Origin: Myxococcota bacterium
GTDB taxonomy: Bacteria > Myxococcota_A > UBA796 > CAJQPC01
DNA length: 44,936 nt
Direction: 5' to 3'
Assembly: GCA_023150845.1 (NCBI GenBank)
Contig: JAKLKD010000022.1
Coordinates: 1 to 44,936 of the forward strand
Shown: piece by piece, positions 1 through 44,936 of the stretch
Numbering within the stretch: the first letter of the stretch is position 1
Layout: the number at the start of each line of letters is the position of its first letter
Position numbers and translations under genes: made by a program
The notes under the pieces: model-generated
What the model saw: the letters and a program-made list of their open reading frames with translations, nothing else
Database searches by the model: none
What the model was told of the DNA's origin: nothing

Positions 1-11822: not shown

Positions 11823-12887
11823 GTGAGCGACTGGCGCAACAAGCTCCCCTCGGCCTACGACTACCGCGAGAGCGCGCGCGCCCGAAACACCGGCGAGCGC
11901 TTCGCCTGCGTCGTGAACCCCAAGGCGAAGGCCGGTGAGGTCGGGGCGCGCATCGACGAGATCCGCCGCGCCGTGGACCGCGCCTTTGAGCAGTGGGAGG
12001 TCAAGGTCAGCGAGGGCCCCGGCCACGCCACGGAGCTCGCCCGCCAGGCCATCGACGAGGGCTTCGACATCGTCGCGGCGCTGGGCGGCGACGGCACCTG
12101 CAATGAGGTCGTCAACGGCTTCTTCAACGGCAAGCTCACCCGCAGCCGCCGCACCGTCTACACCATCCTGCCTTGGGGCACGGGCTCGGACCTCGCGAAG
12201 ACCCTACGCGCCCCAGGCGGCCTGGAGGACGCCCTCTGGGTGGCCTCGACGGGCATGACCCTCCCCACAGACGTCGGCCACATCTCCGCCCTCACCAGCG
12301 ACGGCCAGCCCTTCGAGCGTGTGTTCATCAACGTCTTGGGCTTCGGCGCGAACGGCGACGTCGTGGACCGGGTGAACAAGGGCTCAAAGCGCCTCGGCGG
12401 CAAGCTCACCTTCTACAAGTCCACCGTCGACTCCTTGATGCAGTACAAGCCCGGCCAGGTGAAGGTCGAGTGGGAGGGCCCCGACGGCCCCGGCGAGTGG
12501 ACGGGGGAGCTGCTCTCGGGCTTCTTGGCGAACGGCGCCTACTGCGGCGGCGGCATGCACGTCGGCAAGGGCGGCTCGATGCACGACGGCGCCTTCGACC
12601 TCACCCTGCTGCCGAACTTCGGCCTCTTGGGCAACGTCGCGCGCTCCTGGCGTCTCTACGACGGCAGCGTGTGGAAGATCCCCGGCGCCCGCCGTGCCTA
12701 CGCCACCAAAGTGACCGCCCGCGGCCTCGGCGACGAGCCCGTGCTCTTGGACGTGGACGGCGAGCAGCCCGGGTTGTTGCCCGCGACGATCACGATCCTC
12801 CCCAAGTCGCTCATGGTCCGCGGCGGCTGGATCCACTCGCCCTTGCTTCAGAGCGAGCGTGAGGTCTGGCGTCCTGAAGGCGGCTGA
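11823..12887 (+). CDS. Diacylglycerol/lipid kinase catalytic-domain protein (YegS/BmrU/DgkA-like)
   Basis: The DAGK_cat signature is present as FDIVAALGGDGTCNEVVNG, with the N-terminal FACVVNPKA. A GGAGG lies 6 nt upstream of GTG 11823. Confidence 0.8.
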   Translation: MSDWRNKLPSAYDYRESARARNTGERFACVVNPKAKAGEVGARIDEIRRAVDRAFEQWEVKVSEGPGHATELARQAIDEGFDIVAALGGDGTCNEVVNGFFNGKLTRSRRTVYTILPWGTGSDLAKTLRAPGGLEDALWVASTGMTLPTDVGHISALTSDGQPFERVFINVLGFGANGDVVDRVNKGSKRLGGKLTFYKSTVDSLMQYKPGQVKVEWEGPDGPGEWTGELLSGFLANGAYCGGGMHVGKGGSMHDGAFDLTLLPNFGLLGNVARSWRLYDGSVWKIPGARRAYATKVTARGLGDEPVLLDVDGEQPGLLPATITILPKSLMVRGGWIHSPLLQSEREVWRPEGG

Positions 12888-13298
12888 GCCTCGCTCAGGC
12901 CTGTACAAAGCCGATGCACGTCCGCCCGAAGCGGGGCGCGGCGTTCGGCCAGCGGTCTCCACGGGGCGCTCCTGATCGGCGTCATGGTGGGCCTGCAACC
13001 TCTGTCCATGCTCTGTCTATAGCGTGTGACGTGGTCGTCGGAGCTCGTCTCCACGAGATTACTGTACATCAAGTATCAACAAATACGAAAATTATGAAAC
13101 TTTAGATCTAAAGAGAATTCGGGTCGAGCGAGCTCAGCAAAGTGCTTACAGTTGACGAAACTCTCGCACTTATCTGAGTAGACGCGGGTTTCTCAGTGTG
13201 GTACCTTCCATCATGCAAGGGTCAGAAAGAGCCATAGAATGAGTGCAGGCTACGGCTCTTTAAGAAATATAAAAATCACAAGAATGATGGAGGCCAAC

Positions 13299-13592
13299 AT
13301 GAACAAGGCGGATCTGACCGAGGCGCTGGCTGAGCGTGCGAACATCCCCAAGGTGCGCGCCGCGAACTACATCAACATCCTCACGGAGGCCATCCGTGAG
13401 GCGCTGACCAACGGCGACAAGGTGACCATCTCCGACTTCGGCACCTTCACGATCTCCCGTCGTCGCTCGTTCAAGGGGCGCAACCCCAAGAACCGCGAGG
13501 AGATCAACGTGCCGGAGCGCCGCATCCCGGTGTTCCGCGCGGGCAAGGGTCTCAAGGAGGCCCTGAACCTCGATGAGCTCGACGCGGCGTGA
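13299..13592 (+). CDS. hup: HU/IHF family nucleoid-associated DNA-binding protein
   Basis: MNKADLTEALAERANIPKVRAANYINILTEAIREALTNGDKVTISDFGTFTISRRRSFKGRNPKNREEINVPERRIPVFRAGKGLKEAL matches HU throughout. A GGAGG lies 5 nt upstream of ATG 13299. The listed 13239 start adds a non-HU leader. Confidence 0.9.
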   Translation: MNKADLTEALAERANIPKVRAANYINILTEAIREALTNGDKVTISDFGTFTISRRRSFKGRNPKNREEINVPERRIPVFRAGKGLKEALNLDELDAA

Positions 13593-13786
13593 GCTGACCT
13601 CCCTCGTTGGGCGCGCGCTCGCTCCGCGCGCTCAACGAGCCCTCGCCTCTTGACCTTTCGCTCCTGATGTACACTGTCTTCGTGGCTTGTTCGAGCATCG
13701 GCACATCGCGTGGCCTTCGGTGATTCCCACCGTGAAGGGCGATTCGCCCACGCGGCTGCCCCCTGGCAGTCGCCAGGAGCAGGTAC

Positions 13787-14407
13787 ATGGAAGAGTTCGC
13801 AGCAGGAGCCACCCGCTCCAACACTCCCCTTGTCGAGCTCGTCGCTGACGCTCGACTCCCCAGCCGGTACGGCGACTTCCGCGTGGTCGGGTTTCGCTCC
13901 TGGGACGGTGAAGACCTCGGCGCCGTGATCCGAGGCGACGTCAACGGCGCTGAAGGGGTCCCGGTGCGCCTGCACTCGGAGTGCTTCACCGGCGACGTCA
14001 TGGGCAGCCTCCGCTGCGACTGCCGTGACCAGCTTGAGGCCGCCTTGCGCTTCATCGGTCGCGCCGAGCGCGGCGCCGTGCTCTACCTCCCGCAGGAGGG
14101 CCGCGGCATCGGCCTCGTGAACAAGATCCGCGCCTACGCGCTGCAGGACATGGGCCTGGACACCGTCGAGGCGAACCTCGCCCTCGGCTTCGAGGACGAT
14201 CTGCGCCGCTACGACGTGGCCGCGAGCATGGTGCAGGCCCTCGGCATCCGCTCGGTCTGCCTTCTGACCAACAACCCGAAGAAGATCGCTGGGTTGCGTG
14301 GCTTCGGTGTCCCCGTCGTCGGGACCCTCCCTGTGCGTATGCCGCCGAACGAGCACAACCAGCGTTACCTCGACACCAAACGCGCCAAGAGCGGCCACCT
14401 GCTCTGA
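13787..14407 (+). CDS. ribA: GTP cyclohydrolase II (monofunctional RibA)
   Basis: ARLPSRYGDFRVVGF, RLHSECFTGDVMGSLRCDCRDQLE (the Zn-binding Cys triad) and QEGRGIGLVNKIRAYALQDMGLDTVEANLALGF are all RibA blocks. Confidence 0.9.
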   Translation: MEEFAAGATRSNTPLVELVADARLPSRYGDFRVVGFRSWDGEDLGAVIRGDVNGAEGVPVRLHSECFTGDVMGSLRCDCRDQLEAALRFIGRAERGAVLYLPQEGRGIGLVNKIRAYALQDMGLDTVEANLALGFEDDLRRYDVAASMVQALGIRSVCLLTNNPKKIAGLRGFGVPVVGTLPVRMPPNEHNQRYLDTKRAKSGHLL

Positions 14408-14619
14408 GCGCACGCGCGATTCCTCGGGGGGGTCGATCATGGCCTTCCCCCCGGTGGGATCGGCTCCTGGTGTACTTTTTTGAGCGGCTAGATCGGGGTG
14501 TTGCACGGCAGGGCTGAAGAACATGGGCTATGATGCGAAGCCGTTCACGTCGAGTTGACAACCACAGCTGTCACACCCGACTTGGCGCTCTCCGGCCACC
14601 TCTCTTCGAGGCGCTCAGC

Positions 14620-17115
14620 ATGAAGTCCCTCCCCGTTCTCTCCCTCGGCGTCATCGCGGTGGCCCTCGCTGGCTGTCGCTCCAGCACGGGCACCCCCGTC
14701 GTGTTGACCTACCCCGTCATCGAGGTCAGCTCCAAGTGGGTTGAGTTCGGCCTGACAGAGCACGGTGAGGCCGTCACGCGCACCTTCACGATCTCCAACG
14801 ACGGCGACCTGCCGCTGGGGATCTCCGACATCCGCGAGGGCGGCGGTATGGACGGTGATTTCACGATCACCTTCGACCCCACGCTCAAGTCCTGCCCCGA
14901 GACCGCCAGCGGCGACACGGGCGAGCCCGAGGGCAAGTCCGGCGGCAACACGCCCCCTGGGCCGGTCATCTCCGCGGACACGACGACCGTCGACTTCGGC
15001 AACGTCGCCTCGGGCAAGACCGAGGTGAAGTACATCACCCTCTACAACACGGGTGACGCCGACCTCTCGATCACCAAGGCCGCCATCGCGCCGTCGGACA
15101 GCCCCTTCTCGATGGTCGTGGACCCCACGGGCACCACCATCGCCAAGGGCGGCACCTCGGCCGTCGTGCTTCAGTACTCGCCCACGACCACGTCTGGCGA
15201 CGAGGCCTCCTTGGTCATCGTCAGCAACGGCACCCCGGCGGTGCTTGAGGTCGCGCTGAAGGGCAACATCGGCGGCGAGCCCATCGACACCGACACCGGC
15301 ACCGGCGGCGACTCCGGCGGCGGCGACTCTGGCGGCGGCGACTCCGACGACCCGGGCCCCGATCCCGGCGACGGCCAGGTGCTCTTCACCTTGGAGAAGG
15401 GCTGCACGATGCCCGTCGACGTCACCTTCTCGCCGGTGAGCGTCGGGGATGTGTACGGCTCGGTCATCATCGAGACCAAGACCCAAGACCGCGAGGACAC
15501 CGAGGATCCCGAGTACTGGGCCGACCTCGACAACTCCCGCATCGTCGTCTACACGAAGGGTGAGGCCGAGAAGGGCGAAGGTCGCGCCATCGTGACCCCC
15601 CGCTCCGTGCCCTTCGGCTCGGTCTGGACGGGTGAGGAGGAGGTCCGCTACATCCGCGTGCTGAACAGCGGCGACGGCGACCTCACGCTCACCGCGCCCA
15701 CCTTGGACTCCACCTGCGACACCGCCTTCAGCCTCACCTACTCCTTCGCCGAGGCCGAGGACTCCACGAAGGTGCTCGAGTCGGGCAAGAGCTCGCTCAT
15801 CGAGGTCACCTTCGTCCCCGAGGACCAGAAGAGCGCGTACTGCACGGTCTACGTCAACTCCGACGACAGCTCGAACCCCTCGGTGCCGGTCTACCTCCAG
15901 GGCAACAACGGCACGGACCCGGACAACGTCCCGCCGACGGTGAAGATCCGCTCTCCTGAGCCTGGGTACATGCACAACAACCCGGGCCCCATCGAGATGG
16001 AGCTCAACGTCTTCGACAAGAACCAGCCCGCGACCTCGCTCTCTTGTAAGGTCTACAGCTCGCTGAACGTGCTGGCCAACGTCGCGGACTGCACGCCGAC
16101 CGACGAGTCCGGCCACGTCTTCTTGACGGTGCCGACGGAGGACTTCAACCCCGGCGTTGACACCCTCCTGGTGCGGGTCACCGACGCCTCGGGCATCCGC
16201 ACGACGGCCTCCTTGTCGATGATCATCAACGCCTCGTACCCCAGCAGCGATGACGACGGCGACGCCTTCGGCACCGACAGCAGCGAGCTGGTGACCGACT
16301 GCGACGACAACAACCGCGACACCTACCCCAACGCGGCGGAGATCTACGACTCTCTGGACAACGACTGCGACAGCATCGTTGACGAGGGCACCATCGGCTC
16401 TGACGACGACGGTGACACCTTCTCCGAGAACGACGAAGACTGCGACGACACCGACGAGGACACCTACCCCGGCGCCCCTGAGTCCCCGGACTACAAGGAC
16501 AACGACTGCGACGGCACCATCGACGAGAACACCACGCTCAGCGATGATGACGGCGACGGTTACGCCGAGGTGAACAACGACTGCAACGACCTCGACGAGG
16601 AGATCAGCCCCAGCGCCGTTGAGATCTGCGACAGCGTAGACAACGACTGCAACGGCCTCGTCGATGACGCCTGCCTCGCCCTGGACTCCGAGCCGCTCAT
16701 CGTCGGCGGCATCGACATGAGCCAGACCGCGGTGGAGGTCGGTGACACCGTCCAGCTCTCGACCTTCATCTACGACGCCGACGGTGAGGCCATCTACTTC
16801 ACCTGGACGACCGAGGGCGGCACCTCCGCGGGCACCACCTCCTCGACGCTGTCTTGGACCGCGCCGGAGACCCTGGAGAACAACGACGGCGAGATCTACC
16901 AGATCTACCTCGTCGCCCAGGACGACTCCGGTCACCAGGTCTGGGACTTCGCCCGTGTGGCGGTCTACCCCGAGGGCGCCTTGTTCAAGGACTTCGTAGA
17001 GATCGTCTACACCGAGGAGGAGACGGGCTGCTCGTCCTCCAGCGCTGGCGCTGGCCTCGGCCTCGGCCTCATGGGGCTCGGCCTCGCGCTGGCTCGCCGC
17101 CGCCGCCAGAGCTGA
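14620..17115 (+). CDS. Large cell-surface lipoprotein: N-terminal lipobox, ASH/choice-of-anchor-D-like β-sandwich repeats, three DNDCDx(I/L)VDE Cys-Asp repeats, and a C-terminal MYXO-CTERM sorting signal
   Basis: The signal peptide is MKSLPVLSLGVIAVALAGC (lipobox LAGC). Repeated motifs FG.V..G.....T.TI.N.GD..L.I (e.g. FGNVASGKTEVKYITLYNTGDADLSI) occur. A GGDSGGGDSGGGDSDDPGPDPGDG linker follows. The Cys-Asp repeats include DTYPNAAEIYDSLDNDCDSIVDEG, DTYPGAPESPDYKDNDCDGTIDEN and VEICDSVDNDCNGLVDD. The C-terminus is GCSSSSAGAGLGLGLMGLGLALARRRRQS, matching the MYXO-CTERM pattern of Cys, then hydrophobic, then RRRR. The start is ATG 14620 rather than the listed 14530. Confidence 0.85.
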   Translation: MKSLPVLSLGVIAVALAGCRSSTGTPVVLTYPVIEVSSKWVEFGLTEHGEAVTRTFTISNDGDLPLGISDIREGGGMDGDFTITFDPTLKSCPETASGDTGEPEGKSGGNTPPGPVISADTTTVDFGNVASGKTEVKYITLYNTGDADLSITKAAIAPSDSPFSMVVDPTGTTIAKGGTSAVVLQYSPTTTSGDEASLVIVSNGTPAVLEVALKGNIGGEPIDTDTGTGGDSGGGDSGGGDSDDPGPDPGDGQVLFTLEKGCTMPVDVTFSPVSVGDVYGSVIIETKTQDREDTEDPEYWADLDNSRIVVYTKGEAEKGEGRAIVTPRSVPFGSVWTGEEEVRYIRVLNSGDGDLTLTAPTLDSTCDTAFSLTYSFAEAEDSTKVLESGKSSLIEVTFVPEDQKSAYCTVYVNSDDSSNPSVPVYLQGNNGTDPDNVPPTVKIRSPEPGYMHNNPGPIEMELNVFDKNQPATSLSCKVYSSLNVLANVADCTPTDESGHVFLTVPTEDFNPGVDTLLVRVTDASGIRTTASLSMIINASYPSSDDDGDAFGTDSSELVTDCDDNNRDTYPNAAEIYDSLDNDCDSIVDEGTIGSDDDGDTFSENDEDCDDTDEDTYPGAPESPDYKDNDCDGTIDENTTLSDDDGDGYAEVNNDCNDLDEEISPSAVEICDSVDNDCNGLVDDACLALDSEPLIVGGIDMSQTAVEVGDTVQLSTFIYDADGEAIYFTWTTEGGTSAGTTSSTLSWTAPETLENNDGEIYQIYLVAQDDSGHQVWDFARVAVYPEGALFKDFVEIVYTEEETGCSSSSAGAGLGLGLMGLGLALARRRRQS

Positions 17116-17138
17116 TCCCTCCGCCTTCGGGCACAAGA

Positions 17139-17166
17139 CGCGGTGAGGCCTCCCTCACCGCGTTTT
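17139..17166 (+). terminator. Strong intrinsic terminator, CGCGGTGAGG-CCTC-CCTCACCGCG followed by TTTTG, between the convergent lipoprotein gene and rsmE
   Basis: A perfect 10-bp stem is followed by a T4 tract, 24 nt after the lipoprotein stop. Confidence 0.75.
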
Positions 17167-17192
17167 GCGCTTCAGGGCCCCCGTAGGCTCGC

Positions 17193-17876
17193 TCAGCTCG
17201 GGGCGTACCGGGCCAAGGCCACGGCGACGGCGGTGTCGGCGCGTAGGGTCCAGCGGCCGAGGCTCGCCGCCTGGAAGCCGGCCTCAGCGGCGAGGGCCAG
17301 CTCATCCGGGGCGAGGCCACCCTCAGGGCCGAGCAGCAGGCAGAGGGCCTCGTCCGCCTCCGCCGGGCGTGCGGGGCCCGAGCCCGGGGTGAGCACGAGG
17401 CGATGACCATGAAGCCCCGCGAGCTGGGCTCGGAGCGGGGCGACGGGGCGAAGGACCGGGGTATCCGCGCGGCCACACTGCCTGGCGGCCTCGGCGGTGA
17501 TGCGCTCCCAGCGGTCGAGGTGGTCCCCTTGGGCGACGGAGCGCCGGGCGACGAAGGGCCGAAGCTCGGTCATGCCCAGCTCGGTCGCCAGGCGTAAAGA
17601 GAGGTCCCAGGCGGGCTTTCGGGTGAGGCCCATCACCATCACCCGCGGGGCCAAGGCCGAGACGCGCCGGGCGGGGCTCGTCGCCACGACGACGGCCAGC
17701 TCACCGTCGGAGTCGACGAGGCGGCCGTCACACTCCGCGCCTAAGCCATCAAAGAGGATGACCGCCTCGCCCCGGGGCACGAGGGTGACCCGGAGCAGGT
17801 GGTGGGAGACCTCGGCGTCGAGCTGCACCCGCTCGCCGTCTCCCGGCAAGAATGGTGCGCGAAAACGACGGGTCAA
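17193..17876 (-). CDS. rsmE: 16S rRNA (uracil1498-N3)-methyltransferase RsmE
   Basis: It has the RsmE pattern, with an N-terminal PUA-like region (RFRAPFLPGDGERVQLDAEVSHHLLRV, ILFDGLGAECDG) and a SPOUT C-terminus (TPVLRPVAPL, LCLLLGPEGGLAPDEL). It overlaps prmA by 4 nt. Confidence 0.85.
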   Translation of the reverse strand: MTRRFRAPFLPGDGERVQLDAEVSHHLLRVTLVPRGEAVILFDGLGAECDGRLVDSDGELAVVVATSPARRVSALAPRVMVMGLTRKPAWDLSLRLATELGMTELRPFVARRSVAQGDHLDRWERITAEAARQCGRADTPVLRPVAPLRAQLAGLHGHRLVLTPGSGPARPAEADEALCLLLGPEGGLAPDELALAAEAGFQAASLGRWTLRADTAVAVALARYAPS

Positions 17877-18739
17877 CCGCGCTCCTCGGGGAGCTTCACG
17901 AGGTGCAGGCTCACCCAGTCACCCTCTTGCACCCGCGCGGTGAGCGCGAGGGGAGGGGACAGCGCCTCGACGACCTTGTCCGCGCGGTCGGCGAGGATGC
18001 CCGCGAGCACGAGGTGACGGCCGGTGAGGCGGCTGAGCTCCGGCGCCATGCCGACGAGCACCTCAGCGTAGAGGTTCGCGACGACGAGGTCGTAGGGGCC
18101 ACGCAGCGCGGACAGCTCGGTGTCGGAGAAGTGGGCGTCGAGCTCGTTCTCCGCGGCGTTCTCTTGGGAGGTGCGCACACACTCGGGGTCGTTGTCGATG
18201 CCGACGGCCTTCATGCCGAGCTTCACCGCGGCCAGGGCGAGCACCCCGGAGCCGCAGCCGACGTCCAGGCAGGTGCGGCACTCCCCGGCGAGGCGGTCGA
18301 TGGCGCTGAGGCAGGCCAAGGTCGTGGGGTGGTCTCCGGTCCCGAAGGCCTGGCCGGGCGGGATGACGAGGTCCCCGGGAACGGCCTCCCAAGGCGGCGA
18401 GACGCGCAGGCGGTCGGAGATCACGATGCGGTGGTGGTGGATCTTCCAGCTCTCCGCCCAGTCCTCCTCGTTCACCGGCAGGCGCTCAAAGCTCAGCTCG
18501 GCGTCGGCCTCGGCGAAGGCCTCGGCGGCCGCGTCGGCGTCCTCCTCGCTGAACCAGGCGCGGAAGGTCACAAACATCGGCAGGGGGGGATCTTCGGTGT
18601 CCCAGGGCTGGCGAAAGCGCAGCGGGGTGCCCGGGGCCGGGGCCTCCTGCACGCCGCTCGCGCCGTGCTCGAAGGCCAGATCAGACAGGTCGTCCATGCG
18701 GGTCCGGGGGATCACCGCGCGCAGCTCAATCCAGGACAT
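17873..18739 (-). CDS. prmA: Ribosomal protein L11 methyltransferase PrmA
   Basis: The PrmA hallmarks are FGTGDHPTTLACL, the SAM-binding CLDVGCGSGVLALAA, and DLVVANL. Confidence 0.9.
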   Translation of the reverse strand: MSWIELRAVIPRTRMDDLSDLAFEHGASGVQEAPAPGTPLRFRQPWDTEDPPLPMFVTFRAWFSEEDADAAAEAFAEADAELSFERLPVNEEDWAESWKIHHHRIVISDRLRVSPPWEAVPGDLVIPPGQAFGTGDHPTTLACLSAIDRLAGECRTCLDVGCGSGVLALAAVKLGMKAVGIDNDPECVRTSQENAAENELDAHFSDTELSALRGPYDLVVANLYAEVLVGMAPELSRLTGRHLVLAGILADRADKVVEALSPPLALTARVQEGDWVSLHLVKLPEERG

Positions 18740-18745
18740 CAGCCC

Positions 18746-20122
18746 TCACTCCATCGGCGTCGGCGGGCGAGGCGCGGGCAGCCGGACGCCCTTCTTCTTG
18801 GCCTCAATGAGCAGGGCGAGGCCCTCCGAGCCGCTGGTGATGTGCACCCAGGCGGTCGGGTCGTCGAGGAGGCCCTTCACGAAGAGCGACGGCGTCGCCA
18901 TGACCCCGGCCTCCCAGCCGTGGGCGACGTCGCTGCGCACCCGGTCGCTCGTGGCCTCGTCGCTCATGCAGGTGTCCAGGGCGGCCAGGTCGAGGGAGAC
19001 CTGCTGGGCCATGAACCGGATGTTCTCTTTGCTCAGCACGGCCTGGTTCTCGAACATCTGGGCGTTGAGCTCCCAGAAGCGGCCCTGCTGGGCGGCGCAG
19101 ACCGCGGCGGCGGAGGCCATACAGGCCTCGGCGTGGCCGGAGGAGGGGATGCGGTCGTTGCAGACGTTGGAGAGGGGATAGTGCTTGTACACCACCCGCA
19201 GCTCGGGGAGCTTGGCCGCGACGGCCTTGAGCTCCTTGGCCATCATCGCGCAGTGGGGGCACTGGTAGTCGGCGAACTCGACGACGGTGTAGGGCGCGTC
19301 GGGTTTGCCCCAGGCGGGCTCGTAGCCGTGCAGGTTCACCTTGCCCGCGACCTGCTCGTAGAGGCGGCCGTAGTCGGCGCTCTCGGCCTTGCCTTCGCTG
19401 ACCGCCTCGATGGCCTGGGCCGCGGGCGGGAGCTTGGTGTTCTCATAGAGGAAGTAGCCCAAGAGCCCGCCCACCACGGCGCCCATGAGGCCCAGGGGCA
19501 AGGAGCGATCCTTGTAGCCGGTGAGCGCGGCGGGGACCTGATCCATGAAGGGCTCGCCGCGGAGCGCCTGGTGACCGGCGACGACGAGCAAGGCGTTGAT
19601 GATGTAGGTGGTGACGCAGAGGATGCAGAAGGCGCCGAGCTGCATGCTCACGGCGCCCAAGAACAAGGACACGCCGAGAGCGAGGATCGACGTCGCCAAG
19701 ATGAAGGCCGCCGCGCGGTCGAGGCCGGGGCGATCCCGCCAGGCCTGCACCCCGACGACGGTGATGGCGCTGTAGAAGGCGAGGCCAAAGAGCGCGATGG
19801 GCACGCCGCCGACCTCGGACCAGGCCGAGGTGTTCACGAGGTCGCAGTTCAGGACGTCGTTGATGTTGCAGACGCTCGCGCCGCCCGCGAGGGCGACCTT
19901 GTGCTGCACGGCGAGGTACGCCGAGAGCCCCGCGCCGTACGCGCCCAAGGCGGCGACGCCGAGGGTCGGCGTGCGGGCCATGGCGCCGCCACACAGCATG
20001 AGCCCCGACACGAGCCCGGTGATCAGAGCGGGGGTCTCTTGGCCGTTCCCGAGCAGCGCCATGGCGCCGCCACCTGCGGCGAGGCCGAGCACGGGGAGCA
20101 AGAGGGTCATCAAGCGCTTCAT
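18746..20122 (-). CDS. Vitamin K epoxide reductase (VKOR) domain fused to a periplasmic thioredoxin/DsbA-like domain
   Basis: There are five TM segments. The VKOR loop Cys pair is CNINDVLNCD and the active-site CxxC is in a TM segment (FCILCVTTY). The C-terminal thioredoxin-fold domain carries EFADYQCPHCAMM (CPHC). Confidence 0.85.
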   Translation of the reverse strand: MKRLMTLLLPVLGLAAGGGAMALLGNGQETPALITGLVSGLMLCGGAMARTPTLGVAALGAYGAGLSAYLAVQHKVALAGGASVCNINDVLNCDLVNTSAWSEVGGVPIALFGLAFYSAITVVGVQAWRDRPGLDRAAAFILATSILALGVSLFLGAVSMQLGAFCILCVTTYIINALLVVAGHQALRGEPFMDQVPAALTGYKDRSLPLGLMGAVVGGLLGYFLYENTKLPPAAQAIEAVSEGKAESADYGRLYEQVAGKVNLHGYEPAWGKPDAPYTVVEFADYQCPHCAMMAKELKAVAAKLPELRVVYKHYPLSNVCNDRIPSSGHAEACMASAAAVCAAQQGRFWELNAQMFENQAVLSKENIRFMAQQVSLDLAALDTCMSDEATSDRVRSDVAHGWEAGVMATPSLFVKGLLDDPTAWVHITSGSEGLALLIEAKKKGVRLPAPRPPTPME

Positions 20123-20166
20123 CGTCTCTCCGAGAACGTGCAGGGGCAGCGGGGGTGGACCTCAGC

Positions 20167-20640
20167 TCAGCGGACGTTGCGCAGCTCGCGACGGTCGGCC
20201 TTGGCCTTGAGGTCTTCGCGCTTGTCGTGGAGTTTTTTGCCTCGGCCCAGCGCGATCTCGATCTTGGCCCAAGGCCCCCGGAAGTACATCGCGATGGGGA
20301 CCACGGAGAGGCCCTTCTCCTGAACCGCCCGGCGGATCTTCTCGATCTCTGCGGGCCGCATCAGGAGCTTTCGGACTCGCTCAGGGAGGTGGTTGTTGTC
20401 GCTGCCGTGGCTGTATGGCGCGATGTGGGCGGCGTGTAAGAACGCCTCGCCGTCCTTCACCTTGACGTAAGCGTCGGTGATCTGGGCCTTGCCGTTGCGC
20501 AGGGACTTCACCTCGGTCCCGAGCAGCGACATGCCCGCCTCGAAGCGGTCGGTGATCTCGAACTCGAAGGTCGCGCGCCGGTTCTGGGCGATCGGGCGCA
20601 CGGTCTTCGGCTTCTGGGGCTTGTTGGTGGGGTTGCTCAT
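20167..20640 (-). CDS. smpB: SsrA-binding protein SmpB
   Basis: ATFEFEITDRFEAGMSLLGTEVKSLRNGKAQITDAYV…GEAFLHAAHIAPY…KLLMRPAEIEKI is conserved along the whole length. Confidence 0.9.
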   Translation of the reverse strand: MSNPTNKPQKPKTVRPIAQNRRATFEFEITDRFEAGMSLLGTEVKSLRNGKAQITDAYVKVKDGEAFLHAAHIAPYSHGSDNNHLPERVRKLLMRPAEIEKIRRAVQEKGLSVVPIAMYFRGPWAKIEIALGRGKKLHDKREDLKAKADRRELRNVR

Positions 20641-20736
20641 GGCCCTGTCCGTCTTTGGGCCTGCATAACCGACTCTCCACGCGGCGGCGCGCTCGACGGC
20701 GCCTCGCCGCGTTATGCAGGGGCCGAGAGGTGGAAC

Positions 20737-21600
20737 GTGACGCTCACTTTGGCCCTGATCTCATCACTCTACGCCTTCGCAGAGGACACGCCGGTGGTCG
20801 AGGCCCCGGCGCCGGTGGAGGCCCTCTTCGAGACCGCGGCCCCGGCGAAGCCGACGGTCGTGTTCATCCACGGCCTCTACCTCAACGCGAGCTGCTGGGA
20901 CGGCTGGCGGGCCCAGTTTGAGGCCCAGGGCTACGACACCCTCGCGCCGGAGTGGCCAGGCCATGAGGGCTCCCCGGCGGAGCTCCGCGCCAACGTGCCC
21001 GAGGCCCTCAACACCCTGAGCTTTGAGGAGCTCGTCGCCCAGCACCGGGAGCTCGTCGCGGGCCTCGACGCGCCGATCCTCATCGGGCACAGCATGGGCG
21101 GGCTCATCGTGCAGCTCCTGCTGCAAGAGGGGCTCGGCCGGGCCGGGGTCGCCCTGCACTCGGCGCCGCCCAAGGGCCTCACGAGCCTCGCCCCGGCGTT
21201 CTTCCGCAGCAACGCCCCGGTGCTCAAGCCCGGCTCGGCCCCGATCCTCCTCACCCCGAAGCAGTTCCGCTTCGGCTTCGGGAACTACCTGGATCGTGAC
21301 GAGGCCCTGGCGCTCTACGAGATGAGCCTCGTGCCCGAGGCCAAAGGGGTCGCCAAGGGGCCGCTGACCGACGCGGCGGCGGTGGACTGGGCGAAGGAGC
21401 GCGCGCCGCTGCTCATCGTCGCGGGCGGCGAGGACCACGTCATCCCCGCGGGCCTCAACGAGCGTATGGCGCGCCATTATGAGGCGTCCCCCTCCCGCAC
21501 CGACCTCGTCGTGATGCCGACGCGCACCCACGGCACCCTCACCCAGCCCGGCTGGGAGCAGGTCGCCGCGGACGTGCTGAGCTGGCTCGCCGGGCTCTGA
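20737..21600 (+). CDS. Secreted α/β-hydrolase (GHSMG nucleophile elbow) with an N-terminal signal peptide
   Basis: The signal peptide is MTLTLALISSLYAFA. The fold motifs are VVFIHGLYLN, ILIGHSMGGLIV, and an acid/His region (GGEDHVIP…THGTL). A GAGGTGG lies upstream of GTG 20737. Confidence 0.8.
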   Translation: MTLTLALISSLYAFAEDTPVVEAPAPVEALFETAAPAKPTVVFIHGLYLNASCWDGWRAQFEAQGYDTLAPEWPGHEGSPAELRANVPEALNTLSFEELVAQHRELVAGLDAPILIGHSMGGLIVQLLLQEGLGRAGVALHSAPPKGLTSLAPAFFRSNAPVLKPGSAPILLTPKQFRFGFGNYLDRDEALALYEMSLVPEAKGVAKGPLTDAAAVDWAKERAPLLIVAGGEDHVIPAGLNERMARHYEASPSRTDLVVMPTRTHGTLTQPGWEQVAADVLSWLAGL

Positions 21601-21960
21601 GCGCTCCACGGCGCTCCACCGGGGCGGTCGTCACTCCACGGCGCTCCACCGGAGCACCCGCGGGCCGCCGTCACTCCACGGCGCTCCACCACGCCCCCTG
21701 GATCCACCCCCTCGGGGCGGCGCGGGCCCGGCCCTGACGCGGCGGTGGATCACCTCGGTGGATCACGATCCACCGCGCGCCGCGGCGTTGGATCCAGGCC
21801 ACAAGGGGCCAAGGATCGTCAAGAAATCAAGCTGGAAACCACATTAAGGGCATCCCCTGTCCGGGCGGTGCGTGCGGGGGATCCACCAGAGATCCGGCTC
21901 TTGGGGCGTTTTGCCCCTTTCGCCTTGAACGTGGATCAAAATGGAGTAGAGTGGAGAGGT
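21599..21960. repeat. Dense array of GTGGA(G/T) / GGTGGATC repeats upstream of mraZ; putative MraZ operator boxes
   Basis: There are three direct copies of (g/t)c(g/a)CTCCACggcgCTCCACC at 21601–20, 21631–50 and 21671–90. On the minus strand these read GTGGAGcgccGTGGAG, a 10-bp period. On the plus strand TGGATCCACC occurs at 21699 and GGTGGATCAC occurs twice (21744, 21757). The second copy is embedded in a perfect palindrome GGTGGATCacGATCCACC (21757–74). TGGATCCAGG is at 21789, GGATCCACC at about 21887, and GTGGATCA plus GTGGAG sit within the putative promoter at 21931–56. Confidence 0.6.
21925..21952 (+). promoter_or_regulatory. Putative σ70-type promoter for the mraZ/dcw operon (TTGAAC-N16-TAGAGT)
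   Basis: The −35 element TTGAAC is at 21925–30 and the −10 element TAGAGT at 21947–52, about 58 nt upstream of the mraZ ATG. GTGGAT/GTGGAG boxes lie in the spacer and at −10, consistent with autorepression. Confidence 0.4.
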
Positions 21961-22009
21961 AGGGTACAGAAGGGTGCGCGGTGGTGCACTCGAAGGCCCG
22001 GATGGGTGA

Positions 22010-22462
22010 ATGCTCGGAGAACGCTGCCAGGTCTCGACGTCTTTGGACGACAAGGGTCGCATCGCTCTCCCTGCGCGGCTGAGGCACAAGATCAATGACG
22101 CTGGGATCGAATCATTGGTGCTCACGTGTGTGGACGGAGGAATCCGGGCGTTCACCCCGGATTATTTCGCCCAGCGCGTCGAGGGTCCGTTCCAGGACCG
22201 AGACCCATTCGATCCCGTCGCCCAAGCATACTTCCACGCGGTGCTCGCTGACGCCGAAGACTGCGCCGTCGATCCGCAAGGCCGCCTGCGCATCCCCAAC
22301 CGGCTCCGCCAAGACGCTGGCCTCGACCGCGAGTGTGTGCTCATCTCCGTCATGCAGTGGATTGAGCTCTGGGATCCGGCGCGCTGGGAGGCCACTCGCC
22401 AGCAGGCCATTCACGAGTACGCCCGGGCTCGGCAGCAGGCGCTCCCCGCCGCGAAGGGGTGA
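22010..22462 (+). CDS. mraZ: Transcriptional regulator MraZ
   Basis: The protein has two DxxxR-like MraZ half-domains, STSLDDKGRIALPARLR and AVDPQGRLRIPNRLR, and sits first in the dcw cluster. Confidence 0.85.
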   Translation: MLGERCQVSTSLDDKGRIALPARLRHKINDAGIESLVLTCVDGGIRAFTPDYFAQRVEGPFQDRDPFDPVAQAYFHAVLADAEDCAVDPQGRLRIPNRLRQDAGLDRECVLISVMQWIELWDPARWEATRQQAIHEYARARQQALPAAKG

Positions 22463-22466
22463 GCGC

Positions 22467-23375
22467 ATGACGAGCTTCCAGCATGAGACGGTCCTGGGGC
22501 CTGAGGTCTGCGCGCTGCTCGCCCCCCGCGACGGCGGCGTCTACCTCGACTGCACCTTGGGCGGCGGCGGCCACGCCGAGCGGCTCCTCGACGCCTCGGG
22601 CCCCACGGGCCGGGTGATCGGCCTCGACCGCGACCCGGCGGCCCTCTCCGCCGCCTCCGCGCGCCTCGGCCACTTCGGCGAGCGCTTCACCGCCGTGCGT
22701 TCGACCTTCGGCGACCTCCGCGCGGCCTTGGATGAGGTCGGCGTCACCACCGTAGACGGCCTCGTCGCCGACCTCGGCGTGTCGAGCCCCCAGCTTGACC
22801 AGGCCGCCCGCGGCTTCTCGTTCATGCGGGACGGCCCCCTGGACATGCGTATGGACCCCGACGCCCCCACCTCCGCGGCGGACCTCGTCAACGGCCTGCC
22901 GGAGGCCGAGCTCGCGGACCTGCTCTACGGCCTCGGTGAGGAGCGCCAGTCGCGGCGGATCGCCCGGGCCATCGTGGCCGCGCGGCCCATCACCGGCACG
23001 GCGCAGCTCGCCCAGGTCATCGCCGGGGCGATGGGCGGCCCCCGGGAGCGTATTCACCCCGCCACCCGCTCGTTTCAGGCCCTTCGCCTCGCCGTCAACG
23101 ACGAGCTGGGCGAGCTGGACCGGCTCTTGGCGGCCCTGCCGGGCTGCCTGAGCGTGGGCGGTCGGGCGGCGGTCATCTCGTTTCATTCTTTGGAAGACCG
23201 TCGGGTCAAGCAGCGCTTTCGGGCGCTCGCGGGCTTGGACGCCGAGAAGGACGCCTACGGGCGGTCCCTCGGCGTGGCGACGGTGAGGCTCGTCACGAAG
23301 AAGGCCGTCGAGGACTCGGGGTCAGGGAACCCCCGGGCGCGCTCGGCGAAGCTCCGGGTGATCGAGCGGGTGTAG
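22467..23375 (+). CDS. rsmH: 16S rRNA (cytosine1402-N4)-methyltransferase RsmH (MraW)
   Basis: HETVLGPEV…GGVYLDCTLGGGGHAERLL, DGLVADLGVSSPQLD, RGFSFMRDGPLDMRMD and ISFHSLEDRRVKQ are all RsmH blocks. The ATG at 22467 follows the mraZ stop. The listed ORF from 22095 is an out-of-context extension. Confidence 0.9.
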   Translation: MTSFQHETVLGPEVCALLAPRDGGVYLDCTLGGGGHAERLLDASGPTGRVIGLDRDPAALSAASARLGHFGERFTAVRSTFGDLRAALDEVGVTTVDGLVADLGVSSPQLDQAARGFSFMRDGPLDMRMDPDAPTSAADLVNGLPEAELADLLYGLGEERQSRRIARAIVAARPITGTAQLAQVIAGAMGGPRERIHPATRSFQALRLAVNDELGELDRLLAALPGCLSVGGRAAVISFHSLEDRRVKQRFRALAGLDAEKDAYGRSLGVATVRLVTKKAVEDSGSGNPRARSAKLRVIERV

Positions 23376-23433
23376 CGGCAGCGGCGGTGGTGCTGGACGT
23401 CGGCGGTGGCAGAGGTGGCGTAGGAGGTCGGTC

Positions 23434-23790
23434 ATGGAATGGGGTCGCGAGCTAGGAGGCGCTTGGGTCGGTCGCTCTGCGGCGGGTCTGCTCGCGGGCG
23501 CGTCTCGTGCGGGCGTGCGGGTCGGTGTGGTGCTCCGGTACTTCACCTTCGCGATGCTGCTCGTCGCCTCGTTGATGTTCTACGTCTGGTCTCGGGTGGA
23601 CGTGCGCGCCAGCGCCGCCGAGCTCGACCGGGTGAACACCGCCCTCGCCACGCGCCAGGCCGAACAGGAGCGCCTCCGCCTTGAGCTGGCCACGCGCCAG
23701 GACCTCGCCCGGCTGGGCCAGGTCGGCGCCGCCATGGGCCTCGTCTCCGACGTTCAAGTCCGCACCGTCACGGTCGGGGAGGGCCTGTGA
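23434..23790 (+). CDS. ftsL: Cell-division protein FtsL-like (single TM plus coiled coil)
   Basis: It has a TM helix (FTFAMLLVASLMFYVW) then a leucine-zipper-like helix (LDRVNTALATRQAEQERLRLELATRQDL). It sits between rsmH and ftsI. An AGGAGG lies 7 nt upstream. There is no strong family signature. Confidence 0.6.
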   Translation: MEWGRELGGAWVGRSAAGLLAGASRAGVRVGVVLRYFTFAMLLVASLMFYVWSRVDVRASAAELDRVNTALATRQAEQERLRLELATRQDLARLGQVGAAMGLVSDVQVRTVTVGEGL

Positions 23791-25880
23791 ACAAGCCCGT
23801 CGCCGACGATCTGAACGCCTGGCTCAGCGCGATGCTCGCGCCGGATCCCGGGCCCGTGGATCGGGCGACGCTCATGGCCCGGGCGCGCTTCCGCGCCTCG
23901 CTCATCATGGTCGGCGTCATCTTGGGCTACGTCGTGCTCGCCCTGCGCGCCGTGCCCCTGATGCTGATGCCCGATGACCGGCTCCAGGCCAAGGCCGCGA
24001 CGCAGTTCCAGGCCGCGGTGGAGGTTGAGGCGCCTCGGGGGGACATCATCGGCCGAGACGGCACGGTGCTCGCCACCTCCGTCGAGATGCCCGCGCTGCG
24101 CGCGGACCCCTCCAAGCTCACCGATGAGCAGGTCGGCCCCTTGGCCCGGGAGCTCGCGGGGCTCCTGCACCTCGACGCCGCGGACCTCGCCGAGAAGCTC
24201 GGCCGCCGGGAGCGCCGCGACATCCTCCTCGCCAACCAGATCTCCCCCGACGCCGTCGAGACCGTCGAGAAGCTCGCCCCGGGCGCCTTGTGGGTGGACT
24301 ACCAGTCCACGCGTTTTTACCCGGGCCGCACCCTGGCCTCGTCGCTCCTGGGCATGGTCGGCCAGAACAACCAGGGCCTTGAGGGCTTGGAGCGCAGCCT
24401 CGACAAGCAGCTCCGGGGCAGCACCTACCGCTTCGTGCAGCAGCGTGACCGCCGCGGGCGCAACATCTCCACGGCCGGGGACGCCCGGGCCCGGGCCCAC
24501 GCCGGGGACTCGGTCACCCTCACCGTCGAGCCCTTCATCCAGCGCGCCGCTGAAGACGCCCTGGACCAGATGATGATCACGTCGGCGCCCGCGGCGGCCA
24601 TCGCCGTCGTCATGGACGTGAAGACCGGCGAGATCCTCGCCATCGCCAACCGCCCCAACGCGAACCCCAACGACGTCTCGACCATCGACGTCTCGGCGAT
24701 GCGTAACCGCGCCGTGGCCGACGCCCACGAGCCCGGCTCGGTGCTCAAGCCCTTCGTCGTCGGCCTCGCCGTCGATAAGGGCATCACCAAGGCCGAGGAC
24801 CTCATCGACTGCGAGGGCGGGAGCTGGCGCGTCGGCAGCAGCATCATCAACGACGACCACCCCCACGGCGTCGTGACGCTCTCCGAGGTGGTGAAGTACA
24901 GCTCCAACATCGGCACCGCGAAGCTCGCCTTCGCGCTCGGCGCTGAAGAGATGATGGAGGGGCTCAAGCGCTTCGGCTTCACCCAGCCGACGGGCCTCAA
25001 CCTCCCCAGCGAGGTCTACGGCTTCTTGCGGAACCCCAAGGGCATCCGCCCTATCGAGCTGGCGACGACGGCGTTCGGCCAGGGCATGACCGCGACCGCG
25101 GTGCAGCTCGCCGCGGCCTTGGCGGCGGTTGGCAACGACGGCGTGCGGATGAAGCCCTACCTCGTCTCCGAGGTGCGGGACCGCCTGGGCTACGTCCGCC
25201 TGCGCAACCGCCCGGTGCGGGTGGAGCGGGTCATCTCCGAGGAGTCCGCCGACAGCCTCGTGAAGATGATGATCACCGTCTTGGAGACCGGCGGCACGGG
25301 CACGAAGGCGCGCCCCGAGGGCTTCTCCGCCGCAGGCAAGACCGGCACGGCCCAGAAGGTCGTGGACGGCCACTACTCGGCCACGGCGCGGGTGTCGTCC
25401 TTCATCGGACTCGCCCCGGCGAACGACCCCCGCCTCGCCATCGTGGTCATGGGCGACACGCCCACCATCGGCAGCAAGTACGGCGGCATCGTCTCCGGCC
25501 CGGGCTTCTCGCTCATCGCCACCCGGGCCCTGCGTTACCTCGGCGTGCCCGAGGACGTGCCCATCGAGCCCAAGCCTAAGGTCGCCCCGCCGCCCCCGGC
25601 GCTCGGCCCCGACGGCTTGCCCCTGCCGGTGATCCCCCCGCCCATGGCGATGCCCGCCCCCGTGAAGGTGGCGCCGGGCCCCGCCCAGCTCACCTGGCTC
25701 GCCGACGGCCGCATGACCGTTCCCGACCTCACCGGCCGCTCGATGCGTGACGTGCTCGTCGCCGTCGATGGCGCCGGGGTTGAGGTCCGCCTCGTCGGCT
25801 CAGGCCGCGTCGTCTCTCAAAACCCCGCGCCGGGCTATGCCTTGGCGGCGGGGGACCGGCTGGAGGTCGTGCTGCAATGA
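23787..25880 (+). CDS. ftsI: Peptidoglycan D,D-transpeptidase FtsI (PBP3) with a Pro-rich linker and a C-terminal PASTA-like domain
   Basis: The transpeptidase motifs SVLKPF (SxxK), YSSN (SxN) and KTGTAQ (KTG) are present, as is the PBP dimerisation domain. The C-terminus reads PKPKVAPPPPALGPDGLPLPVIPPPMAMPAPV then TVPDLTGRSMRDVLVAV…VRLVGSGRVVSQNPAPG (PASTA-like). Confidence 0.9.
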   Translation: MNKPVADDLNAWLSAMLAPDPGPVDRATLMARARFRASLIMVGVILGYVVLALRAVPLMLMPDDRLQAKAATQFQAAVEVEAPRGDIIGRDGTVLATSVEMPALRADPSKLTDEQVGPLARELAGLLHLDAADLAEKLGRRERRDILLANQISPDAVETVEKLAPGALWVDYQSTRFYPGRTLASSLLGMVGQNNQGLEGLERSLDKQLRGSTYRFVQQRDRRGRNISTAGDARARAHAGDSVTLTVEPFIQRAAEDALDQMMITSAPAAAIAVVMDVKTGEILAIANRPNANPNDVSTIDVSAMRNRAVADAHEPGSVLKPFVVGLAVDKGITKAEDLIDCEGGSWRVGSSIINDDHPHGVVTLSEVVKYSSNIGTAKLAFALGAEEMMEGLKRFGFTQPTGLNLPSEVYGFLRNPKGIRPIELATTAFGQGMTATAVQLAAALAAVGNDGVRMKPYLVSEVRDRLGYVRLRNRPVRVERVISEESADSLVKMMITVLETGGTGTKARPEGFSAAGKTGTAQKVVDGHYSATARVSSFIGLAPANDPRLAIVVMGDTPTIGSKYGGIVSGPGFSLIATRALRYLGVPEDVPIEPKPKVAPPPPALGPDGLPLPVIPPPMAMPAPVKVAPGPAQLTWLADGRMTVPDLTGRSMRDVLVAVDGAGVEVRLVGSGRVVSQNPAPGYALAAGDRLEVVLQ

Positions 25881-26613
25881 CGGCACCCCTCCGCCAAACA
25901 AGCTCTCAGAGGTCCGAAGGCGTGCTCTTGCGCTTTGCGGATGATCTGCCGATGGTCGGGTCTACGCTGCCGCGTATGCTCGACAGAGCCCCGAGCGCAA
26001 TCCCCGCGCAGAGGGTGTGCCTTGATGACGCCAGCCCCGCTTTTGGCCCGTCAAGGACGCTGTCGCTGCTCTCGCTGCCCGCCGAAACCCTGCTGAAACC
26101 TGCTGATGCTGTCGCTGACGCTCCGCGAGGATGTCCTCGCGCGCGCGGCCACGTCGGCCCGACCGTCCTTCACGCTCCCGCCCCGCAGACAGGCTCCGCG
26201 CGTCGCAGGTCGGGGGTGCGGGTCCGGCTCACCAGTCTTCGCTGGTGCTCGCCTCGGGGGTCTAGCGCGCTGTTCTGGCGCGCCACCCTCCGCCGTGGGT
26301 TGTGCTGGTCCGTCGCCCCGCCCTGTCGCTCCCCGCTGAGAAAACTGCTGCTGCTGGTCTGGAACCCCGGCCTCTTCGCGCTGGGGCCTCGCGGGGTGGG
26401 AGCGTTTGAAGGGGGCGAGACACGATCGGACCTCCATTGGGCAGGTGTTGGTGGCGCCTCTCTGCACGCTGAGCCGTATCTCCAATCCGCGTGACTCCCT
26501 GGCAGTACGCAGAGGGGCGCCACTCACCGCCGCCCGAACTTCTCCGCCGCTTCTCTTGATCCGCTGACCTCCTCTCCTTCGTCGCGACCCCCCCTCCTCC
26601 CCGCTGAACGCTG

Positions 26614-28062
26614 ATGTTGCTCTCCGAGCTGCTGCGCGGGGTCGACGTGGCTCATGTTCATGGCCGCGTTGATCTTCCCATCGTCGCCGTCACCCAGGAC
26701 TCGCGCCGCGCGGGCCCCGGGGCGCTGTTCGTCGCTCTGGTCGGGCGCCGCGGGGACGGGCACGCCCATGTCCCGGGGCTCGGTGAGGCCGCCGCCGTCG
26801 TCGTCGAGCAAGAGGTCACCGCGCCGCCAGGCGTCACTGTTGTTCGGGTGAAGGACAGCCGGGAGGCCCTGGCCAAGCTCGCCGCGGCGTTTTTTGGTCA
26901 TCCGTCCAATGAACTCTCCGTCATCGGCGTGACCGGCACGAACGGCAAGACGACGACGACCCAGCTCATCGAGGCCATCGCCGCGGCCAACGGCGTGCGC
27001 GCGGCGGTCGTCGGCACCGTCGGCAACCGGATCGCCGGGGAGCTGCTGCCCGCGACCCACACCACGCCGGAGCCGACGGAGTGGCAGGGGCTCCTGCGCC
27101 GCGCTGCCGACGCCCGCTGCGCCTGGGCGGCCGCCGAGGTCAGCTCCATCGGCCTCGACGCTCGGCGTGTAGACGCCACCCGCTTCGCCGTCGGCGTTTA
27201 TACGAACCTCACCCAGGACCACCTCGACTACCACGGCGACATGGCGGCCTACGCCGCGGCGAAGGCCCGGCTGTTCTTGGAGCTCCTGCCGCCGGGGGCC
27301 ACGGCCTTGCTCAACGCCGAGGATCCGGCGGTCATGGCCCTGCCTGCCCTTCCCGAGGGGGTGCGCCGGGTGACCTTCGGGGTGGAGGTCGGCGACGTTC
27401 ACGCCGAGAACCTTCGCCTCACCGTGCACGGCAGCGAGGCGACGGTCGTCACGCCTTGGGGCGACTTTACGCTGCGTCTGCCCCTGCTCGGTCGGCACAA
27501 CGTCGCGAACGCCTTGGGCGCGGCGGCGGCGGCCCTGAGCTTAGGCCTGAGCCCGGAGCAGGTCGCCCGAGGGCTCGCCCAGGCCCCGCCGGTCCCCGGT
27601 CGCCTGGAGCCTGTGGCCAACAACCGCGGCGTCACGGCGCTCGTGGACTACGCCCACACTGAAGATGGCCTGCGCACCGTGCTCAGCGCCCTGCGCGGCC
27701 TCGGCGCCCAGCGCATCGTGCTCGTCTTCGGCTGCGGCGGCGACCGCGACCCCCAGAAGCGCCCGCGTATGGCCCAGGCCGCCACCGAGGGCGCGGATCT
27801 GGTCATCGCCACCAGCGACAACCCCCGCGGTGAAGATCCGCTGGCCATCCTGCACGCCATGGAGCCGGGCCTCCGCCACGACGCACTGTTGATGCCCGAC
27901 CGCGCTGAAGCCATCCGGCGCGCCGCCGCCTTGGCGCGCCCCGGCGACGTGCTGCTCGTGGCGGGCAAAGGCCACGAGACGACGCAGGAGATCGCCGGGG
28001 TCAAGCACCCCTTTGACGACCGCCTGGCCCTGCGGGCGGCCCTGAACGAGGTGGGCTCATGA
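26614..28062 (+). CDS. murE: UDP-N-acetylmuramoyl-L-alanyl-D-glutamate--2,6-diaminopimelate ligase MurE
   Basis: The motifs VIGVTGTNGKTTTTQLI and the DAP-specific DNPR (TSDNPRGEDP) are present, along with the Mur ligase middle and C-terminal domains. Confidence 0.9.
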   Translation: MLLSELLRGVDVAHVHGRVDLPIVAVTQDSRRAGPGALFVALVGRRGDGHAHVPGLGEAAAVVVEQEVTAPPGVTVVRVKDSREALAKLAAAFFGHPSNELSVIGVTGTNGKTTTTQLIEAIAAANGVRAAVVGTVGNRIAGELLPATHTTPEPTEWQGLLRRAADARCAWAAAEVSSIGLDARRVDATRFAVGVYTNLTQDHLDYHGDMAAYAAAKARLFLELLPPGATALLNAEDPAVMALPALPEGVRRVTFGVEVGDVHAENLRLTVHGSEATVVTPWGDFTLRLPLLGRHNVANALGAAAAALSLGLSPEQVARGLAQAPPVPGRLEPVANNRGVTALVDYAHTEDGLRTVLSALRGLGAQRIVLVFGCGGDRDPQKRPRMAQAATEGADLVIATSDNPRGEDPLAILHAMEPGLRHDALLMPDRAEAIRRAAALARPGDVLLVAGKGHETTQEIAGVKHPFDDRLALRAALNEVGS

Positions 28063-29435
28063 TCCTCACCCCCCAAGAGATCTCCCGCGCCACGGGCGGG
28101 ATCCTCGTCCACGACGGCCCCGCCGGGCCGATCCGCACGGACAGCCGGGCGCTCACGCCGGGGGACTGGTTTCTGGCCCTGCGCGGGGACCGCTTCGACG
28201 CCCACGACTTCTTGCCCAAGGCCCGGGAGCTGGGCTGCGCCGGGATCATCGCCGAGCGCGCCCCGGAGGGCTGGGACCGGGGCTTCGTGAAGACGCCGCG
28301 CACGCTCGAGGCCCTGCAGAACTGCGCGCGCTGGGCGCGGTGGAAGCTCGGCTGCCCCGTGGTGGGCGTCACCGGCAGCGCCGGGAAGACGACGACCCGG
28401 GCGCTCATCGCCGAGCTGCTCGCGCCTTTGGGCCGGGTGCACCAGAACGAGGGCAACCTCAACAACCACATCGGCGTGCCGCTCACGCTCTTGGCCTGCC
28501 CGGACGACCCCGACGCCGTCGTCCTGGAGATGGGCATGAGCGACTACGGCGAGATCCGCCTGCTCCGCGACATCGGCGAGCCCAACGTGCGGCTCATCAC
28601 GAGCGTCGGCGCGGCGCACACCGAGACCGTCGGCTCGGTGCAGGGCGTGGCCCGCTGCAAACAGGAGATGTTTGACGGCGCGAGGGCAGGGGAGTGGGTC
28701 ATCGTCAATGTAGACGACGACTACATCCGCGAGATGCCTTTGCCCAAGGGCGCGAGCGTGCTGCGCTTTGGCATGAGCGAGCGCGCCGACGTCCGCCTCT
28801 TACGCGCCGAGCTTGACCCCGAGCGCCTCACGACGGAGCTGGTCCTGCGCCTGCCCGACGGCGAGGTGCTCACGGCGGAGCTGCCCGCGCCGGGCGTGCA
28901 CCTCGCGCGGAACGCCGCTGGGGCCGTCGCCGTGGCCTGGGCCCTGGGCGTGCCGAGCCGGTCCTACGCCGAGAGCATCGCCCGCTACGCCCCCGTCGGC
29001 ATGCGGATGCGCGTGGAGCGCCGCCAAGGCGGCATCACCGTGCTCAACGACGCCTACAACGCGAACCCGCTCTCGATGCGGGCCTCCTTGGACAGCCTCG
29101 CCGCCGTGCGTGGGCGCCGCCGGGTGGCCCTCTTGGGCGACATGCTGGAGCTCGGAGAGGTCGAGGACGGCGCCCACCGTGAGCTGGCGGCCTACGCGGC
29201 GTCCTTGGGCGTCGAGGTGCTCGGCCTCGCCGGGAGACGCTTCTCGGCGGTGGCGGACGCCGCCCAGGGGGCGCGCTCGCTCATCGTCACCCCGGACGCC
29301 GACACCTTGGCCGAGCGGGTTCGCGCGGCGCTGCGCCCTGACGACGTGGTGCTCATCAAGGGCTCCCGCGGCTCGAAGATGGAGCGTTCTCTTCTGTGGC
29401 TCCCCTTGGAGGCTCCGCCGGAGCCGGAGGGCTGA
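28059..29435 (+). CDS. murF: UDP-N-acetylmuramoyl-tripeptide--D-alanyl-D-alanine ligase MurF
   Basis: GVTGSAGKTTTRAL is present and the Mur ligase domains follow. The start overlaps the murE stop (ATGA). Confidence 0.9.
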   Translation: MILTPQEISRATGGILVHDGPAGPIRTDSRALTPGDWFLALRGDRFDAHDFLPKARELGCAGIIAERAPEGWDRGFVKTPRTLEALQNCARWARWKLGCPVVGVTGSAGKTTTRALIAELLAPLGRVHQNEGNLNNHIGVPLTLLACPDDPDAVVLEMGMSDYGEIRLLRDIGEPNVRLITSVGAAHTETVGSVQGVARCKQEMFDGARAGEWVIVNVDDDYIREMPLPKGASVLRFGMSERADVRLLRAELDPERLTTELVLRLPDGEVLTAELPAPGVHLARNAAGAVAVAWALGVPSRSYAESIARYAPVGMRMRVERRQGGITVLNDAYNANPLSMRASLDSLAAVRGRRRVALLGDMLELGEVEDGAHRELAAYAASLGVEVLGLAGRRFSAVADAAQGARSLIVTPDADTLAERVRAALRPDDVVLIKGSRGSKMERSLLWLPLEAPPEPEG

Positions 29436-30544
29436 TGTTTTACCACCTCTTCGTCCCGTTGGCGGACGACCACATCTTCTTCAACGTCTTCCGGTACACC
29501 ACGTTCCGGACGGCGTGGGCGCTCATGACCGCGCTCGGCTTCTGCTACCTGGTCTTCCCGAGCTTCATCAACTGGATGAACAACCGGAAGATGGAGCAGA
29601 TCATCCGCCGGGACGGGCCCCAGGAGCACCTGGAGAACAAGCTCGGCACGCCGACGATGGGCGGGGTGCCGATGCTCGCGGGCATCACGCTCTCGGCGCT
29701 CTTGTGGTGTCGCCTCGACCAGTGGTCGGTGTGGGTCTGCCTCATCGTGCTGCTCGGCTATGGGCTCATCGGCTTCATCGACGACTGGAAGAAGGTCATG
29801 GAGAAGTCGGCGGACGGCCTCGCCGGTCGCTGGAAGATCGTGGGGCAGCTCGTCTTCGGGGTGTTGCCCTTCGCCTGGGCCTACGGCACCGGGCGCATGA
29901 ACGCCGTGTTCCAGCTCCCCTTCTTTAAGGCGGGCGTGGACTTCGGGAACCTCTGGGAGGGCGCCCCGCCGAGCCTCGGCTGGATCTACCTCGCCTTGGT
30001 GCTGTTCATCCTCGTCGGCGCGTCGAACGCCGTGAACCTCACCGACGGCCTCGACGGCCTCGCCATCGGGCCGGTGATGACCTCGGCGGGCACCTACGGC
30101 ATCCTGGCCTATGTGGCCGGGAACACGAACTTCTCGGCGTACCTGGCCGTGGAGTACGTCGCCGGGGCCTCGGAGCTCACGGTCTTGTGTATGGCCGTCG
30201 TCGGCGCGGGCCTGGGCTTCCTCTGGTACAACGCCTACCCCGCGCAGATCTTTATGGGCGACGTGGGCTCCTTGGCCTTGGGCGGGCTGCTCGCGGCCTT
30301 GGCCATCGTCACCAAACATGAGGTGCTGTTGGCCTTGGTGGGCGGCATCTTTGTGTTGGAGACCGTCTCGGTCATCGTGCAGGTCGTGAGCTTCAAGACC
30401 ACGGGCAAACGTGTGTTCGCGATGGCGCCGATTCACCACCACTACGAGAAGCGGGGCTGGTCGGAGCCGAAGATCATCGTGCGGTTCTGGATCATCTCGA
30501 TCTTGCTCGCGCTCGTGGCCCTCACCACGCTGAAGCTGAGGTGA
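29435..30544 (+). CDS. mraY: Phospho-N-acetylmuramoyl-pentapeptide transferase MraY
   Basis: FNVFRYTTFR, GTPTMGG, NAVNLTDGLDGLA, and HHHYE are MraY blocks. The ATG at 29435 overlaps the murF stop and has a GGAGG upstream. Confidence 0.9.
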   Translation: MFYHLFVPLADDHIFFNVFRYTTFRTAWALMTALGFCYLVFPSFINWMNNRKMEQIIRRDGPQEHLENKLGTPTMGGVPMLAGITLSALLWCRLDQWSVWVCLIVLLGYGLIGFIDDWKKVMEKSADGLAGRWKIVGQLVFGVLPFAWAYGTGRMNAVFQLPFFKAGVDFGNLWEGAPPSLGWIYLALVLFILVGASNAVNLTDGLDGLAIGPVMTSAGTYGILAYVAGNTNFSAYLAVEYVAGASELTVLCMAVVGAGLGFLWYNAYPAQIFMGDVGSLALGGLLAALAIVTKHEVLLALVGGIFVLETVSVIVQVVSFKTTGKRVFAMAPIHHHYEKRGWSEPKIIVRFWIISILLALVALTTLKLR

Positions 30545-31860
30545 GCATGGCCGCCGCCAACGCCGTGATGCCACGACGGGTCACCGTGCTCGGGGCTGGG
30601 CTCTCGGGCCGGGCCGCGGCGAGACTCGCGCTGCGCCTGGGCGCCGAGCGCGTGACGCTCACCGACCTCAAGGCGGACTCCGAGGGCGTCGAGGGCGCCC
30701 GGGCGGTCTTCGGCCGCCACGACGACGCCGACCTCACCGAGGTGGACCTCCTCGTCGTGTCGCCGGGGGTTCCCGCCGCCGCGCCGCCGGTTCGCCGGGC
30801 CCAGGCCGCGGGGGTGGACGTCATCGGGGAGCTGGGCTTCGCCTGGCGCTTCTTGCCGCGCCTGCCGACGGCGGCCATCACCGGCACGAACGGCAAATCG
30901 ACGGTGACCCACTTCACGGGGCAGCTCCTGCGCGGCGCCGGGCGGCGGCCCTTCGTCGGCGGCAACCTCGGCACGCCCCTCTGTGAGGCCGTCGGCGGTG
31001 ACTTCGACAGCCTCGTCGTCGAGGTCTCCTCCTACCAGCTTGAGCTGGCTGGAGACTTCGCGCCGGACGTCGGGGTCATCCTCAACCTCACCCCCGACCA
31101 CCTCGCCCGGCACGGCACCATGGAGGGCTACGCCGCGGCGAAGGCGAAGCTCTTTGACCACATGACCCCGGACGGGCTCGCCTATGTCCCCAATGGAGAC
31201 ATTCTCCTGCGCGCGGCCTGTGAGGGCAAGGCGGGCCAGCGGCGCTGGCTCGACGGGGAGCCTGGGGTGAACCTCAGCGACGATGGCGCCTTCGCCCTCA
31301 TCGAGGGGGAGCGCCTGGATCTCTCCGACCTGCGCGTGATGGGGCGCATCAACCGCTGGAACGCCGCTGTCGCCGCCGCCTTGGCCCGGGGCCTGGGCGC
31401 GCCCCTCGGCGCCCTCGACCTCTCGGCGCTCACGGCCCTGCCGCACCGGATGCAGCCCGTCGCCGAGCGGGACGGCGTGCTCTGGATCAACGACTCCAAG
31501 GCCACGAACGTCGACGCCGCCCTGGTGGGCTTGGCGAGCGTCGATCGCCCGGCGGTGGTCATCCTCGGCGGCCAAGGCAAAGAGGGCGCGGACTACGGCC
31601 TGCTCGTCCCGGCGCTCCAGCGCGCGGCGGCGGAGGTCATCGTCTGCGGCGGCAGCGCCCCGGAGATCTCTCGGGGCCTCGGGGCTCAGCCGCACCACGT
31701 CGTCCCCGGCCTCGCCGACGCCGTGGTCTTGGCCCGTCGCCTCGCCCGGCCCGGCCAGGCCGTGCTGCTCACCCCGGCCTGCGCCTCGTTTGATGAGTTC
31801 AACAACTTCGAGCACCGCGGGGCCGTCTTCGCGCGGCTCGCCCAGGAGGCCACGACATGA
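30541..31860 (+). CDS. murD: UDP-N-acetylmuramoylalanine--D-glutamate ligase MurD
   Basis: It has an N-terminal Rossmann region (VTVLGAGLSGRAAARL) and AITGTNGKSTVT. The start is GTG 30541 or ATG 30547. Confidence 0.9.
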   Translation: MSMAAANAVMPRRVTVLGAGLSGRAAARLALRLGAERVTLTDLKADSEGVEGARAVFGRHDDADLTEVDLLVVSPGVPAAAPPVRRAQAAGVDVIGELGFAWRFLPRLPTAAITGTNGKSTVTHFTGQLLRGAGRRPFVGGNLGTPLCEAVGGDFDSLVVEVSSYQLELAGDFAPDVGVILNLTPDHLARHGTMEGYAAAKAKLFDHMTPDGLAYVPNGDILLRAACEGKAGQRRWLDGEPGVNLSDDGAFALIEGERLDLSDLRVMGRINRWNAAVAAALARGLGAPLGALDLSALTALPHRMQPVAERDGVLWINDSKATNVDAALVGLASVDRPAVVILGGQGKEGADYGLLVPALQRAAAEVIVCGGSAPEISRGLGAQPHHVVPGLADAVVLARRLARPGQAVLLTPACASFDEFNNFEHRGAVFARLAQEATT

Positions 31861-33011
31861 AGGCCCGCCGTTTTGACCTGCCCCTCTTGGGGCTCGTGGT
31901 CGTGCTGCTCATCCTCGGCCTCGTCATGGTGCAGTCCGCGTCGGGGCCCGTGGCCGCGGACCGCCTGGACGACCCCTGGTACTACGTCAAGCGCCAGCTC
32001 GCGGCCATCATCGTGGGCATCGGCGGGGGCGTGACCATCGCGTTCACGCCGTATGAGTGGCTGCGGCGTTACGCCTGGGCCGCCTACGCCGCGGTCATCG
32101 TCGGGCTCATCTTGGTGTTTGTGCCGGGGCTCGGCCACCGGGTCAACGGCGCGTCACGCTGGATCGGCATGGGCAGCGTGAACCTCCAGCCCTCTGAGCT
32201 CGCGAAGCTCGTCTGCGTCTTGTGTATGGCGCACTTCATCGACGAGAAGGGCGGGCGCCTGGACGACGTGAAGAAGGTGCTGCTCCCGGCCTTGGCCATC
32301 CCTGCGCCCCTCATGCTGCTCATCGTGATGGAGCCGGACTTCGGCACGACGGTCATCGTCGGCGGCATGGCGTTCATCACCTTGGTCGTCGCCGGGCTGC
32401 GCACACGCTTCATCTACGCCCTGTTCGGCGCTGGCGTCACCTTAGGCGCCTTGGTGATGGTCGCCGAGCCCTACCGCCTCAAGCGCCTACGATCCTTTAT
32501 GGATCCTTGGGCCGACGCCGCGGGGGCTGGCTACCAGGTCATCCAGTCGATGATCGCCTTCCACTCCGGCGGGCTCAGCGGGCGCGGCCTCGGCGAGAGC
32601 CAGGCGAAGCACCTCTTCTTGCCGGAGCCCTGGACGGACTTCATCGCCGCCGTGCTCGGTGAGGAGCTCGGCCTCGTCGGTGTGCTCGCGCTGCTCGTGC
32701 TCTACAGCCTGCTCATCTGGCGCGGGATGCACATCGCGCGGCAGGCCGATGACCTCTTCGGCGCCTTGTTGGCGACCTCCTTGACCGCCGCAATCGGGCT
32801 GCAGGCCTTCTTCAACCTCGGCGTCGTCATGGGCGTCGTGCCGCCGAAGGGCCTCGTGCTGCCCTTCATGTCCTATGGCGCCTCGGCCATCGTCGCCCAG
32901 CTCTTCGCCGTCGGCCTGCTCCTGAACGTCTCGGCGAACAGCGCCGCCGGGGCGCGCGCGCCCACCATCTACCGCCCGAGCGCGACGGCGGAGGGGGTCC
33001 TGGCCCGATGA
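31857..33011 (+). CDS. ftsW: Peptidoglycan glycosyltransferase FtsW (SEDS family)
   Basis: It is polytopic, with SEDS motifs (SMIAFHSGGLSGRGLGES, LPEPWTDFI). Its position between murD and murC supports FtsW over RodA. Confidence 0.85.
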   Translation: MKARRFDLPLLGLVVVLLILGLVMVQSASGPVAADRLDDPWYYVKRQLAAIIVGIGGGVTIAFTPYEWLRRYAWAAYAAVIVGLILVFVPGLGHRVNGASRWIGMGSVNLQPSELAKLVCVLCMAHFIDEKGGRLDDVKKVLLPALAIPAPLMLLIVMEPDFGTTVIVGGMAFITLVVAGLRTRFIYALFGAGVTLGALVMVAEPYRLKRLRSFMDPWADAAGAGYQVIQSMIAFHSGGLSGRGLGESQAKHLFLPEPWTDFIAAVLGEELGLVGVLALLVLYSLLIWRGMHIARQADDLFGALLATSLTAAIGLQAFFNLGVVMGVVPPKGLVLPFMSYGASAIVAQLFAVGLLLNVSANSAAGARAPTIYRPSATAEGVLAR

Positions 33012-34396
33012 TGTTCCGTGGAAAGGTGCGCCAGGTTCATTTTGTCGGCATCGGCGGCTCGGGCATGAACGGGCTCGCCGAGGTGCTGCTCACCTTGGGC
33101 TTCGTCGTGTCCGGCTCGGACATGAAAGAGAGCGCCACCGTCGCCCGGCTGCGCAGCCTCGGCGCCCAGGTGTTCATCGGGCATCGGGCGGAGAACATCG
33201 TCGGCGCCGACGTCATCGTGCGCTCGACGGCGGTGCCCGACCACAACCCCGAGCTGAGCGCGGGCCGCGCCCAGGCCGTGCCCGTCATCCCCCGGGCGGA
33301 GCTCCTCGCCGAGCTCATGCGCATGAAGTACGGCGTCGCCGTCGCGGGCACCCACGGCAAGACGACGACGACCTCAATGGTCGCCCAGATCCTCGGCGCG
33401 GCGGGCCTCGACCCCACCGTGGTCATCGGCGGCAAGCTCGACGCCTTGGGCTCCAACGCCCGGCTCGGCCAGGGGGAGCTCCTCGTCGCTGAGGCCGATG
33501 AGTCCGACGGCAGCTTCTTGTTGTTGGCGCCGACGGTGGCGATCATCACGAACATCGACCCCGAGCACCTCGACCACTACGGGGACTTCGCCAGCTTACG
33601 GCAGGCCTTCATCCAGTTCGCCAACAAGGTGCCCTTCTTCGGGTTCACCGTGGCCTGCCTCGACCACCCCGTCGTCCAGGAGAGCCTCCCCGAGCTGCGC
33701 CGCCGCGTCGTGACCTACGGCCTCACCCGCCAGGCCGACCTGCGCGGCGACGACATCCGCTGCGAGGGCCTCGAGACGAGCTTCGCCGTGCACCGCGGCG
33801 GGGAGACCCTGGGCCGCCTGCGCCTGATGATGCCTGGGCGGCACAACGTGCAGAACGCCTTGGCGGCGACGGCGACGGCTCTGGGCCTCGACATCCCCTT
33901 TGAGCAGATCGCCGCGGGGCTGGACGGCTTCACCGGGGTGCAGCGCCGCTTCACCGTCGTCGGCGACGCCGGCGGCGTCATGGTCGTGGACGACTACGGC
34001 CACCACCCTGAAGAGATCCGCGCCACGCTCGCAGCCGCCCGGGCGGGCTTCGCCCAGCGCCGCATCATCGCGGTCTTCCAGCCCCACCGCTACACCCGGG
34101 TGCGCGACCTGCACGCCGACTTCTGCCGGGCGTTCAACCGCGCGGACCTCGTGCTCGTCTGCCCCATCGCCGCGGCGGGGGAGGCGCCGATCGAGGGCAT
34201 CGACCACCAGAGCCTCGCCGAGGGCCTGCGCCGCTACGGGCACCGCGGCGTCGAGCGTGTGGATGACCTCGACGAGGCCTTGGCCCGGCTCTCAGACATC
34301 GTTCAGCCCAACGACCTCGTGATCACCCTCGGCGCGGGCAACGTGAACTCCCTCTGCGCGCCGCTGGTTCGGCGCCTCGGCGGGGAGCCTCGTTGA
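33008..34396 (+). CDS. murC: UDP-N-acetylmuramate--L-alanine ligase MurC
   Basis: HFVGIGGSGMNGLAEVLL and AVAGTHGKTTTTSM are present. The gene directly follows ftsW with no murG in between. Confidence 0.9.
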   Translation: MMFRGKVRQVHFVGIGGSGMNGLAEVLLTLGFVVSGSDMKESATVARLRSLGAQVFIGHRAENIVGADVIVRSTAVPDHNPELSAGRAQAVPVIPRAELLAELMRMKYGVAVAGTHGKTTTTSMVAQILGAAGLDPTVVIGGKLDALGSNARLGQGELLVAEADESDGSFLLLAPTVAIITNIDPEHLDHYGDFASLRQAFIQFANKVPFFGFTVACLDHPVVQESLPELRRRVVTYGLTRQADLRGDDIRCEGLETSFAVHRGGETLGRLRLMMPGRHNVQNALAATATALGLDIPFEQIAAGLDGFTGVQRRFTVVGDAGGVMVVDDYGHHPEEIRATLAAARAGFAQRRIIAVFQPHRYTRVRDLHADFCRAFNRADLVLVCPIAAAGEAPIEGIDHQSLAEGLRRYGHRGVERVDDLDEALARLSDIVQPNDLVITLGAGNVNSLCAPLVRRLGGEPR

Positions 34397-35250
34397 GCGC
34401 ACCCAGCCTCCCCATCGCCGCCGTGGCCGAGCGCCTGCGCAGCGTGCCTGGCCTCATGGCGCGTGAGGACGAGCCCATGAGCCGCCACACCGCCTGGCGC
34501 GTGGGTGGGCCCGCGGCCCTGTGGGTGGTGGTCGAGACGGAGGAGGCGCTCCTGGAGGCCGTCGGGATCATCCGTGAGGCCAACGAGCGGGTCGTGCCCG
34601 TCGATGGCCAGCACCTCTGGGTGGGCGACGGCGGCGTCGATGGGGTGTGGCTGCGGCTCGGCGCCTGCGCGGAGGGGGTGCAGCGCGACGGCCTTCGCCT
34701 CGACGTGGGCGCCCAGACCCCCGTGGCGGCTCTGGCCAGCTACGCCCGCCGAGAGGGCCTCATCGGCCTGGAGGGCACCATCAACACCTCGGGCACCGTG
34801 GCGGAGCTGCTCCGCCGGGAGGAGCCCCCGCCGACCTTGGTGGGCGTGCGGGTGCTGCGCGGCGGGCGCCTCGCAGAGGTCACCCCCGACAAGCTCAAGG
34901 AGGACCACGTCATCGTGCGGGCCCGTTTCGTGCTTGACCCCGCCCAGGCCCTCAAGGGCGGTCGGAACCCCAAGCGTGGGCCGGGCCTCCCGGGCCGCCT
35001 GTTCTTGGACCCCAAGAAGAACCACAGCGCCGCGGAGATGATGAGTGAGCTTGGCCTGCGGGGCGTGCGCCTGCGCGGGGCGCGGCTCGGCGGCTTCGAG
35101 CCGAACACCCTCATCAACCTCGGCGGCGCCAAAGAGAACGACCTCAAGGTGCTCATCGGCATGGTCAAGGACCGCGCCAAGAGCCACCTCGGCGTAGACC
35201 TGAACCCTGAGCTCAAGCCCCTGGGGCGTAGCCGGAGGAGTGATGGCTGA
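34393..35250 (+). CDS. murB: UDP-N-acetylenolpyruvoylglucosamine reductase MurB (divergent)
   Basis: The N-terminal FAD-binding region is DEPMSRHTAWRVGGPA, and the C-terminus is LGLRGVRLRGARLGGFEPNTLINLGGAKENDLKVLIGMVKDRAKSHLGVDLNPELK. The GS(V/F)FKNP catalytic-Ser motif appears as GRLFLDP; this is a by-eye alignment and is uncertain. The start is TTG 34393. Confidence 0.7.
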   Translation: MSAPSLPIAAVAERLRSVPGLMAREDEPMSRHTAWRVGGPAALWVVVETEEALLEAVGIIREANERVVPVDGQHLWVGDGGVDGVWLRLGACAEGVQRDGLRLDVGAQTPVAALASYARREGLIGLEGTINTSGTVAELLRREEPPPTLVGVRVLRGGRLAEVTPDKLKEDHVIVRARFVLDPAQALKGGRNPKRGPGLPGRLFLDPKKNHSAAEMMSELGLRGVRLRGARLGGFEPNTLINLGGAKENDLKVLIGMVKDRAKSHLGVDLNPELKPLGRSRRSDG

Positions 35251-36199
35251 GACAGCGATGGCTGAGACGGTGATTGCCCGCGGCGCGCGGGTGGCGGTGC
35301 TCATGGGCGGCATGTCCAGCGAGCGTGAGATCTCCCTCAAGTCGGGCAAGGCCGTGCTGGGCGCGCTCCAGAGCCGCGGCTGGGACGCCCACGCCGTAGA
35401 CGTCGGCCCGGACCTCCCCGAGCGCCTGCGCGAGCTCGGCGCCCAGGTGGCCTGGATCGCGCTTCACGGCCAGTTCGGCGAGGACGGCTGCGTGCAGGGC
35501 CTCCTGGAGATCATGCGGATCCCCTACACCGGCTCCGGGGTGCGCGGCTCGGCGGTGGCGATGGACAAGATCGCCACCAAACGTGCCTTGGTCGGCTCCG
35601 GCGTCGTCATGCCGGCCGACACCGTCTGGCGCCGCGGCGAGGCGATGCCCGAGGACCTGCCCCTGCCGCTCGTGGCCAAGTTCCCCGAGGGCGGCTCGAC
35701 CTTAGGCGTCGTGATGGTCCATGAGGAGCATGAGCTTGAGAAGGCGCTCCTCGACCTCGCCCAGCTCGGCGAAGAGGTGCTCCTGGAGCAGTTTGTCCGG
35801 GGCGACGAGATCACCGTCGCGGTGCTCAACGGCCGGGCCCTGCCCGTGGTCGCCATCGTGCCCGAGTCCGGCTTCTTCGACTTCGCCGCCAAGTACACCA
35901 AGGGCCTCACCCGCTACATCGTGCCCGCGCCCATCGACCCCACCATCGCCGAGCGCGCCCAGCGCGCCGCTGAAGAGGCCTACACCCGCCTCGGCCTCGG
36001 CGGCGTCGCCCGCGCCGACTTCATCGTCGACGCCTCGGGCCAGCCCTACTTCTTGGAGATCAACACCATCCCCGGCATGACCGCGACCAGCCTGAGCCCA
36101 ATGGCGGCCGGGGCCATCGGGATGTCCTTTGAGGAGCTCGTCGAGAAGATCCTCCTCGGCGCGCGCCTCCACCTGGAGCGCCGCGACGGGCGCGCCTGA
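35240..36199 (+). CDS. ddl: D-alanine--D-alanine ligase Ddl
   Basis: RVAVLMGGMSSEREISL, LHGQFGEDGCVQGLLE, and an ATP-grasp region (EFVRGDEITVAVLNG, YFLEINTIPGMT) are present. Alternative ATGs are at 35240, 35243 and 35258 because of a tandem MAET duplication. Confidence 0.9.
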   Translation: MMAETAMAETVIARGARVAVLMGGMSSEREISLKSGKAVLGALQSRGWDAHAVDVGPDLPERLRELGAQVAWIALHGQFGEDGCVQGLLEIMRIPYTGSGVRGSAVAMDKIATKRALVGSGVVMPADTVWRRGEAMPEDLPLPLVAKFPEGGSTLGVVMVHEEHELEKALLDLAQLGEEVLLEQFVRGDEITVAVLNGRALPVVAIVPESGFFDFAAKYTKGLTRYIVPAPIDPTIAERAQRAAEEAYTRLGLGGVARADFIVDASGQPYFLEINTIPGMTATSLSPMAAGAIGMSFEELVEKILLGARLHLERRDGRA

Positions 36200-36261
36200 G
36201 CCCCAAGGATCCTTGTGTGGGGGTCGAATCGGCCCAACACAGGAAAAATCAAACTATTTAC

Positions 36262-36291
36262 TTGTCAAGACTTCTAAGCCTCTGGTAAAAG
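36262..36291 (+). promoter_or_regulatory. Putative internal σ70 promoter upstream of ftsQ-ftsZ (TTGTCA-N18-TAAAAG)
   Basis: TTGTCA is at 36262–67 and TAAAAG at 36286–91, in a locally AT-richer 168-bp ddl–ftsQ spacer. Confidence 0.3.
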
Positions 36292-36366
36292 AAGCTCAGT
36301 CCCCGTAGAAGCCGCCGCTGCACCGCGAACGCTGACCTCCCCCGCTGCCCCTGCCTGTTGAGAGCC

Positions 36367-37143
36367 ATGCTGACCCGTCTCCGTGACCGCCTCGCCGACC
36401 TGCTGGAGCGCCCCATCGTGGGCCGCGTCCTGCGGCTGCTCGGCGTGGCCGTGGTGACGGCCGGCGTGAGCGGCCTCGGCGTCTACGGCGTCTGCAACTA
36501 CCACCGCTTCGCCCGAGTCGCGACGGTTGAGGTCGTGGGCAACCACCACGCCAGCGTCGTCGCCGTGCGCCACCTCGCGGACGTGCACGAAGGCGACGCG
36601 CTCCTGCTCATTGACCTCGACGCCGTCATCCGCCAGGTGATGCGCCATCCTTGGGTGGCCGAGGTGGACGTCGAGCGGGTGTACCCCGGCGGCCTGCGCG
36701 TGCATGTGCGTGAGCACGAGGACGTGCTGCTGCTCTCCCACGGGGGCGCGCTTTACCGCGTCAACCCCTCGGGAGAGGTGTTCTTGCGCGCTCGGGGCGA
36801 CGGCCTCGACCGCCCGGTGCTCACCGGGCTGGACGATCGCCTCGTAGAGCAATATGGGCCGGTGGCTCGGCGCATCGTGCTCGACGCGCTGCACATCCTC
36901 GACCTCGTCGGGGAGAGCGGCGTGATTCAACCCGACGAGATCTCTGAGCTTCACTTTGACGAGGCCCTCGGCTTCACCCTGCTCCTCCGCAACGGCGGCT
37001 TGCTCCGGTTCGGTTTCCGCGACCCGGCGCAGCAGCTCAAGCGGCTCGGGGTCATGGCTCGCAACGGGCTTGACCTCTCCGTTCCTCACCACATCGACCT
37101 CGACCTCGACGGCCTCGCTGTGGCGACCCCGCTCTCGTCCTGA
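36367..37143 (+). CDS. ftsQ: Cell-division protein FtsQ/DivIB (TM plus POTRA domain)
   Basis: It has a TM segment (VLRLLGVAVVTAGVSGLGVYGV) and a POTRA-like region (VATVEVVGNHHASVVAVRHLADV…GDALLLIDLDAVIRQVMRHPWVAEVDVERVYPGGLRVHVRE). The ATG at 36367 is preferred over the TTG at 36358. Confidence 0.75.
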   Translation: MLTRLRDRLADLLERPIVGRVLRLLGVAVVTAGVSGLGVYGVCNYHRFARVATVEVVGNHHASVVAVRHLADVHEGDALLLIDLDAVIRQVMRHPWVAEVDVERVYPGGLRVHVREHEDVLLLSHGGALYRVNPSGEVFLRARGDGLDRPVLTGLDDRLVEQYGPVARRIVLDALHILDLVGESGVIQPDEISELHFDEALGFTLLLRNGGLLRFGFRDPAQQLKRLGVMARNGLDLSVPHHIDLDLDGLAVATPLSS

Positions 37144-37308
37144 GCCAACCCCGGCTCATCCTCGGACGAGACGACCTCTGCAAGCACCTCGCTCCTCCTC
37201 CTGCTGCTCTCCTCCTCGTCTCCTTCGTCCCCCGCGAACGACAACACCCTCCAAGCCTCGCCTGTCCTCCTGCCGCGCCTATGCGCAGGGGCACTCCGGG
37301 AGAACTCC

Positions 37309-38424
37309 ATGCCCATCGAAATCATTGAGAACGAACTGGTCGGCGCCAAGATCAAGGTGATCGGCGTCGGCGGCGGCGGCAACAACGCCGTCAACACCAT
37401 GATCGCGGGTGGTCTCACCGGGGTCGAGTTCATCGCGGTGAACACCGACGCCCAGGATCTGCGTCGCTCCCTCGCGCCGCGCCGCTTCCAGCTCGGCGGG
37501 CAGCTCACCAAGGGCCTCGGCGCGGGCGCCAACCCCGAGGTCGGCCGTGAGGCGGCCCTTGAGGACAAGGAGCGCCTCGCGGAGCTCGTCGTCGGCGCCG
37601 ACATGGTCTTCGTGACCGCCGGCATGGGCGGCGGCACCGGCACGGGCGCGGCCCCGGTCTTGGCCCAGCTCGCTCGTGAGCACGGCGCCCTCACCGTCGG
37701 CGTCGTCACCCGCCCCTTCTGGTTCGAGGGCAAGAAGCGCCGCCGTCAGGCCGAGGAGGGCATCGAGGCCCTCAAGGGCGTCGTGGACACCCTCATCACC
37801 ATCCCCAACCAGCGCCTCATCGCGATGGCCAGCGACCGCACCACCATGAAGGAGGCGTTCAACCTCGCCGACCAGGTGCTGCTCCAGGCCATCAAGGGCG
37901 TGTCCGACCTCATCAACTTCGAGGGCATCGTCAACGTCGACTTCGCCGACGTGCGCACGACGATGGCCAACAAGGGCGTGGCGCTCATGGGCGTCGGCAC
38001 CGCCACCGGCGACCACAAGACGGTCGACGCCGCCCAGCGCGCGATCTCGTCCCCGCTGCTCGACGACGTGTCCATCTCCGGCGCCACCAGCGTCCTGATG
38101 AACATCACCGGCAACTCGAACCTCACGATGTACGAGATCAACGAGGCCTCCTCGCTCATCCAGGAAGAGGCCCACGAGGACGTCAACCTCATCTGGGGTT
38201 GGGTCATCGACGACACCATGGGCGACGAGGCCCGCGTCACCGTCATCGCCACGGGCTTCGAGGAGGCCCGCCAGCAGGTGGTGCCCTCCGCCGAGCGCCG
38301 CGTCGCCGTGCAGGTGGCCGGTCGCCGCGGGATGCACGGTGGCCACGGCCGCGAGATGGCCAGCGGCTTCGACATCGCGCACGACGACTACGACATCCCG
38401 ACGTTCTACAAGAACGCCGACTGA
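37309..38424 (+). CDS. ftsZ: Cell-division GTPase FtsZ
   Basis: [15 protein letters not shown] and the tubulin signature [11 protein letters not shown] are present, with NVDFADV and a conserved C-terminal peptide DYDIPTFYK. The gene directly follows ftsQ with no ftsA. Confidence 0.95.
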
Positions 38425-38450
38425 ACGACTCTGGCTGGTGCTCTCAGCCT

Positions 38451-38498
38451 GCGGCCCGGTCCCTCTGAGGCAGAGGAGGCCGGGCCGCCTCGTTTTTT
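38451..38498 (+). terminator. Intrinsic terminator after ftsZ: GCGGCCCGG…CCGGGCCGC extended hairpin followed by CTCGTTTTTTGG
   Basis: A 9-bp outer stem encloses an inner CCTCTG/CAGAGG stem and is followed by a T6 tract. It lies between ftsZ and the convergent TPR lipoprotein gene. Confidence 0.75.
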
Positions 38499-38506
38499 GG
38501 GCCCCA

Positions 38507-39502
38507 TCAGCTCGCGGGCAAGCCGTCGCGGCGGGCGCGGGCGGTGTTGGTGAGCTCCCCCTCAAAGCCGAAGGTCCCGGCGACGATGATGGCTTGGTCG
38601 TAGGCGTTGAAGGCCTTGGCCACGAGCACCTTTGTCGACTTGTCGACGCCCTCGCGGTAGAGCGACGCCTGCTCCTCGGTGAGCCGGCCGGGGGGCGGCG
38701 CGCGCAGCATGTCCTCGCGGAAGCTGATGTAGGCGTCGCCGAGGTCGAGGAGGCCCCGGAGGATCCACTCCGGCTCCCGCTGCTCGACGACGTGCACGAG
38801 CATGGCCTCGGCGTCTAAGATGTGCCCGGCGCGGGCCTGCATGTCGCGCTTCTGCTTCCGCTCAGGCCCGTCGAAGGTGAGCGCCGCGGCCTGGTCGAGC
38901 TCGTAGCGGGCGAGGTGGTACCAGCCTTTGCCGAGGATCCAGCCCAGCTCCTCGTCGGTGCGGGTGGCGGAGAGCGCGGCGTTGAGCAGCTCGCGCCCCT
39001 TCGCCGCTCGGCCCGAGCGCAGCATCGCGACGCCCCGGGCCACGTCGTAGGTCACCCGGTCGTTGAGGCTCAGGCCGCCGGTCGTCGGCACCCGGGAGAA
39101 GGCCTTGAGGGCCTCCTCAAAGCGGCCGAGCTCCTCCAGGCAGAGGCCCCGGCGGAAGTGTACGCTCGGGGCCAAGGACTCCGGCGGCGATTGGGTGAGG
39201 AGCAGATCATACGCCGAGATGGCGGTCCCAAGCTCGCCGCGCAGCTCATAGACGACGCCGAGGTGGTAGAGCGCCTCGGGCGGGCCGTCGGGGAGGCTCG
39301 CGAGGTAGACGAGGCGCTGCTCGGCGCCCTCGAGGTCGTCGTTGATGAGGCGGGTGTAGGCGTCCTCAAACAGGGCTTCGGGGCTCTGGGTGGCGAAGAC
39401 CCCGACCAAGGCCGCCGGGGGCTGGTGCTGGTCCAAGGGATAGAGCACGACCGGCGCGCGAGCGGCGCAGGCGAGGAGCGTGAGTAGGCTGAGCGTCATC
39501 AT
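38507..39502 (-). CDS. TPR-repeat lipoprotein
   Basis: The lipoprotein signal is MMTLSLLTLLACAARAP (lipobox LLAC). TPR-like helical repeats follow (AEQRLVYLASL…ALYHLGVVYELRGELGTAISAYDLLL…FRRGLCLEELGRFEEALKAF). The start is placed at the MM codons (39502) rather than the listed 39604. Confidence 0.7.
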   Translation of the reverse strand: MMTLSLLTLLACAARAPVVLYPLDQHQPPAALVGVFATQSPEALFEDAYTRLINDDLEGAEQRLVYLASLPDGPPEALYHLGVVYELRGELGTAISAYDLLLTQSPPESLAPSVHFRRGLCLEELGRFEEALKAFSRVPTTGGLSLNDRVTYDVARGVAMLRSGRAAKGRELLNAALSATRTDEELGWILGKGWYHLARYELDQAAALTFDGPERKQKRDMQARAGHILDAEAMLVHVVEQREPEWILRGLLDLGDAYISFREDMLRAPPPGRLTEEQASLYREGVDKSTKVLVAKAFNAYDQAIIVAGTFGFEGELTNTARARRDGLPAS

Positions 39503-39851
39503 GGGACAGGAGACCCTGGCGGTGGCGCGGAGGTTCCCACCTCGGCGCCTGAGCAAAAAAGTGGCCTCCACCCTGGCCGTGTGAGCGTTGGGGTCCTCCT
39601 CCACTCAGGAGGGGGGAGCCGCGTGTCCGCTTCAGGCTTCCTCGCGAGGAGGCGTGCACACCACGGAGAGGGGCGGGTCCCAGGACATACTTGTGGAGGA
39701 ACCACGGTCGCTCTGTACTCGAACCGGGCAGAGGCCGATCTCACTATACCTGAGCGGGGCGAGGCTTGCGCGGAGGGTGGCGCGAAGGCTAAAGCGTCAC
39801 GCGGCTCATCGACGCGGCTGGCGTCAGGCGGAGCCCGGAGACGGTGTCCTG

Positions 39852-41315
39852 GTGACTGAACTCCTGCTCCTGGGCGGCCACGCGCTGCTGGTGGCGACGC
39901 TCTCGCTCACCGGGCTGCATCGGCTGTGGCTCACGGCGGCGTACTGGCGCACCCGACACCAGGTCACGGCGCGTGTGGCCCTCGACGAGGCCGCGCTGCC
40001 CGTCGTCACCGTGCAGCTCCCGGTCTACAACGAACGGTACGTCGTCACCCGGCTCATCGACGCCGCCGCGGCGCTGGACTGGCCCCGGGACCGCCTGGAG
40101 CTGCAGATCCTCGACGACAGCGACGATGACACGACGGCCCTCGCTGAAGCCGCCGCGGCGCGGCACCGCGCCCGAGGCCTCAACGTCGCGGTGCTGCGGC
40201 GCCCCGACCGCCAGGGGTTCAAGGCCGGGGCCTTGGCCTGGGGGTTGGAGCGCGCCCGGGGCTCGATCATCGCCATCTTTGACGCGGACTTTGTGCCGCC
40301 TGCGGACTTCTTACGCCGCGCCGTGCCCGCCCTCGGGCCCGAGGTCGGCATGGTCCAGGCGCGCTGGACCCACCTCAACGAGGGCGAGTCGTGGCTCACC
40401 CGGGTCGAGGCCATGCTCTTAGACGGCCACTTCGTCATCGAGCACGCGGCGCGGGCGCGCTCGGGGCGCTGGTTCAACTTCAACGGCACGGCGGGGCTCT
40501 GGCGCCGCGAGGCCATCGTCGCCGCGGGCGGCTGGCAAGGCGACACGCTCACCGAGGACCTCGACCTCTCGTACCGCGCCCAGCTCGTGGGCTGGCGCTT
40601 CGTCTACCTCCCCGAGCTCGCCGTGCCCGCGGAGCTCCCCGGGGACATCCTCGCGTTTAAGGGCCAGCAGCGGCGCTGGGCGAAGGGCTCGATCCAGACG
40701 GCGAAGAAGCTCCTGCCGAGGCTCTGGGGCTCCGCCGCGCCTTGGTCGGTGAAGCTTGAGGCCACGGCGCACCTCTGCGCGAACCTCGCTTACCCCGGGG
40801 TGCTCCTGCTCTCGGTGATCACGCCCGTCGCCGCGCTCCAGCGGGTCGGGCACCCCCTCGTCGAGCCGCTCCACGCCTTGTTCTTCACCATCGCCGCGCT
40901 GTCCTTGGGCCTGTTTTATGGGGTGAGCGCCGGGGCGCACCACACCGACTGGCCTCGTCGCCTCGGGCGGGTGCCCTGGGCGATGGCGCTCGGCGCGGGC
41001 ATGGCGGTGAACCAGTCCCGGGCGGTGTTTGAGGCGCTGTTCGGCGAGGTCGGGGCCTTCGTGCGCACCCCCAAACGTGGAGGCCCGGGCGGGGCCGGGC
41101 GCTACACATTGGCCGGGGACGGCAACGCGGCCTGGGAGATCACCCTCGGCCTCGCGCAGCTCGTCGGCGCCGTGGCCTGCCTGCGCGCCGGGTCCTGGGG
41201 CTCGGCGCCGCTCCTGGCCCTCTTCGGCCTCGGTTACCTCTGGGTGGGCCTCGGGAGCCTCAGCCCGCCTAGCCCGGCGCCCCTGGAGGCCGCTGAAGCT
41301 GAGGCAGCCGGGTGA
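39852..41315 (+). CDS. Processive family-2 glycosyltransferase (cellulose/chitin/hyaluronan-synthase-like, QxxRW class)
   Basis: It has an N-terminal TM helix, then DxD (LQILDDSDDDT), IFDADFVP, and the processive-synthase Q(Q)RRW motif (FKGQQRRWAKGS), then C-terminal TM helices. The start is placed at GTG 39852 and is uncertain. The listed 39588 N-terminal extension looks non-coding. Confidence 0.8.
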   Translation: MTELLLLGGHALLVATLSLTGLHRLWLTAAYWRTRHQVTARVALDEAALPVVTVQLPVYNERYVVTRLIDAAAALDWPRDRLELQILDDSDDDTTALAEAAAARHRARGLNVAVLRRPDRQGFKAGALAWGLERARGSIIAIFDADFVPPADFLRRAVPALGPEVGMVQARWTHLNEGESWLTRVEAMLLDGHFVIEHAARARSGRWFNFNGTAGLWRREAIVAAGGWQGDTLTEDLDLSYRAQLVGWRFVYLPELAVPAELPGDILAFKGQQRRWAKGSIQTAKKLLPRLWGSAAPWSVKLEATAHLCANLAYPGVLLLSVITPVAALQRVGHPLVEPLHALFFTIAALSLGLFYGVSAGAHHTDWPRRLGRVPWAMALGAGMAVNQSRAVFEALFGEVGAFVRTPKRGGPGGAGRYTLAGDGNAAWEITLGLAQLVGAVACLRAGSWGSAPLLALFGLGYLWVGLGSLSPPSPAPLEAAEAEAAG

Positions 41316-42540
41316 ACGGCGTCGGCACGGTGAGGGCGCCCGGCGCGACGGCCTCGGCTGGGGCGGCGGTGGCCTCAACACCGATGGCGCGCAGAGCCTC
41401 GGGGCGCTCACACCCGGCGACGATGAGCTCGTAACGTTGGGCGAGGCGCGCGAGCATGTAGGCCCGCTGAAGCCCCGCGCCAGACGGTACCGGCCCGGTG
41501 AGTAGGCTCTGCCAAGGCGGGGCGACGCTCGCCATGAGGGCGGCGAAGGCGCGCTCGCCGGAGCCCTCCCCAGCGCCGTCGGGGCAGGCCGCGTCGAGGA
41601 CGAGGCGGGCGCCGTCGAGGAGGGGAGGGGAGGGCGAGAGCGCGAGGTAGGTCGCCGCCCGGCTCGCCTGGTAAAAGTTCGCCGCCTTGGCGCGGGGCAC
41701 GCGGAGCACGCAGGCGGAGACGGGCTCCGGCACGGTCCACCAGGGGTCTTGGGCGGCGGCGGCGGCGCGTAGAGCGGCCCGGGGCTCCCCGAAGGTCCAG
41801 CGGCCGTCGCCCAACGAGAGCAAAGCGAGGCGGGTGCCGTTGCGCTCGCCGAGGGCGTCCACGGCGTCGCGGAAGGGGTTGCCCTCGACGCGGCCCACCT
41901 GCACCGCCGGGTCGCAGACCATGGCCCGGGCGTGTAGCGCGGCGAGGGTGTCCCGGCCGCCGCAGCCGACGGCGCTGGCCTTGTGCCCGCCGGAGAAGCC
42001 CGCGTACTGGTGCAGCTCGACGACGCCGACGGCGAGGGTCAGCTCGGCCTCGGCGATGGCGTGGGCGACCTGGCAAGGAACGCCGCCGACGAGGCCAAGG
42101 TCGGCGGTGTCGTCGGGGTCGGAGTTCAGGACCGGCCAGCCGCAGGCGGCGCGCAGGGGCGCGAGCTCGGCCTCGGTGAGCGGCCGGTGCAGGCCGAGGC
42201 CGACGACGACGGTGACCTCGGCGGGGGCGCACTCCCCGAGGGCCCGGCCTAGGGCGGCCAAGACCGTAGGGGTGTGCAGCGGGCGGGTGAGGTCGGGGAC
42301 GGCGATGGCGAGGCGACGGAGCCCCGGGGGCAGGCTCAGCCCGGCGAGGGCGTCCTCGAGCGCGCCCACCACAGAAGGAGGCTCAGCCACAGCGCCGGAT
42401 GCTCGATCCACGGGACCCACCACACCTCCTGCCAACCTCGGGCATCGTAGTCGGCGAGCGCCAGGTAGGACAAGGGGCACAAGGACACGAACACGAGCCA
42501 GGGCCACACCCCGCGGAGCATGGCCGGGGCCAAGGCCCAC
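41269..42540 (-). CDS. LarA-like (DUF2088, lactate-racemase family) protein; start uncertain
   Basis: The N-terminal DUF2088 pattern is …RLAIAVPDLTRPLHTPTVLAALGRAL and HQYAGFSGGHKASAVGCGG (the H-x3-GFSGG-x-K signature). The full ORF of 423 aa matches LarA length but would overlap the upstream GT-C gene by about 205 nt. In-frame GTG codons at roughly 42390 and 42372 are alternative starts. The 3' end overlaps the convergent GT2 gene by 47 nt. Confidence 0.55.
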   Translation of the reverse strand: MGLGPGHAPRGVALARVRVLVPLVLPGARRLRCPRLAGGVVGPVDRASGAVAEPPSVVGALEDALAGLSLPPGLRRLAIAVPDLTRPLHTPTVLAALGRALGECAPAEVTVVVGLGLHRPLTEAELAPLRAACGWPVLNSDPDDTADLGLVGGVPCQVAHAIAEAELTLAVGVVELHQYAGFSGGHKASAVGCGGRDTLAALHARAMVCDPAVQVGRVEGNPFRDAVDALGERNGTRLALLSLGDGRWTFGEPRAALRAAAAAQDPWWTVPEPVSACVLRVPRAKAANFYQASRAATYLALSPSPPLLDGARLVLDAACPDGAGEGSGERAFAALMASVAPPWQSLLTGPVPSGAGLQRAYMLARLAQRYELIVAGCERPEALRAIGVEATAAPAEAVAPGALTVPTPFTRLPQLQRPPGAPG

Positions 42541-43475
42541 AAGGCGTACCAGGGGTGCACGACCGGGGAGAGCACGAGGAGCGCCCCAGAGACGTGCAAC
42601 ATCAGGCGATCCGGGCTCGGCCGCTGGCGCAAGATCGCCGCGCAGTAGAGCCCGCCCAAGGCCACGCCCAGCCAGCGCGCGCGCCGCCCGTCGCCGACGG
42701 CGGCCTCCAAGAACGAGAAGGCGAGGCCATTAAAGGCCCAGGCCTCGTAATACCGCCCGAAACCCCGGCCCAAGGTGGCCCCGGCGTCGAGGAAGGGCAG
42801 GCCCAAGGCCAAGAAGCTGAGCCCACCCAACACCGCGCCCCAGGCGAGGCCCCGGCTCGGCGCCCGGGCGAGTCCGAGCAAGGCGAGGCCCGGCAAGAGC
42901 TTCACCGAGGCCCCCGCCCAGGCCCAGAGCGCGGAGAGCCCCGGCCGCTGGGCCGTCATGAAGCTCAAGGTCATCGCCAAGGCGGCGGGCCCCTCCAGGT
43001 GGCCGCTCCCGGCGGTCTCCAGGATCGGCAGGGGGTGCAGCGCGTAGGCCACTGGGGCCCAGGCGCCGACCCCCCGCGCCGGGCACATCCGCCAGAGCGC
43101 CGCCGCGACCCCAAGATCACAGGCGCCGGACAGCACCTTCCAGCCCAAGGGCGACGTGGTGACCGCGACCATGGCCCGAAACAGCCACAAAGCCCCCGGC
43201 GGGTAGATCGTCGAGACGTCCTTGTGGTTGACCTGGGCCCAGACCTCGTCCCGCAGGTGCGCGAGGGCGGGGTCGTTCGGCGCGTAGAGGAAGGGATTGA
43301 GCCCGGCGGCGATCACCTCGCCCTCCCAGAGGTAGCGGTACACGTCGTCGGAGAGGCTCGCCGGGGAGAGCAGGGTGAGGAGCCGCAGCCCCGCGCCCAA
43401 GGCGAGCCACCCCCACGCCGCCTCAGGGCGCGCACGCACCGCCCAGGCCGCGCCGAGCGCCCCGAGGGACCACAA
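42336..43475 (-). CDS. GT-C-fold integral-membrane glycosyltransferase (DUF2029/GT87-like)
   Basis: It has about 10 predicted TM helices, is W-rich, and has an early-loop acidic motif SDDVYRYLWEG typical of GT-C/DUF2029 lipid-linked sugar transferases. Confidence 0.6.
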   Translation of the reverse strand: MWSLGALGAAWAVRARPEAAWGWLALGAGLRLLTLLSPASLSDDVYRYLWEGEVIAAGLNPFLYAPNDPALAHLRDEVWAQVNHKDVSTIYPPGALWLFRAMVAVTTSPLGWKVLSGACDLGVAAALWRMCPARGVGAWAPVAYALHPLPILETAGSGHLEGPAALAMTLSFMTAQRPGLSALWAWAGASVKLLPGLALLGLARAPSRGLAWGAVLGGLSFLALGLPFLDAGATLGRGFGRYYEAWAFNGLAFSFLEAAVGDGRRARWLGVALGGLYCAAILRQRPSPDRLMLHVSGALLVLSPVVHPWYALWALAPAMLRGVWPWLVFVSLCPLSYLALADYDARGWQEVWWVPWIEHPALWLSLLLWWARSRTPSPG

Positions 43476-43716
43476 GCTCGCGAGTCCGACGAAGGCCGTC
43501 GCGGCGCCGCGCAGATCGCCCAGAGCGACGACCCCCGCCGCGCAGAGCGCGCAGAGGACGCCGCCGATCAGCGCGAGGGGCGCAGCGCCGGGTCGCTGAG
43601 AGGGGTTCAGGTGAAGCCTCGGGACAGACTTGACATGACAAGAGAGACCGCGTACCCATTATCGGGTTAAAAGTGTGTGTGTGCCTCGCAGCGATGACGC
43701 TGCACTCGGAGTCGTC

Positions 43717-44448
43717 ATGTCCCGCGCGCGCCTCGTGCTCCTCCTGATGCTGGCCCCGACGCTGCTCGCGGCCAAGTGCCGCGACAAGAAGATCGAGGAG
43801 GTGCCTGATGACATCGTCACCGTAGACCCAGCGCCGGTGGATGTCGCGCTCCAGATCATCTCCATCGACCCGGCGCTCGGTGAGGCCAACAAGCCCTTCG
43901 CCGCGCGTATTTACGGCTCAGAGTTCGCCCAGGGCTCCACGGTGAGCTTCAGCGGCACCCCGGCCTCGTCGGTCACCTTCGTCGATGAGAACACGCTCGA
44001 TGTCATGGTCCCGGCCTTGCCCGAGGGCCCCGTGGACATCACGGTCAAGATCCCCAGCGGCCAGCAGTCCACCCTGCGCCGCGGCCTCTCGCTCATGGCC
44101 GCCAACGCCAACGCCGTCTGCGACAAGGCCACCATCTACTTCGACCTCGACAGCAACACGCTCCGCCCCGACCAGCGCGCCGCGCTGAACGCCCTGGTGC
44201 CTTGCCTCTCGCGCCGCACCGAGCGTATCCGCCTGGAGGGCCACACCGACGAGCGCGGCACCACCGACTACAACCTCGCCTTGGGCCAGCGCCGGGCGAA
44301 CGCCGTCCGGGAGTACCTCGTGAGCCAAGGAGTGCCCCCCTCTCGCATCGACTCCGTCACCTACGGCGAGGAGCGCCCCACCCGCGCCGGCAGCGGCGAG
44401 GACACCTGGGCCGCCAACCGCCGCGTCGAGCTCCGGGTGACCCGGTGA
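43717..44448 (+). CDS. OmpA-family peptidoglycan-binding lipoprotein (Pal-like) with an IPT/TIG-like β-sandwich domain
   Basis: The signal is MSRARLVLLLMLAPTLLAAKC. The OmpA_C domain reads IYFDLDSNTLRPDQRAALNALVPCL…IRLEGHTDERGTTDYNLALGQRRANAVREYLVSQGV…NRRVELRV. The start is ATG 43717, which has a GGAG upstream. Confidence 0.85.
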   Translation: MSRARLVLLLMLAPTLLAAKCRDKKIEEVPDDIVTVDPAPVDVALQIISIDPALGEANKPFAARIYGSEFAQGSTVSFSGTPASSVTFVDENTLDVMVPALPEGPVDITVKIPSGQQSTLRRGLSLMAANANAVCDKATIYFDLDSNTLRPDQRAALNALVPCLSRRTERIRLEGHTDERGTTDYNLALGQRRANAVREYLVSQGVPPSRIDSVTYGEERPTRAGSGEDTWAANRRVELRVTR

Positions 44449-44936
44449 GCCCCCGCGCCTTGTCCGCCCTCGTCTTGGCCCTCGGCCTGCTCCAGGGCTG
44501 CGTGCTCGACCGCACCGGCCAGTCCGCCACGGCGGCGTATGAGCGAGAGCTCGCCGCCCAGAAGGCCCGGGCCGACGAGCTGGAGCGCCTCAACGCCGAC
44601 CTTGAGCGCCGCCTCGTGCAGCTCGACGAGGTGGTGCGTTACCGCGGCCAACAAGAGGCCGAGAAGATGGAGAACCTCGACCAGGTGCGCGACGAGGTGC
44701 GCCGCCTCCGGGGTGAGCTGGAGACGGGCCAGCACCAGGCCGACGCCAGCGAGCTCGCCACGAAGGCCTTCCGCGAGGACGCCCAGTTCCGCCTGGAGTA
44801 CATGGAGCTGCGGGTGGCCACCTTAGAGAAGGCCCTCGGCGTCAAGCCCCCGGCGGCGCCCGTCCCCGGCGGCCAGGTCGCCGTCGCCCCGCCCGCGGGC
44901 GGCGGTGAGGTCACCTCGCCGGTCAGCCCTCCCAAA
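44445..44936 (+). CDS. Coiled-coil lipoprotein, CpoB/YbgF-like N-terminal domain (partial, continues past the window end)
   Basis: The GTG overlaps the Pal stop (GTGA). The signal is …ALVLALGLLQGC (lipobox). A long heptad coiled coil follows (ELAAQKARADELERLNADLERRLVQLDE…VRDEVRRLRGELE), as in the N-terminus of CpoB downstream of pal. The frame stays open to the window end. Confidence 0.55.
   Translation, partial: MSPRALSALVLALGLLQGCVLDRTGQSATAAYERELAAQKARADELERLNADLERRLVQLDEVVRYRGQQEAEKMENLDQVRDEVRRLRGELETGQHQADASELATKAFREDAQFRLEYMELRVATLEKALGVKPPAAPVPGGQVAVAPPAGGGEVTSPVSPPK

Follow-up and report, generated by a model that had tools for sequence, protein, structure and literature searches.

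A zoned array of GTGGA boxes upstream of mraZ

The region under study, 409 bp long, lies between a hydrolase gene on one side and mraZ on the other, within a window that comprises the whole analysed stretch of 44,936 nucleotides. The gene order runs mraZ, rsmH, ftsL-like, ftsI, murE, murF, mraY, murD, ftsW, murC, murB, ddl and ftsQ. The encoded MraZ carries two DXXXR motifs, D13-R17 and D88-R92, which together with K15 are invariant across the clade. It is about 30% identical to M. genitalium MraZ over the aligned part, and its K15, R17 and R92 align to the M. genitalium DNA-contact residues K13, R15 and R86 (PDB 9qlr; PMC12957436).

With the remainder of the 44.9-kb window as background, the region holds 13 GTGGA/TCCAC boxes (0.88 expected, P = 1e-11), with GTGGAG occurring 7 times (0.34 expected), GTGGATC 6 times (0.06 expected) and GATC 9 times (1.9 expected). 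Half of the 12 GTGGATC copies of the window fall here, the region is the top hotspot of the window for GTGGA and likewise for GGATC, and within the 45-kb window the exact arrangement GTGGAG-N4-GTGGAG is confined to it. The box excess is real and far above chance level. The preliminary description had made its reading depend on the specificity of the motif and on its recurrence in orthologues; indeed, GTGGA-type boxes are not frequent elsewhere in the window, and orthologous mraZ upstream regions retain the repeats.

The boxes form three zones (Table 1): inverted pairs in a distal zone A, a GGATC-centred middle zone B, and direct boxes in a proximal zone C. The distal array, which lies about 250-400 bp upstream of mraZ, consists of three exact 17-mers, CTCCACGGCGCTCCACC, each with two CTCCAC units at 10-bp distance, as had been described beforehand for three direct repeats. 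All six of its boxes read GTGGAG and all six keep the 10-bp register, at offsets 0, 10, 30, 40, 70 and 80, with only two contiguous boxes per module. A distance of 240-380 bp separates the distal cluster (21604-21690) from the proximal cluster (21931-21986). In zone C, three boxes lie between or over the TTGAAC and TAGAGT elements, in agreement with the earlier placement of boxes inside the -35/-10 spacer. This putative promoter pair scores 8/12 matches in a promoter scan, under the threshold of the tool, and the pattern TTGAnn-16-TAnnGT enclosing the proximal boxes is conserved in all relatives compared, which carry a GTGGAG-N4-GTGGAG pair where GTGGTG sits here. Judged by their sequence, the proximal boxes are a classic MraZ operator.

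Table 1. Features of the hydrolase-mraZ region and its surroundings (positions in the window)
Feature	Position	Strand	Remarks
Remnant at smpB-side flank of insertion	20675..20702	-	CTCCAC 20675-80 and gcgcTCGACggcgc 20689-20702; decayed copy of box context
Distal module 1, CTCCACGGCGCTCCACC	21604..21620	-	two minus-strand GTGGAG, 10 bp apart; 4 nt past hydrolase stop codon
Distal module 2, CTCCACGGCGCTCCACC	21634..21650	-	same 17-mer, 30 bp on from module 1
Distal module 3, CTCCACGGCGCTCCACC	21674..21690	-	same 17-mer, 40 bp on from module 2
GATCCACC box	21701..21708	-	invariant in four close relatives; 18 bp from last distal box, off 10-bp register
GGTGGATC box	21744..21751	+	in first CGGTGGATCAC copy
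Inverted repeat CGGTGGATC-AC-GATCCACCG	21756..21775		9-nt perfect arms, 2-nt gap, two GATC sites
TTGGATCC	21788..21795	+	aligned position reads GTGGATCC in relatives
AT-richer block	21809..21867		100% identical in four species-level relatives; ends in CCTGTCCGGG
GATCCACC box	21880..21887	-	followed by another GATC at 21891
Putative mraZ promoter	21925..21952	+	-35 TTGAAC 21925-30, 16-nt spacer, -10 TAGAGT 21947-52; pattern conserved
Proximal operator	21931..21956	+	GTGGAT 21931, ATGGAG 21941, GTGGAG 21951; 10-bp period; fills promoter spacer, overlaps -10
Fourth proximal box, GTGGTG	21981..21986	+	register +30; presumed 5' leader
mraZ	22010..22462	+	150 aa, first dcw gene; Pfam MraZ, 1.9e-22

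The description of a single array much larger than the classic arrangement and using both orientations is borne out in size and orientation: 14 boxes lie in 21599-21960 (the in-register GTGGTG at 21981 falls outside this interval), against three or four in published operators (PMC12957436; bioRxiv 10.1101/2022.02.09.479790), and the distal boxes are on the minus strand, the proximal ones on the plus strand. The boxes are not, however, one homogeneous array, being divided into three zones under a strict orientation rule. The B. subtilis Pmra resembles the present locus in its GTGG[A/T]G boxes with 4-nt spacers at the promoter of an mraZ-led operon, which MraZ represses there, but it has a single triple direct repeat, with only 13 double repeats genome-wide (White et al., bioRxiv 10.1101/2022.02.09.479790), whereas four proximal, six inverted distal and five or six isolated GGTGGATC-type boxes are spread over 390 bp here. 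The M. genitalium operator shares GTG(G/T) cores and the 10-bp period, and the contact residues noted above are conserved, but it has four contiguous direct boxes only, without distal or inverted sites (PMC12957436). In E. coli, autorepression of the dcw operon likewise acts through direct repeats of 10-bp period, three TGGGN units in one orientation at Pmra (Eraso et al., 2014, cited in PMC12957436 and PMC6863780); a TGGGG flavour occurs in the relatives L021, L026 and L005, all three without a distal array. The control regions known for MraZ from the bacteria studied so far are all much smaller than the present one.

Several other explanations for such a repeat-rich intergenic region were set aside. 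An Rfam search over 21000-22600 for a structured RNA or riboswitch gave just a chance-level miRNA match (E = 0.92). A chromosomal replication origin was considered in view of the dense GATC sites, the boxes with CCAC in them and the genes pointing apart, but a GC-skew switch is absent near 21.7 kb, and GGATCCACC, read by eye, agrees with the DnaA box TTATCCACA at only 6/9 positions. A scan detected no plus-strand terminator for the hydrolase gene, and inspection by eye found no -35/-10 pattern of a mirrored minus-strand promoter beside the distal boxes.

A second motif in the middle zone

The middle zone contains several GTGGATC copies, including BamHI-site cores, as had been noted earlier, with TGGATCC at 21699 and 21789. 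The repeated elements are GATCCACC (21701, 21767 and 21880) and CGGTGGATCAC (21743 and 21756). What had been called a perfect 18-bp palindrome is an inverted repeat with perfect 9-nt arms whose central AC is not self-complementary; within it, GGTGGATCACGATCCA is invariant in four relatives. The middle GTGGATC boxes stand off the 10-bp register, at spacings of 13 and 18 bp. The AT-richer block downstream ends in CCTGTCCGGG, which is found again in L004, L025 and L013; possibilities for this block are a second promoter, an UP element or a site for a bending protein, although the WATCAANNNNTTR consensus of an IHF site, read by eye, is unmet in it.

In 16 non-redundant smpB-mraZ spacers from related genomes, GGATC/GATCC ranks second among the enriched 5-mers (74 vs 15.3 expected), and in most relatives it occurs without a fused GTGG. 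Because GGATC is enriched alone in relatives, the GTGGATC boxes are probably composites of two motifs, and those of the middle zone may be non-MraZ sites. GGATC is a second, independently enriched motif that would be read by some putative factor. GATC counts reach 7-9 in L018, L023, L004 and L009 (0.5-2.3 expected), a local excess such as marks regulatory clusters of Dam/SeqA type; GATC positions are retained in L008-L010 where the flanks have diverged, and GGATCRCG and closely spaced GATC doublets are seen repeatedly in relatives.

These features bear on the possibility that the boxes outside the proximal zone, all or part of them, have a reader other than MraZ. It could be a response regulator that recognises direct repeats of 10 bp, a dimeric regulator with GGTGGATC-AC-GATCCACC as its site, or a system specific for GATC, through adenine methylation or a binding protein, which would couple dcw transcription to another signal. 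Besides the enrichment of GGATC mostly unattached to GTGG, the retained GATC positions and the off-register middle boxes, there is a precedent for further regulators of the mraZ promoter in MtrA of Dietzia, a second factor acting upstream of mraZ (PMC9602371); the likeness, which could apply to the GGATC zone, is one of role alone, not of motif. However, the distal pairs are exact MraZ repeats with the same hexamer and period as the proximal operator, the GATC flanks are low in extra information and define no long protein site, no candidate can be named, and a Pfam scan of 30 ORFs of the window, which did not include some six large ones towards its 3' end, revealed no DNA methyltransferase. 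We regard a non-MraZ reader as possible but rather doubtful. The additional binding factor suggested in the preliminary description is plausible for part of the region. RsmH (MraW) as a GATC DNA methylase was likewise considered and dropped as pure speculation, the sole paper on the topic (PMC6863780) giving no such motif.

Conservation of the distal boxes and their relation to smpB

The relatives were sampled by protein look-ups and represent this clade, a set that does not extend to the classical Myxococcus MraZ loci. The zoned layout is common to about a dozen related Myxococcota lineages, and in about 11 lineages the distal double boxes are all on the minus strand and the proximal ones all on the plus strand. 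The top enriched 6-mer of the 16 spacers is GTGGAG (61 vs 6.7 expected), and same-strand box spacings in them peak at 10, 20, 30/31 and 40/41 bp, which fits the expectation for an oligomer with a 10-bp repeat. Strict double boxes number 38 within 520 bp upstream of mraZ (13.2 kb summed) against 1 in 115 kb of flanking DNA of the relatives; no other exact double box exists in the 45-kb window, and a dispersed repeat of REP or MITE-like type was rejected on these counts. Among four close, species-level relatives, whose rsmH genes diverge by 21-23% at third codon positions, 78% of distal box positions are invariant against 32% of non-box positions (Fisher P = 8e-11, in an alignment that may be box-anchored). 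The distal flavour, GTGGA or GTGGG, follows the proximal flavour (Spearman 0.66, P = 0.008, uncorrected for phylogeny). The distal-to-promoter distance differs by +11 and +13 bp between close relatives, and these only four sequences neither favour nor disfavour helical phasing. Short-spacer relatives (L005, L007, L021, L026 and L029) have no distal array, which indicates that it is inessential for MraZ function.

The distal modules could in principle be a non-functional by-product, the scar of tandem duplication, slippage or cassette recombination. The three modules are identical 17-mers, their copy number varies (2, 3, about 3.5 and about 2.5) among genomes with 99-100% identical MraZ, and the junction of the hydrolase cassette coincides with the first box. 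However, inverted pairs of unchanged orientation and period are present down to 52-58% MraZ identity, multi-module arrays occur without the cassette in L001, L004 and L025, and the boxes are conserved where spacers and flanks have diverged. Because of this conservation, an origin as mere by-product is strongly disfavoured, and we consider it very improbable.

In relatives without the hydrolase gene, the distal boxes always adjoin divergent smpB, with GTGGAG read along the direction of smpB transcription. In three genomes a hydrolase cassette has entered precisely where the smpB leader meets the first box, leaving smpB only about 95 bp of upstream DNA, and a remnant persists on the smpB side of the insertion (Table 1). 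Comparison of these sequences indicates that the distal boxes flanked divergent smpB ancestrally and that the hydrolase gene came in later, right at the border of the array. This arrangement raises the question of whether the inverted boxes of the distal zone serve as operator for a divergent smpB promoter, with MraZ controlling smpB and mraZ in both directions from one spacer, and are here a stranded remnant or were re-used after insertion of the cassette. Consistent with such a role are the position and direction of the boxes in all relatives that lack the hydrolase gene, the location of the nearest pair in L001, L004, L013, L018 and L023, where it precedes the smpB start codon, as estimated, by about 35-55 bp, the presence of a CTCCCACTT box near smpB in AT-richer lineages, and the strict orientation rule, which suits a promoter-directed function. 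The geometry is not fixed, however, the distance from the pair to a conserved TAG-type -10-like element ranging from about 18 to about 110 nt. Furthermore, the roughly 95 bp left by the cassette imply that the smpB promoter works without the array, and in the three cassette genomes the boxes have been kept, in even greater number, although the surrounding sequence has diverged, so their retention is independent of smpB. We judge an operator of smpB to be an unlikely explanation of the distal boxes.

Proposed auxiliary operators for an oligomeric repressor

We consider it somewhat more probable than not that the distal boxes are auxiliary MraZ operators which cooperate with the promoter operator, either via looping or by raising the local concentration of MraZ. 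This reading is supported because the distal GTGGAG-N4-GTGGAG equals the published MraZ repeat and its hexamer is the same as that of the proximal operator. Further support comes from the enrichment, spacing, orientation and conservation of the boxes in the relatives, the matching of distal and proximal flavours, the intact contact residues of MraZ and the retention of the boxes away from smpB. We infer that MraZ binds the distal boxes; looping between distal and proximal boxes is speculative. The MraZ operators published so far consist of three or four adjoining direct repeats, with inverted or distal sites undescribed, and M. genitalium MraZ binds more weakly to two-box probes; both points count against auxiliary operators, as do the off-register middle boxes and the short-spacer relatives that have no distal array. 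In the M. genitalium complexes, neighbouring subunits of the opened ring bind cooperatively (cryo-EM, PDB 9qlr and 9qlg; PMC12957436). MraZ is octameric or dodecameric, yet a 4-box site is contacted by just four of its subunits, and fibres of MraZ that bridge DNA have been reported in vitro, observations counted in favour of the auxiliary-operator reading.

With auxiliary operators, MraZ on the four direct boxes over the -35/-10 elements would block RNA polymerase, giving autorepression, and further subunits of the oligomer would occupy the six inverted in-register boxes. A multivalent MraZ oligomer could then bridge distal and promoter operators into a repression loop; alternatively, the distal boxes could store a local pool of MraZ beside the mraZ promoter. 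With either option, the operon for division and the cell wall would be autoregulated more sharply. The middle GGTGGATC/GATCCACC boxes and the GATC cluster would present a second, partly overlapping signal whose reader is probably another factor or methylation. Auxiliary-operator and looping repression is familiar from lac O1/O2/O3, gal OE/OI, deo and lambda OL-OR, where a multivalent regulator joins a promoter operator to operators a few hundred bp away. The present locus resembles these systems, at the sequence level only, in having two separated site clusters for one multivalent regulator, but its distal sites are inverted short-box arrays and not a second palindromic operator copy. MraZ is not known to act by looping. 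In a fuller scheme, MraZ would clamp the distal modules and the promoter around a loop of roughly 250-350 bp with a GATC-dense interior switch read by methylation or a GATC-binding factor, the operon would be gated by MraZ level and a replication-linked or other signal, and the boxes would once have tied smpB, the gene for trans-translation, to MraZ; taken as a whole, we find this scheme distinctly unlikely.

MraZ is among the most conserved bacterial regulators, and it poses a puzzle in that it forms a ring of 8 to 12 subunits, yet three or four of them contact the operator. A second, inverted and phased array at a distance of a few hundred bp, conserved throughout a Myxococcota clade, suggests concrete and testable functions for the subunits to spare, in bridging, looping or local storage. 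Furthermore, the GGATC zone suggests that multi-input control of the dcw operon is possible, and control by MraZ may ancestrally have been coupled to smpB.

Anatomy of the box array upstream of mraZ

The window is from a bacterium of high GC content (71%), whose nearest public relatives are uncultured Myxococcota MAGs. Between a hydrolase gene and mraZ lies an array of GTGGA(G/T)-type boxes (GTGGAG reads CTCCAC when inverted), arranged as distal inverted boxes (zone A), middle GTGG-GATC boxes (zone B) and proximal direct boxes on the mraZ promoter (zone C). Each element of the repeats claimed in the preliminary description was recovered by repeat finding and direct reading, and its "perfect palindrome", CGGTGGATC-AC-GATCCACCG (21756-21775), stands for the arms, which are perfect, and not for the centre, which is not palindromic. 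Zone A comprises six inverted GTGGAG boxes at offsets 0, 10, 30, 40, 70 and 80, and the GGTGGATC/GATCCACC boxes of zone B stand singly, do not keep to the 10-bp register and lie inside a run of nine GATC sites.

Features of the box region and the surrounding genes
Feature	Position	Strand	Remarks
rsmE-like, prmA, VKOR-DsbA fusion		minus	near box region
smpB	20167-20640	minus	
alpha/beta-hydrolase gene	20737-21600	plus	
hydrolase-mraZ spacer	21601-22009		409 bp; holds box array
CTCCACGGCGCTCCACC	21604, 21634, 21674		three exact copies; spacing 30 and 40 bp
GGATC(C) zones	21701-21934 (window); -344..-248 (L004); -279..-226 (L025)		also in spacers of L018, L023, L009
GATCCACC	21701, 21767, 21880		three copies
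CGGTGGATCAC	21743, 21756		two copies
GTGGAT, ATGGAG, GTGGAG	21931, 21941, 21951		
GTGGTG	21981		fourth proximal box; in register, within presumed mraZ leader
mraZ	22010-22462	plus	
rsmH, ftsL-like ORF, ftsI, remaining dcw cluster through ftsQ		plus	downstream of mraZ

Relative to the rest of the window, the spacer is enriched in GTGGA/TCCAC (13 observed versus 0.88 expected), GTGGAG (7 versus 0.34) and GTGGATC (6 versus 0.06), and it is the top hotspot of the window for both GTGGA and GGATC. A dispersed repeat, frequent elsewhere, was rejected because the exact double box GTGGAG-N4-GTGGAG is confined to the spacer within the window and, in relatives, occurs once in 115 kb outside mraZ upstream regions. 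A replication origin was rejected for want of a GC-skew switch, and a known RNA family and a terminator were also rejected for the box region.

The zone C boxes at 21931, 21941 and 21951 take up the 16-nt gap within a promoter-like pattern, TTGAAC-16-TAGAGT, and run into its −10; the promoter scan did not call this pattern (8/12 matches). The skeleton TTGAnn-GTGGnn-nnAAATGGAGTAnnGTGG is invariant among relatives down to 70% MraZ identity. Published MraZ operators consist of three GTG(G/T) boxes with a 10-bp period, four in some mycoplasmas, bound by adjacent subunits of an opened ring oligomer through Lys13, Arg15 and Arg86 (PMC12957436). The Bacillus subtilis repeat, GTGG[A/T]G three times with 4-nt spacers (bioRxiv 10.1101/2022.02.09.479790), is exactly the box unit of the window. 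The window's MraZ matches Pfam MraZ, and its K15, R17 and R92, invariant across the clade, occupy the contact positions when it is aligned with the structures from M. genitalium and M. pneumoniae.

Elsewhere in the window, the dcw cluster passes from ftsW directly to a murC-like ligase, without murG between them (31857-34393), and a 205-aa ORF without assignment lies between ftsI and murE (25877-26491). A 1070-aa ORF (4593-7802, minus strand) is a bacterial vault-protein-like gene, with a match to the Major Vault Protein shoulder domain (3.8e-19) and weaker whole-protein matches to Vault repeat families, in which no single stretch is significant. The intervals 793-4563 and 14530-17112 hold, respectively, a Ser/Thr protein kinase (1257 aa) and a protein (861 aa) that combines MopE metal-binding motifs with HYDIN/DUF1573 Ig-like domains.

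Conservation among related loci

We compared 31 loci (L001-L031) from genome and assembly collections, which keep the order VKOR-DsbA, smpB (minus), then mraZ-rsmH-ftsL-ftsI (plus). The three-zone layout recurs at 70-100% MraZ identity and in L008-L010 (55-56%). Inverted boxes number about 10 in L025 and about 7 in L004; L006, L011 and L030 have inverted pairs in the distal position and lack the GATC cluster, and the short-spacer lineages L005, L007, L021, L026 and L029 have the proximal operator only.

In an unbiased k-mer enrichment of 16 non-redundant spacers against their own flanks, GTGGAG ranked first among 6-mers (61 observed versus 6.7 expected), and GTGGA (84 versus 17.3) and GGATC (74 versus 15.3) ranked first and second among 5-mers. 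Spacings between boxes on one strand show sharp peaks at 10, 20, 30/31 and 40/41 bp. Strict double boxes number 38 within 520 bp upstream of mraZ versus 1 in 115 kb elsewhere, the distal ones all on the minus strand and the proximal ones all on the plus strand. Among the window and L001-L003, divergence is 21-23% at rsmH third codon positions versus 4-6.5% in the proximal 200 bp, and 78% of distal box positions are invariant versus 32% of non-box positions (P = 8e-11, in an alignment that may be partly box-anchored). Furthermore, the flavour of the distal boxes, A or G at position 5, tracks that of the proximal boxes (Spearman 0.66, P = 0.008, uncorrected for phylogeny). The anatomy, non-randomness, conservation and orientation rule of the boxes, and an intact MraZ, are established. 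The box region is genuine and conserved, an unusually elaborate form of a known operator type.

In L018, L023, L025 and L017, the mraZ leader has one more GTGGAG-N4-GTGGAG pair (-57..-25), about 20 nt past the third box; in the window this pair has decayed to GGGTGC and GTGGTG (21971-21986). A 59-bp AT-richer block follows zone B (21809-21867). Four relatives with ~20% divergence at synonymous sites share it without a single difference. Its last bases are CCTGTCCGGG, a sequence that L004, L025 and L013 have in the corresponding position, and the block could be a second promoter, an UP element or a bending-protein site.

Distal boxes, smpB and mraZ

In all relatives that lack the hydrolase gene, the inverted boxes lie beside the divergent smpB and GTGGAG reads in its direction, so that control of smpB by the distal boxes is a live rival to a role at mraZ. 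The distance from the boxes to the conserved TAG-type −10-like element of smpB, however, varies from ~18 to ~110 nt, which does not point to a constant promoter geometry. Moreover, the window, L002 and L003 share a cassette of ~950 bp (20641-21600) that carries the hydrolase gene; L001 and all more distant relatives lack the gene, which is a lineage-specific insertion. The cassette entered at the exact 5′ edge of the first CTCCAC (junctions ~20690-20702 and 21601-21604) and left a decayed stretch of box context towards smpB (20675-20702). Since the cassette separates smpB from the array, smpB works without the array in these genomes, and yet the array is kept and is larger than in L001. By comparison, 11 of 12 lineages have their nearest distal pair at 270-354 bp from the start of mraZ. 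Given this distance and the variable one to smpB, we favour an auxiliary role directed at mraZ over control of smpB. That the distal modules are auxiliary MraZ operators for the mraZ-dcw promoter is inferred at slightly better than even confidence.

At the upstream end of the cassette, GTTATGCAGG (20711-20720) is an inverted copy of the smpB-leader CCTGCATAAC (20660-20669). In the AT-richer L028, L031, L006 and L030, the smpB-adjoining box is CTCCCACTT, only ~17-30 nt from the smpB start, where it could lie over the ribosome-binding region of smpB (GGGAG) instead of over a promoter.

As auxiliary operators, the distal modules might, speculatively, act through looping by one multivalent MraZ oligomer or through local MraZ concentration. 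Published data make DNA bridging by MraZ at this locus plausible: of the eight or more subunits just four touch a 4-box site, leaving spare ring subunits, MraZ fibres bridge DNA in vitro, and binding at high concentration tolerates longer spacers. Full-text literature searches returned nothing on looping by MraZ, on inverted MraZ boxes in a distal position or on a link between MraZ and smpB.

A second motif, GGATC

GGATC is enriched in relatives independently of GTGG, for example as CGGATCGCGG in L004, L025 and L009 and as GCGATCGC in L018 and L023; in the window's own lineage, 8 GATC sites lie outside the proximal zone, and 5 or 6 of them are joined to GTGG as GGTGGATC. GGATCRCG and GATC doublets 2-7 bp apart recur, and in L008-L010 the GATC positions are conserved and the flanks diverged. 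In L004, three GGATCC sites follow one another with a 10-bp period. The conserved footprint hardly goes beyond (G)GATC(C), a short length that would fit a reader of methylation or of short sites better than a long operator. A comparison of 30 window ORFs with Pfam, a set without about half a dozen large ORFs near the 3′ end, yielded no DNA methyltransferase. The array reveals a second signal, GGATC, ahead of the cell-division operon, and offers the spare subunits of the MraZ ring a possible role that can be tested.

Follow-up and report, generated by a model that had tools for sequence, protein, structure and literature searches.

The 733 nt between ftsI and murE in the window, by which we mean the whole 44,936-nt stretch of DNA analyzed here, are very probably a conserved, structured non-coding RNA read from the plus strand, consisting of three folded domains (I–III) followed by an unstructured, C-rich tail that runs into a murE start without a Shine-Dalgarno sequence. 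It belongs to an undescribed family that, as sampled, is confined to one uncultured lineage labeled Myxococcota. In our full reading, to which we assign a probability of ∼0.55, this new RNA family acts in cis as an intercistronic leader, with expression of murE and of the mur genes behind it being set via access of Rho and/or ribosomes to the tail. The identity of the element is well supported; its function we infer.

Few bacterial gene arrays are as conserved and as tightly packed as the dcw cluster, whose internal regulation is poorly understood beyond a few model species. Here, a whole lineage breaks up the cluster by inserting, ahead of its first committed Mur ligase, several hundred nt of RNA that is folded and under selection. 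This offers a concrete way to test how the ratio of division proteins (FtsL and FtsI) to precursor enzymes (MurE, MurF, MraY, and others) might be set after transcription start.

An unusually long gap in a compact dcw cluster

In the window, the dcw cluster reads mraZ, rsmH, ftsL, ftsI, murE, murF, mraY, murD, ftsW, and onward. The interval between ftsI and murE is exactly 733 nt, with the murE start backed by an N-terminal alignment of 10 relatives, and the remaining dcw junctions measure between −40 and +165 nt, much as the original prediction had described when it singled out this gap among otherwise short junctions. The gap is well beyond chance. In unrelated bacteria, the distance between the two genes has an estimated median of 3 nt and is at most 128 nt in 74 of the 76 loci where ftsI adjoins murE. 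The MurE of the contig is 100% identical to an NCBI protein of a metagenome-assembled "Myxococcota bacterium" genome. The contig has a GC content of 71%, and that of the gap is uniformly 65–75%, with no AT-rich island; the ddl–ftsQ gap of the window, in contrast, contains a promoter-like AT-rich island. Two compositional features had also been pointed out. The CT-rich end before murE is real and corresponds to the tail listed in Table 1. The reiterated GCTG-type motifs are present as well, but they are merely very short repeats (TRF scores of 33–39) that belong to blocks conserved across lineages. Tandem repeats are trivial, and neither the window nor 97 loci yielded a further copy of the gap.

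The gap lacks the hallmarks of coding sequence

By every criterion that was applied (substitution periodicity, in-frame indels, GC3, and a single conserved frame), the gap does not behave as protein-coding sequence, whereas its flanking genes do so in the same comparisons. GC3 is ∼0.97 in ftsI and at least 0.9 in murE, whereas all frames of the gap are at or below 0.85 and mostly between 0.6 and 0.77. A Pfam scan of five ORFs in the gap returned no match. These include the 205-aa ORF at 25877, which also shows no similarity by BLASTP to the ORF at the equivalent position in L001, a distant relative. The original view that no ORF in the gap has a convincing GC3, and that the 205-aa ORF is shadow-like, therefore holds. 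Substitutions in the gap fall on the three phases as 22/12/12 against L081 (46 substitutions) and 7/8/5 against L082 (20 substitutions), i.e. with no three-base periodicity, which is absent in four further lineage pairs too. In four lineage pairs, the gap indels divisible by three number 2/9, 0/9, 2/11, and 2/8, whereas the indels of ftsI and murE are all in frame. Translated similarity between lineages is equal in all six frames, which is a signature of conservation at the nucleotide level, and no gene is called inside the gap in any relative.

These observations largely refute the reading of the gap as a protein-coding gene of odd composition or a decaying pseudogene, e.g. of the 205-aa ORF, to which we give virtually no credence. 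Long open frames do occur in the same phase in the window, L084, L094, and L096 (185–205 aa), and the overlap of the ftsI stop with the ATG at 25877 is reminiscent of coupled genes. Such frames are found on both strands and in several phases, however, and they share no protein similarity across lineages. Neither strand carries a conserved protein gene. A decayed inserted gene, one of the candidates originally put forward, is contradicted by purifying selection in the absence of codon periodicity, as a pseudogene would not stay 94–97% identical while synonymous sites diverge by 12–28%.

The gap is under purifying selection in an uncultured high-GC lineage

Selection is apparent from comparison with two close relatives, L081 (MurE 89% identical, 735-nt gap) and L082 (MurE 93% identical, 733-nt gap). 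The gap is 93.7 and 97.3% identical to that of the window, respectively, whereas the flanking genes are 85.6–94.3 and 91–96.7% identical, and their third codon positions 72–78 and 83–88% identical, mraY being higher. An independent pair, L085/L093, behaves likewise, with a gap that is 82.6% identical as opposed to ∼60% at third positions. The gap is therefore under purifying selection.

Every sampled relative (at least 10 lineages, with MurE 53–93% identical) has an ftsI–murE gap of 181–735 nt. In the distant relatives tabulated, with MurE 53–61% identical to that of the window, it measures 691 nt in L094, 672 nt in L083, 663 nt in L084, 661 nt in L096, 639 nt in L099, 536 nt in L095, 474 nt in each of L085, L086, and L087, 454 nt in L093, 437 nt in L001, 401 nt in L098, and 181 nt in L097, which is the shortest version. 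L001 was the one clade member among the matches listed in a MurE search of genome contigs, and the other 79 loci were used as negative controls. Direct DNA comparison of the window with L001 reveals almost no similarity, homology being visible via intermediate lineages. When the orthologous junctions are aligned, the relatives are seen to conserve the spacer rather than to let it drift, with blocks common to lineages that are near saturation at synonymous sites. The NCBI labels of these assemblies vary (Myxococcota, Alphaproteobacteria, Pseudomonadota, and, for L001, Enterobacterales), and we therefore treat the taxon merely as an uncultured high-GC lineage.

Could the gap nonetheless be a neutral spacer, with the identity between close relatives stemming from recent recombination rather than selection? 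The high-identity block reaches ∼90 nt into both flanking genes in three close relatives, as a recombination tract might. Gap divergence, at 6.3%, is neither zero nor uniform, however, the same excess of conservation is found in L085/L093, and both blocks and helices with compensatory changes are kept between lineages with MurE 53–61% identical. This cross-lineage conservation refutes the neutral reading and leaves it with a negligible probability.

Predicted architecture of the element

The features of the element are collected in Table 1.

Table 1. Genes, domains, and motifs at the ftsI–murE junction (window coordinates)
Feature	Coordinates	Strand	Description
ftsI	23787-25880		
Hairpin over the ftsI stop codon	25842-25897	+	Inverted repeat I4, arms 25842-25858 and 25881-25897; 17 nt, 82% complementary
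5' segment of the gap	25881-25968	+	97–99% identity to L081 and L082
Domain I	25969-26078	+	Predicted multi-branch fold; GCCGCG (25969-25974) pairs with CGCTGC (26073-26078)
Domain I hairpin	25993-26011	+	GAGCGC-AAUCCCC-GCGCAG; retained in L001 as GATCGC/GCGATC
Linker	26079-26168	+	Near-invariant block AACCCUGCUGAAACCUGCUG (26086-26105), predicted unpaired, then a variable stretch
Domain II	26169-26409	+	Closed by predicted pairing of ACGCUCCCGCCCCGC (26172-26186) with GCGGGGUGGGAGCGU (26391-26405)
Domain II block	26210-26221	+	UCGGGGGUGCGG; predicted to pair with UGGAACCCCGG (26358-26370)
Domain II hairpin Ha	26230-26247	+	Predicted by RNAalifold
Domain II hairpin Hb	26265-26283	+	Predicted by RNAalifold
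Domain III	26445-26528	+	Most widely conserved core; helix P1 (26450-26465 with 26509-26524), 15–16 bp
Domain III loop	26481-26502	+	Invariant UCCAAUCC-GCGUGAC-UCCCUGG, enclosed by P1
Tail	26530-26613	+	Pyrimidine-rich (75%), C-rich and G-poor (C/G = 3.1); CCUCC-type repeats; CGCUGACCUCC (26562-26572)
murE	26614-28062		
First 90 nt of murE	26614-26703	+	Third-position identity 30/30 with both L081 and L082

The 5' segment of the gap has no alignable counterpart in distant lineages. For domain I, RNAalifold analysis of six sequences predicted 31 pairs, 18 of which are compensatory, as compared with 5.7 ± 1.8 in shuffles (0/500 reach the observed value); 88% of the cells are paired, vs 33–45% with slid partners. 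The linker block CGCTGCCCGCCG-ACCCTTGCTGAACGCTG is conserved in the window, L083, L084, L094, L096, and L095, and in L083 a hairpin, GCGAACC...GGTTCGC, is inserted within it. For domain II, the same analysis of five sequences from four lineages predicted 80 pairs in nine helices, with 26 compensatory pairs vs 13.5 ± 2.3 in shuffles (0/500) and 89% of cells paired vs 45–50% when slid. The domain II helices are also present in the window's own minimum-energy fold. A covariance model of the domain II core built on the long forms (R2) failed, with filters off, to recover L083, L085, L093, L095, and L098. Because R2 misses these short-form lineages, the architecture of domain II is established only for the four long-form lineages.

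Because these structures were scored on the alignments from which they came, a coding segment of murE, taken from the same five sequences, was put through the identical pipeline. This control reached 83.5% paired cells, with 13/69 compensatory pairs vs 9.2 ± 2.0 in shuffles, 32/500 of which attained the observed value. It incurred a covariation penalty of +5.96 for a consensus energy of −56 kcal/mol, as opposed to a bonus of −3.08 and an energy of −97 kcal/mol for domain II. In a hold-out test, a fold predicted solely from the window sequence was evaluated on L084, L094, and L096 (57% identity for domain II). For domain II, 74% of the cells were still paired and 27% of the changed cells were doubly compensated; the corresponding values were 78 and 30% for domain III, and 29–61 and 2–18% for 11 coding controls. 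The window-only fold of domain I was weaker (47% still paired, 22% doubly compensated), and the domain I fold therefore rests on comparative prediction. As the RNAalifold pipeline inflates scores on coding sequence too, we consider the helices other than P1, Ha, Hb, the closing helices, and the hairpin at 25993-26011 to be provisional. These latter predicted helices, i.e. P1 in domain III, Ha and Hb in domain II, those closing domains I and II, and the domain I hairpin, are well supported. The covariation as a whole draws on just 4–9 lineages.

The signal is strand-specific. The plus strand folds at −352.7 kcal/mol (z = −3.8, with 0/20 shuffles as good), whereas the minus strand has a z of −0.4, and the covariance model of domain III described below (R1) scores 91 bits on the plus strand vs 25 bits on the minus strand. 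Many G.U pairs on the plus strand are conserved. The gap thereby displays the generic attributes of a structured RNA, namely conservation above neutral, compensatory pairs, and strand specificity. A large multi-domain RNA, conserved where MurE is only 53–61% identical, is beyond the candidates of the original prediction; the small ncRNA that figured among these is contradicted by the extent of conserved structure, ∼560–650 nt in three domains.

Among close relatives, synonymous positions are almost unchanged over the last 90 nt of ftsI (third-position identities of 28/30 and 30/30). As this is not seen in other lineage pairs, a tie to the element is uncertain. In murE, third-position identity to L081 falls to 20/30 and 19/40 in the two stretches that follow the first 90 nt. 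Synonymous conservation at this end is weakly seen in other lineage pairs and is not general, and the first 90 nt of murE may belong to the element or to the region of translation initiation.

By eye, a candidate pseudoknot between ACUCCC in the domain III loop and an upstream GGGAGU can be drawn in five to six lineages; as GGGAG is already part of the domain II closing helix, this would be an alternative pairing.

Domain III and the tail form the core next to murE

Helix P1 was independently predicted by RNAalifold. In domain III, 93.8% of cells are paired vs 50–63% when slid, five pairs are compensatory, and one G.U pair is conserved. Eight sequences, on which it scores 63–94 bits, went into R1, which also recovers sequences outside its build, i.e. 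L088 (91 bits), L097 (47.6 bits, E = 4.5e-9), and L098 (31.3 bits), and P1 is kept in such outside sequences via new compensatory changes (GGCGCUCCUCCGC/GCGGAGGAGCGCC and GCACCCCUUCC/GGGAGGGGUGC). The pattern CCGCGTGACTCCCTG-N(4-20)-GAGGGG has six matches in 241 million metagenome records. Three of these possess the helix, and all three lie in ftsI–murE gaps. R1 has no match in the 79 unrelated loci, elsewhere in the window, or in the three chance matches to the pattern. In all lineages, domain III ends 27–98 nt upstream of the murE AUG, and L097 consists of domain III and the tail alone, the upstream domains being absent.

A tail of similar composition, 26–97 nt long, was found in 10/10 lineages examined, with 70–83% pyrimidine and a C/G ratio of 2.8–15, compared with ∼1.1 in the dcw coding background. 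No Shine-Dalgarno sequence (a GGAG/GAGG run), of the kind found before most other dcw genes in the window, precedes murE.

A possible cis-acting leader, and other functions considered

The element most likely acts in cis on murE and the genes downstream of it. This role is supported by its constant orientation and the short distance of domain III from the murE AUG in all lineages, by the retention of only domain III and the tail in the shortest version, by the conserved composition of the tail together with the missing Shine-Dalgarno sequence, and by the absence of sigma-70-like promoters and intrinsic terminators from the window gap. A cis-regulatory RNA or attenuator adjusting mur dosage relative to ftsI, as originally proposed, remains the best-supported functional reading. 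How it might work can be outlined as follows. The element would be transcribed within the dcw mRNA, where it would break the translational coupling between other dcw genes and set or adjust the output of murE and of the mur genes behind it with respect to ftsI. Within an operon, RNA that goes untranslated over a long distance is expected to invite Rho, and extensive folding would shield most of it. Two CU-rich partners could compete for the G-rich 3' arm of P1, namely the 5' arm of the same helix and the tail, creating a switch in which the tail would be single-stranded or paired according to how domain III is folded; that this arm can pair with the tail is all but inevitable given their G-rich and C-rich compositions and is therefore not specific evidence. 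A single-stranded tail would be open to Rho loading, and hence premature termination, and/or to Shine-Dalgarno-independent loading of ribosomes at murE, which the same tail would also have to recruit. Domains I and II would serve as add-ons that vary between lineages; they would hold ∼500 nt of untranslated RNA in a folded state and may also bind a factor or a ligand.

The ∼130 bp in three domains are far beyond the needs of a simple leader, which favors an RNA with a function of its own. Such an RNA might be excised from the dcw transcript or transcribed by itself, and act in trans as a stable RNA or RNP, its site next to murE then reflecting co-expression, as for OLE and the E. coli dcw fragments. 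This is the main rival, and we regard it as possible, if less probable than the cis-acting leader. Its size, its three domains with ∼130 supported pairs, and a plus strand that folds significantly better than shuffles would all suit a stand-alone RNA, as would the near-invariant unpaired blocks at 26086-26105 and 26481-26502, which are typical of RNAs with their own function. There is a precedent in the stable RNAs made from the same operon in E. coli (PMC6156199). The L085 lineage has a terminator-like hairpin with a U-run directly at the stop of ftsI. This would fit a separate transcript, which the element may start in some lineages. It is, however, the murE-proximal domain III and the tail that are universally kept, the upstream domains are dispensable in L097, no promoter or terminator signals bound the element in the window, and the motif was never found away from the ftsI–murE junction. 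Less probable again, and put forward tentatively, is a new class of large multi-domain RNA that serves within the dcw operon as a sensor of a ligand or protein, or as an RNP scaffold, and couples peptidoglycan precursor supply or division to mur expression. If so, the dcw cluster would have its first dedicated RNA of a riboswitch-like or OLE-like kind.

Two further possibilities are far less likely than these RNA-based readings. The gap could be conserved as double-stranded DNA, containing an internal promoter and/or regulator sites for the mur genes. Internal promoters occur in dcw clusters, the AT-rich island of the ddl–ftsQ gap is promoter-like, and the GGAAC/GAAAC-containing block at 26358-26370 in our reading superficially resembles an ECF sigma −35 element. 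Compensatory pairs, conserved G.U pairs, and a strong strand asymmetry are not expected of DNA sites, however, and the 560–650 nt conserved are far more than a promoter needs. Moreover, no sigma-70-like promoter was found in the window gap, L098, or L085, nor is there an AT-rich island in the gap. We deem a DNA-level element very improbable, and a self-splicing intron, ribozyme, or mobile-element remnant slightly more so. Although the size would fit ORF-less introns, and the window has GAGCCGUAU at 26472-26480, which in our view is reminiscent of how domain V of group II introns begins, no Rfam intron, ribozyme, or mobile-element model matches the gap (E up to 10 in the window and up to 1 in seven relatives). 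Neither plasmids nor phages contain anything similar, no second copy exists in the window or the 97 loci, and the position is fixed and syntenic across lineages. GAGCCGUAU itself is absent from other lineages and sits in a loop rather than in a domain-V-like hairpin, and a group II assignment based on it was rejected.

Relation to known RNA families and regulatory systems

OLE lies, like the gap RNA, among protein-coding genes, with which it is co-transcribed. Like OLE, GOLLD, ROOL, and raiA (PMC9723947, PMC12286853, PMC10861870), the gap RNA spans several hundred nt, combines covarying helices with conserved unpaired nucleotides, has a narrow phylogenetic range, and has a function that cannot be deduced from sequence. 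It matches none of them in sequence or structure (Rfam cmscan) and comes from a different phylum, and it further differs from OLE-type RNAs by its fixed site directly upstream of one essential gene and by the leader-like character of its 3' core and pyrimidine tail. The short list of large structured RNA families would gain one from an uncultured high-GC lineage, and non-coding gaps in essential operons of metagenome-assembled genomes can evidently hide conserved RNAs that are missed by gene callers and Rfam.

Within the dcw cluster itself, the mraW motif is a small RNA at the head of the cluster. Found in Actinomycetales (RF01746; PMC2864571), it is likewise a candidate cis-regulatory RNA and the only dcw-associated Rfam motif that we found. 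According to its Rfam entry and name, it is tied to mraW (rsmH), and its covariance model gave no match to the gap with E up to 10; the gap RNA is placed three genes downstream of rsmH, after ftsI and before murE. The stable RNAs of the E. coli dcw operon (PMC6156199) are also structured, come from around ftsI/murE, and are conserved beyond codon constraints. These are small and located inside coding sequence, whereas the gap RNA is a dedicated 733-nt non-coding insert with a predicted multi-domain fold.

Folding of a leader RNA can decide the availability of rut sites and thereby Rho-dependent termination (PMC5314796). Rho loads on single-stranded RNA with a C>G bias, and rut sites are C>G-biased (PMC13650167, PMC12360218). 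As in Rho-controlled leaders (PMC5314796; reviewed in PMC12360218), a long, structured untranslated region is followed in the gap by a C>G-biased, unstructured stretch upstream of a gene, the tail having the composition expected of such a stretch. Those leaders stand at the 5' ends of transcription units, have known signals, and do not exceed a few hundred nt, whereas the gap RNA is intercistronic in an essential operon, much larger, and a putative Rho target by composition. Attenuation by an intrinsic terminator finds no counterpart in the window gap, which has no terminator-like site. In L098 alone, one weak terminator-like alternative hairpin with a U-run can be formed by the 3' arm of P1 and the tail, the number of such sites being at chance level. 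For a riboswitch, one would look for a conserved aptamer that recurs ahead of related genes in different contexts; the gap RNA has conserved unpaired blocks, and a scan with an exact 21-base pattern, of limited sensitivity, returned one genomic context.

RNAs of ribosomal protein operons (PMC3616713) are conserved structures in multi-gene mRNAs that set the expression of downstream cistrons, with narrow ranges and frequent absence from Rfam. They mimic the rRNA sites bound by the operon's own protein, and no such mimicry is supported for the gap RNA. The idea that the domain III loop imitates the C1399–G1416 strand of 16S rRNA methylated by RsmH was rejected, as its alignment to E. coli 16S rRNA is at chance (its score is equaled or exceeded by 436/1000 shuffles) and other parts of 16S rRNA give the best matches.

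Literature searches found no earlier description of the element. Scanning positions 25500–27000 with Rfam 15 (4227 covariance models, E up to 10) yielded just a 16.7-bit match to a microRNA precursor, i.e. noise, and nothing was detected in the gaps of seven related loci with E up to 1. In the window as a whole, the sole Rfam match at gathering thresholds is a 6S RNA at 39561-39737.

Coding sequence conservation at the edges of the ftsI-murE gap

Among three close relatives, the coding sequences that border the 733-nt structured RNA element are nearly invariant at synonymous sites. This applies to the last 90 nt of ftsI (25791-25880), in which 28/30 and 30/30 of these sites are unchanged, and to the first 90 nt of murE (26614-26703), in which they are the same at 30/30 and 30/30. 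Beyond these 90-nt stretches, synonymous conservation returns to normal in both genes, and the pattern is not clearly visible in other lineage pairs. The invariance could reflect an RNA structure that extends into the coding regions, or it could be the trace of a recombination tract.

Sequences shared with the murE start and the ddl-ftsQ gap

The surroundings of the murE start (26597-26616), which read CCCCGCTGAACGCTG-ATG, are repeated as CCCTGCTGAAACCTGCTG-ATG in the conserved linker block between domains I and II (26086-26105). A third occurrence of murE-start-like sequence, CTCCCCGCTGAGAAAACTGCTGCTG, is found at 26329-26358 (repeat D6). In the related loci L001 and L097, similar sequences (CGCTGAAC/CGCTGAGC) lie close to or directly 5' of their own murE start. 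The recurring sequence may mimic the region where initiation takes place, or may be the remnant of an old duplication.

Within the ddl-ftsQ gap (36200-36357), there is an AT-rich island resembling an internal promoter region. Downstream of this island comes a CU-rich leader containing the 11-mer CGCTGACCTCC (36330-36340), the only other exact copy of which in the window is found in the pyrimidine tail preceding murE (26562-26572).

Features outside the structured element in the window and in related loci
Feature	Locus	Coordinates	Strand	Detail
AT-rich island, ddl-ftsQ gap	window	about 36236-36300		...AAAAATCAAACTATTTACTTGTCAAGACTTCTAAG...
ftsI stop codon within hairpin, then U-run	L085; equivalents in L093 and L095	3515-3530 (L085)		CGCTTCGACTGAAGCG CGTTCTTTTT
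ftsI stop codon within hairpin, then T-rich stretch	L083	3380-3420		
6S / SsrS RNA	window	39561-39737	-	57.7 bits vs gathering score 46.4

Terminator-like hairpins in related lineages

The hairpins that enclose the ftsI stop codon in L085, L093, L095, and L083 suggest a candidate intrinsic terminator, possibly leaky, directly 3' of ftsI; the window has no such terminator. In L098, a relative of lower GC content, the 3' arm of P1 (the long helix of domain III) could alternatively form a helix with the first part of the pyrimidine tail (GGGAGGGGTGCTTCCTTCC), after which comes AGGCTTGTTT (3893-3911). This would be a terminator-like alternative to P1, but the number of such sites is at chance level.

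Gene content and labels of the related loci

A PASTA domain (PF03793), which is commoner in the penicillin-binding proteins of Gram-positive bacteria and in kinases of the PknB type, is present at the C terminus of FtsI in the window (23787-25880) and in the orthologues of L081, L083-L087, and L094-L098. L001, the closest representative genome among the matches listed (72% GC, MurE 56% identical), bears the record title "uncultured Enterobacterales bacterium," an implausible label in view of the genome's base composition and gene content. Other members of the clade are labeled Alphaproteobacteria, Pseudomonadota, or Myxococcota.

The 639-nt gap of L099 (3362-4000; MurE 53% identical) is not recognized by the covariance models of domain III (R1) or of the long forms of domain II (R2). 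The ftsI-murE distance of 581 nt estimated for L075 (Endomicrobiellum), an unrelated locus used for comparison, may be an artifact because the FtsI match stopped early. In L098 (5458-8120), murD directly follows murF, and the usual place of mraY in the cluster is empty. 6S / SsrS is the sole Rfam family above threshold in the window.

Follow-up and report, generated by a model that had tools for sequence, protein, structure and literature searches.

Few gene orders in bacteria are as conserved as that of the dcw cluster, whose stablest parts include the ftsA-ftsZ pair and the ftsW-murG-murC block. The canonical diderm cluster, as found in Myxococcaceae and Geobacter (L065, L035 and L028 in our survey), ends with ftsW-murG-murC-murB-ddl-ftsQ-ftsA-ftsZ. 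The actinobacterial-type cluster (ftsW-murG-murC-ftsQ-ftsZ) has no ftsA, and SepF is the FtsZ anchor. A further variant occurs in Polyangiaceae (L005-L008, L042), a sister lineage of the bacteria described here, where murB and ddl lie outside the cluster while murG and ftsA are in place.

The sequence analysed here (the window) is one whole contig, 44.9 kb long, from a MAG that NCBI lists as "Myxococcota bacterium". We think it likely that it carries the complete dcw operon of an uncultured Myxococcota-affiliated bacterium, remodelled in the stem of its clade, with MurG and an active MurB acting in trans. It resembles the canonical diderm cluster in order, strand, tight or overlapping junctions, the final position of ftsZ and a PASTA-bearing FtsI, but differs in that the clade has no remnant of murG or ftsA, murB is degenerate, and the ftsI-murE gap is 135-733 bp, compared to 17-104 bp in outgroups. 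With the actinobacterial type (and with L104, which looks similar) it shares an ftsQ directly upstream of ftsZ and the lack of ftsA; however, murG is kept there, whereas the present cluster is of the diderm type, still includes ddl and a murB relic, and has no sepF near ftsZ. An assignment of essential wall genes to places outside the cluster would be a trait in common with the Polyangiaceae variant, although the pattern is the opposite one.

Gene content of the cluster

According to Pfam and NCBIfam, the dcw genes are all on the plus strand in the order mraZ-rsmH-ftsL-ftsI-murE-murF-mraY-murD-ftsW-murC-murB-ddl-ftsQ-ftsZ:

22010..22462, plus: mraZ, the first gene (Pfam MraZ 1.9e-22)
22095..23375, plus: rsmH (mraW), mechanical ORF (Pfam Methyltransf_5 1.8e-95, residues 128-425)
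23434..23790, plus: FtsL-like small membrane coiled-coil protein (ftsL position; one transmembrane segment and a coiled coil)
23787..25880, plus: ftsI, class B PBP with C-terminal PASTA (Pfam Transpeptidase 4.8e-73, PBP_dimer, PASTA)
26614..28062, plus: murE (NF001126, 484 bits, cut-off 373)
28059..29435, plus: murF (TIGR01143, 369 bits, cut-off 289)
29396..30544, plus: mraY (TIGR00445, 415 bits, cut-off 192)
30541..31860, plus: murD (TIGR01087, 333 bits, cut-off 212)
31857..33011, plus: ftsW (TIGR02614, 378 bits, cut-off 337.5)
33008..33011, plus: ATGA overlap of ftsW stop and murC start (direct sequence reading)
33008..34396, plus: murC (TIGR01082, 534 bits, cut-off 335)
34393..35250, plus: degenerate MurB-like protein with MurB fold (NCBIfam scores, PDB and outgroup alignments, AF2 and Foldseek)
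35240..36199, plus: ddl (NF002378, 362.5 bits, cut-off 243)
36358..37143, plus: ftsQ (Pfam POTRA_1 2.3e-15, FtsQ_DivIB_C 2.9e-6)
37144..37308, plus: non-coding, pyrimidine-rich ftsZ leader, 165 bp, the ftsA slot in other lineages (sequence reading)
37309..38424, plus: ftsZ, 371 aa, short linker (TIGR00065, 419 bits, cut-off 295)

The cluster thus begins with mraZ at 22010, and not at 26614, where a preliminary description of this DNA had placed its start and where murE begins. The 5' module mraZ-rsmH-ftsL-ftsI is present as judged from Pfam matches and gene order, with ftsL assigned by position and architecture: its ORF has a weak DivIC match (E 0.13) and is 46% identical to its counterpart in L001. 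MraZ stays under the cut-off of TIGR00242 (79 against 98 bits), and the true start of rsmH is probably near 22476, because the methylase domain begins at residue 128 of the mechanical ORF. The PASTA domain of FtsI is found in outgroups too. The order murE-murF-mraY-murD-ftsW is intact, and each of these, like MurC, Ddl and FtsZ, scores above its curated NCBIfam cut-off; MurB falls below. The probable start of ftsQ is the ATG at 36367, relatives' FtsQ being called as 258 aa. The genes other than murB are canonical and presumably functional. The cluster had been described as otherwise canonical apart from the missing genes, which is not correct: murB is degenerate, and 733 bp of non-coding DNA separate ftsI from murE.

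The murG and ftsA positions across the clade

Between ftsW and murC there is no room for murG, as the TGA stop of ftsW (33009-33011) overlaps the ATG start of murC (33008-33010). Neither MurG nor FtsA was detected in the window by Pfam (all credible ORFs) or by tblastn at E<=10. HMMs made from 71 MurG and 62 FtsA sequences likewise found nothing among all six-frame window ORFs from 40 aa upwards, with a best E of 0.17; positive controls reached 1e-156 and 1e-207. Nor do the window or 14 related clade loci contain remnants of either gene by tblastn and these HMMs. In the NCBI annotation, ftsW is MCK6521023.1 and ftsZ is MCK6521028.1; this numbering gap of five corresponds to murC, the murB-like gene, ddl and ftsQ in between, so no extra gene is annotated there.

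The leader between ftsQ and ftsZ is CT-rich, as originally reported, but is 165 rather than 166 bp long. No start codon lies in frame with ftsZ before 37309, folding is not significant (z -0.43), and an HMM search gave no FtsA remnant. Genus-level relatives share the leader at 91-96% identity, and C/T-richness extends over the whole clade. The initial claim that the usual positions of murG and ftsA do not hold these genes was therefore borne out by the ATGA overlap, the non-coding leader and the lack of HMM or tblastn matches.

Among the best 120 of thousands of profile-search matches, and in relatives' sequence reaching about 10 kb either side of a known protein, no murG, active murB or ftsA belonging to this clade came to light. 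The survey comprised 111 loci with both ftsW and murC. In 22 of these murG is absent, and they are exactly those with a MurC at least 60.6% identical to that of the window; the best murG-bearing locus has 59.6%. In an NJ tree of MurC, 11 loci (the window, L081-L086, L001, L002, L003 and L011) form one clade with 100/100 bootstrap support, the remaining 11 murG-less loci being counted with the clade on MurC identity rather than through the tree. The sister group consists of other Myxococcota, all of which, where sampled, have murG and ftsA. The clade samples come from wastewater, mine and marine sources and represent at least nine species-level lineages. The layout recurs in independent assemblies, namely GCA_016719515.1, GCA_016706815.1, GCA_023150775.1, GCA_020632795.1, GCA_041445565.1, GCA_002998485.1 and ENA, JGI and Logan contigs. 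L002 additionally lacks mraY between murF and murD. L081 and L083, both long-read MAGs, have murD broken into two ORFs.

All 89 non-clade loci with ftsW and murC hold murG in the slot occupied here by the ATGA overlap, and 89 of the 91 non-clade loci with ftsZ have ftsA at most 1.5 kb upstream of it. The two others are L047, where ftsA is 2.3 kb upstream, and L104, a distant lineage and the sole non-clade locus without ftsA. Within the clade, ftsA is missing in all 20 loci containing ftsZ, and the flanks of the cluster, 22 kb upstream and 6.5-10 kb downstream, contain no ftsA in any clade locus. The layout was rightly called rare; because all 22 sampled clade loci share it, it is nevertheless lineage-typical, so that what was first taken to be unusual is the norm of the clade, and it is the clade that is the exception within Myxococcota.

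The C-terminal peptide of FtsZ is still present, as first noted, and is kept in all clade members, in the clade-specific form DYDIPTF(Y/F)(K/R)N compared to PTFLR(K/R) in outgroups. At 366-374 aa, clade FtsZ proteins are the shortest of the survey; complete outgroup proteins have 375-431 aa. The preliminary description had also expected an alternative membrane tether, SepF or ZipA-like; the window and the 6.5-10 kb downstream of relatives' ftsZ contain neither these nor any other tether candidate, and there is no SepF domain in the scanned window ORFs or in relatives' called genes up to 10 kb downstream. The conserved neighbours downstream of ftsZ encode either a TPR protein whose N-terminus is lipobox-like or an SGNH/TPR protein that has a hydrophobic segment at its N-terminus. 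L087, L089 and the window also carry a GT2 glycosyltransferase gene downstream of ftsZ, together with one for a GT-C-like protein.

The MurB-like protein and the history of the cluster

The product of the murB position is named "FAD-binding protein" by PGAP. Among NCBIfam MurB models it scores highest with NF010480 (99.9 bits, cut-off 259), followed by TIGR00179 (60.4 bits, cut-off 144.5), and it stays under every curated MurB cut-off. MurB structures make up the top 18 Foldseek matches (E 1e-20, TM 0.65-0.69) of its AF2 model (pLDDT 78). The protein has the same three-domain fold as type II MurB (PDB 4pyt, 3tx1, 1hsk), and both have the N-terminal segment EP-x-x-x-H…R-x-GG and, towards the C-terminus, N-x-G-x-A…D. 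Alignment to 4pyt, 3tx1 and seven outgroup MurB proteins shows that it has lost the FAD motifs along with the catalytic Arg and Ser. GxG(S/T)N of type II MurB has become DGQH and GGAxxMNAGA is lost, the segment with the catalytic Arg is deleted, and in AGSxFKNP the catalytic Ser is replaced by Arg, while EPNT stands in place of HANF. Only the genus of the window retains the catalytic Glu. We infer from these residues that the protein would be inactive as MurB.

We favour a history in which murG was cut out between ftsW and murC in the clade stem, the junction healing to a translationally coupled ATGA overlap. In this history ftsA was likewise cut out between ftsQ and ftsZ in the same stem, with the short pyrimidine-rich leader remaining; the in-cluster murB would have decayed to a protein of MurB fold devoid of FAD motifs and catalytic Arg and Ser, and the ftsI-murE spacer would have lengthened, also in the clade stem. 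As the remaining wall genes are canonical, the cell still requires UDP-MurNAc and lipid II. Genes elsewhere in the genome thus very probably supply MurG and an active MurB in trans, because both are essential for an intact MraY/FtsW/FtsI pathway. Relocation of essential dcw genes does occur nearby, as in L002, which has no mraY in place, and in Polyangiaceae, whose murB and ddl are not in the cluster.

For FtsA, relocation and true loss appear about equally probable. That murG, an active murB and ftsA have all moved elsewhere, leaving an ordinary FtsA-tethered divisome, has in our estimation slightly less than an even chance. These examples of a fluid cluster, together with the displaced ftsA of L047, speak for it, as does the retained C-terminal peptide of FtsZ; a Tyr at the Leu position is also found in FtsZ of Thermotoga maritima, which binds FtsA. 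However, the adjacency of ftsA and ftsZ is near-invariant where FtsA exists, and ftsA is absent from the flanks of every clade locus over the distances given above. A true loss of FtsA, where a SepF-like or novel protein would anchor FtsZ at the membrane by binding its retained C-terminal peptide, likewise falls just short of being an even bet. It is consistent with the absence of ftsA from every clade locus with ftsZ, with the short FtsZ and its clade-specific peptide, and with Actinobacteria and Cyanobacteria, where ftsQ is followed by ftsZ without ftsA and SepF is used. Against it, no candidate, whether SepF, ZipA or another protein, turned up in the window or in the region behind ftsZ. The conserved TPR and SGNH/TPR neighbours look extracytoplasmic.

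It is very unlikely that the activities of MurG and MurB are absent genome-wide and replaced by non-orthologous enzymes or a non-canonical wall. Such a reading could draw on the fact that two steps of one pathway are hit at the same node, and on the GT2 and GT-C-like genes after ftsZ, but MurC, MurD, MurE, MurF, MraY, Ddl, FtsW and FtsI are canonical throughout the clade and need UDP-MurNAc and lipid II, and we know of no peptidoglycan-making bacterium without MurG. Moreover, tblastn with the GT2 gene against the short loci L001-L003 and L011 gave no match, the genes seen after ftsZ in the marine loci are others, and a 357-aa protein adjoining the GT2 gene has no similarity to MurG (hhalign probability 0.9%). 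A clade devoid of MurG, MurB activity and FtsA altogether, with non-orthologous synthesis of lipid II (or a variant precursor) and a novel FtsZ anchor, is similarly improbable. An artefact of assembly, binning or annotation, or a cluster undergoing pseudogenisation, might be suspected from the exclusive use of MAG contigs and from the split murD of L081 and L083. This can practically be dismissed, as the same order is present in more than 20 independent contigs from various studies, assemblers and habitats and is kept down to 61% MurC identity, with clean overlap junctions and eight enzymes above curated cut-offs.

A widespread uncultured lineage has here dropped both of the stable parts of the cluster at once and retained a decayed MurB, a natural experiment on cluster cohesion. 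It raises the questions of whether a Myxococcota-affiliated diderm has an FtsA-independent divisome and what role a catalytically eroded MurB plays in the operon. If MurG, MurB activity and FtsA were all absent, both the divisome and the wall-precursor pathway of this diderm lineage would be rewired; a simple relocation of the missing genes would make the finding a lineage marker only.

Intergenic elements

Four further features lie between or behind the genes:

25881..26613, no strand: expanded non-coding ftsI-murE spacer, 733 bp (GC3, comparison)
26449..26523, plus (assumed): conserved stem-loop about 90 nt upstream of murE (alignment)
36200..36366, no strand: ddl-ftsQ spacer, locally AT-richer (sequence reading)
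38476..38501, plus: terminator-like hairpin with T-run 3' of ftsZ (one site found)

The hairpin behind ftsZ is suggestive only, because 0.9 such sites would be expected by chance. The ddl-ftsQ spacer is 88-89% identical among genus-level relatives, and a consensus scan of it gave no sigma-70 match. A mechanical ORF at 25877-26494, largely within the ftsI-murE spacer, was ruled out as a gene by a GC3 of 0.65-0.72 in all frames, compared to 0.89 in murE. Conservation of this spacer with L001-L003 is limited to its ftsI end. The stem-loop upstream of murE has no match in Rfam and is single-copy where present, the window copy being one C shorter and seen by alignment only. Its stem of about 13 bp has four pairs changed on both sides, and it encloses an invariant TCCAAT(Y)CCGCGTGACTC in the window, L087, L089 and L001.

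Gene order and distribution of the murG- and ftsA-free cluster

The window, with a G+C content of about 70%, corresponds to one complete contig (44,936 bp) of a MAG deposited at NCBI as 'Myxococcota bacterium'. Pfam and NCBIfam matches gave the plus-strand order mraZ, rsmH, an FtsL-like ORF, ftsI, murE, murF, mraY, murD, ftsW, murC, a murB homologue, ddl, ftsQ and ftsZ, and curated NCBIfam cut-offs were passed by MurE, MurF, MraY, MurD, FtsW, MurC, Ddl and FtsZ. Most junctions are 4-nt overlaps, including the ATGA at 33008–33011 that combines the stop of ftsW with the start of murC, while ftsQ (end 37143) and ftsZ (start 37309) are separated by 165 bp of pyrimidine-rich sequence without an in-frame start codon. 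The accession numbers of FtsW (MCK6521023.1) and FtsZ (MCK6521028.1) differ by five, which leaves room for just the four genes murC, the murB homologue, ddl and ftsQ; the NCBI pipeline thus calls no extra gene in between either. The preliminary description of a cluster lacking murG and ftsA is thus borne out by gene order, the ATGA junction and the short ftsQ-ftsZ gap, but the cluster begins at 22010 and not, as proposed there, at 26614.

When Pfam was run on every window ORF with a coding GC3 signal, the proteins identified included RecA, SmpB, PrmA, a Ser/Thr kinase, a GT2 enzyme and a LarA homologue, whereas GT28, FtsA, SepF and ZipA gave no match. A tblastn comparison of the window (E≤10) with eight queries taken from related loci, four of MurG and four of FtsA, produced only noise; a weak FtsA match at 41983–42333 (minus strand) is spurious, as it is not colinear and lies inside the LarA-family racemase homologue. 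Profile HMMs derived from 71 MurG and 62 FtsA sequences, applied with filters off to every six-frame ORF of 40 aa or longer in the window and 14 related loci, reached no better than E = 0.17 (on Ddl), whereas the same models gave 1e-156 and 1e-207 in a control locus. In a MurG profile search of a 5.8-billion-protein collection, the best 120 of about 8000 matches were from Geobacter and Myxococcus. Literature searches with the assembly accessions, and for Myxococcota combined with FtsA, SepF or dcw, returned nothing relevant.

A MurC search across GTDB, with each species represented by a single genome, yielded 80 loci, and synteny mapping showed ftsW directly followed by murC, and ftsQ by ftsZ, only in the four most similar (L001, L002, L003 and L011; MurC 61–70%). 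Exact FtsZ look-ups added genus-level relatives from wastewater MAGs, a 637-kb ENA contig and JGI metagenomes, with identical FtsZ, other proteins 80–96% identical and unchanged gene order; neither murG nor ftsA was found up to 10 kb downstream in these. Three further genomes (GCA_020632795.1, GCA_041445565.1, GCA_002998485.1) were retrieved with a divergent MurB of the clade as query, and nine more contigs, which are marine, by a metagenome scan. In the resulting set, murG lies between ftsW and murC in 89 of the 111 loci having both genes, and the 22 loci lacking it coincide exactly with the set whose MurC shares 60.6% or more identity with that of the window (59.6% for the best murG-bearing locus). 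Similarly, ftsA occurs within 1.5 kb upstream of ftsZ in 89 loci, the 22 exceptions being 20 clade loci together with two outgroup loci, L047, where ftsA is found 2.3 kb upstream, and L104. A neighbour-joining tree of MurC, which predates the later-added loci, unites the window, L081–L086, L001, L002, L003 and L011 with a bootstrap of 100/100; sister to it are loci from Polyangiaceae, Myxococcaceae and Kofleriaceae, and every one of these possesses murG and ftsA.

The survey counts and the tree show that the arrangement is fixed in a deep, habitat-spanning, uncultured clade affiliated with the Myxococcota and is absent from its sampled relatives. It is therefore the norm within the clade (22 loci), whereas the sampled loci outside all retain murG and nearly all the position of ftsA. 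What emerges is a dcw cluster that lacks murG and ftsA, carries a decayed murB and is fixed in such a clade, and the simplest reading would be a single episode of remodelling in the clade stem. One member, L002, has gone further: murF is followed by murD across a 120-bp gap (5335–5454) that holds only a 20-codon ORF, so that mraY is also gone from the cluster there.

Locus L104 (FWPV01000190.1, 6315–13066) is the sole non-clade locus without ftsA. It belongs to a distant lineage (MurC 43% identical) and has the order ftsW-murG-murC-murB-ftsQ-ftsZ, without ftsA or ddl. This resembles the actinobacterial arrangement and, unlike the clade, L104 retains murG.

The MurB-like protein and the ftsI-murE spacer

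Apart from the two missing genes, the cluster had been considered canonical, a view that must be abandoned given the state of the murB homologue and the enlargement of the ftsI-murE spacer. The features concerned are:

34393–35250, plus strand: murB homologue, with a MurB fold but failing every curated MurB cut-off
25881–26613: ftsI-murE spacer, 733 bp in the window
26449–26523: conserved stem-loop (L087, about 2120–2210; L089, about 1620–1720; L001, about 2975–3070)

The murB homologue of the window scores 99.9 bits against an NCBIfam cut-off of 259 bits, and it is the fastest-evolving gene of the cluster, with 29–42% identity within the clade compared to 61–70% for MurC. Alignments to PDB MurB and seven outgroup MurB sequences showed DGQH in place of GxG(S/T)N, absence of the GGAxxMNAGA motif, deletion of the segment bearing the catalytic Arg, substitution of the catalytic Ser of AGSxFKNP, and EPNT in place of HANF. 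The FAD motifs are lost, and the catalytic Glu is retained only in the genus of the window. Degenerate homologues also occur in L001, L002, L003, L011, L082, L087 and L089. The fold is nevertheless kept, as the AF2 model has a pLDDT of 78 and its top 18 Foldseek matches are all MurB structures. The family does not extend beyond the clade without murG and ftsA; it comprises 15 clusters, after which scores drop sharply to canonical MurB, and its members are labelled 'FAD-binding protein' or 'hypothetical protein' by PGAP. Judged from these motifs, the protein is probably a catalytically dead relic of MurB.

The ftsI-murE spacer measures 135–733 bp in the clade, as against 17–104 bp in outgroups, and has no coding signal. 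An ORF between ftsI and murE, orfX (25877–26494), was dismissed as a gene since it has no Pfam match and no coding GC3 signal and is not conserved. About 90 nt upstream of murE, the invariant sequence TCCAAT(Y)CCGCGTGACTC is flanked by the two arms of a stem of about 13 bp, in which some of the changes are compensatory; the stem-loop is single-copy wherever present and has no Rfam match. The marine loci L094, L114 and L133 have a long stem of different sequence at a similar position. The PASTA domain of FtsI is not a peculiarity of the clade, being common in outgroups.

FtsZ and the whereabouts of the missing functions

The clade has the shortest FtsZ proteins surveyed (366–374 aa vs 375–431 aa for complete outgroup proteins). 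At the C-terminus (encoded within 38300–38424 in the window), all end in DYDIPTF(Y/F)(K/R)N(A/V)D, whereas outgroups have DIPTFLR(K/R); the C-terminal peptide is thus kept by every member, behind a short linker, and F(Y/F)(K/R)N, specific to the clade, replaces FLR(K/R). This retention suggests that some partner still binds the peptide. No candidate tether was found near the cluster among the conserved neighbours examined. The preliminary interpretation is partly supported: the absence of ftsA next to ftsZ was correctly described, while the alternative tether deduced from it is hypothetical. The ftsQ-ftsZ leader does not qualify as a structured RNA (fold z-score −0.43, no Rfam match); a hairpin with a T-run follows ftsZ in the window. 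Geobacter-type FtsZ proteins (L028, L026, L027, L036 and others) carry a second peptide-like motif, e.g. EVNREIPTFIRE, about 30 residues before the terminal DIPTFLRK.

MurC–F, Ddl, MraY, FtsW and FtsI are intact and depend on UDP-MurNAc and lipid II, so the cell must have MurB and MurG activities. In the same part of the tree, other essential genes have left the dcw cluster, namely mraY in L002 and murB with ddl in the Polyangiaceae. Because of this need and these known departures, we consider it highly probable that murG and an active murB are located elsewhere in the genome. The case of ftsA is evenly balanced. In lineages that have FtsA, the gene almost always lies next to ftsZ, an argument for outright loss, while the rarity of FtsA loss in proteobacteria-like lineages and the fluidity of the cluster in this clade favour relocation; we would give both about the same weight.

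Neighbouring genes

A block downstream of ftsZ is common to the high-GC clade members (window, 38507–44448; L087, 14025–20855; L089, 14770–20212), with a 6S RNA in the window:

minus strand: TPR protein with a lipobox-like N-terminus
39561–39737, minus strand: 6S RNA (RF00013, 57.7 bits vs a gathering score of 46.4 bits), between the TPR and GT2 genes
plus strand: GT2 cellulose-synthase-like glycosyltransferase
minus strand: LarA-family racemase homologue
minus strand: GT-C/MptA-B-like membrane protein
plus strand: OmpA/TIG protein

The mechanical ORF starts of the TPR and GT2 genes (39604 and 39588) run into the 6S RNA, so the real starts must be further in. None of these neighbours is a convincing replacement for the missing functions: the TPR protein is probably an exported lipoprotein, given its lipobox-like N-terminus, and the GT2, LarA-like and GT-C genes have no match in the short loci L001–L003 and L011, with other genes following ftsZ in the marine loci. 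An uncharacterised protein of 357 aa in L087 and L089 shows no resemblance to MurG (hhalign probability 0.9%). Directly 3' of ftsZ, and on the same strand, the marine subclade encodes a 527-aa protein (L114, 14022–15605, plus strand; likewise L112, L133, L095, L152 and L101); on visual inspection, this protein combines a hydrophobic segment at the N-terminus with motifs like those of SGNH/GDSL hydrolases and a TPR-like part at the C-terminus.

Elsewhere in the window, a 1257-aa Ser/Thr kinase with an AAA_16 segment (793–4566, plus strand) and an 861-aa protein with choice-of-anchor D, DUF1573 and MopE metal-binding repeats (14530–17115, plus strand) are encoded. The eukaryotic major vault protein has a bacterial homologue here, a 1070-aa protein (4590–7802, minus strand) with Pfam matches to MVP_shoulder (3.8e-19), Vault repeat (7e-7) and Vault_3 (2e-6).

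Follow-up and report, generated by a model that had tools for sequence, protein, structure and literature searches.

A conserved pair of GT2 and GT-C glycosyltransferase genes, with a LarA-like gene between them, in an uncultured myxobacterium

The window, a 44,936-nucleotide stretch of DNA from an uncultured myxobacterium, contains three genuine genes at positions 39852-43610, and all the motifs quoted for them in the initial annotation are present. The first gene (39852-41315, plus strand, 487 amino acids, GTG start) encodes a predicted GT2 membrane glycosyltransferase of the cellulose-synthase (BcsA/CslA/HAS) type. It converges with a gene on the minus strand for a LarA-like protein of LarAH Group 25 (41269-42372, 367 amino acids, GTG start at 42372, with alternatives at 42369 or 42390). 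Directly upstream of the LarA-like gene, also on the minus strand, is the gene for a membrane protein with an SDDVYRY motif, a predicted GT-C fold glycosyltransferase of the GT87/MptA_B-like type (42336-43610). The region extends to 43610 because the 5′ end of this third gene has been moved upstream from 43475.

The two junctions in the region differ in nature. The GT2 and LarA-like genes overlap at their 3′ ends by 47 nucleotides (41269-41315), as originally described; the two stop codons fix both ends, and only the non-conserved C-terminal tails of the proteins are covered. On the other hand, the "long gene overlap" of about 205 nucleotides proposed between the LarA-like and GT-C genes is not upheld. 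That figure arose from a LarA-like open reading frame of 423 residues, the longest open frame in DNA of 72% G+C. The frame is closed by in-frame stops 23 and 26 codons upstream of GTG 42372 in the two closest relatives, and 1-11 codons upstream in many others, which argues for the short N-terminus and a protein of 367 residues; the homologues are about 350-370 residues long. The overlap with the GT-C gene, which ends at 42336, is therefore only about 37 nucleotides (42336-42372, same strand, different frames, read directly from the sequence), or 34-55 nucleotides depending on the GTG chosen. Small gaps or overlaps are seen repeatedly at this junction in relatives, based on tblastn coordinates. 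The overlap suggests co-transcription and translational coupling of the two genes. No terminator-like site was found in a search for intrinsic terminators between 39400 and 43900.

The annotated start of the GT-C gene, a TTG at 43475, leaves the protein (379 residues) too short at its N-terminus. The preceding 45 codons align with the N-termini of the homologues, and the structure model places a first transmembrane helix there with confidence. From the upstream stop to 43475 the frame contains no ATG, GTG or TTG. A CTG at 43610 (43610-43608) is preceded by GAGG at a spacing of 6 nucleotides and is conserved in two relatives. The gene probably starts at this non-canonical codon, with the GAGG as its Shine-Dalgarno sequence (together 43608-43619, minus strand), giving a protein of 424 residues. 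The start region, GAGGCTTCACCTG, is identical in these relatives (L085 and L087), with the amino acids downstream diverging in frame.

The product of the GT2 open reading frame matches an NCBI protein from a "Myxococcota bacterium" with 100% identity, and the start of the frame at 39852, from the gene caller, is consistent with the homologues. The protein has one transmembrane helix at its N-terminus, then a GT-A domain in the cytosol, and about five helices at its C-terminus. It contains the motifs DDSDDD, FDADF, TED and QQRRW, and the processive-synthase motif set is complete and invariant in 18 homologues (D88/D89, D144xD146, T-E235-D236, Q272-Q-x-R275-W276, and F403-x-R-T-P-K408, which resembles a gating loop). 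Pfam matches are to Glyco_tranf_2_3 (1.4e-25), Glyco_trans_2_3 and Glyco_transf_21 (2.4e-11). The AF2 model has a pLDDT of 86, and its best Foldseek match is BcsA, over the whole length of the protein (E value 5.5e-18, TMq 0.67-0.68, about 505 columns), followed by PcManGT, hyaluronan synthases, Chs1 and plant CesA. Motifs and predicted fold thus support the original assignment to the cellulose/chitin/hyaluronan-synthase type.

There are differences from BcsA, however. The protein has 487 residues, compared to more than 700 in BcsA, and it lacks a PilZ domain and BcsB, BcsC or BcsG partners. Its score against the NCBIfam CelA model is 112 bits, far under the cutoff of 699. Moreover, the GT2 here is partnered by a GT-C, and to our knowledge such a partner has not been described for any synthase-dependent pathway.

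The membrane protein with the SDDVYRY motif has no match in the PDB at the sequence level, even with the family profile. The Pfam families MptA_B_family (PF26314) and GT87 (PF09594) are found in homologues. HMM assignment, proposed earlier as a check, gave Lar_N and the GT2 families for the other two proteins and GT87 for 14 of the 21 GT-C family members, but no Pfam match, GT87 included, for the copy in the window itself. The AF2 model (pLDDT 90.3, pTM 0.91) has PimE as its top Foldseek match (E value 4.4e-4, TM 0.53-0.60), and ALG3, PIG-M/GPI-MT-I, ALG6 and ArnT are also found. All of these enzymes are known to use polyprenyl- or dolichyl-phosphate sugars. The invariant residues of the family are S87-D88-D89-x-x-R92, K237 and H352-P-W354-Y355, and Tyr93 is present in at least 90% of the sequences. 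Asp89 and Tyr93, Lys237 and the H-P-W motif mirror Asp58 and Tyr62, Lys195 and Trp319/His322 of PimE, and in both proteins the Asp is on the first periplasmic loop, with the Tyr four residues further on. The modelled fold and these residues support the assignment as a GT-C, which the initial annotation had made from the SDDVYRY loop. In comparison with PimE, the protein is only 18% identical, and it is from a Gram-negative Myxococcota organism; we know of no phosphatidylinositol mannosides from Myxococcota.

The LarA-like protein carries the motif HQYAGFSGGHK and matches Lar_N with 83 bits (cutoff 23.3), which bears out its placement in the LarA family. The malate racemases Mar2/LarAH6 and LarAH5 are its closest characterized matches: the family profile finds Mar2 in the PDB (6D6Z, E value 4e-35), and LarAH5 is the best NCBIfam match. 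However, the scores are far under the cutoffs of these families (131 bits versus 462 for LarAH5; 110 versus 500), and the protein is shorter at both ends and has an Arg in place of Lys298. His62, His121, Lys131, His147, Tyr234, Gln235, Arg238, Gln302 and Arg303 are invariant among 19 sequences, and Asp27 and Arg30 are conserved in at least 90% of them. The lysine tether, the nickel-binding His and both catalytic His residues are retained, and all nickel-pincer (NPN) residues are conserved. The enzyme therefore looks like a catalytically competent, cytoplasmic nickel-pincer-dependent 2-hydroxyacid racemase or epimerase, as predicted from its residues. No larB, larC or larE was found among the scanned open reading frames of the window, in agreement with the initial annotation.

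The key-residue signature (D R H H Q Y K H F Y Q S/T R G Q R) is identical to that of LarAH Group 25 (Htur_2912, HFX_2777, RoseRS_3215), a group listed as "unknown function" (Desguin et al. 2020, PMC7583248). The protein is 36-42% identical to the haloarchaeal and Roseiflexus members. It differs from the haloarchaeal members, and from canonical LarA, in that the Myxococcota/Acidobacteriota branch lacks the N-terminal β-hairpin of about 45 residues, and in that one clade apparently transcribes it together with a GT-C gene. The carboxylate-binding residues are retained, which points to a free 2-hydroxy acid as the substrate and not a lipid- or nucleotide-borne sugar. Malate racemases have His/Gln and Lys at the two specificity positions (PMC11770544). 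The LarA-like protein has a polar and a positive residue there as well, Gln302 and Arg303, the second being Arg and not Lys, and the substrate is most likely a free 2-hydroxy acid with a second anionic or polar group.

The order GT-C, LarA-like and convergent GT2 is found in many Myxococcota-type MAGs. The initial annotation had named loss of the LarA catalytic residues together with absence of larBCE, or lack of synteny in any related genome, as evidence against its proposal; with the residues present and the three genes syntenic in many relatives, neither was observed as far as the analysis reached. The stable unit, however, is GT2 plus GT-C. At least 16 loci have the two side by side and no LarA, in three orientations; among the GT-C-centred metagenome loci of this kind, the GT2 is directly adjacent in convergent (9), divergent (5-6) and co-directional (1) arrangement. 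In two loci (L084 and L167), GT-C and GT2 occupy the same chromosomal slot and LarA is missing; elsewhere the LarA slot holds sulfatase, trypsin-like, FG-GAP/MopE, amidohydrolase or VWA genes. No GT2 is present in 13 GT-C-centred loci with sufficient flanking sequence.

We consider that this is a conserved two-gene module for an envelope glycan, and that a LarA-like gene specific to the lineage has come to lie between the two, and give this reading a probability of about one half. The GT2 and GT-C would probably build the glycan together. As we infer the substrates and the direction of their cooperation, the GT2 would be a membrane-embedded, inverting enzyme whose cytosolic GT-A domain adds NDP-sugar onto the end of a growing β-linked chain, by analogy with BcsA, HAS and CslA. 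The chain, or a lipid-anchored primer, may be threaded through its own helix bundle, with the FVRTPK loop as the gate. The GT-C, which resembles PimE and ALG3 and has its catalytic Asp pair (Asp88/Asp89) on the first periplasmic loop, would move a sugar from a polyprenyl-phosphate-sugar donor onto an acceptor at the periplasmic face. PimE uses a donor of this type (PMC12041525). The most economical choice of acceptor would be the product of the neighboring GT2, and the outcome a glycan or lipoglycan, branched or extended, in the periplasm or the outer leaflet.

Adjacent GT2 and GT-C genes across many genomes are reminiscent of two-step systems such as GtrB/GtrC, ArnC/ArnT, CsbB/YfhO and Ppm1/PimE. 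One relative (L166) even has a small GT2 preceding the GT-C, and its best matches, although weak, are polyprenyl-P-sugar synthases. The conserved GT2, in contrast, has QxxRW and a membrane domain of several helices, which places it in the cellulose-synthase type and not in the short GtrB/DPM1 type, and it therefore more likely makes the acceptor than the lipid-linked donor.

A less favored explanation, though the best of the alternatives, is that the GT2 does not make a polysaccharide but glycosylates a lipid, like enzymes of the monoglucosyl-diacylglycerol or ceramide-glucosyltransferase type, and that the GT-C extends the glycolipid periplasmically into a PIM/lipomannan-like lipoglycan, with LarA unrelated. 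Its match to Glyco_transf_21 would allow the GT2 to be a glycolipid synthase that is not processive, and PimE, structurally the nearest relative found for the GT-C, uses a glycolipid acceptor. Among QxxRW-type GT2 enzymes of about 480 residues are the GlcDG synthase of cyanobacteria and processive glycolipid synthases of rhizobia. A DAG-kinase-like protein is also encoded in the window, though 27 kb away. However, the whole GT2 fold, including the C-terminal helices, is best matched by BcsA and hyaluronan synthases, and FxRTPK is invariant in the family.

A further alternative, which builds on the suggestion of the initial annotation that the LarA-like isomerase could modify a sugar or hydroxy-acid substituent, makes this enzyme integral to the glycan pathway, where it would supply one stereoisomer of a hydroxy-, aldonic- or uronic-type acid to be attached to or incorporated into the GT2/GT-C polymer. 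This is unlikely, somewhat more so than the glycolipid explanation. The two genes are tightly co-oriented: GT-C is immediately upstream of LarA in 33 of 43 LarA-centred loci, with overlapping or very short junctions, and LarA follows GT-C in 16 of 17 loci of the clade with GT-C identity of at least 40%. When an operon persists in this way among proteins that are 50-65% identical, shared function can be the reason. Moreover, the catalytic residues are intact, a locus labelled Oligoflexia (L168) also has a GT2 convergent with a LarA-like gene, and the LarA superfamily includes enzymes active on sugar acids, such as gluconate 2-epimerases (PMC11770544). On the other hand, LarA stands alone in all 34 distant loci and in 7 of the 43 loci of Myxococcota type, and also in a MAG of Acidobacteriota (67% identity). 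These lone Group 25 proteins, from haloarchaea, Roseiflexus and Thermomicrobiales (Chloroflexota), Bradymonadales and Acidobacteriota, have the same specificity residues and no glycosyltransferase nearby; the haloarchaeal neighbors are helicases, in agreement with the published Group 25 context (PMC7583248). The pair persists without LarA, unrelated genes fill the slot, the residues point to a free acid, and the module contains neither a ligase nor an acyl- or ketal-transferase by which a hydroxy acid could be attached. A functional link to the GT2/GT-C pair is unproven, and the nickel-cofactor-type racemase, inserted between the two in one lineage, has no clear share in their task. Under the preferred reading of a two-gene glycan module, the LarA-like gene is most likely co-transcribed with GT-C in this Myxococcota lineage and has its own metabolic role, racemizing or epimerizing a free 2-hydroxy acid in the cytoplasm.

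The genes are part of a larger conserved block (dcw cluster with ftsZ, TPR gene, 6S RNA, GT2, LarA, GT-C, Pal-like gene, TPR gene, rimP-nusA-infB), so that common descent could account for some of the GT2-GT-C adjacency as well. That the three are neighbors by descent only, in a Myxococcota housekeeping block whose flanks are equally conserved, is quite improbable, as the GT2/GT-C adjacency survives rearrangement to divergent and co-directional orientations, insertions of unrelated genes part the two by at most a few kb, and in L166 they are adjacent outside the Pal/NusA context.

The window DNA is about 70% G+C, and because it is so G+C-rich, long open frames arise in it by chance. The motifs quoted in the initial annotation are all found in the translated genes (DDSDDD, FDADF and QQRRW in the GT2 protein, HQYAGFSGGHK in the LarA-like protein, and SDDVYRY in the membrane protein). 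The GT2 gene is located at 39852..41315 (+) and encodes 487 residues, with a start supported both by gene calling on identical metagenome contigs and by homologue N-termini. A longer ORF of 575 residues, from 39588, was rejected, as the homologues start at the equivalent of 39852 and a 6S RNA gene is located on the opposite strand. This full-length 6S RNA gene (SsrS, 39561..39737, −; Rfam RF00013, 57.7 bits against a gathering score of 46.4) lies between the start of the GT2 gene and a gene for a TPR protein (38507..about 39502, −). Because of its presence, the upstream extension of the GT2 frame (39588..39851) is taken as non-coding and the start of the TPR gene must be below 39561. Relatives also carry a 6S RNA gene on the side of the GT2 start: it adjoins this start in three loci of other genomes (L004, L085 and L084) and lies about 1.1–1.2 kb away in two more (L005 and L007).

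The LarA-like gene is on the opposite strand (3′ end at 41269, GTG start at 42372, −) and encodes 367 residues. It had been described as overlapping the gene upstream of it by about 205 nt at full length, but the ORF concerned (423 residues, to 42540) is ruled out by short homologues and by in-frame stops in relatives. In the two closest relatives (85% identity), stops close the frame 23 and 26 codons before the equivalent of the GTG, and in many further relatives they do so 1–11 codons before the short start. Since these stops exclude the long ORF, the overlap is about 37 nt rather than 205 nt. A database protein that is 100% identical to the product also has 367 residues, and members of the family have approximately 350–370. 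The convergent overlap of 47 nt between the 3′ ends of the GT2 and LarA-like genes, also described earlier, is real and is confined to the non-conserved tails of the two proteins.

The gene upstream of the LarA-like gene (3′ end at 42336, −) is read from the sequence as encoding a polytopic membrane protein. Its 5′ end had been placed at a TTG codon at 43475, which makes the gene too short. In this frame, no ATG, GTG or TTG codon lies between the upstream stop and that TTG. The 45 codons upstream of the TTG can be aligned to homologue N-termini (LGDLR..A..FV...W and another hydrophobic helix), and they form the first helix of the structure model, which is confidently predicted. A CTG codon at 43610, with GAGG 6 nt before it, is conserved in two relatives (L085 and L087) whose proteins share 82% amino acid identity with that of the window, and the amino acids after the CTG diverge in frame. 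As the upstream codons align and fold, and the CTG and GAGG are conserved, the start is placed at 43610, giving a protein of 424 residues. The gene thus appears to start at a CTG codon (43608..43610, −) with a GAGG Shine-Dalgarno sequence. The public annotation, at the TTG, is 45 codons late and removes the first transmembrane helix. The corrected starts, the CTG here and the short start of the LarA-like gene, matter to anyone expressing these proteins.

The GT2 protein has Pfam matches to GT2 families and to GT21, and it scores far under the cutoffs of the NCBIfam models for CelA, MftF and PgaC. The residues D88/D89, D144-A-D146 (DxD), T-E235-D236 and Q272-Q-R-R275-W276 are invariant or nearly so among 18 homologues (51–88% identity), with QQxRW being the family form of the QxxRW motif. 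The AF2 model of the protein (pLDDT 86) has BcsA as its best fold match in Foldseek, with about 505 aligned columns (E 5.5e-18, TMq 0.67–0.68), and because of this extensive alignment the membrane helices are taken to be of the same kind as those of BcsA. BcsA is followed by the minimal archaeal PcManGT, hyaluronan synthases, chitin synthase, plant CesA and cyclic glucan synthase. An invariant F403-V-R405-T406-P407-K408 segment (FxRTPK) resembles the FxVTxK gating loop, and falls where a loop with low confidence in the model begins (residues 410–421, pLDDT <50). The protein does not reach BcsA equivalog status (112 bits against a cutoff of 699 for TIGR03030, and 79 bits against 992 for NF008558), it has no Pfam match to a PilZ domain, and there is no bcsB-like gene among its neighbors. 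With the D, DxD, TED and QxxRW motifs kept and BcsA as the best fold match, the earlier placement among synthases of the cellulose/chitin/HAS type is supported, and this is a cellulose-synthase-type membrane GT2. Its processivity is something we infer, as would be any statement on the sugar that it uses.

For the membrane protein upstream of the LarA-like gene, neither the 379-residue nor the 424-residue version has a Pfam match, and none to PF09594 (GT87) is found at E values up to 0.01. Comparisons with the Protein Data Bank, by single sequence and by family profile, return nothing meaningful. A fold search was needed because of these results. In Foldseek, the structure model (pLDDT 90.3, pTM 0.91) finds PimE as the best match, followed by ALG3, GPI mannosyltransferase I (GPI-MT-I) and ALG6 (probability 1.00 and TM 0.5–0.65 for these four), and then ArnT (probability 0.99, TM 0.33–0.40). 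A Pfam match to GT87 is found in 14 of 21 aligned homologues (best 1e-14), and PF26314 (MptA_B_family) is common among the precomputed matches of the homologues.

S87-D88-D89 and R92 are invariant and Y93 is present in at least 90% of the sequences, after a transmembrane helix (residues 66–79), and D88-D89 provide the acidic residue on the first extracytoplasmic loop, as in the GT-C superfamily. K237 and H352-P-W354 are conserved across the homologues. Together, D88-D89/Y93, K237 and H352-P-W354 resemble D58/Y62, K195 and W319/H322 of PimE (the equivalence to D58/Y62 being based on spacing), residues that have been shown to be catalytic or phosphate-binding (PMC12041525). The SDDVYRY membrane protein is a GT-C. 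The fold and the catalytic-loop residues uphold this part of the initial annotation, although the window copy itself lacks the GT87 match that most of its homologues have. Judging from its fold relatives, the donor of the enzyme is presumably a polyprenyl-phosphate sugar, used on the periplasmic side. At one other locus (L166), a GT2 of 200 residues (L166:9823-10425, −) precedes the GT-C gene, and its best NCBIfam matches, which are weak, are synthases of polyprenyl- or dolichyl-phosphate sugars (PgfS, AglJ, a Dol-P-hexose transferase and PpgS). From its sequence, this small GT2 may be the enzyme that makes the donor for the GT-C; such a gene adjoins the GT-C gene in L166 and does not in the window.

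The LarA-like protein matches Lar_N/DUF2088 (Pfam PF09861) with 83.4 bits against a gathering score of 23.3. The lysine that tethers the nickel-pincer cofactor (NPN; K184 in LarA) is K131 in the AGFSGGHK motif, and the nickel-ligating histidine (H200 in LarA) is H147; both align to the positions of LarA and Mar2 and are invariant among 19 family members. The catalytic histidines (H108 and H174 in LarA) correspond to H62 (GLGLHRP) and H121 (ELHQYAG), again invariant. Among the contacts to the carboxylate and the cofactor, R30 (R75 in LarA) is present in at least 90% of the sequences, Q235 (Q295 in LarA) is invariant, and K298 of LarA is replaced conservatively by an invariant arginine, R238. 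The protein is assigned to the LarA superfamily of nickel-pincer-dependent 2-hydroxyacid racemases/epimerases, with the tethering lysine and the two catalytic histidines in place. The first β-hairpin (approximately residues 1–55 of LarA) is missing, and the family begins about 20–25 residues before a D-x-T-R motif; a longer form that could include it is excluded by the in-frame stops in relatives. As had been noted, larB, larC and larE are absent from the scanned ORFs of the window.

The subfamily can be identified as Group 25 of Desguin et al. 2020, for which the supplement gives an unknown function and members in haloarchaea and Roseiflexus (PMC7583248). The signature of this group is D R H H Q Y K H F Y Q S/T R G Q R. 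With the published F position left unmapped, the residues D27, R30, H62, H121, Q122, Y123, K131, H147, Y234, Q235, S237, R238, G300, Q302 and R303 equal the published row for RoseRS_3215 and Htur_2912, and they are invariant in the family except for D27 and R30 (at least 90% of sequences). Within the group, the haloarchaeal members keep the N-terminal β-hairpin, whereas the Myxococcota/Acidobacteriota branch is without it.

The best-scoring characterized relatives are malate racemases (E 4e-35 for Mar2), but the NCBIfam cutoffs for these enzymes are missed by a wide margin (131 against 462 bits for NF052595, and 110 against 500 bits for NF052593). Malate racemases carry H/Q and K at two specificity positions (PMC11770544), which are occupied here by the invariant Q302 and R303. 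These two residues suggest that the substrate carries an additional anionic or polar group. This Q/R signature narrows the substrates worth screening for Group 25, and the conserved GT-C operon in Myxococcota is one of few context clues to the substrate of the group.

The neighborhood of the LarA-like gene was compared in 80 loci from a collection of species-representative genomes, 46 of which are Myxococcota-type loci (identity of 49% or more) and 34 distant ones. Enough flanking sequence is available for 43 of the 46. The GT-C gene is immediately upstream in 33 of these 43; a convergent GT2 gene adjoins in 16, a further 10 have the GT2 gene within 10 kb, and seven loci have neither gene nearby. 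The association proposed in the initial annotation is thus a recurrent one in Myxococcota-type loci. None of the 34 distant loci (haloarchaea, Roseiflexus, Thermomicrobiales, Bradymonadales and others) has the GT-C or a related GT2 nearby, and two of them have only a weak GT2 match (about 25% identity) some 10 kb off. The gene also stands alone in one Acidobacteriota genome (L003, 67% identity). In haloarchaea, the Group 25 neighbors are Lhr and Dna2-type helicases, an arrangement already given by Desguin et al. 2020 (PMC7583248). The distant homologues have near them only helicases, a metallo-β-lactamase-fold protein, a Rieske protein and an ABC ATPase, and none of these is a clue to function.

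Among 79 metagenome loci centered on the GT-C gene, LarA follows GT-C in 16 of the 17 with a GT-C at least 40% identical, and is mostly missing below 40%. In the latter group, GT2 directly adjoins GT-C without LarA in 9 convergent, 5–6 divergent and 1 co-directional arrangements. The pair formed by GT2 and GT-C is found without LarA in at least 16 loci, and also in a 9.4-Mb genome (L084) and a 344-kb contig (L167). The gene order is Pal, GT-C, an arylsulfatase-type gene and GT2 in L084, and GT2, GT-C, Pal, TPR, rimP and nusA in L167. The middle gene of L084 was considered as a phosphoethanolamine/phosphoglycerol transferase like BcsG or OpgB and rejected, as NCBIfam places it with aryl- and choline-sulfatases. 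In L166, GT2 is convergent with GT-C in a different genomic context. Some loci have insertions in the interval between LarA and GT2 or in that between GT-C and LarA, and the inserted genes are unrelated; those between LarA and GT2 are not further glycan-modifying genes, being trypsin-like, FG-GAP/MopE, amidohydrolase, VWA or DUF4423 proteins or having no match.

The stable unit is GT2 and GT-C, whose adjacency is kept across rearrangements and contexts (the convergent, divergent and co-directional pairs without LarA, plus L166). That this adjacency survives changes of orientation and context is good evidence that the two enzymes cooperate. The two types are topologically complementary: GT2 would polymerize from the cytosol outward, and GT-C would act outside with a lipid-linked donor. 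The product could be a branched periplasmic glycan or a lipoglycan. Co-occurrence of the LarA-like gene with the pair is incomplete, since all 34 distant loci and 7 of the 43 Myxococcota-type ones have this gene alone. We read the LarA-like gene as a lineage-specific insertion, now within the predicted GT-C transcription unit. Synteny arguments within Myxococcota are tempered by the conservation by descent of the surrounding block, which runs from the dcw cluster through the TPR gene, 6S RNA, GT2, LarA, GT-C, a Pal-like gene and a CpoB-like TPR gene to rimP-nusA-infB.

The initial annotation proposed that the LarA-like enzyme could modify a sugar or hydroxy-acid substituent, and the persistence of the GT-C/LarA operon within the clade speaks for such a part. 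Group 25 proteins with the same residues, however, live alone in several phyla, the pair is kept without LarA, and the carboxylate-binding residues typical of free-acid racemases are retained. From these sequence comparisons a metabolic role of its own is more likely than a glycan role, which is given roughly one chance in six. In its most specific form, to which we assign a probability of about 0.12, GT2 would extrude a backbone, GT-C would decorate this backbone in the periplasm from a lipid-linked sugar, and a Group 25 epimerase recruited beside GT-C in one Myxococcota lineage would supply a hydroxy-dicarboxylic or aldonic acid stereoisomer for the resulting envelope glycan. If true, nickel-pincer enzymes would be linked to glycan biosynthesis for the first time, and the pathway, of a kind previously undescribed, would be the first among synthase-dependent ones to include a GT-C.

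Each of the three proteins adds a member to a known family, the LarA subfamily being already catalogued with its function unknown. The literature searched describes neither a conserved pair made up of a cellulose-synthase-type GT2 and a GT87-like GT-C nor an N-terminally truncated Group 25 branch predicted to be co-transcribed with that GT-C, and nothing was found in it on DUF2029/GT87 with Myxococcota or with cellulose-synthase-like proteins. The pair is widespread, highly conserved and uncharacterized, and sits between a division/cell-wall cluster and Pal/CpoB-like genes. If its two enzymes cooperate, the product would be a Myxococcota envelope glycan or lipoglycan outside the known Wzx/Wzy, ABC-transporter and synthase pathways.

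On the far side of the GT-C gene, a divergent gene encodes a Pal-like OmpA-domain protein with an extra TIG/IPT domain (43675..44448, +). Across the Myxococcota-type loci, Pal, TPR and rimP-nusA-infB keep this arrangement beside the dcw cluster, and YbgF/CpoB-like TPR proteins are found on the far side of the module in relatives. Between the GT-C start and the Pal-like gene, about 45 nt (TTAACCCGATAATGGGTACGCGGTCTCTCTTGTCATGTCAAGTC, window about 43617..43670) are nucleotide-identical in L085 and L087, where the flanking GT-C protein is merely 82% identical. The only sigma-70-like promoter match of the region is inside this element, on the + strand towards the Pal-like gene, and an Rfam scan of the conserved leader upstream of GT-C finds no family. 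The element may be a regulatory one shared by the two divergent genes.

Elsewhere in the window, an ORF of up to 1095 residues (4593..7877, −) resembles the major vault protein (Pfam MVP_shoulder, 4e-19, with Vault repeat and Vault_3). Its 5′ part overlaps a ComM-like Mg-chelatase ORF on the opposite strand (6988..8658, +), and because of this overlap its true start is probably further downstream. The window also encodes an FtsI-type transpeptidase with a C-terminal PASTA domain (23685..25877, +) and a VKOR domain fused to a DsbA-like thioredoxin domain (18749..20161, −).
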